Source of the DNA: Eledone cirrhosa
Taxonomy: Eukaryota
DNA: 64,000 nt
Direction: 5' to 3'
Assembly (NCBI GenBank): GCA_964016885.1
Contig: OZ024760.1
Location: forward strand, 14,508,001-14,572,000
The position numbers and the translations under genes are program-made. Positions 1 to 64,000 of the stretch are shown piece after piece. Each line of letters begins with the position of its first letter. Positions within the stretch are counted from its first letter, which is position 1. The notes under the pieces are model-generated. The model was given only the letters and a program-made list of their open reading frames with translations, was not told the DNA's origin and did no database searches.

Positions 1-1529
1 TGGTCCTCAGCGTGATCTTCACTTTGGTAAGTAGCAGATGATTTTATTGATATTTAACTCTTTCATTACCGTATTTATAATGAAATACATTGTATTTGAA
101 TAAATCAAAAAAAAAAGGAAAAAAAAACCAGTCACATATCACATGTTAATGTGCAGTCTGAAACTGGCGGAGTTTAGAGTCACAAGAGATATATAAATTT
201 CTGTGATTCTGTCACAACACATAAAGGGAGAGTAGTTTGACTACCTCATACTCTCCCTCTCTCTTTAGGTCTGTGCGTATGTATGTGTGTGTACAAGTAA
301 AGAGAGAGGAGTAGTTTGACTACCTTATACTACTCCTCTCTCTTTACGTCTGCTGCCTGCGTGAATGTATGTGTGTGTAAAAGGAAGGAAGGAGGTGGTG
401 AAAAAATTAGCAAAATAGCAGCTGGCATTCCATTTGTTATGCTATGTATGTGTGTGTTTGTGGGAATGTATGTGTGAATGTATGTGTGAATGTATGGCAT
501 TTTTAATCTTGTACGCATTGTAGGGTTTTCAAATATTTAAAATTATTTAACCCTCTAGCATTTAAACCGGTCATATCCGGCCTGATTTCCCTCACATCTT
601 TGTGTTCAAACTGGCCATAACTGGCCACTCATACTGATGTTAAGGTATTGTTCTGAAAATAAATAACATCAAAATCTCATAGATTCGATAGTATGAGATA
701 ATGAGGTAAGATAAAGCCTTTACCACAAAAATACAATAGTATATATAGATTAATGTAAATGTTAAAGGGTTAAATTTATATTTCAATAATATGTTGTTTT
801 TTTTGTTTTTTTTTCCCCTTTGAAAATTCAGGTGGATGTAGGTGGCTTTATATATATATGGGGTCTATACATTGATACAACATCCTGTGTGATATTGACC
901 ATTGCAGTTGGCCTCGTAGTAGACTACTCTGTCCACATTGGCTTCACGTTCATGACATTGAAGGGCAAAAGTAATGGTCAGTATTCTCTTATTCTTTTAC
1001 TGATTTCAATCATTATTCAATGTGGCCATGCTGGTGCACTGCCTTAATTTAGTCGACCATATTGACTCCAGCAGTTATCTTTCAAAATAAATTTTGTTTT
1101 TGAATTCTGGTACATATTCTGTCAATCTTTTTCTATGGAACTACTAAGTTACAGGATATAAAAACAGACAGACATGAACATAAACACACACACACACACA
1201 CAAGTAAGTCTATCTGATCGATAATTAAGTCTCTCATCGAGTTACTCCCTTTATAATGGGTTTTAAACGTATTTTAAAATATTTGGGATCGTTAAATTTG
1301 CTAAGGTAAGATTCTTTTGTTATCTTTTGTTATTTTGGCAATTTAACATTCTTCATACGCATTGTATTGGTCTTCAAAATTTAGATTTAGATTTCCTATT
1401 AAACAATGCTTCAAGCAAGCTACAAAACTCTTATATAAGATTAAAAGCCATACAATGCATTGAAAATTAAAGGTGCCAAGACAGTGATGGAATTTTACCT
1501 TAACAAATTTAATTATCCCAAATATTTTT

Positions 1530-1567
<38 letters not shown>

Positions 1568-4500
1568 TTACAACAGTGACATAAAGAGGTACTCAAGTTT
1601 CGTTGGTTTCTGGGCCCCAATTCATTCAGCCTGTCATGAGAAAAATAAAATCAAAGATGGCCACTTAGGGTTGATTGTGCTTTCCTTATGGGAATATAAC
1701 ATGAGAGTTTACACAGGAGCAGGTAATTTAGAAAAAAGTTTAGAAAAAGTTTTTTTTTAATTAAAAAAACAAACCTTTTCTTTATACTAAACTCGTCCTA
1801 TGGACTGAGAGCTCTTACTCTTGGATATTTCCACTTATATATATATATATATACTCACCTACATACTCACATACACATATACACATGGACACATGCGTAT
1901 ATATACCTATCTATATACTCTCACACATACACACCTGTATATATGAAGAGCAAATAACAGTCAGCATCTTTCATGTTTTCATATTTTTGTTTTTGTTTTT
2001 GTTCATCCACTACTACTACTGCTGCTGCTGATACTACTACTGCTACAAGCAAAATCATCATTAACTCCATCACCATTATCGACATCATCACTACCATTAC
2101 TAACACCACCACCACCAGCATCAACAACATTAACATCACCAACAACATCACTACTACTACTACCACATTTAACATTACTATCACTACCATCAGCAACATC
2201 ACCGCCTCAAACACCACCACCATCACAAACATCCACACCAACCATAACAACATACCAACTTCTAACTTTATACTTTTTATTTCCAGATCGAATGATTATA
2301 ACTATGAAAGAAATAGGTCCCCCTGTATTCCACGGTGGATTTAGCACCCTCATTGCTGTGGTACCCTTATCCATGAGTTCTACATACCCCTTCAAGGCGT
2401 TTTTTAAGGTAATATAGTAAAGGCTTTACCTCACCTAATTATTTATTTTGATAACAATACCTTTACATCAGTATGAGCGGCCAGTTACAGTCAGTTTGAA
2501 CAGAAAGAGATGAGAGAATTCTGGCCAGTTACAGCCAGTTTAAATGCTAAAGGGTTAACGTTGGTATGAGTTTGCTAGTTACAGTTGGTTTGAACAGAAA
2601 CAGATGAGAGAATTCTGGCCGGATACAACTGGTTTAAGAGTCAACCTTACCACTTTGTAAGTTTCCATCAACTCATCTCACTCTTGTCTTTGTGTTTTAT
2701 ATATATTCCTTAGATATTCCTCCTGGTTGTTATTTTCGGTCTCTTCCATGGTATTGTGTTTCTGCCGGTGATATTAAGTATCTTCGCACCATCAGCTTAC
2801 TCCTCAGCAAAAGACATAACAATCAAAAAGACCAAGAAAAACCATAAAAGCAATGCACCAAAATTGTCTGGTATCACTCACACTGGCTTGGACCTTGACA
2901 ACGAGGTAAACCCTTCTTTTTGGGGGTGATTTTTTTCTATTTTTATTTCTATTTTCTCTTAATTTTATTGTAGGGGCAGTACATTGTGGAAAAACAGTCT
3001 TAATCTGTTGACTGCCGTGTATATTTTACACAGCTACAGTTGCAGTGCCATTTTTTTCCTTTTTTTCAGTATAATAACTATTCTTTGAAACAAACATTTA
3101 TTAACACATATCTGAATGATTGCCAAACGTCACATCAATGAATTAGTAACCCTATTTAGCGTTAAAGTTATGAACTGTTGAAAAAAAGTTCAAACATGTT
3201 AGGATGAGTTATTTCATCTGTGCACTGAAGAGGTTAAATATCTTAATCATTTTATTATTGTAAGTCCTTGAGCAAGACACTTTATTTCATGTTGCTCCTT
3301 CTTCCTAGATTTGCGACCGGTAGATAGTATTAGCAATTGGAAAGACTAATGGAAACATTGTTTCCTTGGTCCGATTTGATGAACTCTACCCCATCCGTTA
3401 AATGAATGAGGAGTGGGATCTTGTTGATCGACTGTTATTATAACTTTAGAAGAAAAAGAACAAACAAAACATGTATTCATGGTAAACAAAAACATAGGCA
3501 CACTTGCACTTAAGCTCCCACAGTTCTGGCTTAAGCGAGCCACAGTATGCTTTGCACAAGCTGAGCCAGAGTTCACCATCAAGAATATCATGTTGGGGTC
3601 ACCATTTATAGCTTTAGTTAAGTTATATGCAAAATAACACCAAATAATGATTTGTTATGGCATGACGCATATTTACAAATTTAACTTCTTCAGTGTTGTA
3701 AATAAGATAGCTTGTCCTAACATTCATGCCTTCTAGTACCACAGACAAGATAACTTATCCAACATGTTTGAACTCTTTTCCAACAGTACATAACTTCAAA
3801 GTTATGAAATTGCTTCCAAAAGTTCATAACTTCAAAGTTATGAAATTGTTTCCAAAATTTCATAATTTCAAAGCTAGATGGGGTTATTAGTTTATTGGTG
3901 TAACATTTGTCAATCATTCAAATATGTGTTGTTAATAAATGTTTGTTTAAAAAAATAGTCATTTTACTGGGGAAAAAAACCAGCACAGCAACTGTAGCTG
4001 TGTAAAATATACATGGCAGTCAACAGGTTAAGGAAGAGCGATCTGCCCCTAAAGTCCAGGTCTTGTTACCTGCCTCACCAGAAGTGCTTTCACTACCAAC
4101 CAGTTCAATAACAAGTCTGCAGTAAAGGCCCTTCTATAAACAGTTCATCTTTTACAAGCTCATGGAACAGAGGTTCTGAAAGCAGGTGCTATATTGAAAA
4201 GCGTGTGCTACAATGAGAAGATACAGGGGCGCTGGGGCCTGGGGGTTGAGGGTGGTGGGGGTGGTGTGGAGACGGTAGAGATGATATAATAGTATATTAA
4301 ATATCAAATGATACATATTATATATATAGTAAAATAAAAAATATATATTTATTTATTTATACATCGTATCTATATTATATTATTTATATATCATTTTTTT
4401 TTTGTTTCTACTTTAAGCACAAGGTCAGAAATTTGAAGGGGAGGGGGAAAGTCGATTAAATCAAACTCGGTGTATTACTGGTACTTTATTTTCCAGTAAT

Positions 4501-6108
4501 ACATTGGGTTGATTTAATCGACTTTCCCCTCCCCTTCAAATTTCTGATTTTGTGCCTAAAGTAGAAACAAAGAATATATAAATTAACGATTTTATTTATT
4601 ATATATCATTTACAATTTGCATGTAGGTAGGTCTCTCTGGAAATAGGGTTGGGGGAAGGGCGCTGAGAGTATTACGTGGTTGTGAGGGGTGGGGAGGGGT
4701 GGCCCAAAAAGTTTGAAAACCTCTCCTCTATCACATATCACAAGTCACTTAGATAAATGCACACAGGAATGTTAGATCTCAAATATATACTTTATAAGTA
4801 TATATAAATATAGGTCAGATTTGATTTAATTTCATGACGCACCTGAGATTCTCAATTCTTAAAAATATCAGTGATATGTACACCAGGCAATTAACAATGG
4901 CACACTAAATTGTCGTGAGATATTGAGAGATTATAGGTAATGCACCCAGAGATTGTCTGTAATTCACTAAAGCATAGCTTCTCAAATTTCTTGGGCCACC
5001 CACTGCTCCACCTCACAGCCACGTAATACCTTCAGCACACCCCAATCTTATTTTCAGACAGACCTGCCTACATGCAAATTGTAAATAATATATAATAAAT
5101 AAAATCATTAATTTATATATAATAAATAATATAATATATACTATGGATAAATAAATAATATATATTTCTTATTTTACTATATATATATAGTACGTATATA
5201 CAATAAATAAAATCCTCAATTTCATCATCATCTTCACCGTTTTACGTCTATTCTTCCACGTTAGCATGGGTTAGACGGGTTGTCCTGTTATGGACAATGT
5301 TAGGTCAGCTGACCTTGTCTTGCTCAGACGTGAACTGATGTTGGCTTGATTTCTACAGCTGGATGCCCTTCCTAACACCAACCTCATTTACAGTGAGTGC
5401 TGGGTGCTTTTTTGTCGTGACACCTCCACGACCACTTTACAGTGGGAGGGGATGGGGGCATATTGTCTATATCCTTCAGCTTCGGCTTGTTCCCATGGAA
5501 AGTTGGATCTTCTGTATTACTGCGTGACGCCAGAGGTCACGGTTCTGTCTCATCGCCTTTGAGAGGTGCAATTGGGCAAGGTCCGTGTTTTATCACCTCA
5601 TCCCAGATCTTCTTGGGTCTCCTCACTCCACGGCTTCTATTGACCTCTAGTGCTCTGCACCTTTTTATTGAGCTGTCATATATAATAAATAATATAATAT
5701 ATATTATGTATAAATAAATATTATATATTTTTTATTTTACTATATTTGATATTTAATATACTATTATATCATCTCTCCACCCCCCTTAGGTCCCAGTGAC
5801 TCCTGGACCTCCCACTTTGAGAACCTTTGCCTCTCTTTCATTCTCACTCTCCCTCCCTCTCTTATTCTTTCTCTCTCTCTCGCTCTCTCTCTCATTCTCT
5901 CATCTCTCTCTCTCACACATTCTCACAGTCTCTCTCTCTGCAGTTGGACATGGTTACACAGACCCCTAACGGAAGTACATACAACACTGACTGTAACACA
6001 GAATACTTACACAAGAGAGTTCCATCAACAGAAATCCGGCCATCGGAAATCAGCATCTTTACAATACAGAACGGAGCCAAACCAGTCAAAGATCAAGAAA
6101 GCAGATAG
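1..6108 (+). CDS. 3' part of a second, near-identical PTCHD3-like gene (copy B); exons 15(part)-19, 5' part outside the window
   Basis: join(<1-26,832-976,2287-2408,2714-2905,5944-6108); same exon lengths, splice sites and phases as copy A; no stops or frameshifts in the 650 visible coding nt. Confidence 0.9.
551..769. mobile_element. piggyBac-like MITE (TTAA-CCCTTTAGCAT...ATGCTAAAGGG-TTAA family)
   Basis: TTAA on both sides, CCC/GGG TIRs; related copies at ~9780-9993, 11858-12087, 19030-19250, 20825-21030, 23821-24025, 43738-43958, 45001-45207. Confidence 0.75.
832..976 (+). CDS. Copy B exon 16 (VDVGGFIYIWG...[12 protein letters not shown])
   Basis: ttcag acceptor, G|GTCAGT donor; mirror of 20622-20766. 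Confidence 0.92.
2287..2408 (+). CDS. Copy B exon 17 ([18 protein letters not shown]...AFFK)
   Basis: Mirror of 19308-19429, identical by eye. Confidence 0.92.
2714..2905 (+). CDS. Copy B exon 18 ([13 protein letters not shown]...LDLDNE)
   Basis: Mirror of 16644-16835 with 2 substitutions. Confidence 0.9.
2971..4051. mobile_element. Non-autonomous DNA transposon with long (~170 bp) degenerate TIRs starting TAGGGGCAG
   Basis: ~2990-3140 is the reverse complement of ~3900-4035; ends ctgccccta; no clear TSD. Confidence 0.6.
5944..6108 (+). CDS. Copy B terminal exon 19 (LDMVTQ...DQESR*)
   Basis: Mirror of 15001-15165, identical by eye. Confidence 0.72.
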   Translation: MDMVTQTPNGSTYNTDCNTEYLHKRVPSTEIRPSEISIFTIQNGAKPVKDQESR

Positions 6109-7212
6109 ATGTAACTGTGGTGGTAGTGGCGGTGATGGTGGTCGTGGCGGTGATGGTGGTGGTGGTGATGGTGGTGGTGGCGGCGGTGATGGTGACGGCG
6201 GTGGTGTCAGAAGTGGTGGCCGTGGCGGTGATGGTGGTGGTACTGGCAGTGTTGGTGGTGGCAGCGGCCAAAACACAGTCCATGTTGTAAGTGTGGTCGT
6301 GTACAAAACATGGTAAAAAGGCTCCCAGTCCACACTGTAAATGTGGTTGGTGTTAGGAAGGGCATCCAGCTGTAGAAAACCCGCCAGACAATCCTATATG
6401 AGCGAGACACGGTCACTCGATCAATCTTGCCTCAAGTAGGACAATTCCCATCTAACCCATGCTGTGGTCGAAGATAGATGCTAAATGATGATGATGATGA
6501 TATCAAATTAAACAACGATGTTAAAGACTCGCATTAATCACCTATAATTTAATGAGCTCAAGGAATAGATTCTGGGCTCTTTATAAGACAGTAAATCCAC
6601 TATGGTTGAACACATACCTCTTTGTGTATTTTTCTCTACATACTGTGTTATATATATATATATATAATATATATATTTATTAAAATAACAGATTAAAGTT
6701 TAAGCAAAGAATCGCTGCTTTCTCCACCTGTGTACATATTCTTCTATAGAATATGTATTTGGTATATATACAATATATACTGTGTTTCTTATACCATATA
6801 TGGCCCTTTCTCTCTACATATATATATATATCTTTTTCATTTGGTTATCATGGCTTTAGATAAAGTCTATTGAGCTTCCTTATTGAGAAACACAAAATTC
6901 TGAACATATCTGATATGTTTTGATTAATTATTTGTATAAATATACTCTTTTACCCTTTTACCTCCTCTAGCCACCCGGCTGAGGCCATGCTACCGCCCTT
7001 ACACTTTAATATATATAATTTATGTAATTTTTGTTTATATGTATGATGATGATGATGTGTACAAGTTTACAACCCACAAATCTTTATTCCAATGAGAAGA
7101 CTCTAGAATTATATGGAATTTAAATATTAGCATTTACTCTTGTATAAATACATTAACCACACACATGTGTTTGTACATATATAAGATATATAATATAAAT
7201 ATATATTATATG

Positions 7213-7258
<46 letters not shown>

Positions 7259-7834
7259 AAAAACTTGTTTCTGTGCAGGGTGTATTTGTTCACAAATACA
7301 ACAGCAATAGCTATAAGTACATATATGTAGGTCATCCATTGTATTTATTTTCTATATCCATCCTCCGAAATGCATAGTAAAACCTACTACAGCCAGTAGG
7401 CATCTCTAACAAAATACACCCCGTCCCACCACCCCCACCCCATCCACACCACCCCCTTCTATGTAAAGTTATGTTGGTGCCACACCATCCAGGCCGAAAC
7501 AAATGAGATCGTGTAGGTGTCACGACAAAAAAAAAACACAGTCCACGTAATGTGGTCGTGTAGGCAACACGGTAAAAACCTCCCAGACCCACACTGCTTC
7601 ATTGGAAATTTAAGACGCTGGTCTGAGACTTTTACTTCCCTCCGAAGAAGAGATATTATCTCGAAAATTAAGGACATTTAAATAAATTCAAGGTGAAAGA
7701 CGAATTCTCATCAATATCTCTCACTATTGCATTCTTTTTTCTATGTCCATATCTGCATTGTCTTGGCCTTATTACACATATTCTAACGTTTATACCTCAT
7801 TACACAATGCTTCAAGTGAACTATAACCTCCTCC

Positions 7835-7868
<34 letters not shown>

Positions 7869-8094
7869 GTGTATGTATATATATATATGTGTATGTATAT
7901 ATATGTATGTGTATATATATTTATAGATATGTATGTGTATGTGTGTATTTGTATATGTATATATGTGTGTATGTGTATATATATATATATATATGTGTGT
8001 ATATATATATATGTATGTGTATATATATATATATGTATGTGTATATATATATATGTATGTGTATATATATATATATGTATATATATATGTATGT

Positions 8095-8126
<32 letters not shown>

Positions 8127-8654
8127 CAGCCATTGTCCCTGTTGAACCCTTGCCAGCTGGAAAGTGATGTAAATTATATATATATATATATACGTGGGAA
8201 AGTAAGAAATAGGAGAATAGACCGTTAAAACATGTTTATTTAAAACAGCACCTACGTACGTTTCGACCAGTTGGGATTCTCAAGGGCATAAATAATCAAA
8301 AGTGTTCCTTACATTGCTCGGAAAAAGTTTTTGGGGTTAAATCCACGTCAAGGTTCATTGCTCGCAAAAATAGCTTGTTTTGATTTTGCAGCAGGTCAAG
8401 GGAGGTAACTCTGGCCGGTGTTAGGGCAGTCTTTAACGGACAAATTTTTAAAGCGATGTGTTTACTTATCGCTGTTTCAGCTCTGCTGTTGATGAGCTAG
8501 TGGGGTCCAGTTATGATGTGGTAGAGCTCCATGAGGCAAATATCGCATTTCCTCTTGTAGTTGTACAGTGCAGCCCTGCCGACAATATCCCAGTGCGTGG
8601 AGAAGCTGATGATTAAGTCCTTTAGTGATACGATATATATATATATATATACAT

Positions 8655-8697
<43 letters not shown>

Positions 8698-8708
8698 CAT
8701 ATATACAT

Positions 8709-8745
<37 letters not shown>

Positions 8746-9004
8746 CATACACACATATATATCCTGTTGTACCTATTTCCCTATGGTGGCCTCAATATAC
8801 ATTGGCCCTTTATTAGCATACACTTATTAATATATGACTCATTGTATTACAGATGGCAATATTTGGTTTCTAGCTTAGCTTTACCACATCTATGTTTGTA
8901 GATTCTATATATGTATGTGTATATCTGTATGTGCATGTCATTGCTGTCTGGTTAAGGAGTTCGCTTTTCAATCACGTGGTTCTGGGATCAGTCTTCCTCT
9001 ATAG

Positions 9005-10114
9005 CAGAGGTTCTTAGACCTTTTGGGCCACCACCCACCTCATGGCCACGTAATACCCCCGACCCTATTTCCAGAGAAACCTTCTTCTAATGACGTTAAA
9101 CTCCGCCAGTTGCAGATTGCACATCAACATGTGATATCTCTCTCCACAAAGTTTGATCACCAGCAGCAGAGTTCAAAGAGCAAAGATCAAGTCCAGTTCA
9201 AAAGTTGACATTGTCAAGCCATCATTTTGTCTGCCGGCCTCTGCTTCTCTTACTAGCCAACCTTCCTTCCAGGCATAACCTACTCACACCACGAGTGGAT
9301 CTTTTTATATGGTCGTATAGTTTGAGTACTCTTGACTTGACAATTGATGTAATTGGTCTAAGTTTGGTAATGTTGAGCAGCTCACTGATACAGATATGGT
9401 CGCTGAGCCAGTTGCTAGTCATAAGTCTCATGATGTGGTTCTCCAGAGAGACTTGCCTACATGCAAATCGTAAATAATATACAAGTAAAATTCCGTTATA
9501 ACGAATATTATTATAACAAATTTTTCAGTATAACAAATTTTTTTTCAAACCCCAGCAACAGACTCGATGTGTTTCGGTTGATCTCGCTATAAAGAATTTT
9601 TTGTTACAACAAATCTCTTTTTATACCCTGTGAATTTCGTTATAACGGATTTTTACTGTATAATAAATTAAATTGTTAATTTGTATATAATAAATAATAT
9701 AACATATACTATATATAAATAAATATTATATATTTTTTATTTTACTATATTTATATATAATATGTATCGTGATATTTAACCCTTTAGCATTTAAACCAGA
9801 TATATCCGGCCAGAATTCTCTCACCTCTTTCAAACTAGCTGTAACCAGCCACTCATACTGAAGTTAAGGTATTGTTCTCAAAATAATAATATTAAAATCT
9901 CATAGATTCGATATTATGCCAGATATTATGTAAGATAAAGCTTTTACCATGAAAATAAAATAAAAAATATAGAGTAATGTAAATATTAAAGGGTTAATAT
10001 ACTATCGTATCATCTCTACCTCCCTCTTTGACCCCAGTACTCCCTGGGCCTTTTCAACGACCCCCCAATCCCCCCGTCAGAGTGGGGCGGTAGCACCCAC
10101 TTTGAGAACCTCTG
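9005..10114. mobile_element. hAT (Charlie-like) non-autonomous element with nested RTE tail, pogo-like MITE (~9482-9658) and piggyBac-like MITE
   Basis: TIR CAGAGGTTCT...AGAACCTCTG; 8-bp TSD ctctatag/ctttatag; related copies at ~4168-4722 and ~4973-5829. Confidence 0.8.
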
Positions 10115-10849
10115 CTTTATAGCCTTGAGTTATGGAAAGGAGTTTAGAACATTTACAGCCTTTTCACCACCCAATCCATTTTTGACAGAGTGTAGTGTCT
10201 GTGTCACACATGGACAGAAATGCTGTGCAATCATTATACTATAGATTGAATGTGCTCATGTTACAAGCCTAGCCCAATATGATTATGTATAGCATGGAAA
10301 TTTTCAGTGTAAAGTACATTTGTAGCCACACACTAACCTAGTTCCTTTCTTAAGACATTAAAAAAATATTTATTTTTCATTTTTCTCATATGTCACATAC
10401 TTCATGAAGATATTTTTTTATGTCTTTGAACCATAATCTTTTATATATTATATCATCATCATCATCATCGTTTAATGTCTATCTTCCATGTTACCATGGG
10501 TTAGACGAGAATTGTCTCACTTGAGGCAAGATTCGTCAGGTAACTGTGTCTCGCTCGTATAGGACTATCTGGCAGGTTTTCTACAGCTGGATGCCCTTCC
10601 TAACACCAACCACATTTACAGTGTGGACTGGGAGCTTTTTACCGTGTTACCTACATGACCACATTACAGCGTGGACTGTGTTTATTTGTCGTGACACCTA
10701 CACGACCTCATTATTTTGGACTGGATGTTGTGGTACCAACTTTATAGAAAAAGGGTGGTTTGGTGGGCCTGGGAGGATGAAGTAGGAGTAGTGGGTTGGG
10801 GTGTATATTTGGTTAAGAGGTGTCTACTGACTGTAGGTTTCAGTTTGTA

Positions 10850-11370
10850 CATCGCCAAGGCGGGTCTTCTGTATTACTGCGTGGCACCAAAGATCTCGGT
10901 CCAATGACAGTGTCTTAGAGAGGTGCAAGTGTGTAAGGTCGGAATTTATCAAATCGTCCCAGGTTTTTCTGGGTCTACCTACTCCGTAACTTCCATCAAT
11001 TTTGATCGCCCTTCACTTTTTTATACAGCTGTCGTCTTTCATACACATCATGTGACCATACCAATGTAATCTTCTCTCAAGTAAACAGCATCTGATCCCT
11101 CTTATTCCTAATTTCTCACTTTGTTCATTTATGTTTTGCCGTTTACCTATATTACTATTACACATCCAACGGAGCATGCATGCTTCATTCCTTTCCAGTC
11201 TGCGCAGGTTCTCTGCACACAATGCCCATGTCTCACTGCCATGTAAAATTGCTGTTCTTATACAGACATCATACAATCTGCCTTTCATTTTTAGAGAGAA
11301 AACTTTTGTGGCCAACAGCAGTATAAACTCTCTGAACTTTTTCCATCCCATTTTGACTCTGGCTACTGTA
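10850..11370 (-). mobile_element. 5'-truncated RTE-clade LINE fragment
   Basis: ORF GWKKFRE...GRLYDVCIRTAILHGSETW...RRLHWYGHM; same family as 17010-18360. Confidence 0.85.
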
Positions 11371-13099
11371 CATTACATTGGAAGAGGTGGTGTGGATGGG
11401 GTGGGGGTAGTTGGACGGGGGTGTATTTTTGTTAGAGGTGCCTAATATTTATATACTTATATATATATATACACAAAGGAACTCATAAATTTTGGCCTTC
11501 TACGACCACATTAATGAAAGGCTGACCCCAAATACTGAAGCTATGTCTCATTTCAACTTTGGCTCCATTTTCTGTTTGTTTATTGTGAATATTCAAGTCC
11601 TGCTTCAATCTTCCATGTGACTTTGATAACTTTGATAAGTTTCGGCCTGTATTGGCCCAGGCCATGTCTAACTTAATAGCACCACCTGACTTGCAGGTGT
11701 TTTTTTTACAAATATGGCATTGAAACTTGTCATCCTAAATGAAACTCCAAAATTCCATGTATGTCTTACATTGCATGGTGATACTGATACTATCACAGAC
11801 CAGCATAATTAGGCATACTTTAGTGCATAAGGCACACTTAAAGATGCCTTCATTTAACCCTTTAGCTATATCCGGCCAGAATTCCATCACCTCTTTCTGT
11901 TCAAACCAGCCAGAATTCCATCACCTCTTTCTGTTCAAACCGGCCATAACTGTCTGCTCATACTGATGTTAAGGTATTGTTCTCAAAATAAATAATATCA
12001 AAATCTCATAGATTCGATATTATGTGAGATAAAATGTTTACTGTGAAAATACAATAGTAAATATAGAGTAATGTAAATGTTAAAGGGTTAAAAACAAATT
12101 TACAAATATCAAACAAGGCAATATTAAAATATATATATATATTATTTATTTTAATAAATTATATCTAATTGTATGTTTTTCGTTTTTCCTTTGTCTTTCT
12201 CATGCTCCATTTTGTGAATATGTTTTGTTACCATGGACACACTGACACACATGGATCTGTACATGATGGGGATGATAGTGATGATGATGATGATGATAAA
12301 CCTTGATTTGGGTAATAAATATAGATTCCTGCACATGCTCCTACACATACACCCATTTCACATACATACCTGAACACACATGAATATAGATATTAGTTTA
12401 ACAATGTTAATAATAACTGTTTCCACTTTTGGCACAGGGCCAGCAATAACCCAGTGCATTACTGGTACTTTATTTTATCAACCCTGAAAGGATGAAAGGC
12501 AAAGTTATCCTCGGCAGGATTTGAACTCAGAATGGCAAAGGCCGTAACTCTATGCTGCAAAGCATGGCATCCGACCCTCTACTGATACTGCCAATCCACC
12601 ACCTAACAATGATAATATTGGGTCATTAAGTATGAAATTTGTACAGATTTGTACAAATTTCGTATTTGATGACCCAATAATAACAAAGGCAAGTTATTTT
12701 ACATACTTCTTTCATTGTTTTACAACCGTTTCGGTGGGTTGATCATATTGATATATTGACTGATCTATAGCAATTAGAGAACTGTATACTATCAGACATA
12801 ATATATGGGTTCGATCATACCTTCGAAAGGTAGAGCACATTGTGTGCGTGTATATCTTCATCATCGTTTAACGTCTATCTTCCACGCTAGCATGGGTTTA
12901 GACGGAGCATGGGTTTATATATATATATATATATAATAGTTTTTTTAACAATGATAACAATGATACCTTATTCATTGTTTTATGATCATTTTGGAGGGTT
13001 GATTATATCGATGTATTGACTGATCTATAGCAGTTATAGAATTGTATACTATCAGACATAATATATTGGTTCGATCATACCATCTTCTTTGGAAACATA

Positions 13100-14770
13100 A
13101 ATATGTAAATAGGTGTGAGTATGAGAGACTGATGAATAGGGAGAATATGTGGGAGGAAAATAGCCTGCCCCAGGTGAACTCTATAGAGGGACCGGCGATG
13201 GAAGGCAGCAGCAGTGTAGTAAGTAAGATGATTAAGGATATGAAAACAGACAAAGCAGTGGGGCTATCAGGTATAGGAGCTGGAATGCTGAAAACTAAGA
13301 TGGTAGGACACACCATAACCATCCATATTGTAAACCAAGTTATACAAAATGGTCCATACCCAATGACTGACGTAGCAGCATCATCATCAACTGTTACAAG
13401 AGTAAGGGTGATGTCCTAGAGAGGGGGAACTACCGAGGCATAAAACTGATGGACCAAGTCATGAAAGATACAGAAAGTAAGATTGTACAACTGATTAGGG
13501 ATCAAATTAACCTTGATGAGATGCAGTTCACATTTGTGCCAAGAAAAAGTACCACAGATGCCCTCTTCCTTGTGAGGCAACTGCAGGAGAAGTACCTAGT
13601 TAAATGCAAACTCCTCTACTTGGCATCTGTTGACCTAGAGAAAGCTTTTGACAGGGTCCCCCATTCTGTAATCTGGTAGGCACTTAGGAAACTAGGAGTA
13701 GAAGAGATGCTTGTGAGGGTGGTACAAGCCATGTACAGAGGTGCTGTCAGAAAGGTTAAAACTAATAATGACTATAGTGAGGAGTTTAGTGTGCAAGTTG
13801 GGGTCCACCAATGTTCTGTCCTTAGCCCTCTCCTATTTATTATCATCCTCCAGGCTATAGTAGAAGAGTTTAAAGTAAGATATACTTGGTAACTCCTGTA
13901 TGCTGATGACTTATCTCTCATAGCTGAATCTATGACAGAACTAGAGAAAAAATTCCTGACCTGGAAGCATAACCTAGAATCAAAATGTCTTAAAGTCAAC
14001 CTGACAAAGACCAAAGTTCTCGTAAGAAGTAAGGAAAACAAGGCCCTGATCTGTAGAAATTCCATCCTCTGTCCCAAATGCAAACTATGGTTGCACAAGA
14101 GATGTAGTGGGACCCAAAGTAAGTTAACTAAGAACTTATGTGGTTATTGCACAGGAGCAGTAAGTAACAAGTGCTCACAGGAAACAAGTGCTATCAAATT
14201 CTTGGAAGGTTCTGTAGAAGCAGTTGACAGCTTCTGTTACATGGGTTACCAAATTGGTAGTGGAGGTGGGTGTTCGGAAAGCTCAATAGCCAGCGTGAGG
14301 ATGGGTTGGAGAAAGTTCAGGGTGCTACAACTGCTGCTAGCAACAAAAGGTATTTCCCTCAAAATGAAGGGCAGATTGCATTTATATGAGTTGTCATGTT
14401 ACATGGTAGTGAGACCTGGGCTCTGTGAGCAGAGGACCAGCAAAGATTGGAAAGGAATGGCCTGCTTTGTTGGATACATGAATGGCAAAGCATAAATGAA
14501 TTGAGAGAGAAACTAGGCATAAGAGGGATCACATGCAGTGTGCAGGAGAGGAGATTGCATTGGTATGGACATGTGATGCATATGAAGGATGACAGCTGTA
14601 TAAAAAGGTGTATGGCGGTCAAAATTGATGGTAGCTATGGAGTAGGAAGACCTAGAAAGACTTGGGATGAGACGATAAAGGCTTACAGAATTGCACCTCC
14701 CAAAGGGGATGACACGAGATCTCTAGCATTATGCGGTAATACAGAAGACCCACGTTCCCCTATGCACAGG
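13100..14770 (+). mobile_element. Degenerate RTE-clade LINE (RT region, frameshifted)
   Basis: [61 protein letters not shown]. Confidence 0.92.
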
Positions 14771-15000
14771 TTGAAGCATACATTCAGTATGCACCACTTT
14801 CCCCAACACTGTGACAACCAGCACCAGTACCACCACCACCAACATAATGACTACCACTAACAACAACACTGTCACCACTACTGCCTTTAAAACCATCATT
14901 ACCATCACCAGCATCACTTCTGCCACCATCATCACCACCACCACCACCATCACCATCACCGCCACGACCACCATCACCGCCACTACCACCACAGTTACAT

Positions 15001-15165
15001 CTATCTGCTTTCTTGATCTTTGACTGGTTTGGCTCCGTTCTGTATTGTAAAGATGCTGATTTCCGATGGCCGGATTTCTGTTGATGGAACTCTCTTGTGT
15101 AAGTATTCTGTGTTACAGTCAGTGTTGTATGTACTTCCGTTAGGGGTCTGTGTAACCATGTCCAA
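15001..15165 (-). CDS. Copy A exon 19, terminal ([11 protein letters not shown]...KDQESR*)
   Basis: (CT)n tract + ctgcag acceptor, phase 0, TAG at 15001-15003; identical in both copies. Confidence 0.72.
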   Translation of the reverse strand: MDMVTQTPNGSTYNTDCNTEYLHKRVPSTEIRPSEISIFTIQNGAKPVKDQESR

Positions 15166-18100
15166 CTGCAGAGAGAGAGACTGAGAGATGTGAGAATGTG
15201 TGTGAGAGAGAGAGAGAGAGAGAAAGATGTGAGAATGTGTGTGAGAAAGAGAGAGAGTTACTGAGAGATGAGAGAATGTGTGTGAGAGAGAGGGAGGGAG
15301 AGAGAGAGAGAGAATGAAAGAGAGGCAAAGGTTCTCAAAGTGGGAGGTCCAGGAGTCACTGGGACATAAGGGGGGTGGAGAGATGATATAATAGTATGTT
15401 AAATATCAAATATAGTAAAATAAAAAATATATAATATTTATTTATACATAATATATATTATATTATTTATTATATATGACAGCTCAATAAAAAGGTGCAG
15501 AGCACTAGAGGTCAATAGAAGCCGTGGAGTGAGGAGACCCAAGAAGATCTGGGATGAGGTGATAAAACACGGACCTTGCCCAATTGCACCTCTCAAAGGC
15601 GATGAGACAGAACCGTGACCTCTGGCGTCACGCAGTAATACAGAAGATCCAACTTCCCACGGGAACAAGCCGAAGCTGAAGGATATAGACAATATGCCCC
15701 CATCCCCTCCCACTGTAAAGTGGACGTGTAGGCACCACGGAAAAAAAGCACCCAGCACTCACTGTAAATGAGGTTGGTGTTAGGAAGGGCATCCAGCTGT
15801 AGAAATCAAGCCAGCATCAGTTCACATCTGAGCAAGACAAGGTCAGCTGATCTAACATTGCCCACAACAGGACAACCCGTCTAACCCATGCTAGCGTGGA
15901 AGAATCGATGTAAAACGGTGATGCTGATGAAATTGAGGATTTTATTTATTGATGGTGAACTGTGCCTCATCTTGTGCAAAGCACACTTTGTCTCGCTTAA
16001 GCCAGTGTGACTATGTTTTTGGTTACCTTGAATACACGTTTTGTTTGTTCTTTTTCTTCTAAAGCTATAATAACAGTCGATCAACAAGATCCCAGACCTC
16101 ATTCACTTAACGGATGGGGTAGAGTTCGTCAAATCGGATCAAGGAAACAATGTTTCCATTAGTCTTTCCAATTGCTAATACTATCTACTGGTCGCAAATC
16201 TAGGAAGAAGGAGCAACATGAAATAAAGTGTCTTGCTCAAGGACTTACAATAATAAAATGATTAAGATATTTAACCTCATCAGTGCACAGATGAAATAAC
16301 TCATCCTAACATGTTTGAACTTTTTTTCAACAGTTCATAACTTTAACGCTAAATGGGGTTACTAATTCATTGATGTGACGTTTGGCAATCATTCAGATAT
16401 GTGTTAATAAATGTTTGTTTCAAAGAATAGTTATTATACTGAAAAAAATGAAAAAAATGGCACTGCAACTGTAGCTGTGTAAAATATACACGGCAGTCAA
16501 CACTGCAACTGTAGCTGTGTAAAATATACACGGCAGTCAACAGATTAAGACTGTTTTTCCACAATGTACTGCCCCTTCAATAAAATTGAGAGGAAATAAA
16601 AATAAAAATAGAAAAAAAATCACCCCCAAAAAGAAGGGATTACCTCGTTGTCAAGGTCCAAGCCAGTGTTAGTGATACCAGACAATTTTGGTGTATTGCT
16701 TTTATGGTTTTTCTTGGTCTTTTTGATTGTTATGTCTTTTGCTGAGGAGTAAGCTGATGGTGCGAAGATACTTAATATCACCGGCAGAAACACAATACCA
16801 TGGAAGAGACCGAAAATAACAACCAGGAGGAATATCTAAGGAATATATATAAAACACAAAGACAAGGGTGAGATGAGTTGATGGAAACTTACAAAGTGGT
16901 AAGGTTGTCTCTTAAACCAGTTGTATCCGGCCAGAATTCTCTCACCTGTTTCTGTTCAAACCAATTCTAACTAGCCACGCATATATATATATATAAGATG
17001 AAATATATATATAGATGAAATGCAGTTTGGGTTTGTGGCAGGTAAAAGTACCACAGACGCTCTTTTCCTTGTACGACAACTACAAGAGAAGTACCTAGCT
17101 AAAAGTAAACCCCTCTACTTAGCTTTTGTAGACCTGGAGAAAGCTTTTGACAGAGTCCCCCGCTCCATTATCTGGTGGGCTCTTAGAAAACTAGGTGTAT
17201 ATGAATGTCTTGTGAGAGGTATACAAGCTATGTATAATGAAAGAGTCAGTAAGGTTAGAATTAACAATGAATATTGTGAAGAATTTAGCGTAAAAGTTGG
17301 CGTTCATCAAGACTCTGTCCTTAGCCCCTTCTTATTTATTATTGCCCTTCAGGCTATAACAGAGGAGTTCAAGACCGACTGCCCATAGGAACTCCTAATG
17401 ATCTAATGCTCATACCTGAATCAATGGCTGAACTAGATAAGAAATTCGAAACATGGAAGCATGGCCTAGAATCAAAAGGCCTTAAAGTTAACTTGTCTAA
17501 GACTAAAGTTCTAGTTTGTAGAAAGGAAAATAGGGCGCAGGTGCCCTCAGGGAAATGGCCATGCTCAGTGTGTAGGAAAGGAGTAGGCAGAAATTCCATT
17601 TTATGTCCCAAATGCAAAGTATGGGTACATAAAAGATGTAGTGGGATCACAGGTAAACTATCTAAGAACGTAGACTTTATATGTGGCCAATGCTCAGGTG
17701 CAATAAGTAGCAAGTGTCCAAAGGATACTAGCTCCTTCTATTGCCCAGATGGTTCTATAGAAATAATAGACACTTTCCGTTACCTGGGTGACGAAATCAG
17801 CAGTGGTGGAGGGTGTTCTGAAAGTACAGTAGCCAGAGTCAGAACGGGATGGAAAAAGTTCAGAGAGCTTATACCGCTGTTGGCCACAAAAGGTTTCTCT
17901 CTAAAAATGAAAGGCAGATTGTATGATGCCTGTATAAGAACAGCAATGCTACATGGCAGTGAGACATGGGCATTACGTGCAGAGGACCTGCATAGACTGG
18001 AAAGGAACGAAGCATGCATGCTCCGTGGATGTGTAATAGTAATATACGTGAACAGCAAAGCATAAATGAACTAAGTGAGAAATTAGGAATAAGAGGGATC

Positions 18101-20120
18101 AGATGCTGTTTACTTGAGAGAAGACTACGTAGGTATGGTCACGTGATGCGCATGAAAGACGACAGCTGCATAAAAAAGTGCAGGGTGATCAAAATTGATG
18201 GTAGTTACGGAGTAGGTAGACCCAGAAAAACCTGGGATGATCTGATAAATTCCGAGCTTACACACTTACATCTCTCTAAGACAATGTCTCTGGACCGAGA
18301 TCTTTGGCACTATGCAGTAATACAGAAGACCCGCCTTGCCTATGTACAAAGCGAAACCTACAGTCAGTAGGCACCTCTTAACCAAATATACACTCCAATC
18401 CACTACTCCTACCCTATCCTCCCACTCCTACCAACAGCACGAGATAATGAGATCGAGATCGTGTAGGTGTCACGACAAAAAACACACACAGTCCACGCTG
18501 TAATGTGGCCGTGTAGGTAACACGGTAAAAAGTTCCCAGTTCCACACTGTAAATGTGGTTGGTGTTAGGAAGGGCATCCAGCCGTAGAAAACCTGCCAGA
18601 TAGTCCTATATGAGCGAGACACGGTCACCCGACCAGCCTTGCCTCAAGTGGAACAACTCCCGTCTAACCCATGCTAGCGTGGAAAATGGACGTTAAATGA
18701 AGATGATGATGATGATAAGTATATGTATATATATTTATATGTATGTATATATATATATATAAATGAAATAAATGAATATATGTGTATATACATATATATA
18801 TTCTATTATAGCTGTAAGTTTCATGCTTAAGAAAATTTATCAAAGCATTTTGTTAAGTTTCATAAACCTATCTATAGCACAGATTGCCATCATCCCAGTA
18901 TAGGCCACCATCTCAATTGGAAAATTATCCCTTAACCCTTTGGCATTTAAACTGGCTGTAACTGGCCAGAATTCTCTCATCTCTTTCTGTTCAAACCAAC
19001 TGTAACTAGCCCATTCATACCAACGTTAACCCTTTAGCATTTAAACTGGCTGTAACAGGCCAGAATTCTCTCACCTCTTTCTGTTCAAACTGGCTGTAAC
19101 TGGCCGCTCATACTGATGTAAAAGTATTGTTCTCGAAATAAACAACATCAAAATCTCATAGATTCAATATTATGTGAGATAATTATGTAAGATAAAGCCT
19201 TTACCACAAAAATACAATAGTATATATAAAGTAATGTAAATGCTAAAGGGTTAAGGTATTGTTATCAAAATAAATAATTAGGTGAGGTAAAGCCTTTACT
19301 ATATTACCTTAAAAAACGCCTTGAAGGGGTATGTAGAACTCATGGATAAGGGTACCACAGCAATGAGGGTGCTAAATCCACCGTGGAATACAGGGGGACC
19401 TATTTCTTTCATAGTTATAATCATTCGATCTGGAAATAAAAAGTATAAAGTTAGAAGTTGGTATGTTGTTATGGTTGGTGTGGATGTTTTTGATGGTGGT
19501 GGTGTTTGAGGTGGTGATGTTGCTGATGGTAGTGATAGTAATGTTAAATGTGGTAGTAGTAGTAGTGATGTTGTTGGTGATGTTAATGTTGTTGATGCTG
19601 GTGGTGGTGGTGTTAGTAATGGTAGTCGATAATGATGATGGAGTTAATGATGATTTTGCTTGTAGCAGTAGTAGTATCAGCAGCAGCAGTAGTAGTAGTG
19701 GATGAACAAAAACAAAAACAAAAATATGAAAACATGAAAGATGCTGACTGTTATTTGCTCTTCATATATACAGGTGTGTATGTGTGAGAGTATATAGATA
19801 GGTATATATACACATGTGTCCATGTGTATATGTGTATGTGAGTATGTAGGTGAGTATATATATATATATAAGTGGAAATATCCAAGAGTAAGAGCTCTCA
19901 GTCCATAGGACGAGTTTAGTATAAAGAAAAGGTGTTTTTTTTAATTAAAAAAACAACCTTTTTCTAAATTACCTGCTCCTGTGTAAACTCTCATGTTATA
20001 TTCCCATAAGGAAAGCACAATCAACCCTAAACGGCTATCTTTAGTTTTTTTTTCTCATGACAGGCTGAATGAATTGGGGCCCAGAAACCAACAAAACTTG
20101 AGTACCTCTTTATGTTGTAA

Positions 20121-20164
<44 letters not shown>

Positions 20165-23100
20165 AGTTTTGTAGCTTGCTTGAAGCATTGTTTAATAGGA
20201 AATCTAAATCTAAATTTTGAAGACCAATACAATGCGTATGAAGAATGTTAAATTGCCAAAATAACAAAAGATAACAAAAGAATCTTACCTTAGCAAATTT
20301 AACGATCCCAAATATTTTAAAATACGTTTAAAACCCATTATAAAGGGAGTAACTCGATGAGAGACTTAATTATCGATCAGATAGACTTACTTGTGTGTGT
20401 GTGTGTGTGTGTGTTTATGTTCATGTCTGTCTGTTTTTATATCCTGTAACTTAGTAGTTCCATAGAAAAAGATTGACAGAATATGTACCAGAATTCAAAA
20501 ACAAAATTTATTTTGAAAGATAACTGCTGGAGTCAATATGGTCGACTAAATTAAGGCAGTGCACCAGCATGGCCACATTGAATAATGATTGAAATCAGTA
20601 AAAGAATAAGAGAATACTGACCATTGCTTTTGCCCTTCAATGTCATGAACGTGAAGCCAATGTGGACAGAGTAGTCTACTACGAGGCCAACTGCAATGGT
20701 CATTATCACACAGGATGTTGTATCAATGTATAGACCCCATATATTTATAAAGCCACTTACATCCACCTGAATTTTCAAAGGGGAAAAAAAAACAAAAAAA
20801 AACATTATTAAAATACAAATTTAACCCTTTAACATTTACATTAATCTATATATACTATTGTATTTTTGTGGTAAAGGCTTTATCTTACCTCATTATCTCA
20901 TACTATCGAATCTATGAGATTTTGATGTTATTTATTTTCAGAACAATACCTTAACATCAGTATGAGTGGCCAGTTATGGCCAGTTTGAACACAAAGATGT
21001 GAGGGAATTCTGGCCGGATATGACCGGTTTAAATAATTTTAAATATTTGAAAACCCTACAATGCATACAAGATTAAAAGTGCCATACATTCACACATACA
21101 TTCACACATACATTCCCACAAACACACACATACATTCACACATACATAGCATAACAAATGGAATGCCAGCTGCTATTTTGCTAATTTTTTCACCACCTAC
21201 TTCCTTCCTTTTACACACACATGCATTCACGCAGGCAGCAGACGTAAAGAGAGAGGAGTAGTATAAGGTAGTCAAACTACTCCTCTCTCTTTACTTGTAC
21301 ACACACATACATACGCACAGGCAGTAGACCTAAAGAGAGAGGGAGAGTATGAGGTAATCAAACTACTCTCCCTTTATGTGTTGTGACAGAATCACAGAAA
21401 TTTATATATCTCTTGTGACGCTAAACTCCGCCAGTTTCAGACTGCACATTAACATGTGATATCTCTCTCCACAAAGTCCGATCACCAGCAGCAGAGTTCA
21501 AAGAGCAAAGGACAAGTCCAGTCCATAGATTGACATTATCAAGCCATCGTTTTGGCTGCCGGCCTCTGCTTCTCTTACTAGCCAACCTTCCCTCCAGGCA
21601 TAACCTACTCACACCACGAGTTGATCTTTTTATATGGTCGTATAGTTTGAAATTTATATATAGATGCTTCCAAAATCTTCAACATCATCATCGTTTAACG
21701 CTAGCATGGGTTAGACGGGAATTGTCCCATTTGAAGCAAGATTGGTCAGGTGACCGTGTCTTGTTCGTATAGGACTGTCTGGCAGGTTTTCCACGGCAGG
21801 ATGCCCTTCCAACCACATTTATAGTGTGGACTGGAACCTCTTTACCGTGTTACCTACACGACCACATTACAGCATGGACTATTTTTTTTTTCATTTATTC
21901 AAATACAATGTATTTCATTATAAATACGGTAATGAAAGAGTTAAATATCAATAAAATCATCTGCTACTTACCAAAGTGAAGATCACGCTGAGGACCACTA
22001 TAAGTGATGTCATGCAATTCATTATCATTATTGTAGTAATCACAAATACTGATACAAATGCCAGACACAAGTTCTTTTTGATTTCCCATTCCAAAATCTG
22101 GAAAAAATCTCAAAAATATAACCAAATGTCAATAAAAAAACCTGCAGTAAAAATAAACATTTCCAGATTTATATATGGGCAAAATGTGTGACCACATAGG
22201 GCAGTGACTCCCAACGTGGGGTGCACACCCCACAGGGGGGCAATTTGAATATTTAACCCATTAGCATTTACATTATTCTATATTTACTATTGTATTTTCA
22301 TGGCAGGTTAGTGATTGCCAAAGTGGGGTGTACACCCCACAGGGGGCAGACTTTATACCATATTCTTGCCGTGGAAGCCAACAGAAAGAAGAGAACATCA
22401 TTGTAGGAGGGGTGTCTCCGACATTGACACTCTACTGAGTGAAACTTGAGCATCCAACACACAAGAGTTGAGGACACTTGATGGACATAGTGGACGGGGG
22501 GAAGTGTGTGAATTCTGTTGGACATTCTTGAGGACAACCAAATTGAAATTGAATACATTCTTGAAGGGGTTCAATACTTGGGAGAGAGAGAGAGAGAGGA
22601 CATGTCCCAAGTAGATCCTATAGAGTTACCAGCTATTAGAATTGACAGTAGTACAATTGAAAGTATTGTGCATACCTCCACCAAAGTATAGTTCTCAAAA
22701 TAAATAACATCAAAATCTCATAAATTCGATATTATGTGAGATAAAGCATTTACCGTGAAAACATTGAGTGTGTTTTATTATATATTTCTGGCAATATTAT
22801 TGTTTCTATTTTTGGCACAAGGCCAGCAATTATCCCAGTGTATTACTGGTACTTTATTTTATCGACCTCGTAAGAATGAAAGGCAAAGTTAACCTCGGCG
22901 GGATTTGAACTCAGACCGTAAAGGGACGTAACTACGCTGGAAAGCATGTCTGACCCTCCACCAATACTGCCAATTCACCGCCCTTTAATATTTCTGGCAA
23001 TATTATAACAATATGACCTTCCCCAAATATAACAATATTTTTTATTGTTGTTTTTTCTTATCTAGCCTAGTGGCCAGCTAAGCTTGCCCAAATGCCCATA

Positions 23101-26100
23101 AATGCTTGTCTACTTCTGATAGTATGATCGAATTTAAAGTGTGGAGTGGAAAGGAAATCATTCGGTTTATCAAAAATGTTCATCTCACCTCATTGATACG
23201 CCACTGTAGGTAGTTTTCAGACAAAACGAAACAACTTGAACGGTTGAAGTATTTTGCGACACGATCTTCTAGGTCTTTCATAATATTCATTTTCTGGAAA
23301 TTTCTTGTCACCTTTATCATTCTCATAGAAATTTTAGTGATCTGCATATGAACATTAACAAACAAAAAACAATAAATAAAAACAATGAGCACTGTCTGTT
23401 GAGTCAGTCAACTTACCAAAAAACCTGTTTTATGAAACAAAGAACTGCTTTAAAGGGTTCCTGTTTAACATTTTTTATATCAATTCACCCCAAACCAGGT
23501 CTGTTATAAAACAAACCTGACCATTTTAACCCTTTAGCATTCAAACTGGCCAGAAATCTCTCACCTCTTTCTGTTCAAACTGATGTTAAGGTATTGTTCT
23601 CAAAATAAATAATATCAAGAGCTTATAGATTCGACATTATGTGAGATAATTATGTGAAGTAAAGCCTTTACTGTGAAAATATAATAGCAAATATAAAAAG
23701 TTAAAGGCTAAAGTCTGTTTCAAGCTTGGAGGCTTATCTCGGTTTTTGTGGTGTGAAATGATTCAGAATGCAAGACTCCCTCCCGACAGGATGCTAGAAA
23801 TATGGTAATGAAAGGGTTAACCCTTTAGCATCTACATTACTCTATATTTACTATTGTATTTTTGTAGTAAGGACTTTATCTCACATAATATCAAATCTAT
23901 GAGATTTTGATATTTATTTTCAGAACAATACCTTAACATCAGTATGAGTGGCTGGTTACAGCTGGTTTGAACAGAAAGAAGTGAGAGAATTCTGGCCAGA
24001 TATGGCTGGTTTAAATGCTAAAGGGTTAAAGTATTTATATTTATCTAAAAAGCCATCCATTATAATTCTATGTAAAAGCTTTTGTTAAGTTATATTCCAA
24101 ACAACAGCCAAATAATGAGAAAGTTAGTTATATTATGAAATCCCTCCAAATTCTCTATTTTCAAGATAATTTGAAAATTATAGGGAACATTTTTATTCAC
24201 AGTTTTATAAATAACATTATAAATTGTTTATAATTCTTAAAAAATGAAAATATAAACACATGTAATTGTTTCTACATTTGGCACAAGGCCAGCAATTATC
24301 CCAGTGTATTACTGGTGCTTATTTTATTGACCCCCGTAAGGATGAAAGACAAAGTTAACCTCGGCGGGATTTGAACTCAGACCATAAAGGGTCGTAACTC
24401 TTTGCTGCAAAGCATGGCGTCAGACCCTCTACCAATTCTGCAAATCCACCGCCCTCAAAAATAAATACATATAAATACATATAATAAATGCAATTAATTA
24501 TTGCTCGGAACCTCACAAATATAATGCACAAAATTATATGATCAAAGTGAGAGTAAAAGAAAAAGAACAAAACAAAAACAACCATCAATTCACCACCAAG
24601 TGTGACAAATGGCTGTACGCCTCAAGAGTCAATGGAAAAGTTCAAGGTAAGCGAACATGCTAGCAACATTACCGTGAGTGATGGCAAGGCTAAGGCACTG
24701 AAACAATCAGACACACTCAGAAGCATCATCTGACACGTCAGTAAGGTGAACAACCAATGGGGACAAGAACTTCGCTGAGAGCGACCCAACTCCACCAGTG
24801 ACTCTCACAATTACCGCGACATCCATGGTATGGGAGGTAGCAAGGGAGTCACCGATTGTGGCATACCAGATGAGACATCTGCCTCTTATCCAGGGACAAA
24901 GGGTAAGGCCATCTGGTCTCTTCCCATCTATTCTGGATAATCCAGCTGACTCCAGAAGTGTGGGGATATTTACCTGAGATAGGGTCTGCTTAATGATCAG
25001 GTTTAGCTTGGTGTGGCGGGTGAAGTTACCATCATTCTGGCAGCAGGACAAACCATGGAGGCTTGTGGAGTCAAGGGACCTACTACAGCGCCATCTCAGA
25101 CCCCCACAGACATCGGCTCCCACTCAGAGTGCAATGGAGATGCAGAGCTCATGCACTATATTTGTGAGGTTCCTAGCAATAATTAACTGTGTTTATATTT
25201 TCATTCGGTAAGAATAATAAATGATTCATAATGTTATTTATATAAAGCAACGAATTGGCAGAATCATTAGAATGTCAGATAGAATGCTTTATGGTATTTG
25301 TTCTAGCTCTCTGAGTTCAAATCCCACTGAGGGCAACTTTGCCTTTCATCCTTTTGAGGTCGATAAAAAAGTACCAGTTTAATATTGGGGTCGATTCTTC
25401 CTCTATATCTCTTTCTCATTTCCTCTCTCTCACTTTCTATCTTTCTTTTGAAGAAATCTGTTGTACTCAGACCTGGAGAGGGATGGGCTCCGCCAGGTTT
25501 AAAATGACCAACAAATGGTGTATGTCAATATGGTGCCCCCTACAACTCTATCAGAAGTTACAGAAGAAAGGAAAGGGAAAAAACTGCAAATAAAAAAAAT
25601 GTTGTATGAAGAAATCTAATATAAAAAAAAAAAACAATGTCTTTCATTAAAAATATGGTAATGAAAGGGTTAATGTGTTTATATTTATTTAAAAACCTTC
25701 CATCATAATTTTATGTAATAAACTTCAATATGATATGTTCCATGAGAAATATGATGTTGAAAGGGTTGAAGTGTTTATATTTATCAAAAAACATTTCACT
25801 ATAATTTTATGTAAGAACCTTTATTCTGTTATGTTCCTTTAGAAATATAATTGTTTCTACTTTTGGCACAAGGCCAGTAATTACCCAGTACATTACTGGT
25901 ACTTTATTTTATCGACCCCGTAAAGATAAAAGGCAAAGTTAACCTCAACGGGATTTGAACTCAGACCGTAAAGGGACATAACTATGCTGGAAAGCATGGT
26001 GTCCGGACAAAACAATGTAACTACTCACTGGAAATGATATTCTTCTGTTGAAACAGTTCATTTTTTGGGGCGGCAATGTGCAGATGGAATGATCAAAAGG

Positions 26101-26499
26101 GTTGCAGGATGTTTTATAATTAATTGGAGAGTTATTTGTGGTGTTGCCATCTATGCATTTTCCTGATTTGCAGTTGCAATTCAGCATGTAATTTTCATAG
26201 CAATTGCAACTACTTACAAAAGACGATGTGTTCAAGGTGACTTTGCAGTTTTTGATGTCTAGAGGTGAAGGAAACATTGATGATTCACAGAGTGTTGGTG
26301 GGCAAATGTAGGACTTCTTCACCAAGCTCAAGCAGGTATATTTTATTTGTCGTTCGATGAACCAATGGTAAGGTTTGGCCTTAGGTGATAACCAAAACCT
26401 ATCCATTAATTCCTCAAAGTAGTTGAAGGTACTGTTGAATTCTGATACAGAAGAAAAATATTATTTTTATCAACAACCTCCACAAATAAACAAATATAA

Positions 26500-26564
<65 letters not shown>

Positions 26565-26886
26565 TTGTCCCCCAGTAGTCGCAGGGGTTATGTCCCTAGA
26601 GCACCTGTGAAGAGTGAAAAACTGCGAATATTGGACATGGTCCATAAAATGCCTATAAATGTCAAAATATAACGTAAAATATAATAAAAAAAAAGAGGGA
26701 CCATCTTATGCAAAGGGGTATCCAATAGGCCAGCAAATATGGTATATTTTTGTCAATAATTTAGCATTAAAAAAACCATTAAAAGAATCGAGGAATATAT
26801 TTATGATTCCATGAATATGCGGTGGTTTCCACGAACACAATTATTAGTTAGGTTCTAAAGAAAATTCCGCGAATGCCGGAGGTACA

Positions 26887-26958
<72 letters not shown>

Positions 26959-26979
26959 TGTTATACTTTGGGAGGTACA

Positions 26980-27033
<54 letters not shown>

Positions 27034-27068
27034 TGTTATACTTTGGGAGGGTCATGTTGCCAGAAACG

Positions 27069-27105
<37 letters not shown>

Positions 27106-27228
27106 AATGAAAGTATAGAAATTATTGTGAGCGTGAAGCCAACAGTATTTCATAATATATAAGTGACTATAACGTCAAAATGGAAAAATAGTTAACGTAA
27201 GATGTGGGAAAATAATTCAAACTCAATT

Positions 27229-27268
<40 letters not shown>

Positions 27269-29624
27269 AATTGAGTTTGAATTATTTATATATATATATA
27301 TATATATATTTGACAAGTATGTTTTGAACAGCGAGCAAGTTTGAAAATAGAAATAGAAGCATTTACCATGTTTTTTACTAAAGAAATTTTAGCCTGACAG
27401 TGGGGTTTAGAGCCCTTTAAGAAATGGAAAAAGATGAGTATTGATGTACAATACTCATCTTTTTCCATTTCTTAGAAGGTTCTAAACCCCACTGTCAGGC
27501 TATATTTATTTATTTATATACAATATATGACATTCGTGCATCATCATCATCATCATCATCACAATATTAAGCCTTTTCGCTATGTTGGAAAGGTTTGGAT
27601 GGGTTGTCACAGTCCGAGAGTAGACAGATTAGAAAATGACATCTTGCTCAAATAAGTAACTCTAAGCAGGGATGTATTAACCATTAAGTAAAATAAGCAC
27701 ATTCTTAAGGGTTCTATAGAGTTTTTTTCATATACAGTAAGAATGGTCTTTTGTATTAATGCTTCCATCATAAATTTATATAAAAATACCTTTGTTAATA
27801 CTTTTAATATCGAATTACCTGAAACCACAACTGGTTTGATGATGCTTATTTAAACCCTATAGCATAGAATCGAACTTACAACCTGTCAATTGCAAGCCCA
27901 ATGCTCTAACTACTAAGCCATGCGCCTTCACTAGGGCAGCAAGAAACTGGAAGAAAATCCTATAGGCGAGATGTGTGAATCTGGTGCTCTATTTAAACTT
28001 GTCAAGATGAGGAAATAAAAAGAGGAAAGCTATTCAAATCAATTCCCATGATAATATTTATAAAAAAAGCATCGAGAGGTAACAATACAATTGTAGAGTT
28101 GGGCCGCTGACTGCAAAGTTCTTGTCATCACTGGTGGCTCACCTTACTGAGGTGTCAGGTGATGCCCGTGAGGATGCCTGGTTATTTCAGCGCGTTAGCC
28201 TTGCCATCACCCGTGATAATGCTGCAAGCATATTGGCTTGCCTCAAAGTGTTTAGTTAACCCCCATGCGGCCGATTATCGCACTTGGTGGTGAATTGCCA
28301 CTCACCTCCTTTTTTTTTTCTTTCCTTCATCATTATTGTTCAATGAATTATATTATTATATTTTTATACACGGTTTAGACATTATATTTGTAATATTCTT
28401 CTGAACGAGTTGCGAGCATTTTATAATGTTATTTACGCATTTTTAATGTCATTTATGTATACTAGCAAATAAATCACCCGAAGTATGGTTTTTCTGCTAG
28501 CATGTGTAGTGTGCATATTGATATTATATGCACACTACACATGCCACTTTATAGTGAGTACTGAGTGCTTTTTGTTGTGACCCCAACACTACCACTTTAC
28601 AGTGGGAGGAGGTGGGGGCATACTGTCTGTGGGTCTTCTGTATACAAAGATGAATGTATACAGAAGAAGAAATATATAAGATACTTTCAAACATGAAAGA
28701 TTTTCTGGCATAACAGAGCGAACCCACTTTCTAGGCAGCAGACTTGGCAATAGATGTGATATAATCATTCCAGCTCAAATCAGTGTAAAATATCAGACCA
28801 AGAATGTGTATAGAGTTGTTCTATTGGAGGATATGATTAGCCATACTAATGGAAAGCAAAAGTGGTTCTCTATGGCAATTAAAAAAGAGCATTTTAGTCT
28901 CAGAACTAGAGATCAAAGGTCATGTTCAAGATCAGCTGTCAATTCAACTTTATCAAATACTAGCATAAGAACCCGTCGTTGCCGGGCACACCTTTAACCA
29001 GTGTAAATAAAGATCCCCCTTTCTCCTCAATGTTGCCATCTTCAAATTGCCCTAGAACTCTGCTATTTTAGGGAAGAGCAAGATTTAAACTATATGTTGA
29101 CATGCTCTGGGAGCTAAATAACCTATGTATCAAATTTGAACAAAATCAGATGGAAAGTGTGGAAATGCATTGGCTACATACAGACAGAGATTTTCATTTT
29201 TATATATATAGATATCAGACTTACCAGATGTTCTGTTCCACTCAAGGAATGCAGACAGCCAATCAACTGTGTAGTTTGGTTGTATGTAAGGACTCTGAGA
29301 CAGGTCATTTGACATGGCTTCTAGAGCATCCATATGCTCCACATATCTAATATCTTCTGGAAAAACACACACATATATAGAAATGGCAACATAAATGGAC
29401 AGGTTATTTTTCTCTAAAAACATTTTTTCCGATTCCGCCCTGCCTGTCCCTTCATTCTTTCTAATTTCTCATTCTTTCTTCTGATGAAGGACTAAAGTCC
29501 GAAACGTTGAAACCCTCTTAATGCTAATTCAAGTGTTAAACTAATATATTCCTTCCATATACTGAACCGTTTGTGTTGTTATTTCTGTTTACCTTTTACA
29601 TACATATATATATATGTATATATA

Positions 29625-29682
<58 letters not shown>

Positions 29683-32600
29683 TATGTGTGTGTGTGTGTG
29701 TGTATATATCACCTTGATCACCTTGACTGACCAGCCTGTCGGGCGCCATCCGGCGCCGCTGGTCACAGCCCATGCTGTTTTAGCCATACGATGATGCCAT
29801 CCCACTGGCTGGGCGGGCAGGCCGTAAGTCTAAACTCATGGCGTGAAGCGACTGAGAGTACAAGACTCCCCCTGGACAGGACCACAGTCCATCGCAGGGT
29901 TAAACCTCCAGCTATTGCTGGTACTCATTTTCAGCTGAGTAAACTGGAGCAACGTGAAATAAAGGTGTCTTGCTCAAGGAAACAACAAATCACCCGATCC
30001 GAGAATTGAACTCACAACCTTTCGATTGCAAGCCTACTACTCTAACCACTAAGCCATGTGCCTTCACTGTGTGTATATATATATATATATCCTCTGGGGT
30101 TAGGATATGCCTATGAGAAATGCAACCTTCAGTCTCCAGGATGTATGGTAGAATTTCAATATTTTAGGAAGAAAACAGCGTCTTCGATACCAGGAAATAT
30201 GGTATGTAGATCCTGAGTAATATTGGGGGATAACCACAGTTAAAAAAGGTACTCAATACATTAGTAGAGTGTAAGTATTTTTATTTAATATAGAAATACT
30301 TCTACAGGACTAGAACTGTTTCATCCGTATGAAATCATCAGGATATTCTTGATGATTCATATGTAGAGGTATTTATATATATAGATAGAAGTATATATAT
30401 ATATGTAGAGTTATATATATATATATATATATATAAGAACAAAGGGGAGGTGTTACATAGGAGATGTTTTGTTTATAACGTTTATTGTCTTGTAACGCTT
30501 GTTATATGTGTGTCCGTTGGATTCTATATGCTTGTTTGTCTCTGGCTGGTACGTCCACAGATTTGATGTGATATTTGTTGTGTTAACATTGGTCTGAGGA
30601 TGAGGCAGACTTGGAGACTTGTCTGGGATGACTCCCAGATCATGAGCCGACTGCTTGAGAAACATTTGTAACAGGGTTGAGCAATAAATCTCTTATGTAA
30701 CACCTCCACTTTGTTTTTATTATATACACTCTGATCAGCATCGAGTGCTGACCTTGGTACTCTCACCAGTTTTCTTTGGACTTACTGAATCTTTTGCATG
30801 TATATATATATATATATATATATACATGCAAAAGATTCAGTAATATATATATACATATATATAACGAGATAAGCAAGAACCGGAGAAAATTTTTCTTCAA
30901 TTTACTCATATATATATATATATACATATATATATAAAACAAACAAAATGTGTATGTGCATACATATATGCATGTGCATACATATATGTATGTGCATACA
31001 TATATGCATGCACAAAATGCACAATGTTTCAAAGATTGGAGGATATGCAAGAATCAATGTTGATGAGGAAACTTACTACAATAAACACCAACTTCATGTA
31101 ATAGAAAATACTTCTCATTGTTTATGAAGTAGCGGTAGTAGTGAGAATTGGTTGGATACATCACTCTCTGCCAGTTGTTATTTGTCTGCAGTTGAGTTAT
31201 ATTCCAGGAGCAGAAACCCACCATTATAAGTGTCACCAATATAACTGCTGCCTAACAAAGGCCAAAGAAATTGAAAACATTTTTTTAAATAAAAAATAAA
31301 AGTAAAAATTAAATAAATTGGGAGTTTGAAAGCTATGACAATGTGGGTTTGGACGGAGAAACAGAGTTTACTGGGTGAACAAAAGGATTGAATCAAAGTG
31401 ATAAACACTAACCTTAACAGGTTTTCTGCAAAGGATTTTCGTTGCAAAGGTAGAAAATACTGTACTCAGCAGATCCTTTTTACTGCATTCGTTTGGAGTG
31501 TAATCGGTGTGTTTGTAACAACAAAACAGTCCATCTCGGTTGTCGAGAATTCTCCTTAAATCTATAGACACACAGCTTGCAAAAAATGTAATTTGCATCA
31601 AATAGATAAGCAGAATTCCAATGCAGTTGTAAAGACAAAACGTACGAAGACCTGGAAATGCCTAGATGAACACAAAAACACAACTACATATAGTTAAGAG
31701 CATGCTGTAGTTTGCATAGAGGAAGGTGAAGAAAAAAAATAGTGTTTTTCAGAAGGCTACTGTAATGCAAAAAGGACATTAAAATATGCCAGCATAAGAA
31801 TAATACAAGGTATCCCACTCTGATGTAGATGCCTTAACTCTACTTTTGATGAAGGCATTCTATCCTGGAATATTAAGGATTAATTAAAACTTTACCATTT
31901 ACATTACTCAACATTTATTATTGTATTTTCACAGTAAAGGCTTTATCTCACATAATTATCTCACATAACATCTCACATAACATTTGCATTACTCTACATT
32001 TACTATTGTATTTTCACAGTAAAGGCTTTATCTCACATAATTATCTCACATAACATTTACATTACTCTACATTTACTATGGTATTTTTACAGTAAAGGCT
32101 TTATCTCACATAATTATCTCATATAATATCTCACATAAATTTACATTACTCTACATTTACTATTGTATTTTCACAGTAAAGGATTTATCTCACATAATAT
32201 CAAAGCTATGAGCTTTTAATGTTATTTATTTTGAGAACAATACATTAACATTGGTATGAGCAACCAATTACAGAAGGGGGGGGGGGAATTCTGGCTGGAT
32301 GCGGCTGGTTTAAATGCTAAAGGGTTAAGCACCTCCAAGGTAAAATTCCTACAACTTTGTTAATGTTATTTTTAACAGACAACATTCTATTTGAATTGCT
32401 GTTTCCATCCGAAAACCCCCTCACTAAATTATACACCACATGCTGTATTACAAAATGAAAAAAAAACGAAATTTACAGCTCCCATCTATGCAGATTTAAC
32501 TGATCTTCTACAAGGCAGTATCTTGTAGGAGGTTTTAGGGTGTTTTAATGATAGGGACCCCAGTTCTATCATGCTGTTGTTACAGCTCACACCTATGCAG

Positions 32601-35600
32601 GTTTAGCTGAATTCTTACAAGGTTGCATCTGATAGAAGGTTTCTTGGGTGTTCTCATGATTGGGACCCCAGTCCTATTATGCTGTTGTTACAGCTCACAC
32701 CTATGCTTTTCATCATAGGAATTCTAGTCCTATCATGAAAAGCAACATCAAGTGTCTCGTTGAAGAACACAACATGCCACACAGCCCAACAACCTAACTA
32801 CTAGGTCACACACCTTACAATCATATATGTACATGTAACACTCTGTAATGATTTAGGAAAAAATCATTTATTAAAAAAATGTTTGTTAATTCAAATGTTT
32901 ATAGTATCTTTACTACTGGACAGATTGTGGTGAAAATGTGCAGTTATAGTGTAAAGATATTAATTTTAAATGTGATGCAGTCATAGTGTCACTTTGCATT
33001 TTTTCAGAATGTCTTGTTAATGTTGTTTCATGTGGTTCGTTAATTAAAATGTGTATAGTATCTTTACAAGTGGACAGATTGTTGTGAAAATATACAGTTT
33101 TAGTGTAAAGACATTAATTTTTATGTGATGCAGCCACAATACTGTTTTATATTTTTCAACCATGTCTTGCCAATGTGGTTTCATGTGGTTTGTTTATTAA
33201 AATGTTTATAGTATCTTTACTAGTGGACAGATTGTGATGAGAATTTCAGGGTAAAGACCTTAATTTGTTTATGTGATACAGTCATAGTGTAGCTTTTGCA
33301 CTTTTCAAGAATGCCTTGCTAATGTGGTTCCATACAACTACAACAATACAACAACAACAATACAAACAACAACAACAACAATACAAACAACTAGAGTAAC
33401 TACAACAACTTACTGAAGTAGCTCCGATTGCAAAAGCAATGATGTCACTGAGTGTTGTGATAGTGATAGAAACACCAGCATGTTTCATAATGAGACCAAT
33501 CTGTTCATGCACAGGACGATCTTTTTCCAATGCTGATAAGTTGTTCAGTGCTCCAAGAATCACAAACATGTCATCAATACCAATCCCTAAAGTCAAATAG
33601 ATAAATAAATTCATTTAAAAGAATTAAGAAACCATGTAAAGGGGTTGGCATAAAAAGGAGCATACAGCCATAGCATACATGCATGACCCCGTAACTCTTG
33701 AGGTCTGGTTTCTAGGGCATTTTTAAACCTGGCAGAGCCCGTCTTCTTTCCAGATATGAATACAGTAGATTTCTTCCAGAGAAGGCTAGAGAGTGAGAGA
33801 AAGATAGGAGATATAGAGAGAGAGGAAGAATTGACACTAGTACTAGACTGGTCCCTTTATTTTGACCTTAAATGAAAGAAAGGCAAAGTTGACCTCGGCA
33901 CGATTTGAACTCAGAGAGCAGAGAGTCGGAACGAATACTGCAAAGAATGCTATCTGACATTCTAACAACTCTGCCAATTCACCACCTCTATCCAGCCATA
34001 GAAACCACACCAAATAAGGATAGAGCAGACATCTAAGGCATGACAAACTCTCTAGGAAGGGTATCCAGCTCTAGAAACCACAGTAAGTAAGGGCAGAAAG
34101 GACAATCCAGTTGTGTCAAGGATATGAGAACCTCTCTAGTGCTAGTACCATGATTAAATGCACCCAGTACACACAGTCATATAATTGTCATTAAGAAGGG
34201 CATCCATTAATAGAAACCACATCAAATAAAGGTGGAGAAAGCTCTTCAGTTGTGTCAAAGATATAACATTTTCCTTAGTGCTGATGCCACTATAAAATGC
34301 ACCTAGTGCACCCTGAAAAGTGTTAGTGAGAAAAGAGGGACTTACCAAGAAGCAAAAGGGCTAAAACTCTATTTAGGATTCCATAATTGATGTTCAATAA
34401 GCCACCAATACCAAGTGTAGTGAAGTACCCAATTCCAATACACATGATACCAACAAAAGCTAGGCCTATCTGGAATAAAGGTACAAACAGAAGTCATAGG
34501 TATATATCTCTTTTAAATATGTTACTTATTCATTTTTTTATTTATTTTCTGGTTTGCATTAGTGTTAGTTTTAGGATTAGGATTAAGGTTAGGGTTAGAT
34601 TTAATATTAGTGTTAGAGGGAGGATTATAATTAGGTTAGCATTAATGGTAGGCTTTGGGTTAGAGGGTTGAGCGAATTGTAGGTTTAGGGTTGGTTAGAG
34701 ATAATGTTAATAGTATGGTTAAAGTAAGAGTTAGGGATAGAGTTAGCACTAGGGGTAGAGTTTGGGTTAGGGTTAGGGCTAGTGCTAATGAAGTAGAGTT
34801 AAGGCTAGAGTTAAGATTAGGTTTAGAGTTCAGATTAGAGGTAGTATTAGGATATAATTATGACACCAGCACCATACAATTGTGTAAGAGGGTTAAGCTT
34901 AGAGTCAGGTTTAAGGTTAAGGCTAGTGTTGGGTTTAGATCAGGCATGGGCAACCTTTTTCAAGAAGTGGGCCGCATGAGATATGGCTCATCATTAGGCG
35001 GGCCGCAAACGCTAACTTACATTCATGCCCACATTAAAAAAAAAAGGGTGGTAACTCAGGTTGTTTTGATTTGTTTCCTCAGAATTTGTACACATTGTTT
35101 TCCTCAATCGTAAAAATGATAGAAAGATAAATTACGACTGAAAAGTTGGTGTAAAAAAATGAGAAAGATTTCACTTAGGTGACTTAGGCGAGCCATTCAG
35201 AAAGCTTTGCTGGCCACATGTGGACCACAGGTTGCCCATGACTGGTTTAGATTAAGGTTAGAATGAAGCAGGGTTAAGAATGGTGTAAGGTTTAGCCTTA
35301 AGTTTACAAGTACAGTTAATGATAGGGTTACAGTTAAGGTTAGTGGTAGAGTTAGAGGTTAGGGATAGTGTTCAGGTTATAGGTAGCATTAGGATATAAA
35401 TATGACACTAGCACCATACATTTGTCCACCAGGGTTAAGGTTAGTGATAGAGTTAGAACTAAGGTTAGGGTTAGTGGTAAGTTTAGGGCTAGGGTATAAA
35501 GATGAGAGCAGCAGCATACTTTTTGATCAAGAAGGTTACATCTTCCGAGACAGATTATGATGTAAATTCCCATAATACTGTATCCAATGAGTACAAACAT

Positions 35601-36515
35601 GATGTCTTCTTTAAAGGCTGTGCCATACTCAGTGAAGTCACTGCAAATAGAATATTATAGAAGAAACTGATTTGCCAAACACCTAAGGGACATACGACTA
35701 GGTAAAGACACCCCTGTCACTTGTCACTTCCATTTCCCCAACCACTCTACTCTAACAGCTCACTGTCTCAGGCCTCCTTTCACTCTACGGATCCACAGCC
35801 ACTCACAGCAGGACCGAGCAGAACTTAATTTTCTGCCATGGAACCACTTTTCCAAATAGACTCAATTACCCCCCCCCCCACACACACACACATACAATTC
35901 CTAAAACCTTCCATTACCCTTGCTCTCACACACAAACACACACACATATATACATACTCACAACTCCAGCCATCACACAATACACACCCACATTTACAAC
36001 ATCCATATATACCACCCAACACACATCTACTTCTGCACACACACAACCATCAATCCTACACTTACTGATGCATGCACATATATGTACACATGGCCACACA
36101 GACCAGCGACACACATTACAGTCCTAACATCCGTGTGTGCTTGTATCTCTTGCGCACTTATCTGTGCTCGTGTGGCACCCAGTGCTGTGGCTGTGCCATC
36201 AGCAGTGTTGAATGTTTCCTCCATCCTCACTACTTCCCATGCACTTAATGACTTCACACCTTCCAGCTTAGCTGTTTATGGTTGTACCACCGTATTGTCA
36301 CATCTGAAACAATGCAGCTTCTTTTACAACCATACCACATAATGAGATATCCAGGCCATGACCATATTCACTACCTCCTCTTTTCTACACAGACCCTCTC
36401 GGCTGCTACTATGTGTATTCTTGTACATCCCTTTACTTGGTCAGTACACATGCTTATGCTTACTCACATATCCATACTCTCACAACAGCCATATATATGT
36501 ATATCATATACACAC

Positions 36516-36552
<37 letters not shown>

Positions 36553-37431
36553 CATACACACATATATATATATACACATATATATATATATACACATATA
36601 TATATATATATACATACACACATATATATACACATATATATACATATATATATATACATACACATATATATACTCATATATATACATATATATACATACA
36701 CATATATATACTCATATATATACATATATATATATATACATACACATATATATACTCATATATATACATATATATATATATATATACATACATATACATA
36801 TATACATATATAAACACATATATACGTATATACAGAAATAAACACATATATACACATATATATATATATATATATGTACATATATATATACATATATATA
36901 CACACATATATATATATATATATATACACATATATATATATACATATATATACATATAAACACATATATACATATATATACATATATACACACATATACA
37001 CACATATATATACATACACATATAAATACATATATACACGCATATATACATATATCTACATATTAATACGCTCGTACCGTATGTCCGACTGTGTGTGCCA
37101 CGCTTTCAGTAATATAAATAAAAGTCGAATGACGTCCGTGAGCCGTGCTAAAACAATGGAAGGGGGGTGGTAAACAATCTACGAAAATCTACGGAGAAAG
37201 AAAATCAAAGAGCATTGCAACGTTTGGAAAGGAGAGAGAGATGGGGTTATAACATATTTAGAGAGAGGGGGCTATAATATAGAGAAAGGGATGGGTTATT
37301 ATATATAGAGAGAAGGGTGTTATAATATATATATAGAGAGAGGGGGTTAGATATATATATATATAGAGAGAGGGTGTTATAATATATAAGAGGGGGGGGG
37401 GTATCTTTCTCAACGCCGGGTTATTCAGCTA

Positions 37432-37471
<40 letters not shown>

Positions 37472-38062
37472 GTTTACATATACATAAAGTCATAGATATA
37501 TATGTTGCAACCAGTCACGTTGTGGCTCTATGAAGAATTAATAAATTAAATAAGCAGAGCAATATATCAGAAATTATGTCCTTAGAATTATTAGATAAAA
37601 TATATTCTTTCTAACTTGACCACTGCCACGTCACGATTCTTAGCCATTTTTTAATCTATTTTTGGCGCGATCACTTTGGAAAACTAAATGTATAATTTCG
37701 AGTTTGTCTCCTGATGAATCCGATACTCCAGACACATCCTATTAATTGGATGTCTAAAAATACGGATGCAACCATGGTAGAGATATAATTACGGTATGTA
37801 CACATTTCTTCTAAGTTTGAATTTGCGCCTAATTGTGTATGGTTGATGTTATATTTAGTCAGTTTCTACATGCTGTTGAAATGTTGGATAAATACTCTAT
37901 AGGGGCCACCGCGAAGAGGCCGCTTTCGGTTATTTGTCGGAAATTTCTTCATAAGAGCCTTTATTCTTATAGCTTGGTCTAATTGATTTTTTATATGGTT
38001 AATTATGCTAATTGGGAGAGGAAATGGTATATATTTTATCTAATAATTCTAAGGACATGATT

Positions 38063-38138
<76 letters not shown>

Positions 38139-38205
38139 CTAGGGAGTGTAACTTGGAGTTACTGCAGGTTCACCCATGAGTAACCAATCGTCCTTGTTAT
38201 CTTTT

Positions 38206-38243
<38 letters not shown>

Positions 38244-38460
38244 TGGACACTGGAATAGTTCCTTTATTTTCCTCAGAAGAAGAGATATTAATCCCGAAAT
38301 ATCAGGACATATGAATAAATTAAGATAAAAAAACAAACCTTGTTTCTTACAACATAATTATTTCCATCCAACTCGGACTGTCGTGGCTTTCAAACTTCGA
38401 ATTCTTTACATGTATATATGTATATGTACATAAAGAGAGAGAGAGAGAGAGGGAGAGAGA

Positions 38461-38553
<93 letters not shown>

Positions 38554-41466
38554 CTCATCAGCATTTTACATCTGCTTTTCTATTGTCTGAAGAGATGAAA
38601 GTGCCAAGTTGAGATTGATAGTATACACAGTCTCAGATTGCCAAAAGACAGAGCAAAAACCACAGTGCATGCCATGTCATGCTCTCCCTACCAACTCAGT
38701 CAATAAATGTTGATAATATCAATGAATACTTACTAGTAAGTGTATGTATACAGTTCTTTGAAGCGTGTTGGATTGGAATTGAACATTCCAGAAAATTTCC
38801 TCTGCCATTTCCAAGCCTGAGAGAGATAATAATAATAATAATAATAATAATATACACAATAGACCTGACCTGGTGGTTTTGGACAAGGGAAAAAGATTGT
38901 ACCTGATTGTGGATGTAGCCTGCCCATTCGACACGAGAGTGCAAGAGAAGGAGAGGGAGAAAATTAACCGATACCAGGACTTAAAGTGGGAGGTAAAAAG
39001 GATTTGGAACTGCCATGAAGTCAAAGTGGTCCCGATTGTCATAGGTGCACTAGGTACTATTTCAAAGAGTTTCCAAGGATGGTTAAAGAAAATTGGTCCC
39101 ACCCACTTTTTGGAACACTTCAAAAGGCATGCTTGCTGGGAACAGCAAGAACCCTCCAATACGTCCTGAATATCTGAGGCTGCAGGTAGTGGCTTGATAT
39201 TCATTTCAACAAACTTTCCAGTTAAATAACATCAATGACTGAGACTCAAAGAACAATAATAATAATAATAATAATAATAATGGTTTCTTATATAGGCACA
39301 AGGCCAGTAATTTGGGGGGAGGGGATAGTTGATTAAATCGACCCCAGTGCGTGACTGGTATTTTATTTTATCGACCCCATAAGGATGAAAGGCAAAGTTA
39401 ACCTGGGTAGGATTTGAGCTCAGATCATAAAGAGCCGTAACTCTATGCTGCAAAGCATGGCGTCCGACCCTCTACCGATACTGCCAATCCACCGCCCTTA
39501 ATAATAATAATAATAAAAATAATTGTTTCTACTTTTGGCACAAGGCCAGTAATTACACCAGTGCATTACTGGTACTTTATTTTATCAACCACGTAAGGAT
39601 GAAAGGCAAAGTTAACCTCGGCGGGATTTGAACTCAGAATGCAAAGGGTCATAACTTTATGCTACAAAGCATAGTGTCCAACACTCTACCGATTCTGCCA
39701 TAATAATACAAAAAGAAAACATTAAAGACAGCACAGGATGGCACGAGAAAACAATTTGACTAAAAAAATTCAAACAAAAGAAAATTCCCCAATAGGGAGT
39801 TGGGGAGACTTATGAAGGTCACTTGTGGAGCCCACAAATAGCCCACAAATAGCTATGGTCAGCACCCTGACTGCTAGGCCAAGTTCAACCTCCCAGTTGT
39901 CCTGCAATCTACATGTGCACACTCAAAGAAGGCCCATTCACTCAGGCCATGCTCAACTCTCTTCTCTTTCCCTCACTTTCCTTCTCTGGAAGAAATTGGC
40001 TGTGTCCACACCTGGAGAGGAGATCAGCTTTGTCAGGTTTAAAATGTACAAAAAAAAACCCTGTATGTCAATACAGTGCCCCTATGATTCCATCTGGAGT
40101 TATGTGTCAATGCATACATGTATATATATATATATAGTTATGTAATAAACAACATAAGGCAATTATTTCATTTACCAGTGGTTTCTTGAAAGCAAACAAA
40201 TTTTGCTTTCAATCATCAGAATGAAAAAATCCTGGTATATTTATTGACATTGGATTTTAAAAACCATTCATACATATATATATATATGAATATTTTTTTA
40301 AATTTTATATACAGGACTAGAACTGTTTCATTTATATGAAATCATTAGAACATTCCTAATGATTTTCAAAGGCGATGACACTGGACCATGATCTCTGGCA
40401 CTATGCAATAATAAGAAGATCTGCCTTCTCATACGCATGAGCTGAGGCATACATCTAGTATGCACCACTTTCCCTCCCATGTTGAAATCACCCCCACCCC
40501 TAGATCTACCTCCCCAATACCCATACATCTCCCCACCCAAGTCCCCAATCCACACCATATAGCAGTCAGCCTGAAACCATGACAATACGCGCCCAGACCA
40601 CACTGTAAAGTGGTTGTGTTGGTGACACAAAAAGTGCCCAGTCTATGCTGTAAAATGGTTGTATAGGTGTCACAACAAAAAGCACCCTGTTCACGCTGTA
40701 AAGTGGTCATGTAGGTGTCACATCAAAAAGCATCCAGCCCACACTGTAAAGTAGTCGTGTAGGTGTCATGACAAAAAGCGCCCAGTACTCACTGTAAATA
40801 TGATAAGTGTAGGGAAGGGCTTCTAGCCATAGAAATCAAGCAAACATCAGTTCTGTATGAGCAAAACACGGTCCTCTGACCTGGCTGTCTCACAACAGGA
40901 TATCATGTCTAACCTGTGCTAGCGTGGAAAATGGACATTAAACAATGATGATGATGATGAAACAGTTCTAGTCCTGTAGAAATGATTTCTATATATAATA
41001 TAAAAAATGCCTATACTCTACCAATGTATTGAGTACCTCTTTTAACTGTAGTTACCCCCTGACACAACTCGGGTATCTATGTATCATATAAATATATATA
41101 ATGTATATGTATGTATATGGCATCGCGCAGTAATACAGAAGACGCGACTTCCCACGGGTACAAGACAAAGCTGAAGCATATAGACAATATGCCCCCCCAA
41201 ACACACACACACTCCAAAGTAGTCATGGAGGTGTTATGGCAAAAAAGCACCCAGTCCACACTGTAGAGTGAATGTGTAGGCGCCACGGAAAAAAAGCACC
41301 CAGTACTCACTGTAAATGAGGTTGGTGTTAGGAAAGGCATCCAGCCGTAGAAAACAAGCCAGAATCAGTTCTAGTATGAGCAAGACAAGGTCAGCCGACC
41401 AGACACTGTTCACAACAGGACAACCTGTCTAACCCATGCTAGCATGGAAGAACGGACATAAGACAG

Positions 41467-41498
<32 letters not shown>

Positions 41499-44400
41499 TA
41501 TGTATGTATGTATGCATGTATGTAATGTATTGAGTACCTCTTTTAACTGTGGTTACCCATTGACACATCTCAGGTATCTACATATCATATAAAATGTGTT
41601 GGTACCACAAGATCCAGTCCAAACTAACGAGGTCGTGTAGGTGTCACGACAAAAAAAAAAACACAGTCCACGCTGTAATGTGGTCGTGTAGGTAACACGG
41701 TAAAAAGCTCCCAGTCCACATGTAAATGTGGTTGGTGTTAGGAAGGGCATCCAGCTGTAGAAAACCTGCCAGATAGTCAGATACGAGCGAGACACGGTCA
41801 CCCGACCAATTTTGCCTCAAATGGGACAATTCCCGCCTAACCCATGCTAGCTTGGAAGATAGACGTTTAACGATGATGATGATGAATGTATATGTATGTA
41901 TGTATGCATATATATGATTGAATGTATATATATGTATGAATGTATATATGTATGCATGCATGTATGTATATGTATGAATGTATGTATATGTATGAATGTA
42001 TATATGTATGCATGTATGTATATGTATGAATCTATGTATATGTATGAATTATGTATATGTATGAATGTATATATGTATGTATGCATGTATGTATATGTAT
42101 GCATGTATGTATATGTATGAATGGATATATGTTTGTATGCATGTATGCCTGTATGTATATGTATGAATGTAAGTATATGTATGAATGTATATATGTATGT
42201 ATGCATGTATGTATATGTATGAATGTATATATATGAATGTATATATGTATGTATGTGGATATGTGTGGGAATTAGTCTACTCACATCATCGTTATAGACA
42301 AATCTCCAGGTCATCTTCGCAACTCCAGCCCCCATTATGTAACCAGCTTCATTTCTATGAATATTAGAAAGGAACATTTCTATATCTCTGAAATGTAAAA
42401 GAACAGTTGTTAGCCCTTTTCCTACATCATCAATGAGTTCCCTTAACTGGGGCAGCTGGTTATTGGGGCAGCAGCCAGTTGTTGGGGTGCATATCTGGTT
42501 GTTGGTGCAGCAGCCAGTTGTTGGGGTGCATAGCTGGTTGTTGGTGCAGCAGCCAGCTTTTGGTGCATAGCTGGTTGTTGGGTCACCAGCCAGTTGTTGG
42601 GGTGCATAGCTGGTTGTTGGTGCAGCAGCCAGCTTTTGGGGTGCATAGCTGGTTGTTGGTGCAGCAGCCAGCTTTTGGTGCATAGCTGGTTGTTGGGATG
42701 CATAGCTGGTTGTTGGTGCAGCAGCCAGTTGTTGGGGTGCATAGCTGGTTGTTGGTGCAGCAGCCAGTTGTTGGGGTGCATAGCTGGTTTTTGGTGCACC
42801 AGCCAGCTTTTTGTGCATAGCTGGTTGTTGGGTCAGCAGCCAGCTTTTGATGCATAGCTGGTTGTTGGGGTGCAACCAACTGTTGGTGCATAGCTGACCA
42901 TTGTGGTGCAGTTTCATGGTCAACAATTGCCTCTGGTTTCTATTCTCTGAAATAGTATTGTCACCTGTCCACTCTTGTTGTCAGTCCAGTCTACCTCATC
43001 TCCACCCACCCTCAACTCAGCTTTAAACAGTACAGGGTGGTCCGATAGTCTTGTCAACCCTACATATTCTTTTAACTTTCATTATTTTTTGTTTTAATGG
43101 CGGTGGATGGGCAGTATCGTTAGAGCGTCAGACACCATGCTTTACAGCATAGAGTTACGACCCTTTATGATCTGAGATCAAAACCCGCCAAGGTTAACTT
43201 TGCCTTTCATCCTTACAGGGTCGATAAAATAAAGTAGCAGTAATGTACTGGGGTCGATTTAATCGACTTTCCCCTCCCCAAAATTACTGGCCTTGTGCCT
43301 ATTATTTTCTTTTAATAATATAATATATATCATTAAATATAATATATAATAATAATAGTATAATTTTCTTTTTGGTAGCGGGTGACAAGACCTTTAGACC
43401 ACCCTGTAGTTTTGGACAGGGAGTCATGGTGAGATACGTGACAATACCAGGCAACATTCTCTCTTATTACCATACAAAATCACTAATAATATAATTGTTT
43501 CTACTTTTGGCACAAGGCCAGCAATTATCCCAGTTACTTACTGGTACTTTATCGATCCCGTAAGGATGAAAGGCAAAGTTAACCTCGGCAGGATTTGAAC
43601 TCCATAAAGGGCCGTAACCCTATGCTGCAAATCATGGCGTCCGACCCTCTACCGATACTGCCAATCCACCACCACTAATAATATAATAATGCTTTTTCAC
43701 AAAATCTTTCCAAATTCTATATTACTTTCAAATTTAACCCTTCAGCATTTAAACTGGCCATATCCGGCCAAAATTCCATCACCTCTTTCTTTTCAAACTG
43801 GTTGTAACCAGTCACTCATACTGATGTTAAGGTATTGTTCTCAAAATAAATAATATCAAAATCTCATAGCATGAGTATGAGTGACCAGTTGCGGCCGGTT
43901 TGAACAGAAAGAGGTGAGGCAATTCAGGCCAGATACGGCCGGTTTAAATGCTAAAGGGTTAAGTTATGTTTCAAACACCAGCTTAATAATGAGTAAGATA
44001 TAATATTAAGAACATCGAAATTCTTGAATATATTCACCATTATTTGTAAATCATAGATAGTGTCATTCATTAAAAATATGAAGAAGAAGAACTTAATTGA
44101 TACTACAGGTTCACAATCTTTTATCCAAAATTCCCAAAACTGAAAAGCTCTGAAAACCAAACATTTTTTCCAGGACGTTGTCTGCACAACAAAGCTTGCA
44201 TTTGACACCAAACTTGACCTGAAACAGCCCACAGTCAACCCAGGTGATACAGTTATGTCTCAGTGCTCCTACAAGTCACACACACGTCACTTCTGCTGCA
44301 CATGGAAATTTTGTTTATTTTTTGCTGAATTTTTTACTTTGAAGACTTAAAAAACTTTAAAATCTATGCTAAAAATCTTCCATTCAGAAATCCGAAAAGT

Positions 44401-46018
44401 GTCTCATCCCAAGGTTTTTGGATAAGAGATTATGAACATGTACTGAACTAACAAATGCCAAAGGTACATGCCTTGTCTACATATATACCACCACTTTACC
44501 GAGTGTGCTTATTGCATTTTATTGTGGCACCCACACTAGAGAAGTTATCATGCTCTTGAGACAGCTGAAAGGTCTTCTCAACTCTTTGTTTGGCATAGTT
44601 TCTTCACCTGGATGCCCTTTCTAGTACTAACCGCTTTACTAAGTGTACTGGAAAAAAGTGAAATAGGAGACTTTTCCACTCACCTGTGAAATTTAGTGTA
44701 GTTATCCACATCTTGTAATATCTGGTCATGTGTTAAGTTCTTGATCTTTCTTTCGTCGTATTCCCACAATTTAAGCAATGAGTCAAGTCGGCAAATATTC
44801 CTATTAAAATGGGAATAATGTATGTACACATACATACATCTGCTCACACATATTAACTGTTTTGATATCAACATGACCAAAACTAACTCTAGTTCTATGA
44901 AAAAAAACACCCATTAATATGGGTTCCGAATTTAAATTAAAAGGGTTCATATTTGAATTTAGATAACCCAGCATAATATTTTATAAGAACCATATGTTAA
45001 CCCTTTAACATTTACATTATATATATATATTATTGTATTTTCATGGTAAAGGCTTTATCTCACATAGTATCGAATCTATGAGATTTTGATATTATTTATT
45101 TTGAGAAAAATACCTTAACATCTGTTTGAGTGGCTGGTTATGGCCAGTTTGAACAGAAAGAGGTGAGAGAATTCTGGCTGGATATGGCTGGTTTAAATGC
45201 TAAAGGGTTAAGTTACTATCTTAGTAATGAAATAATTAATAACTTTTGTAAATCCCTCAAAATTCTTCACTAATTAATTGAAATACAGCATATTTCATTG
45301 GAAATATGCTGTATTATATGGATGTATATTTTCTTATTACTTTATTAGTTTCAGTCATTAGGTTATGGTCATCCTGGAGCACTACCATTATTGGTTTCAG
45401 TCTTTAGACTTTAGTCATGTTGAACTACTGCTTTGAGATTTCAGTTCATCATTTCAATCACAGTGCATTTTTTGAAAAGAATGATACTTATTTTATCGAT
45501 CTTGTTTTCTGATCTGCTAGGTCACAACAGCAACAACAATCACTACTACACCAATAACAGCCCCAACAAAAACAAACATTACTACTACACAAATAATCAT
45601 AACAACAACAATAATAACCACAACCACAATCATAACAACACACAACCACAATGACCATCACTACCAAAACAACAATAACAACAACTGCAAGAATGACACC
45701 AACAACAACTTACCATTTACAGTAAGTCTTTATATTCATCCTCGTAACATTTATAGAAAGGACTATTTCATGGAGTTCATACATCTGAAAGGGGGAGAGT
45801 GAGAGTGTGTATATGTAAGAGTGGGAGAGAGAATATATATATACATTATAAAGAAAGAAGAAACATTAGATATAATTAATAAGATATACCGTACCCAAAT
45901 TCCTTCATTACTCCTCGACTACGTAGTTTCGTGGCATATTATGCAAAAACACTACATCACAGAGATACAGTATTTTTGTGAGGTTTGTCGACATGTGTTC
46001 GCATGTATCTGTGTATTT

Positions 46019-46065
<47 letters not shown>

Positions 46066-47006
46066 AAGTTATATTTAAAATTGTTGGGTTACAACTAGTA
46101 AATATTTATAACTGATATAAAAGCACTCGACAAATATTTGGAGTATATTTACATAAAAATGGTTTTATAAATATAGTTTTATAAATATAGTTTAATAAAT
46201 GGCCGGCTTTGCCAAATTCAAATAAAAATTTTCACTCTACAGGAGAAGGTCAATAGTTCTCTTCTATATGTTAAGTATTCCCATAGAAAAAGTACAGGAA
46301 AAAATAGTGCTCTATATATAGTACAGAGCTATTAATTATGTAATAAACAGCACAATATAATTATTCCATTACCCAAAGATTCACCAAGTTAGACGATTCT
46401 AACAGAAACATCTGGTTCGTCTAACTTTGTGAAACCTTGGGTAATGGAATAATGATATTGTGTTGTTTATTACATAATTATATATACCTATATATATCAG
46501 CAGGCCACATCATCTATTTTTACCTTGAGCAGCCCTTCAGGTGTTAATATTTCATCATCTACACAAATGGCGATCACTTTATCTGTCACGAGTCTATCTT
46601 TCACAGTTTGTTGTTTTTCCATCCATAACTTTCCCCATCTGTATTGTTGGTCATATATTTTCTCTGACAATGGGATCCATTCCTTCTGTTTGTCACTCTC
46701 CACTCGAAGCAACATGCCGATGGATAACAGCGAAATCAAAAATCCACTAATTATAAACACATGTGGATGTTTGCCAGCAAAACAACCGAGTCTAAAATAA
46801 ATTGAAAAATAGAATAAAAACAAAATAATCATCATTGTTTTTTTTTTTATTTATGTCTGCTACATATATATATAAGGAAGTGTGGTAAGGAACCAGGTGG
46901 ACCATAAAGTACCAGAGTATTCGATATTAGGGTAGTAGAGTGGGTAATAGTTCAGATCTAGCTGTCGAAATGGCCGGAGCTCAGCTGTCGGGGTCCTGAA
47001 TCTTTT

Positions 47007-47057
<51 letters not shown>

Positions 47058-49030
47058 GATATATATATATAGTAATAATAATAAATGTGAAGACTAAAAT
47101 CCCAAAAGGGCTCGATATGTGTTCACATGTACAGATGCAAATAATTTGCACCGCTAATACCTATATACCTGAGGATCCTGTGAGTATACTGGTTAAACGC
47201 CAGAGTAACAAGATTCATCACTTAGCCATAATAAAATATATGGGTAACCGTGTCTCACTCATATAAGAGAGTTTCTGGCTGGTTTTCTATGGCTGGATGC
47301 CCTTCCTAACACATTGACAGTGTGTGCTTTTTGCCGTGTCTTTTACACGTCCACTTACAGTGTGGGCTGGGTATTTTAGAGTTGGTTTTCTACAGCTGGA
47401 TGCTCTTCCTAATGCCAACCACATTTACAGTGTGTGCTGGGTGCTTTTTGCCATGTCTTTTACACGCCCACAATGCTGGCTGAGTGCTTTTGTCTTGGGA
47501 CTAGGGAGGGTGGAGGAGCTTAGGGAAAAATGTGGACAGAGTAGTAGGGGAGGTGTGGTTACCGCTAAGGGAGGTGAATGAGAGGGGATAGAAATTTGAG
47601 GAATGTGTTGCCTACTTTACAGTGTGTGCTGTGTGCTTTTTGTCATGTCTCCTACACAACCACTTTACAGCGTGTGCTGGGTGCTTTTTGTCATGTCTCC
47701 TACACGACAACTTTACAGTGTGTGCTGGGTGCTTTTTGTCATGTCACCTATACGACCACTTTACAGTGTGTGCTGGGTGTGTTTTGTCATGTCTCCTACA
47801 CGACCACTTTACAGTGTGTGCTGGGTGTTTTTTGTCATGTCTCCTACACGACCACTTTATAGTGTGTGCTGGGTGTTTTTTGTCATGTCTCCTACACGAC
47901 CACTTTACAGTGTGTGCTGGGTGTTTTTTGTCATGTCTCCTACACGACCACTTTACAGTGTGTGATGGGTGTTTTTTGTCATGTCTCCTACACGACAACT
48001 TTACAGTGTGCGCTGGGTGCTTTTTGTCATGTCTCCTATACGACCACTTTACAGTGTGCGCTGGGTGCTTTTTGTCATGTCTCCTATACGACCACTTTAC
48101 AGTGTGCGCTGGGTGCTTTTTGTCATGTCTCCTATGCGACCACTTTACAGTGTGTGCTGGGTGTTTTTTGTCATGTCTCCTATACGACCACTTTACAGTG
48201 TGTGCTGGGTGTTTTTTGTCATGTCTCCTATACGACCACTTTACAGTGTGCGCTGGGTGCTTTTTGTCATGTCTCCTATACGACCACTTTACAGTATGTG
48301 CTGGGTGCTTTTTGTCATGTCTCCTATACGACCACTTTACAGTGTGTGCTGGGTGTTTTTTGTCATGTCTCCTACACGACAACTTTACAGTGTGTGCTCT
48401 GTGCTTTTTGTCATGTCTCCTATACGACCACTTTACAGTGTGTGCTGGGTGTTTTTTGTCATGTCTCCTATACGACCACTTTACAGTGTGCACTGGGTGC
48501 TTTTTGTCATGTCTCCTATACGACCACTTTACAGTGTGTGCTGGGTGTTTTTTGTCATGTCTCCTATACGACCACTTTACAGTGTGTGCTGGGTGTTTTT
48601 TGTCATGTCTCCTATACAACCACTTTACAGTGTGGGTTGGATAGTAATGTAAATGGTAAAGGGTTAAAGAAGAACCCAGCAAAAATAATTAGTGTACTCA
48701 CCTGTAGAAAGTCCCTTCTATACCATCTAGCATGCGTAGCCGCATTTTGGTGAGGAACGCATGACATTTGACTGCACAGTTGCAACAGTAACTAAATTTG
48801 GTAGTTTCACCACCACCACCACCACCATCACCTTCGTCTTTGTGGGGCGCACTGCTAATGGGCTCCTTATAATTATCAGTAACAGTGATATTATTGTTAG
48901 TATTATTAGTATTACCACTGATGGTGCATATATCATAGTTGCCATTCTCTGAATATTGACCCGCAACATAATTTTTCTCAGAGTTCTTCATTGGTGAACA
49001 GCAGGTGTCTTGGTTAACAACAGGTTCCAT
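15001..49030 (-). CDS. Complete patched domain-containing (PTCHD3/Ptr-like, NPC1/Patched superfamily) sterol-sensing RND protein gene, 19 coding exons, 1086 aa (copy A)
   Basis: Manual splice model complement(join 15001-15165,16644-16835,19308-19429,20622-20766,21972-22097,23189-23341,26029-26441,29225-29356,31077-31251,31413-31661,33414-33586,34346-34469,35520-35640,38734-38816,42285-42387,44684-44800,45714-45784,46524-46791,48702-49030). All junctions are GT-AG with matching phases; total 3261 nt. Motifs: [12 protein letters not shown] (before TM1), [13 protein letters not shown] (SSD TM4), [30 protein letters not shown] (TM10), [25 protein letters not shown]. Confidence 0.92.
16644..16835 (-). 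CDS. Copy A exon 18 ([22 protein letters not shown]...LDLDNE; TM12)
   Basis: ccttag acceptor, GAG|GTAATC donor. Confidence 0.92.
17010..18370 (+). mobile_element. 5'-truncated RTE-clade LINE with PHD-like Cys finger, in intron 17 of copy A only
   Basis: [66 protein letters not shown]. Confidence 0.93.
19308..19429 (-). CDS. Copy A exon 17 ([21 protein letters not shown]...AFFK; TM11)
   Basis: ttccag acceptor, AAG|GTAATA donor. Confidence 0.94.
20622..20766 (-). CDS. Copy A exon 16 ([11 protein letters not shown]...[12 protein letters not shown]...KSN; TM10)
   Basis: GxxVDYxxH motif; ttcag acceptor, G|GTCAGT donor. Confidence 0.94.
21972..22097 (-). CDS. Copy A exon 15 ([17 protein letters not shown]...SVIFTL; TM8-9)
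   Basis: ttccag acceptor, TTG|GTAAGT donor. Confidence 0.92.
23189..23341 (-). CDS. Copy A exon 14 ([10 protein letters not shown]...YLQWRINE)
   Basis: atgcag acceptor, GAG|GTGAGA donor. Confidence 0.88.
24600..25140 (-). mobile_element. CRE-like LINE 3' remnant with restriction-like endonuclease
   Basis: [23 protein letters not shown], then [13 protein letters not shown]; a second tail ([19 protein letters not shown]) lies on + at ~28100-28260. Confidence 0.7.
26029..26441 (-). CDS. Copy A exon 13 ([20 protein letters not shown]... Cys-rich insert ...RRISFP)
   Basis: tatcag acceptor, CCA|GTGAGT donor; 413-nt open exon, phases 1/0 fit neighbours. Confidence 0.85.
26562..26890. mobile_element. 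pogo/Tigger-type MITE in (TA)n
   Basis: cagttgtcccccagtagtcgcagg ... ccgcgaatgccggaggtacagtg degenerate TIRs. Confidence 0.6.
28670..28950 (-). mobile_element. CR1/L2-like RT remnant
   Basis: Minus strand reads [28 protein letters not shown]. Confidence 0.55.
28960..29212 (-). mobile_element. Non-autonomous Helitron-like element
   Basis: 5' TC, subterminal GC hairpin (cccgtcgttgccggg), 3' CTAG, A|T insertion site. Confidence 0.65.
29225..29356 (-). CDS. Copy A exon 12 (KDIRYVEH...[14 protein letters not shown])
   Basis: WLxxFxxW luminal-domain-2 motif; ttccag acceptor, G|GTAAGT donor. Confidence 0.92.
29475..29515 (+). ncRNA. Penelope-type minimal hammerhead ribozyme motif
   Basis: CTGATGA-a-GGAC-taaa-GTCC-GAAAC-GTT; intact core, weak helix I. 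Confidence 0.5.
31077..31251 (-). CDS. Copy A exon 11 ([18 protein letters not shown]...EVGVYC; TM7)
   Basis: ttgttag acceptor, A|GTAAGT donor. Confidence 0.9.
31413..31661 (-). CDS. Copy A exon 10 ([11 protein letters not shown]...[15 protein letters not shown]...KPVK)
   Basis: Typical SSD end (P-x-LRxFC; D-x-RR-x-x-x-x-RDG); ctag acceptor, AAG|GTTAGT donor. Confidence 0.93.
31890..32330. repeat. Tandem amplification of the left part of the piggyBac-like MITE
   Basis: acattactctacatttactattgtattttcacagtaaaggctttatctcacataa occurs 4 times before a MITE right end. Confidence 0.75.
32890..33330. repeat. ~154-bp tandem repeat, ~3 copies; a related monomer at ~53370-53530
   Basis: aaatgtttatagtatctttac...ggacagattg recurs at ~32892, 33047 and 33200. 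Confidence 0.75.
33414..33586 (-). CDS. Copy A exon 9 ([10 protein letters not shown]...AFAIGATS; SSD core)
   Basis: GxGxDD RND/SSD motif; tttag acceptor, TCA|GTAAGT donor. Confidence 0.95.
34346..34469 (-). CDS. Copy A exon 8 ([15 protein letters not shown]...VLALLLL; SSD TM3-TM4)
   Basis: ttccag acceptor, G|GTAAGT donor. Confidence 0.92.
34560..35495 (+). repeat. Degenerate TTAGGG-like simple repeat tract
   Basis: gttagggttag / ggttaaggtt variants filling most of intron 7. Confidence 0.7.
34941..35244. mobile_element. hAT-type MITE
   Basis: TIR CAGGCATGGGCAACC / GGTTGCCCATGACTG; perfect 8-bp TSD gtttagat. Confidence 0.88.
35520..35640 (-). CDS. Copy A exon 7 ([21 protein letters not shown]...LLDQK; TM2)
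   Basis: ttgcag acceptor, AAA|GTATGC donor. Confidence 0.9.
37055..37432 (+). mobile_element. Non-autonomous Helitron-like element
   Basis: 5' TC...caacgccgggttattcagCTAG-T; internal G-rich tandem units. Confidence 0.6.
37704..37786 (+). ncRNA. Degenerate type I hammerhead (Penelope-like pLTR relic)
   Basis: gtctc-CTGATGA-atccg...cggat-GcAA-ccatggTA-gagat: helices I and II and palindromic helix III present, GAAA mutated to GCAA. Confidence 0.5.
38734..38816 (-). CDS. Copy A exon 6 ([12 protein letters not shown]...ELYTYTY)
   Basis: ctctcag acceptor, TA|GTAAGT donor, phases 0/2; W-x-x-x-F motif at the end of luminal domain 1. Confidence 0.85.
38858..39250 (+). mobile_element. R4/Dong-like LINE 3' fragment inserted in (TAA)n
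   Basis: PDLVVLDK...[11 protein letters not shown]...EKINRYQDL...[10 protein letters not shown] (RLE domain); (TAA)n on both flanks. Confidence 0.8.
39280..39700 (-). mobile_element. Two tandem copies of an abundant tRNA-SINE family (ggcggtggattggcag...ttgcctttcatcc...gtcgataaaataaagtaccag)
   Basis: More than 10 copies in the window (e.g. ~12415, 22800, 24265, 25850, 33845, 43099, 43495, 51945, 52255, 63105); B box gttcaaatcc. Confidence 0.8.
42285..42387 (-). CDS. Copy A exon 5 ([16 protein letters not shown]...FVYNDD)
   Basis: tttcag acceptor, GAT|GTGAGT donor, phases 2/0. Confidence 0.85.
42450..42900. repeat. ~39-bp minisatellite
   Basis: Unit gcagcagccagttgttggggtgcatagctggttgttggt; 13-aa periodicity [13 protein letters not shown]. 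Confidence 0.9.
43033..43406. mobile_element. Tc1/mariner-type MITE carrying a tRNA-SINE (~43099-43285)
   Basis: TA-CAGGGTGGTC...GACCACCCTG-TA. Confidence 0.8.
44106..44440. mobile_element. pogo/Tigger-type MITE
   Basis: TA-CAGGTTCACAATCTTTTATCC...GGATAAGAGATTATGAACATG-TA. Confidence 0.72.
44684..44800 (-). CDS. Copy A exon 4 ([17 protein letters not shown]...KFH)
   Basis: aatag acceptor, AG|GTGAGT donor, phases 2/2. Confidence 0.85.
45714..45784 (-). CDS. Copy A exon 3 ([23 protein letters not shown])
   Basis: tttcag acceptor, TG|GTAAGT donor, phases 0/2 fit neighbours. Confidence 0.85.
46524..46791 (-). CDS. Copy A exon 2 ([13 protein letters not shown]...[10 protein letters not shown]; TM1)
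   Basis: ttttag acceptor, AAG|GTAAAA donor; Patched-family pre-TM1/TM1 pattern. Confidence 0.9.
47612..48635. repeat. 48-bp minisatellite, ~21 copies, amplified from a SINE-internal unit
   Basis: Unit cactttacagtgtgtgctgggtgttttttgtcatgtctcctatacgac; 16-aa periodicity in the ORF track. Confidence 0.95.
48702..49030 (-). CDS. Copy A exon 1 (MEPVVNQ...IEGTFY; cytoplasmic N-terminus)
   Basis: ATG at 49030; donor TACAG|GTGAGT; phase 2 matches exon 2. Confidence 0.8.
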
Positions 49031-49286
49031 TGAAACCAGTTGCCAATAATGTTAAAAGAGAGTTAAGCTATAGTTTATTTAAACTAGTCAGGCAAACAAA
49101 TGTAATAAATATATAATACATAACTGGGCAGAGGTTTGTTTGCTTGTTTGTCATTGATTTATCATTTTTTTCTTTTTTTTTTCTTTCTTTATATGGTAAA
49201 AAATAAAAAAAAGAAGAAAAAATGTCAAGACAAAAATAATAATGGTTGATTTAAAACATATATATATGTGTGTGTGTGTGTGTGTT

Positions 49287-49364
<78 letters not shown>

Positions 49365-50535
49365 TAAACATTATATACTCTACTATGTATTGAGTACCTT
49401 ACTTACTGTGGTTACCCCCGATTGAACCTGGGATACACATACATATATATAAATAAAATTATATATACTGTAGTAAAAGATTGGTAGAAATATCCAAGGG
49501 TAAGAGCACTCAATCCATAGAACCAGTTTAGTATAAATAATTACAACAGTGACATAAACAGGTACTTAAATTTCATTGGGTTCTGGACCCCAACTCATAT
49601 ATATATATATATATATATATGTATCCGTTTAGCTGTCCAGGTGTGCTTTGGTATATCGTCTGGTCCTTTTAGAATGTCTTGGACTTCAACTTAATAAATT
49701 TTACAGGTGTCATCTAGGTGGTTTCATCATTTGATCAGTGCAACAGTGGATGGGAGTCCTTTAAAGATGGTGATTTTGGTTCTTTTTGAGAAGCAGGGAA
49801 AAGATGCTTGGTTTCTTTGGCATTTATTTGCCTCGAAATAAAAGGAATTTGACTCACTTTTCTTTAAGTTTTCTCAAAGAAACTTTTCTTGTTGTTTTGT
49901 ACTTTTTACTGGACAAACCTAGACGAATAAATGATGATGATGATGATTATGGCAGTGGTGGTGGTGATGGTAATGAATGTGTGTATCGATATATATGTGT
50001 TTAAATGTGTACGTTTCCCTTGCTTTTTTTTATCTAATGCCTGCTGTAGTTGTGTTTTCAAAACCCTCTTTTTACGATGTCAAGAGAAGGACGAGTGATG
50101 TCGGCTGTAAACCAACAATACCTCTCTCTACTTCTCCCTCTCTCTCTCTCTCTCCGGCTCTCTGCCTATCTCACTCTCGCTCTCTCTATATGTCTCTCTC
50201 TCTCTCTCTCTGTCCGTCTCTCTGCCTATCTCACTCTATGTCTCTTTCTCTCTCTCGTTTTGTCTCTCCTTCTCTCTCTGTGTCCGTCTCTTTGCCTATC
50301 TCACTCTCGATCTCTCTCTCACTTTGTCTCTCCTTCACTCTGTTTCTCTCCCTCTCTGTATCGTTGTCTCACCCCCACCCCTCATCCGTCTGCTTCTATC
50401 TCCCCCTCCTCCTGTCTCACTGCCGGCCTTCCTCTTTCCCCTGCCTATCTCCATTCCTCTGTTTTTCTTCGTCTCTTTGTCCTCTGTCATTATCAGTCAT
50501 TCATTCATAATCACACCTTTTATTTTTTACTCCAC

Positions 50536-50640
<105 letters not shown>

Positions 50641-51104
50641 TATTAATTCCCCCACCCCTCTCTTTATATATTTATCCATTCCTCACCTCCCCCTTCTCTC
50701 TCTCTATTGAAATAGTTTACGATTTTTTTTCGATTACTCTTAGCTCGCTGTGTGTATGTGTGTATGTCTGTATGTATGTATGAATGTATGTGTGTATGTA
50801 TGTATGTATCCATGCATGTACGTGTGTGAGTGTGTGTATGTATGTACTCTTATATGTATGTATGAGTGTGTGTATGTATGTATGTATGTAACATGTATCC
50901 CAGTACAACCTGTCTCATGGTCGGGTCGTTGGCGATTAAACTGGCAACCCCACCAAGGTTTCTTGGTGAGGAGGGTGACTTTGGACATCCTGCAGGACTA
51001 AAAACAAAACCTGTCAAAGGGCAAAGGAGCTCTTAAGAGTCGAATCCAAAATCACCGGGAGAGATGACCCCTTAGCCTTTGTCAAGGCAGAATTCTAGGA
51101 GAAG

Positions 51105-51461
51105 GAAAACTCTGATATAACACCTGCAACCCTGATGGTATCCAATGATGTTGACTTGTTCTTCTTTTTGGTAAATATCATCTTGGTTAAGAGAGTGGGA
51201 CTGGCTTTGTGCAGTGCCTTAAAAGCTTCACGGCACAGGCATTGCTTTATATTGTATCTGAAGATCTCTCTGCACTTGTCATCACATGGTACCATGGGCC
51301 CAGCACTATGTGTCAGTAATTGTCACAAGTGTAGTGTTTGTACCAGAGTTTTCAAGTCGCTGGCTGGACTAAAAAGTCACACTTGTTCAGCGCATTGGTA
51401 GGAGTTCTCCTTCATGGATATAAAGTAGTGGCCGTACTCGAAAACGAGTTGGCAGCCACCA
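51105..51461 (+). mobile_element. LINE-tail repeat with C2H2-like finger ([17 protein letters not shown]); near-identical copy at ~59515-59875
   Basis: Two highly similar copies ~8.4 kb apart, each next to microsatellite. Confidence 0.6.
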
Positions 51462-51663
51462 TGTGTGTGTGTATGTATGTATGTGTATGTGTACATATGT
51501 ATGTGTGTGTGTGTGTGTACATATGTATGTATGTGTGTATGTGTGTGTACATATGTATGTATGTGTATATAACAAAGGACTTCTTAACCTTTCACAATTC
51601 CTGCTCCTTCCCATTTTTTCTTTTCATATTTTGTCCGTTTTTTCTTCCTTTTAGTTCTCTCTC

Positions 51664-51724
<61 letters not shown>

Positions 51725-53076
51725 CTTGTGTGTCACGATGATGATGATGATGATGATAGATGAACAAATATATGGACAAATGGATTATATTGAATAACCG
51801 AAAGCAGTATAAAAGACATCGTAAAGACATTGAAACAGGAACCGGTTCTGTGAAAACCTTTAAGTTTGTTGTTGTTGTTGTTGTTTTCGTCCTAGCGACG
51901 TTTAATAGAAAAATGGAAATATAGTGGAGTGTTTAGCAAACAATAATGGTTTCTTATATAGGCACAAGGCCAGAAATCTTTGGGGAGGGGAAAGTCGATT
52001 AAATCGACCCCAGTGCGTGACTGGTACTTTATTTATCGACCCCGTAAGGATGAAAGGCAAAGTTAACCTCAGCGGGATTTGAACTCAGATCATAAAGGGC
52101 CATAACTATTTGCATTAATTGTTTCTACTTTTGGCACAAGGCCAGCAATTTCCCAGTACATTACTGGTACTTTATTTTATCGACCTCTGTATGGATGAAA
52201 GGCAAAGTTAACTATTTGCAATAATGCTGTTGATTAACTTGGACAGTATTGAAAAAAGTGGATTGGCAGTATCATTAGAGTGTCAGACACCATGCTTTAC
52301 AGCATAGAGCTATGGCCCTTTACGTTCTGGGTTAACTTTGCCTTTCATCTTTACGGGGGTTGATAAAATAAAGTACCAGTCATGCATTGGGATCGATTTA
52401 ATCGACTTTCCCCTCCCCCAAAATTACTGGCCTTGTAATTATTATTATTATTATTGCAGATCTAGCTGCAATACGAAAGACGATCTGAAGGCCAGGATCA
52501 CAAGTACCTTTAGGGGCCTAAGTCGGGGTACAGCGACGAAGGCCTGTAGCCGGTTCCGAGGCCGTCATCAAAGCCAATGGCGGGTTTATCGAGTTAGATC
52601 GAAAGAACAAGTCATGAAGACAAACTGACCCAAGTTTGATAAATAAATCTTAAAAAATAAAACTAATGTGTTATTTTTTCCTAGACAGTAATCTTGCGAA
52701 CAAATATCGTCCGCACCCTGTATATATATATATATATTTATCATTTCATTTCATTTTACATCCACTTTTCCCTGCTTGCAAGGGTGGGACGGGAACTGAT
52801 TCTGGCTTGATTTCTACAGCTGGATGCCCTTCCTAACACCAACCTCATTTACAGTGAGTGCTGGGTGCTTTTTTGCCGTGGCACCTCCACGACCACTTTG
52901 CAGTGGAATGATAGGAACCCCAGTCCCTATCATCTCATTTCTACAGCTGAGTAAACTGGAGCAATGTGAAATAAAGTGCCTTGCTCAAGGAAACAACACA
53001 CCACCCGGTTTGAGAATTGAACTCCCAACCTTTCGATTGCAAAGCCAATGCTCTAACCACTAAGCCATGTGCCTCC

Positions 53077-53140
<64 letters not shown>

Positions 53141-53886
53141 ATGAAATGCTAAAGGATTAAACAATAATCTAAATAAAATGTCCAACTGAAGGATATAATA
53201 GGTTGCCAGATGTGATAACTGAACACAAAAGATTGTAATAATGAGAGTTGGAGTGGGCAGAATAAGGACCAACAAAATGGTTTCAAACAGGATATTACTT
53301 GCCTAATTATTAACATCCTGTAATGATTTAGCAGAAAATATCTACAAACAGGTTTATCAAATCACATAGTTCTATCATGTTTACTGGTGGACAGGTTGTC
53401 GTGAACATTTTCAGTATTAAAATAAAGACTTCAATATTTAATGTGATGCAATTATAGAACTGTTTTGTACTTTTCAAGAATGTTTCTTTAATATGTTTTC
53501 ATATGGTTAATTAATTAAAACGTTTACAGGTCGACAAATTTTAGTGATAATATGAAATCTATGAAATTTTGATATTATTTATTTTGAGAACAATACCTTA
53601 ACATCAGTATGAGCAGCTGGCCGGATATGGCCGGATATGGCCGGATATGGCCGGTTTAAATACTAAAGGGTTAATATGTTACATTTGTATATATATATAT
53701 ATAAATAATTACAACAGTGACATAAACAGGTGCTCAAGTTTCTCATGACAGGTTGAATGAATTGGGTCCCAGAACCCAACGAAACTTGAGGACCTGTTTA
53801 TGTCACTGTTGTAATTATTTATACTAAACTCATCCTATGGACTGAGTGCTCTTACTCTTGGACATTTCCACTTAACTTCTACTTCA

Positions 53887-53917
<31 letters not shown>

Positions 53918-54212
53918 TACGTGTATGTATGTATGTGTATCTATGTTCATGTATATCTGTGTGTGTGTGTGAGTATATGTGTGTGTGTGTATTTGTAAAC
54001 ATGTCAAAGCGTGTGTTTTAATTCCAGAATCCATTCTTTAAATATATTTTACATACCAAATCTTCAGCTTTGAAATGTTTACTAGTTTTGTTGTTGTTAC
54101 TGTTGGTATAATTTGTGTTGTTGTTCTTGCTGTTGTTGATCCTGTTGTTGATCCTGCTATTATTGCTGTTGTTTTTGCTACTGTTGTTGTTATTATTTTG
54201 ACTTCTAGATCC

Positions 54213-54306
<94 letters not shown>

Positions 54307-54359
54307 GGATCTAGCTGTCAAAACGGCCGGAGCTCGGCCATCAGGGTCCTGATTCTTTT

Positions 54360-54415
<56 letters not shown>

Positions 54416-54418
<3 letters not shown>

Positions 54419-56450
54419 TCATCATCATCATCATCATCATTTTATGACCGCCTTTCCCTGCTTGCAGGGTCCTATTCAGCACAGCATCTTTCCACTTGTC
54501 ATGGTCCTTCGTCATCTCCTCGGTGAGTTTCAGCGATCTGAGGTCTGCTCTCACCACCTCCGCCCATGTTTTTCGTGGACTACCTCTACCACGTCTTCCT
54601 TCTACTGGGATTTCTTAGCACTTCTTTACCCAGTGGTCATCCTCCATGCGCATCACATGTCCATACCATATCAGCCTTCTCTCCTGCACACCACAACTTA
54701 TCCCTCTTATACCCAGTTTCTTTCTCATCTCGACTATGCTTGGTTGTTCACGCACATTGACATTGCACATCCAATGGAGGATAGTTGCTTCATTTCTCTC
54801 TAGCCGTCGCATATCTTCTGCAGTTGCTGCCCATGTCTCACTGCCATGCAGCATCGCGCATCTCACACAGGCATCATATAACTGTCCTTTCGTATGCAGG
54901 GAGAAACCCTTCTTTGTCAACAGAGGAAGCAGCTCCCTAAACTTCTTCCAACCCGTCCTTATTCTAGATACTATGGCCTCGGAACCCTCCCCCCCCCTCC
55001 TATGCTAATCTGATCACCTAGGTACCAGAACCTACCAACCACTTCTATAGAACCCACCTGCATTGGAAAAATGTGTCTATCACTGCGATTACTACTGCCA
55101 ACTTTCCCTGTACATCTACTGCATACATAGTTTTCCCTACCTGTTAGTTTGCCTTCTATCCCACTATATCTCTTGTGTACCCAAGATCTGTGTTGCGTAC
55201 ATTTTATGGAATTTATGCCAGTTCCTTTCCTACATATCGAACATGGCCATTTCCCTGATGGAATCAGAGTATTGTCCTCTCTTCTTCTACTTATCAACAC
55301 TTCTGTTTTAGCTATGTTCACTCTCAGGCCTCTTGATTCCAACTGCTGTTTCCATAGCCAGAATTTTTTCTCTAGCTCCTCTACTGATTCTGCTATAAGA
55401 ACCAGATCATCAGCATAGAGAAGTTCCCAATGGGCATCCAGTCTTAAACTCCTCTGTTATGGCTTGGAGGACTATAATGAACAAGAGTGAGCTGAGTACC
55501 GAACCCTGATGTACACCTACTTGTATCTGGAATTCCTCACTAAACTCCATTCCTATTCTCACTTTACTGACAGCACCCCTGAACATAGCTTGCACTGTCC
55601 TCACAAGCCATTCCTCTACACCTAGTTTCCTTTGGGACCACCAGATGACAGATCGGGGTACTCTATCAAAGGCCTTCTCTAGGTCAACAAAAGCTAAATA
55701 TAGTGGCTTATTCTTCTCTAAGAACCTCTCTTGTATTTGACACCATCTGTCTGTCTCGCTGTCTAACTAGTAAGAAGTCAGTCTGGCTTATGTGCTCGCC
55801 TGATTTGTAGGTTATTAGGTGGTTGGTAGGCTTCTGGAAGTTAGTGTTGCAAATGGTTAGAGCATTTGCATCACAAAATTCAAGAAGCCTCACTCCTTCT
55901 TCATTTCTTGAGTCGTAACTGTGCCCACCATGTACCCCAGTGTATCCATCCTGGAGCTGTCCAACATGTCCATTGAAGTCCCCTGCTAGCATAACAATGT
56001 CTCTGTCTTCTGTCATTGAGGCTGTTTGTAAAAGTTGATCATAAAAGCAGCCTTTCTCTTCTTTACCTAGGCCTGCCTGGGGAGCATAGGCAGAGATGAT
56101 TGTCAGTAGTCTCTTGCCTACAACTAACCTAACCTTAATTATTCTATTACTAACTCTAACTATCTTTATTGTTTTATTAATCCATCTCTCAGCCAGTAAT
56201 ATTCCCACCCCACCTAACCCATCATCATTACCCACCCAGAAAAGCTTATAACTACAATGTTTGCCTGCGATTAGTCTCGCAGAGGCACCTCTTCATCTCA
56301 CCTCTTGCACGCAGCACACATCCACACGCCTTCTCTGCGACGTCCTGTTCTTTTTCCTGTTGTGCGATTGCTTGACGACTGACGGTCGTGAGGTTCTCAC
56401 ACATGGCCTCACTGGCTACCCCACTACTGTGCGCAGCCTTAACATGGTTA
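54416..56450 (-). mobile_element. RTE-clade LINE with APE endonuclease and RT remnants, internally deleted, (GAT)n tail
   Basis: GGVGILL, IISAYAPQ, GDFNGHVG, QTDFLLV (APE); VGVHQGSVLS, HGSETW (RT); catcatcat tail at 54416-54440. Confidence 0.92.
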
Positions 56451-56471
56451 GTGTTATTGCTGTTTACGCAG

Positions 56472-56504
<33 letters not shown>

Positions 56505-56871
56505 GGTATAAGGATTGGTGCTCTGAAATAGCGATGTATACATGAATGTATGTATTGTATATTTAGCAATATGCGGTTTACCCAATGAAAATTACTGTGG
56601 ACAGTAATGTACAGGTCATGTTCACAGGAAAACTTCTTGAGATTGGTGTTGTGGGGGGAGTATGTGGAAGCTGGGTTTTACCTCACAAAATGCTTGAGTT
56701 GCTTTTGTGTGGGTTTGTAAACAGAACTGATGCAGTTCTGTTTACATGCCAAAACAAAAGCAAGAATAAGGGGCTCATTCTACTGACATGGCTTTAAAAA
56801 TGAGACTGTTTGCATAATTGCAAACGAATCGATTATTATTATTAATATCAAATATTTAAGAACCCTAGAGC

Positions 56872-56940
<69 letters not shown>

Positions 56941-57038
56941 TATATTTACATATATATATATATATATATATGTATACATATATACATATATATATATATA
57001 TACATATATATATATCACATAAATATACATATATATAA

Positions 57039-57092
<54 letters not shown>

Positions 57093-57494
57093 TTCTTTTT
57101 TTTTTTACAACTGGAAGGTTGAAGGTTTTGAATTTCCCAGATTTCAGGTTCAAATGGAATTTAATTCTTTCAAAAACTTGAGTAAGTCTCAGATGGAACT
57201 AGGATGGCATTTCAGTAATAATTCATTACAAAATCATTCATTCACCTTGTTGTTACTTGGTTTCTAAAGGTTAACTGTTATTTTCAGGGCGGTGCTGGGT
57301 AGTGGGAAGACTGCTGACTTACCATTTCTCTCCTACTTCGACCTGATCTCCTTCCACTCTTCTCATATTCAGGAAATAGACAAGCAGAAATAAATTATCC
57401 ATTTTAGCCAATTAAAATAATTTCTTTTAAAACAAATTCTGATAAAGTGATTATGTTCTTGTTCTCTGGGGTATATATCTATCTGTCTCTGTCT

Positions 57495-57500
57495 ATATAA

Positions 57501-57554
<54 letters not shown>

Positions 57555-57796
57555 AATATATATATATATATATATGTGTGTGTATGTATATATATGTATA
57601 TGTATATGTATGTATGTGTATATTTGTATATATATATATGTATATATATATATAGAGAGAGAGAGATATATGTTTATATGTGTGTGTATGTATATGTATG
57701 TATCTATATGTGTGTGTGTGTATGTATGTGCATATATGTATATATGTGTGTACGTATATGTATGTTTCTGTATGTGTATATGTATGTATGTATGTA

Positions 57797-57887
<91 letters not shown>

Positions 57888-58034
57888 ATATATGTGTCTT
57901 TATGTGTTTGTGTGTACATATATCTATATATATGTATGTGTATGTATGTATGTATATGTATATATATATATATATGTATGTATATGTATGTGTATATATG
58001 TATGTGTGTATGTATGTGTTTGTATGTGTATGTG

Positions 58035-58077
<43 letters not shown>

Positions 58078-58152
58078 ATATATATATAAATATATATATA
58101 TGTGTATATATATGTATATGTGCGTATGTCTGTATGTGTTTATGTGTATATA

Positions 58153-58215
<63 letters not shown>

Positions 58216-58610
58216 ATGCCTCTCTCTCTCTATATATATATGTGTATGTGTGTGTGTATGCATGTATGTGTGAACGGATGTATATATACGGACATATGTA
58301 TATATGTGTGTGTGTGTACACGTGTGTGTGTGTGTGTATGTGTATATATGTATATTTAGTTATGTATCTTTATGTGTGTATATGTATGTATATGTATGTA
58401 TATATATATATATATATACCCATGTGGAGGTATGAGTACATATTCGTGTGTGTACGTATGTGTATATGTGTTTTTATATGTGTCTTTATATGTTTTTATG
58501 TATGTATGTGGATGTATATGTACATGGGTGTGTGATTGATGGTGTGTGCCTATATATTCCTACATATGCCCGTGTGTGTATGTACGTATATACGCACATA
58601 TGTGTGTGTT
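57495..58610. repeat. Compound (TA)n/(TG)n/(TATG)n microsatellite field (others at ~7835-8125, 36490-37055, 41885-42260, 50560-50890, 59320-60135)
   Basis: Direct inspection; source of the YIYI/HTHT pseudo-ORFs. Confidence 0.97.
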
Positions 58611-59199
58611 GAACAAAGGACTAATTTTGGGATGGCCGTAGAAAAATTCTTCAGAAAAAATAATTGTTTACAAGCTTGGCAGGTGCGGTTTGCCTATGAC
58701 CATTGTCGATACAAAGGAATACTAAAAGCTTTTTCCCCTGAATAAAGGAATTTTTCGAGAATGACCGGGGCAGGCCGCGCTTGCTACATTTCTCCCCACC
58801 CAACCCTACTCACTGTATCAACTCATTACTGCTATTAACATTTTTTCAACACACCTACACCCCTACACTTATTAAAGGGGGAGAAAAAAAAACCCACCAC
58901 ACCACAAACATGTTAAATCCCTATATATAGAACAACACACCACATACACATCAGTTTGACAAGCGCACCTCAGCGTGAAAGGTCTTTCTAAAAACGAAAC
59001 AATACCTCCTACGTTAACCAAGAACTCCTAAGACCTAACCAACAACCAACGACTTAATTTATAAAAAAAATAAAAAAATAAAAAATATTTTTAAGAAAAT
59101 TTTTTTCTAATCCGGAAAAAAATTCTTTTTGGATTTTGTGAAGAAAATAAATTTGTTGAAAGCACAAGTGAAGCCATTTTTTTCTTCCCCCCTGTCTTA

Positions 59200-59246
<47 letters not shown>

Positions 59247-59322
59247 CAAAAATATACTTATATATCCATGTGTGTATGTGTAAAGCTCAGTATTAGATAA
59301 GACAAATGAACCTTACATAAAC

Positions 59323-59356
<34 letters not shown>

Positions 59357-59363
59357 GTATATG

Positions 59364-59515
<152 letters not shown>

Positions 59516-59880
59516 AAACTCTGATATAACACCTGCAACTCTGATGGTATCCAATGATGTTGACTTGTTCTTCTTTTGGTAAATATCATCTTGGTTAAGA
59601 GAGTGGGACTGGCTTTGTGCAGTGCCTTTGCTCACTATAAAAGCTTCACGGCACAGGCATTGCTTTATATCTGGAGATCTCCCTGCACTTGCCGTCACAT
59701 GATACCATGGGCCCAGCACTAAGTGTCAATAATTGTCACAAGTGTAGTGTTTGTACCAGAGTTTTCAAGTCGCTGGCTGGACTAAAAAGTCACACTCGTT
59801 CAGCGCATCGGTAGGGGTTCTCCTACATGGATATAAAGTAGTGGCCGTACTCGAAAACGAGTTGGCAGCCACCATGTATG

Positions 59881-59913
<33 letters not shown>

Positions 59914-59942
59914 GTATGTATGTATATATATATATATGTATG

Positions 59943-59975
<33 letters not shown>

Positions 59976-60025
59976 ATATATATATGTATGTATATATATA
60001 TATATTTATATATATGTATGTATGT

Positions 60026-60099
<74 letters not shown>

Positions 60100-60104
60100 G
60101 TATG

Positions 60105-60138
<34 letters not shown>

Positions 60139-60860
60139 CTAGCAGAATGGCCCGGCGTTGCTCGGGTTCTAAACATAGATTGGCATGTTTATCCCTCCTT
60201 TCTGAAACAGTACAGAGAAGTACGGGATACCTCAGCCTGGGGATGGTATCTACATTTTGTGCTTGGTACATTACTGGTAGATTACCAGGGGTAGATTACC
60301 AGGGGTAGATTACCAGGGGTTTAACATTACCCTGGTAGATTTTACCAGGGGTTTAACTTAATTGGGTGCCTGAGAGTAAAATGTTCAACCCACGAAAGCC
60401 AAAACGATAGGGTTAAGTAAAAAGGCATTCGACAAACCAAACATGTATTTGTTGTGCTATGGTACAATGAAAGATATAGTTACAGAGCAGTAAGCATGTG
60501 GGACTGCAGTGGTGGAGAGCATGAAGGATTTTAGTTGGATATTTTTAAGGTTACAGACCCTAATGCAACTAAAATGCTAAACAATGCGGTCCCCAGGCAA
60601 AAATTTGAAATCTTTTTCAGTCAAAAAAATTTGTGAAATATAAGTAATGCATATGCAAAGTTTTTTAAAAATCGGTTTTTCTCCTAATGCAGTCCCTAGG
60701 ACAAAAAAAATGAGAAAATCTTTTTTGCTCAAAACACTTTCAACGACATAAGTAATGCAAATTTTGAAGAAATCGCCTGGATTATTGTTATGCCTCAAAA
60801 AAGCCTTTAAAGCCTAAAATATGCAGTTTTTCGCCTAATGCGGACATTCTCTGTTTTAGA
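60139..60860 (-). mobile_element. Non-autonomous Helitron-like element
   Basis: CTAG end with cccggcgttgctcggg hairpin; TC at the far end; internal 14-bp tandem ggtagattaccagg. Confidence 0.65.
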
Positions 60861-60900
60861 TATATACTAGCAGAATTCTGCTAGTATATATATATATGCA

Positions 60901-61235
60901 GGCACATGGCTTAGTGGTCAGAGCATTGGCCTTGCAATCGAAAGGTTGTGAGTTCAATTCTCAGACCGGGTGATGTGTTGTTTCCTTGAGCAAGACACTT
61001 TATTTCACATTGCTCCGGTTTACTCAGCTGTAGAAATGAGATGATAGGAGTGGGGTCCCTATCATTCCATTGCAAAGTGGTCATGGAGGTGCCACGGCAA
61101 AAAAAGCACCCAGCACTCACTGTAAATGAGGTTGGTGTTAGGAAGGGCATCCAGCTGTAGAAATCAAGCCAAAATCAGTTACCGTCCCACCCTTGCAAGC
61201 AGGGAAAAAGCGGACGTAAAATGAAATGATGATGA
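60901..61235 (+). mobile_element. tRNA-derived SINE with CORE-like centre and (GAT)n tail; near-identical copies on minus at ~52740-53076 and ~62250-62584
   Basis: A box tggcttagtgg, B box gagttcaattc, ccttgagcaagacact core, aggaagggcatccagctgtagaaa tail. Confidence 0.8.
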
Positions 61236-61329
61236 TATATATATATATATGTATATACGTATATATAATATATATATGTGTGTCTCGAGGTTCAATCTGT
61301 ATTGATCTAGCCCGACTCTGGAATCAAAA

Positions 61330-61730
<401 letters not shown>

Positions 61731-62749
61731 AATTCTGCTTTGTGCAATGCCATGGAATTCATTTTTATTAATTTAATTTTCCTAGTCATAGTTATTCTTG
61801 TTGTTGCTGTTGCTTGAAATTGAAATTACAAGCTAATGGGTGGAGCCCCAAATTTAAATGCTTTAAGGTGGACGCTGTTTTCACCCATCCCACCCATCCC
61901 ACCCATTTGCTCTGAACAAAATACATTAACATTCTCTAAGTTATCAGAACTGTAAAAAACACCTAAAAACAAAAAAATTACAACTAGTGATGTCCACGTG
62001 GATTGTGAGCTGTGTGTGTGTGTGTCTGTGTGTGTGCGGGTGTATGTGCGTGTGCGTGTGCGTGTGTGTGTGTATATATATATATATATATTGTTATACT
62101 TGGGGAGGGTTATATTGTTATAATATTGCCAGAAATAATAACAGAACACAATCACTGTTTGGTTTGGGTTAGTTTTCGCTTCTGAATCTTTTATAACTCT
62201 ATAGTTAATTTATTTGTGCGTGTGTGTGTGTATATGTATATATCTATATATCATCATTTCATTTTACGTCCGCTTTTCCCTGCTTGCAAGGGTGGGACGG
62301 GAACTGATTCTGGCTTGATTTCTACAGCTGGATGCCCTTCCTAACACCAACCTAATTTACAGTGAGTGCTGGGTGCCTTTGTGCCATGGCACCTCCACAA
62401 CCACTTTGCAGTGGAATGATATGGACCCCAGTCCCTATCATCTCATTTCTACAGCTGAGTAAACTGGAGCAATGTGAAATAAAGTGTCTTGCTCAAGGAA
62501 ACAACACATCACCCGGTCTGAGAATTGAACTCCCAACCTTTCGATTGCAAGCCCAATGCTCTAACCACTAAGCCATGTGCCTCCATTTGATATATGTCAT
62601 ATGAAATGATACAGCCAATTTTCCACACAATACAATTAGTTAGCACCCCGAACGTTTCATTAGGAATATACTCAGGTATTTCCTAATGTTTGTTGAGTGA
62701 GTTGGAATTTGGCCGGAGTATCGCTATTAGCTTTCTCCGATTATGTATT

Positions 62750-62784
<35 letters not shown>

Positions 62785-63813
62785 GTACTTATGTATATAT
62801 ATATATATGTACTTATGTATATATATTGCTTATTGATTAGGCGATATCCGCTGATGAAGCCGCATAAGTCGATTGTGCATTGTTGCATAATATATGCAGA
62901 CAGATGGTGCAGTGCACCTTACTGCTGCATTAAGTGCGGCCTAACTCGAGTCCTTATAGGCACCCATTTTACGTGTGTTGTATTGAAGCGAATAACTATG
63001 TGTATACTCTGGGAATGTATCTTACATTGCCTATTGAGTACGCTGAGATACAACCGGTCCTGGCATTGATAAATATGCTGGGTCCGTCAACTCCTTATTA
63101 TATCGGTAGAGAGTCGGACGCCATGCTTTGATGCATAGAGTTATGGCCCTTGCCATTCTGAGTTCAAATCCCGCCGAGGATTACTTTGGCTTTCATCCTT
63201 ACAGGGTCGATAAAATAAAGTACCAGTAATACACTGGGTATTTGCTGGCCTTGTGCCAAAAGTAGAAACAATTATATATATATATATATATAATCTATCT
63301 ATCTCTCTATATATATATATAATCTATCTATCTATATATATATATATATATAAATATATATATATAAAGAGAGAGAGATAGATGTGGTTGGTGTTAGAGT
63401 GGGCATCCAGCTATAGTAATCTAGCCAGAAACAGTTCTGTATGAGCAGGATACAGTCACATGACCCAACCTGCCACAAATGGAACAAGCCGTCTAACCCA
63501 TGCTAACCCATGGTGCTGATGATATATATGTATATATAATCTAGCCAGAAACAGTTCTATATGAGCAAGACACGGTCACCTGATCCAAGTTGCCTCTAAT
63601 GGGACAACCCATCTAACCCATGCTAGCATGGAAGATGGCTGTTATACAATGATGATGATGATTAATATATATATTCTGGCAGCCAGCTGGTGTCATTTAT
63701 ATTATAAATTTTCTTTTGGGCTTTCTCATATCATTTCACTCAACAAACACACTGACATATATTTTGACATTTATCTTAAAATAACTATATATGCAGAGAA
63801 TAGCATGTGTGTT

Positions 63814-63886
<73 letters not shown>

Positions 63887-64000
63887 TTGTGTATTTACAT
63901 ATATATATAAGCGTATAAATATATATATTATCATCATCGTTTTTACGTACACTTTTGCATGCTTATATATATATGTGTTGATTTAAAACTTCACTGCTCA

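What the first reader, a model, noticed from the sequence alone, without database searches (positions are those of the whole stretch)
1..21997. Tail-to-tail inverted pair of near-identical Patched-related transporter genes
Seen: exons 15-19 and their introns occur on + (1-6170) and on - (14940-21997), with stop codons facing each other ~8.9 kb apart. Both copies keep intact splice sites and ORFs. Inference: this is a palindromic gene pair that probably extends far left of the window as a complete second gene. It points to a lineage-specific expansion of an SSD/RND sterol or lipid transporter. Convergent read-through would produce kilobases of dsRNA.
Basis: partly seen in the sequence, partly recalled or inferred. 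Interest (0 to 1): 0.75.

Follow-up and report, generated by a model that had tools for sequence, protein, structure and literature searches.

The report
Young back-to-back octopod lipid-transporter gene pair
An octopod genome assembly holds two complete, 96%-identical copies of a Patched-related membrane-transporter gene facing each other tail to tail; they are probably a real young duplication whose outer, cargo-facing loops differ faster than the introns, which would mean the copies are starting to take on different jobs.

Summary
Observation confirmed and extended. The inverted repeat runs 33 kb left of the window: arms of about 39.5 and 37.5 kb around an 8.7-kb spacer, with no gap in 464 kb and different single genes on either side. 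Each arm holds a complete 19-exon Patched-related (PTR/PTCHD) gene with an open frame (1086 and 1095 aa, 96% identical) and both GxxxD transport motifs. Spliced contigs of one public run carry copy B letters, and break exactly at the edges of an A/B divergent patch, so copy A is probably transcribed too. Amino-acid-changing differences are absent from the sterol-sensing core (0 of 472 sites) but reach 3.6% and 2.2% in the two luminal domains, above the 1.0-1.3% of non-coding DNA. This fits selection for diverging cargo or ligand contacts, possibly against gene conversion. A haplotype mis-join is unlikely from the layout but was not excluded: read depth had no single-copy yardstick. The 'expansion' is only one gene becoming two. 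The dsRNA idea has no support. A good example of a known process, not a new kind of system.

The parts
1..6179 (+). In-window end of arm B. The whole arm is window -33,307..6,179 (G000:C21:14,474,693-14,514,179); gene B starts at -28,683 and encodes 1095 aa in 19 exons. In-window exons: 15 (ends at 26), 16 (832-976), 17 (2287-2408), 18 (2714-2905), 19 (5944-6108, stop)
14930..52391 (-). Arm A (37.5 kb), inverted copy of arm B
15001..49030 (-). Gene A, 19 exons, 1086 aa: 49030-48702, 46791-46524, 45784-45714, 44800-44684, 42387-42285, 38816-38734, 35640-35520, 34469-34346, 33586-33414, 31661-31413, 31251-31077, 29356-29225, 26441-26029, 23341-23189, 22097-21972, 20766-20622, 19429-19308, 16835-16644, 15165-15001
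   Evidence: all introns GT-AG, one stop at the end; joins 2-3-4 and 14-15-16 seen in spliced contigs
6180..14929 (.). Spacer, 8.7 kb, not duplicated; old repeat fragments and microsatellites; longest match at 95% or more to anything else in the 464 kb is 78 bp
6110..6270 (+). Inner junction of arm B: homology fades inside a (GGT)n low-complexity tract about 70 bp after the stop; its partner is 14890-15000 on the minus strand
52258..52470 (-). Outer junction of arm A: homology ends inside a high-copy short interspersed repeat present at both outer ends
46524..46791 (-). Exon 2 (TM1 and start of luminal domain 1): 12 A/B differences in 268 nt, 9 amino-acid changing
31413..35640 (-). Exons 7-10, sterol-sensing domain (TM2-6) with GIGIDD in TM4; no amino-acid difference between the copies over residues 337-543
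26029..26441 (-). Exon 13: about 104-residue insert with 12 cysteines in luminal domain 2, present in the cephalopod relatives and absent from the scallop one; its last 70 nt hold the densest A/B patch (11 substitutions and a 15-nt in-frame indel)
20622..20766 (-). Exon 16 with the TM10 motif GLVVD, intact in both copies

Best explanation
The assembly holds two complete, intact copies of a Patched-related (PTR/PTCHD) twelve-helix transporter gene in inverted orientation, most likely a real, young local duplication whose copies are probably diverging in the luminal loops that meet cargo or ligand. Shown: the layout, two open 19-exon frames, intact GxxxD motifs, spliced B-type transcripts, an unchanged sterol-sensing core and excess differences in the luminal domains. 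Inferred: (1) the duplication arose by replication template switching, using a short interspersed repeat at the outer ends and a (GGT)n tract at the inner ends; (2) both proteins pump a sterol or other hydrophobic cargo, by family; (3) the luminal excess reflects selection for different cargo or partner specificity; (4) arm-to-arm gene conversion may be keeping introns and the core alike while the selected patches escape it.
For: No N in 464 kb; arms end sharply; flanks share only dispersed repeats of at most 1.6 kb and carry different genes; a flanking ITFG2 exon is single-copy in the assembly. Spacer has no long near-identical repeat at which a false join could form. About 12 kb is only in A and 14 kb only in B against 25 kb aligned, far above the 0.17-6.69% hemizygosity reported between mollusc haplotypes, 1.74% in O. 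sinensis (10.1101/2020.09.15.298695, section 13 read). DNA runs carry both types about equally: 11 A and 14 B of 25 covered cluster-by-run cells. Run X4 has spliced contigs, B-type at 16 of 16 sites in exons 2-4; two of its contigs stop at 26098 and 23340, the bases next to the first and last A/B differences of the exon-13 patch, as expected if both forms are present. Non-synonymous divergence: luminal domain 1 17/475, domain 2 15/670, core 0/472, against 80/8237 in non-repetitive non-coding DNA (p 1.6e-5, 0.005) or 237/18288 in all non-coding DNA (p 2.7e-4, 0.055). Non-coding divergence is over-dispersed and higher in short blocks between indels, 118/6426 against 107/11078.
Against: Depth could not tell paralogues from alleles: per-type depth is about 7-8 and shared depth about 15, while 31 contig depths from other loci have a median of 10. 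No third haplotype letter appeared: 27 of 31 listed differences are known A/B sites and 4 lie in high-copy repeats. No A-type spliced contig was listed. Synonymous divergence in luminal domain 1 is as high as non-synonymous (5/119), so dN/dS is about 1, not above it; gene-wide pN 1.63%, pS 1.60%. Domain limits were drawn after the differences were seen and p-values are uncorrected; without the exon-13 patch the luminal excess is p 0.005 or 0.057. The luminal domains are also the fast parts between species (95/198 and 158/280 differ from O. vulgaris). Faster change in B holds with one outgroup only (14 to 3, p 0.013; 8 to 9, 6 to 2 and 16 to 8 with others). Higher divergence near indels can also come from misalignment or indel-linked mutation. 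Cargo is unknown.
Confidence: 0.62

Rival explanations
1. Real duplication, but the differences are neutral or relaxed: two redundant copies (a dosage pair), with luminal patches coming from clustered repair events and uneven conversion rather than selection for new function.
For: dN/dS about 1 gene-wide and in luminal domain 1; the exon-13 patch is one tight cluster beside an indel and could be a single event; luminal domains are weakly constrained between species; rate asymmetry is not robust.
Against: Luminal non-synonymous divergence is above, not equal to, the non-coding rate, and is spread over exons 2, 3, 5, 6, 7, 12, 13 and 14; no stop or frameshift in either copy although the introns differ at 35 large indels.
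Confidence: 0.24
2. False duplication: A and B are two diverged alleles of one gene that the assembler placed in tandem.
For: About 1% non-coding divergence is in the allelic range; A and B appear equally in one sample and no third haplotype was seen; in curated long-read assemblies most remaining false duplications lie on the same scaffold (PMC9516828, passages read); depth was inconclusive.
Against: No gap between or near the copies, whereas gaps are a listed mark of false duplications (PMC9516828); the sequence beyond both ends of A is unrelated to that beyond both ends of B, which alleles would not give, and a simple heterozygous inversion does not produce this order; about a third of each arm is copy-specific.
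Confidence: 0.11
3. The pair acts through RNA: read-through from one gene into the opposite arm makes long hairpin RNA that silences or edits the transcripts.
For: Geometry allows it: convergent genes with about 99% identical aligned blocks.
Against: The two mRNAs are the same sense, so pairing needs about 8.7 kb of read-through; AATAAA/ATTAAA hexamers lie at 6507-7681 after B and at 13841 after A; spliced transcript is present; no Rfam match in 1-24000.
Confidence: 0.03

Closest known systems
Octopus vulgaris / O. sinensis 'patched domain-containing protein 3' / 'patched homolog 1'-annotated protein (P0001-P0003; CAI9739427.1, XP_036368564.1, XP_029650033.1)
   Same: 57-58% identity over the full length, same cysteine-rich luminal insert, same clade in the tree, no closer match elsewhere in this genome
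   Different: One cluster in those species in the protein collection, two genes here; the names are automatic and do not establish orthology to vertebrate PTCHD3 or PTCH1
Argonauta hians pair P0004 / P0006
   Different: 77% identical, so much older; arrangement not seen
C. elegans PTR/PTCHD proteins (PTR-4, PTR-18) and PTCH1/NPC1 RND transporters
   Same: Sterol-sensing domain, GxxxDD in TM4 and GxxxD/E in TM10 (PMC8104386, passages), PTCH1/NPC1 fold for the orthologue model
   Different: Cephalopod cysteine-rich insert with no Pfam match; cargo and direction unknown, as for most PTRs (10.1101/2021.03.30.437696, passages)
Peaks of divergence under gene conversion (human red/green opsins; Teshima and Innan 2008 as reviewed in PMC3924837, passages read)
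   Same: Neighbouring duplicates with exons more divergent than introns at putative functional sites
   Different: Here inverted, and no sister-species sequence to prove conversion or date the pair
Sex-chromosome palindromes with arm-to-arm conversion (PMC8981503, start of abstract only)
   Same: Inverted arms of tens of kb around a spacer, carrying a whole gene
   Different: Arms are far from the over-99% whole-arm identity: about a third is copy-specific; sex linkage of this chromosome is unknown

Membership tests
PTR/PTCHD (Patched-related) RND transporters | Sterol-sensing / Patched domain | tested here: met
   PF02460 and PF12349 on exons 9 and 10
PTR/PTCHD (Patched-related) RND transporters | GxxxDD in TM4 and GxxxD/E in TM10 | tested here: met
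   GIGIDD at 406/410 and GLVVD at 906/915 in A/B; motif definition from PMC8104386
PTR/PTCHD (Patched-related) RND transporters | Twelve membrane helices in two halves with two luminal domains | tested here: met
   AlphaFold model of the O. vulgaris orthologue P0001, not of A or B (pLDDT 76.5), matches PTCH1/NPC1 structures at E 1e-26 to 1e-33; A and B align to it end to end
PTR/PTCHD (Patched-related) RND transporters | Transport of a hydrophobic cargo | not testable with these tools
   needs an efflux or binding assay
Vertebrate PTCHD3 orthologues | Groups with vertebrate PTCHD3 in a tree | tested here: inconclusive
   In a quick 18-row tree the cephalopod clade joins a scallop and arthropod group apart from P0033/P0035; midpoint root, long branches, careful search unfinished
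Patched (Hedgehog receptor) | Hedgehog binding and PTCH1-level similarity | tested here: inconclusive
   Best PDB sequence hit is PTCH1 but structure-level identity is only about 16%, the same as NPC1; binding not tested
Conversion-maintained palindromes | Arm identity above 99% over the whole arm | tested here: not met
   about 99% in aligned columns, but 35 heterologies of 100 bp or more and only 24.8 kb aligned
Conversion-maintained palindromes | [quoted passage not shown] | not testable with these tools
   no related genome held
False heterotype duplication | Gap between the copies | tested here: not met
   no N in 464 kb
False heterotype duplication | Half read depth and single-copy k-mers | tested here: inconclusive
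   no single-copy yardstick

The most novel reading that the evidence does not exclude
A lipid-transporter or receptor gene caught in the act of neofunctionalisation inside an inverted repeat: the arms are older than their 1% divergence, conversion keeps introns and the transport core alike, and selection holds opsin-like peaks at the luminal entrance and at a cephalopod-specific cysteine-rich module. The same gene duplicated independently in Argonauta, so octopods would have repeatedly split one Patched-related protein into two specificities, giving a ready-made residue map of cargo or ligand choice in a family whose cargo is mostly unknown.
Probability: 0.28. Interest if true: 0.66.

Novelty: new member of a known kind. 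Interest (0 to 1): 0.42.

Why it matters
What PTR/PTCHD proteins carry is largely open. A natural pair with the same sterol-sensing core and about 30 differences in the luminal domains points to the residues that may set cargo or partner choice and can be compared directly. It is also a compact case for studying how duplicates escape gene conversion outside model species. Without the selection signal it is an ordinary recent segmental duplication.

Tried and rejected
RAD-seq runs X5-X7 (three other samples) gave no usable cover of unique exon sequence in 20170-26490, so fixed heterozygosity across individuals was not tested. No listed holder was on record as RNA; X4 is read as RNA only because its contigs join exons. 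Depth calibration from other-locus contigs fell between the two predictions. A short exon 13 (donor at 26218) was rejected by the orthologue and by a contig running to 26098; a first exon-6 candidate at 37188-37078 broke the frame. Fresh transposon insertion as the source of the big indels: in 17 of 24 segments a repeat match crosses a junction (10 of 24 with three or more hits), and none of the segments inspected in 11 regions had terminal inverted repeats, so many look like deletions. Fold-back read chimera rejected: arms differ by 35 large indels. Z-linkage: no mention of the gene or its neighbours in the text or the one supplement file each of PMC10925132 and PMC13122204; left open. The atlas look-up of the cysteine-rich insert returned nothing usable. 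A beta-flower/Gp5 Pfam hit in the right flank is a 24-bp minisatellite. Earlier findings: none near, none bearing on this. Paper searches for this gene in octopods found nothing relevant by title or abstract start; the library lacks most subscription papers.

Full report
Observation. The window's first 6.2 kb is an inverted copy of 14,930-21,997, in collinear blocks of 91-99% identity. The window is G000:C21:14,508,001-14,572,000 in a 3.0-Gb assembly. I fetched 200 kb on each side. The inverted match continues to window -33,307 on the left and 52,391 on the right, and there is no N in the 464 kb. Arms are about 39.5 kb (B, plus strand) and 37.5 kb (A, minus strand) around an 8.7-kb spacer.

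Genes. Both arms hold 19 exons with AG/GT ends and one stop at the end: 1086 aa (A) and 1095 aa (B), 96% identical. Exons 9 and 10 match Pfam Patched and Sterol-sensing. The closest database protein is from Octopus vulgaris and O. sinensis at 57-58%, so the animal is an octopod some distance from them. Both copies keep GIGIDD in TM4 and GLVVD in TM10, the motifs that PTR-18, Patched and Dispatched need (PMC8104386, passages read). A model of the O. vulgaris orthologue has the PTCH1/NPC1 fold. Exon 13 encodes a roughly 104-residue insert with 12 cysteines, shared with the other cephalopod proteins, absent from the scallop relative, low-confidence in the model and without a Pfam match. Genome searches found only these two close copies plus three distant Patched-domain loci (lower bounds). 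Argonauta hians has its own older pair, 77% identical and sister to each other.

Real or mis-joined. The layout favours a real duplication. There is no gap. The two outer flanks share only dispersed repeats of at most 1.6 kb and carry different genes: ITFG2 on the left; mRNA capping enzyme, a TTL-family gene and Wntless on the right (78 of 297 listed ORFs scanned). The ITFG2 exon is single-copy. The spacer has no match of 95% or more longer than 78 bp in the region. Alleles would share flanks; these copies share neither. About 11.9 kb is only in A and 13.6 kb only in B against 24.8 kb aligned, well above the 0.17-6.69% hemizygosity reported for eight molluscs (10.1101/2020.09.15.298695, section 13 read). 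Gaps and half depth are the listed marks of false duplication (PMC9516828, passages). The first is absent; the second could not be judged. Three DNA runs of one sample carry A-type and B-type letters about equally (11 A, 14 B of 25 covered cluster-by-run cells, my count). Of 31 listed differences, 27 are known A/B sites and 4 lie in high-copy repeats, so no third haplotype showed; popped contigs would mostly hide one. Shared contigs have depth about 15-17 and mixed ones 7-14, while 31 depths from other loci have a median of 10, between the two predictions. RAD runs of three other samples did not cover unique sequence. I put a mis-join at about one in ten.

Expression. Run X4, not on record as RNA, has contigs joining exons 2-3-4 and 14-15-16 at the predicted boundaries. 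They carry B letters at 16 of 16 sites in exons 2-4 and show B's expected counts in exons 13-16. Two contigs stop at 26,098 and 23,340, the bases next to the first and last A/B differences of the exon-13 patch (26,097 and 23,341). A graph branch there is what both forms would give. So B is shown to be spliced and A is inferred.

Divergence. Non-coding columns differ at 80/8237 (0.97%, non-repetitive) or 237/18288 (1.30%, all). Coding sequence has about 41.5 non-synonymous and 11.5 synonymous changes plus two in-frame indels; pN 1.63%, pS 1.60%. By region: sterol-sensing core 0/472 non-synonymous; luminal domain 1 17/475; luminal domain 2 15/670; outside the luminal domains 9/1394. The luminal excess over non-coding DNA is p 2.8e-6 or 1.9e-4, uncorrected, with limits drawn after seeing the data; without the exon-13 patch it is p 0.005 or 0.057. 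Synonymous sites in domain 1 are equally raised (5/119). This is the pattern described for duplicates whose selected exons escape gene conversion (PMC3924837, passages). In line with conversion, non-coding divergence is over-dispersed and higher in short blocks and near indels, but misalignment or indel-linked mutation would do the same. B has more changes against O. vulgaris (14 to 3, p 0.013) but not against other outgroups.

Origin. Homology ends in a high-copy short repeat at both outer ends and in a (GGT)n tract about 70 bp past the stop at both inner ends. Template switching at such repeats is my inference from general knowledge. Only one copy can have kept the ancestral 3' UTR; A runs straight into old retroelement sequence, a weak hint that B holds the old position. 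Many large indels look like deletions rather than new insertions.

dsRNA. Both mRNAs are the same sense. Pairing needs read-through across the spacer past polyadenylation-type hexamers. Nothing here supports it and the spacer was not tested with RNA.

Verdict. A probably real, young, inverted whole-gene duplication of a PTR/PTCHD transporter, with both copies intact and a fair but unproven signal of divergence in the luminal domains. The process is known; I found no paper on this gene in octopods. Interest 0.42.

Noticed in passing
window 26029-26441 (-), exon 13: About 104-residue insert with 12 cysteines in luminal domain 2, in all cephalopod relatives aligned and absent from the scallop protein; no Pfam match, low model confidence; may be an undescribed disulphide-rich module.
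   Followed up: partly
   Followed up: partly
both arms, e.g. window 16945-18943, 24529-25624, 3471-5200: 35 heterologies of 100 bp or more (about 25 kb) against only 1% substitutions; many look like deletions with short filler. Either a very high deletion rate or arms older than their substitutions suggest.
   Followed up: partly
window 47614-48634 and -28,281..-27,587: A 48-bp minisatellite in intron 1 shared by both arms with different copy numbers (about 21 in A, about 14 in B).
   Followed up: no
window 8193-8632: Internally deleted copy of a high-copy dispersed element in the spacer; best genomic relatives 96-97% identical.
   Followed up: partly
L034:4715-7429 (-): Open 905-aa frame with RVT_1 and zf-RVT domains, a possibly young non-LTR retroelement.
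   Followed up: no
L008:7818-8168; L030:8327-8908; L031:1504-1950; L033:1397-1837; L039-L040: Neighbouring genes ITFG2, mRNA capping enzyme, TTL family and Wntless, usable as synteny anchors and single-copy depth controls.
   Followed up: partly
window 54362-56336 (-): Decayed retroelement with reverse-transcriptase-like frames just outside arm A, 87-89% identical to copies 170-210 kb away.
   Followed up: no
window -54,781..-54,053 and -35,265..-34,529: A 730-bp inverted pair, 96% identical, just outside the left arm.
   Followed up: no
G000:C2:77,043,115-77,044,920: A distant Patched-family match lying in one 871-aa open frame, apparently intron-poor.
   Followed up: no

What the first reader, a model, noticed from the sequence alone, without database searches (positions are those of the whole stretch)
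26053..26334. 94-aa, 12-cysteine module inserted in luminal domain 2 of a PTCHD-like protein
Seen: exon 13 encodes C-x9-C-x4-C-x13-C-x12-CxC-x7-CxC-x4-C-x16-C-x7-C-x8-C with N-glycosylation sequons (NTS, NTT, NNS). It lies between the recognisable [14 protein letters not shown] segment and the ITKISMR segment. Established: in PTCHD/Ptr proteins this linker is usually short, and the NPC1 Cys-rich loop sits earlier, between the WxDD and FL motifs. Inference: the even Cys count suggests up to 6 disulfides forming an added extracellular knob, possibly a new ligand- or partner-binding domain on a Patched-family transporter. I do not recognise it as EGF, LDLa or a similar known module.
Basis: partly seen in the sequence, partly recalled or inferred. 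Interest (0 to 1): 0.7.

Follow-up and report, generated by a model that had tools for sequence, protein, structure and literature searches.

The report
Cephalopod-only cysteine knob on Patched-like transporter
Octopuses, argonauts and cuttlefish carry an extra module of about 95 amino acids with 12 cysteines, matching no known domain, in the outer part of a Patched-family membrane protein; it sits where human Patched binds its Hedgehog signal and likely serves as a disulfide-locked docking knob for a still unknown partner.

Summary
Observation confirmed. Exon 13 (26441-26029, minus strand, 413 nt) of an intact 19-exon, 1086-aa PTCHD3-like/Ptr gene encodes a 94-aa module with 12 cysteines. Contigs of one run end exactly at both splice sites. 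An intact inverted copy of the gene next door keeps all 12. The module also occurs, 12 of 12 cysteines invariant, in Octopus vulgaris and O. sinensis, three Argonauta paralogues and a Sepia cluster. It is absent from 115 of the 120 listed homologues. A profile search of 1.84 billion representatives gave 5 hits, all this same exon. Pfam, PDB sequences and Foldseek gave no match. A profile alignment places it at the ECD2 hairpin tip, the position of PTCH1's Shh-contacting loop 943-969 and downstream of NPC1's Cys loop. AlphaFold suggests a beta stalk with a small knob (pLDDT 73 alone, 35-55 in context). Both RND acidic motifs are intact. Residues between the cysteines are poorly conserved (median 16%), which argues against a conserved ligand such as Hedgehog. 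Verdict: a real, coleoid-restricted orphan domain on a known transporter type; a partner-docking role is inferred and untested.

The parts
26053..26334 (-). 12-Cys module (aa 685-778 of gene A), first to twelfth Cys
   Evidence: 12 of 12 Cys invariant in 8 carriers
26029..26441 (-). Exon 13 of gene A, 413 nt, phase 1 to 0; holds the module and both predicted stalk strands
   Evidence: AG/GT and frame; contig ends at both borders
26317..26349 (-). Predicted N-side stalk strand, includes Cys1
   Evidence: AF2 DSSP E9-19
26035..26067 (-). Predicted C-side stalk strand, includes Cys12
   Evidence: AF2 DSSP E103-113
15001..49030 (-). Gene A: 19 exons, 1086-aa PTCHD3-like/Ptr protein. Exons 49030-48702, 46791-46524, 45784-45714, 44800-44684, 42387-42285, 38816-38734, 35640-35520, 34469-34346, 33586-33414, 31661-31413, 31251-31077, 29356-29225, 26441-26029, 23341-23189, 22097-21972, 20766-20622, 19429-19308, 16835-16644, 15165-15001
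   Evidence: collinear with the O. vulgaris protein P0002
33570..33586 (-). TM4 GxxxDD motif (GIGIDD, aa 406-411; first codon split by the intron)
20671..20688 (-). TM10 GxxxD motif (GLVVDY, aa 906-911)
1..6108 (+). 3' part of inverted paralogue B (end of exon 15, exons 16-19 at 832-976, 2287-2408, 2714-2905, 5944-6108). B starts 28.7 kb before the window; its exon 13 (G000:C21 about 14505110-14505537) keeps all 12 Cys and has 5 extra residues

Best explanation
A spliced exon adds a 12-cysteine module to the tip of the second ectodomain of a Patched-related membrane protein in coleoid cephalopods, and this module likely folds into a disulfide-locked knob on a beta stalk that likely docks a fast-evolving extracellular or luminal protein partner, which would gate or position the predicted lipid transporter. 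Shown: the exon, the intact gene pair, the cysteine invariance, restriction to one clade among the proteins examined, the intact RND motifs and the lack of any database match. Inferred: six disulfides, the stalk-and-knob shape, outward projection from the ectodomain apex, ion-coupled sterol or lipid transport, and partner binding. The partner is probably not Hedgehog itself.
For: Cys 12 of 12 invariant across octopod and cuttlefish carriers while the median non-Cys identity is 16%, against 32-36% for flanking ECD2 and 68% for TM8-12: a fixed scaffold with a variable surface. The profile of 116 relatives aligns the strand after the insert with PTCH1's IEYAQFPF, so the insert takes the place of the loop just before it. 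PMC9917202 (passages) names that loop (943-969; E947, D951, E958) as a Shh-contacting loop and says PTCHD1 has a 23-residue hairpin there. AF2 puts confident strands on both sides of the insert in the full O. vulgaris protein (E653-661 and E758-773, pLDDT blocks 80 and 86) and a compact domain for the insert alone (pLDDT 73). GxxxDD and GxxxD are kept in all 7 carriers checked; these motifs are needed for C. elegans PTR-18 function (PMC8104386 passages). Ptr-type proteins engage protein ligands: Drosophila Ptr co-precipitates Hh (PMC9446084 passages), and PTR-18 clears GRL-7. One gain on the tree, SH-aLRT 100.
Against: No partner is identified. The variable surface, net charge from -2 to +4 and 1-4 unconserved sequons differ from PTCH1's acidic Shh pocket and fit a glycan shield equally well. 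In the full-length model the insert has pLDDT 35-55; for the insert alone only 1 of 5 models passes 70 and pTM is 0.59. No coordinates were available, so neither the disulfide pairs nor the pairing of the two strands was seen. The PTCH1 alignment is gapped upstream of the site, so the positional match rests on the downstream strand and on the continuous NPC1 alignment. Tissue, cell location and cargo are unknown.
Confidence: 0.45

Rival explanations
1. The module is a glycosylated steric shield or spacer. It covers the ancestral ligand site so that Hedgehog-type ligands, proteases or pathogens cannot dock, and it binds nothing specific.
For: Every carrier checked has 1-4 N-glycan sequons at shifting positions and variable charge. 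It is the least conserved segment measured. A separate Patched-like gene exists in the genome, so Hh reception need not rest on this protein.
Against: A shield does not obviously need 12 exactly conserved Cys, plus the conserved short spacings C-x9-C, CxC and C-x4-C, across octopods and cuttlefish.
Confidence: 0.25
2. The module is a cargo-capture or hand-off domain that binds a sterol or lipid, or its carrier, and feeds the ECD tunnel, playing the part that NPC1's N-terminal domain and NPC2 docking play (roles recalled).
For: Whole-protein fold matches NPC1, NCR1 and PTCH1. The insert model loosely resembles small beta-barrels (best Z 5.6).
Against: No conserved hydrophobic pocket residues beyond Cys. 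The barrel matches are at generic level (Z under 8). The NPC1 N-terminal-domain family did not match.
Confidence: 0.13
3. The module mediates self-association of the transporter, or cell-to-cell or cell-to-matrix contact.
For: PTCH1 dimers touch loosely through ECD2 (PMC6534611 passages). C. elegans PTR-4 organises apical matrix (bioRxiv 10.1101/2021.03.30.437696, title and abstract).
Against: An even Cys count leaves no free thiol in 7 of 8 aligned carriers (P0005 has 13). In PTCH1 the ECD2 contact was dispensable for the tetramer.
Confidence: 0.1
4. The module is a tolerated, functionless loop expansion; its cysteines are kept only so that the ectodomain folds and passes ER quality control.
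For: Near-saturated divergence between cysteines. Between the young copies A and B the insert's pN (0.044) is not below its pS (0.036) (few sites, inflated by one indel region).
Against: No carrier examined has lost or shortened it (93-103 aa), although a short hairpin is enough in 115 relatives.
Confidence: 0.07

Closest known systems
Invertebrate PTCHD3-like / Patched-related (Ptr) proteins
   Same: 12-TM layout with SSD (PF12349 E 4e-36, PF02460 E 7e-29 on the O. vulgaris orthologue), two ectodomains, GxxxDD and GxxxD; 444 hits at E 1e-20 or better.
   Different: The equivalent ECD2 segment is 43-113 aa (median 66) with 0-2 Cys in 115 relatives, against 153-168 aa with 12-13 Cys in the carriers. 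The carrier clade has a long stem branch.
PTCH1 ECD2 loop 943-969 (Shh-contacting)
   Same: Same position, directly before the strand aligned with ITKISMR.
   Different: The PTCH1 loop is 27 residues by that numbering, acidic and has no Cys; the module is about 95 residues with 12 Cys and mostly neutral to basic. No sequence similarity.
NPC1 cysteine-rich luminal loop
   Same: A Cys-rich insertion in the same ectodomain of a related transporter.
   Different: It lies earlier, between the W.DDY and F..FL motifs; at the cephalopod insertion site NPC1 has only a short hairpin. Different Cys spacing; no profile match.
Bovine ultralong CDR H3 stalk-and-knob (analogy only)
   Same: A beta stalk carrying a disulfide-rich knob that binds proteins (abstract starts of PMC5994613, PMC12371982, PMC8602281).
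   Different: Unrelated scaffold; here the Cys pattern is fixed in the genome. No sequence or fold match was found.

Membership tests
PTCHD/Ptr (Patched-related) family | Sterol-sensing domain and Patched domain | tested here: met
   PF12349 and PF02460 over cut-off on orthologue P0002; the window's own exons match PF12349 over cut-off
PTCHD/Ptr (Patched-related) family | RND/Patched fold with two ectodomains | tested here: met
   AF2 pTM 0.78; Foldseek E 1e-31 to 1e-24 to PTCH1, NPC1, NPC1L1, NCR1
PTCHD/Ptr (Patched-related) family | GxxxDD in TM4 and GxxxD/E in TM10 | tested here: met
   7 of 7 carriers
PTCHD/Ptr (Patched-related) family | Transports sterol or lipid | not testable with these tools
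   Inferred from fold and motifs only
NPC1 proper | N-terminal sterol-binding domain and early Cys-rich loop in the C-terminal luminal domain | tested here: not met
   No NPC1 N-terminal Pfam hit; the family profile starts at NPC1 residue 316 and lacks the loop; a separate NPC1-like gene lies on contig C4
Canonical Patched (Hedgehog receptor) | Long ECD1 insertion and acidic ECD2 loop that bind Shh | tested here: not met
   PTCH1's ECD1 insertion is absent from the family profile and the ECD2 loop is replaced; a separate Patched-like exon lies on C3 (named by its recalled motif). Hh binding itself was not tested
Known Cys-rich modules (EGF, LDLa, VWC, SRCR, knottins and others in Pfam) | Profile match at the family cut-off | tested here: not met
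   0 families for the window peptide; best stray hits E 0.035-0.1 in 1-2 of 7 members; best PDB sequence hit SRCR/CD163 at E 2
Any solved fold | Structural match of the insert model | tested here: inconclusive
   Foldseek none at E 0.001 or better; VIA-align best Z 5.6, rmsd 3.1, 74 aligned, to a chain titled BBn6; the model is of moderate confidence

The most novel reading that the evidence does not exclude
The coleoid ancestor built a new disulfide-rich fold into the Hedgehog-binding position of a Patched-family transporter, turning it into a receptor-transporter for a cephalopod-specific, rapidly co-evolving ligand, and lineages keep duplicating the gene to diversify the knob.
Probability: 0.2. 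Interest if true: 0.8.

Novelty: new variant of a known kind. Interest (0 to 1): 0.52.

Why it matters
PTCHD/Ptr proteins are poorly understood transporters whose ligands are mostly unknown. Here one lineage has added an orphan domain at the site where PTCH1 meets Hedgehog. It is small, discrete and flanked by a conserved stalk, so it can be expressed alone as bait or cleanly deleted, which makes the question of what regulates a Ptr transporter testable in cephalopods. It is also a candidate new disulfide fold and a molecular marker shared by octopods and cuttlefish.

Tried and rejected
Word-based homologue search with exon 13 alone: 34 candidates, none at E 1 or better; it missed the orthologues later found through exon 10, so it shows low sensitivity, not absence. 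Own-genome search with exon 13: only copies A and B; the other 5 of 7 matches have E 0.38-8.6. Run search: no RNA holder listed; 4 runs of 1 study, kind not on record. The sequence beyond the contig ends was not identified, so the exon 12-13 and 13-14 joints were not seen directly. ESM Atlas on the O. vulgaris insert: best score 0.82, below the 0.9 threshold, a lead only. SRCR/CD163 similarity rejected (E 2). No known fold found, which does not show the fold is new. A candidate exon at 43059-42965 was rejected (frame break; the model without it is collinear with P0002). The careful bootstrap tree did not finish; the quick tree is quoted (47 rows chosen from the hits). Literature: no listing on this gene or insert (top rows only) and 0 papers for six accession numbers; supplements and subscription journals were not searched. 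Earlier-findings look-ups returned nothing.

Full report
1. Observation. It lies in a 413-nt exon, 26441-26029, with AG/GT borders. The model is collinear with the Octopus vulgaris protein P0002 across the junctions of exons 1-18; exon 19 matches its tail weakly (31%, E 0.06).

2. Is the exon spliced whole? Four runs of one study hold the stretch; none is on record as RNA. In run X2 a 1277-letter contig lies on 26098-26441 and then continues for 933 letters that do not fit the intron, and a 130-letter contig lies on 26029-26127 and continues for 31 letters. Both breaks are exactly the predicted splice sites, whereas a contig of run X1 reads on into the intron. The four differing letters of the long contig are the four differences between copies A and B in that stretch, so it follows B; the short contig matches A with no difference. 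I infer that X2 is RNA and that both copies are transcribed; what the overhanging letters are was not shown. Other support: O. sinensis RefSeq models carry the insert, and an unnamed 1109-aa protein with the insert sits on Logan contigs of at most 7453 bases, which suggests spliced transcripts. Two unnamed single-exon read-through proteins leave the frame at the same place after the last Cys as the window's donor does, suggesting a shared exon border.

3. A second copy. An inverted, tail-to-tail duplicate runs from 28.7 kb before the window to window base 6108 on the plus strand; most aligned blocks are 92-98% identical (range about 83-99%). It is intact, keeps all 12 Cys and has 5 extra residues between Cys11 and Cys12. 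No other copy of the module was found in the genome. A PF12349 search (35 candidates scored, a lower bound) found this pair and loci that read as NPC1, Dispatched, SCAP and Patched (names from recalled motifs), but no insert-less PTCHD3-like gene.

4. Distribution. With P0002 residues 300-985 as query, 444 proteins scored E 1e-20 or better and the best 120 were listed; the other 324 were not examined. Five of the 120 carry the module: O. vulgaris, three Argonauta hians proteins and one unnamed protein whose 90% cluster includes Sepia pharaonis. The other 115 (gastropods, bivalves, arthropods, cnidarians, echinoderms, hemichordates, a bryozoan, and unnamed records) have 43-113 residues (median 66) and 0-2 Cys over the same segment. 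A profile of 7 module sequences run over 1,835,955,588 representatives returned 5 hits at E 0.001 or better: two Argonauta proteins and three unnamed sequences that are this same exon and resemble the cuttlefish form. So it was never seen alone or in another protein. On a quick tree of 47 selected rows, built on columns filled in at least 30% of rows, the 9 carriers form one side of a branch (SH-aLRT 100) with a long stem, cuttlefish sister to octopods. One gain before the octopod-decapod split is the simplest reading. Nautilus and vampire squid were not seen, so the exact node is open. The window's genes group with octopods.

5. Conservation pattern. All 12 Cys are invariant in 13 of 13 rows of one alignment (it contains near-copies) and in 8 of 8 divergent carriers. 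Between the cysteines the median identity is 16% (range 9-70, 28 pairs), against 32% and 36% for the flanking ECD2 and 68% for TM8-12. Length is 93-103 aa. Sequons (1-4) and net charge (-2 to +4) vary. Invariant Cys in an extracytoplasmic loop is the usual sign of structural disulfides (established knowledge); the pairing was not determined.

6. Known domain? None found: Pfam 0 families for the window peptide, PDB sequences best E 2, Foldseek none at E 0.001, VIA-align best Z 5.6 among 48,161 chains, Atlas best 0.82. The AF2 model of the module alone (7 sequences) has mean pLDDT 73 and pTM 0.59; the other four models score 47-61. It shows a long strand through Cys1, three short helices, a hairpin carrying the two CxC motifs, two short strands and a long strand through Cys12. 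In full-length P0002 (116 sequences, pTM 0.78) the flanking strands are confident but the insert is at pLDDT 35-55. I infer a beta stalk closed by Cys1-Cys12 carrying a knob; no coordinates were available to check this.

7. Where it sits. The profile of 116 relatives aligns continuously to NPC1 here: NPC1's Cys-rich loop is upstream, and the insertion site matches its short hairpin near residues 1021-1037. In PTCH1 the strand aligned to ITKISMR is IEYAQFPF, and the loop just before it carries residues whose spacing matches E947, D951, M956, E958 and Y971 named in PMC9917202 and PMC8847689 (passages read). PMC9917202 lists ECD2 loop 943-969 among three Shh-binding loops and notes that PTCHD1 has a hairpin there and does not bind Shh. 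The alignment to PTCH1 is gapped upstream, so this match is good but not residue-exact.

8. How it most likely works. The body is a Patched-family RND protein with both acidic motifs intact, so ion-coupled sterol or lipid transport is likely (inference; motif role from passages of PMC8104386 and PMC9917202). The module would project from the ectodomain apex, at a position that a relative uses for ligand contact. A fixed disulfide frame with a variable surface is how many binding knobs are built, and Ptr proteins in fly and worm engage Hh-type proteins (passages of PMC9446084 and PMC8104386). I therefore favour a docking knob for a protein partner (0.45). The variable, non-acidic, glycosylated surface argues against Hedgehog itself and keeps a steric shield (0.25) as the main rival; cargo capture (0.13), self-association (0.10) and a neutral loop (0.07) follow. 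That the module is a real folded coleoid domain I put at about 0.9.

9. Against my reading. No partner, tissue or localisation data. Fold confidence is moderate. Between A and B the insert shows no sign of purifying selection outside the Cys (pN 0.044, pS 0.036), while the SSD region has 0 non-synonymous changes over 542 sites; the counts are small and the insert's is inflated by one indel region.

10. Novelty. The transporter type is known; the module is not in Pfam or the PDB, and no paper on it appeared or 93 (listings only; supplements and subscription journals not searched). New variant of a known kind, interest 0.52.

Noticed in passing
window 1-6108 (+) and G000:C21 about 14479318-14508000: Complete, intact inverted duplicate of the gene, tail to tail with gene A, 8.9 kb between the stop codons; contigs of run X2 carry letters of both copies.
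   Followed up: yes
gene A vs B, aa 140-330 and 685-778: Non-synonymous differences between the two young copies cluster in ECD1 (17) and the insert (10), with none in the SSD region; overall pN 0.017 vs pS 0.015 (exons 1-18 model). Could be relaxed or diversifying selection on the ectodomains, or gene conversion elsewhere.
   Followed up: partly
P0005, P0006, P0008: Argonauta hians has three knob-bearing paralogues with near-consecutive accessions, each on a contig of the same length (likely one cluster), duplicated independently of the pair in this genome.
   Followed up: partly
P0019, P0034, P0047, P0117 and other arthropod rows: Many arthropod relatives have a single Cys in the same hairpin, about where Cys1 of the module lies; mollusc relatives lack it. 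Homology or coincidence is not resolved.
   Followed up: no
gene A aa 221 and 226; P0007, P0124: The ECD1 cysteine pair present in octopods and in the family profile is replaced by W and L in the cuttlefish cluster.
   Followed up: no
G000 contigs C1-C4 and C21: No insert-less PTCHD3-like gene was found in this genome (lower bound), and no insert-less named cephalopod protein was among the 120 listed hits, whereas gastropods and bivalves show several paralogues.
   Followed up: partly
window 13371-14860, 17002-18370, 55766-54321: Decayed reverse-transcriptase-like (LINE-type, recalled) fragments between the two genes, in intron 17 and upstream of gene A.
   Followed up: no
window about 47600-48640 and 42450-42910: Tandem repeats (about 48-base and 37-base steps in the self-matches) in introns 1 and 4, shared with copy B; they give long Cys-rich chance frames.
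   Followed up: no
window about 25845-26005: A very high-copy short interspersed element begins about 25 bases downstream of the exon 13 donor in copy A.
   Followed up: no
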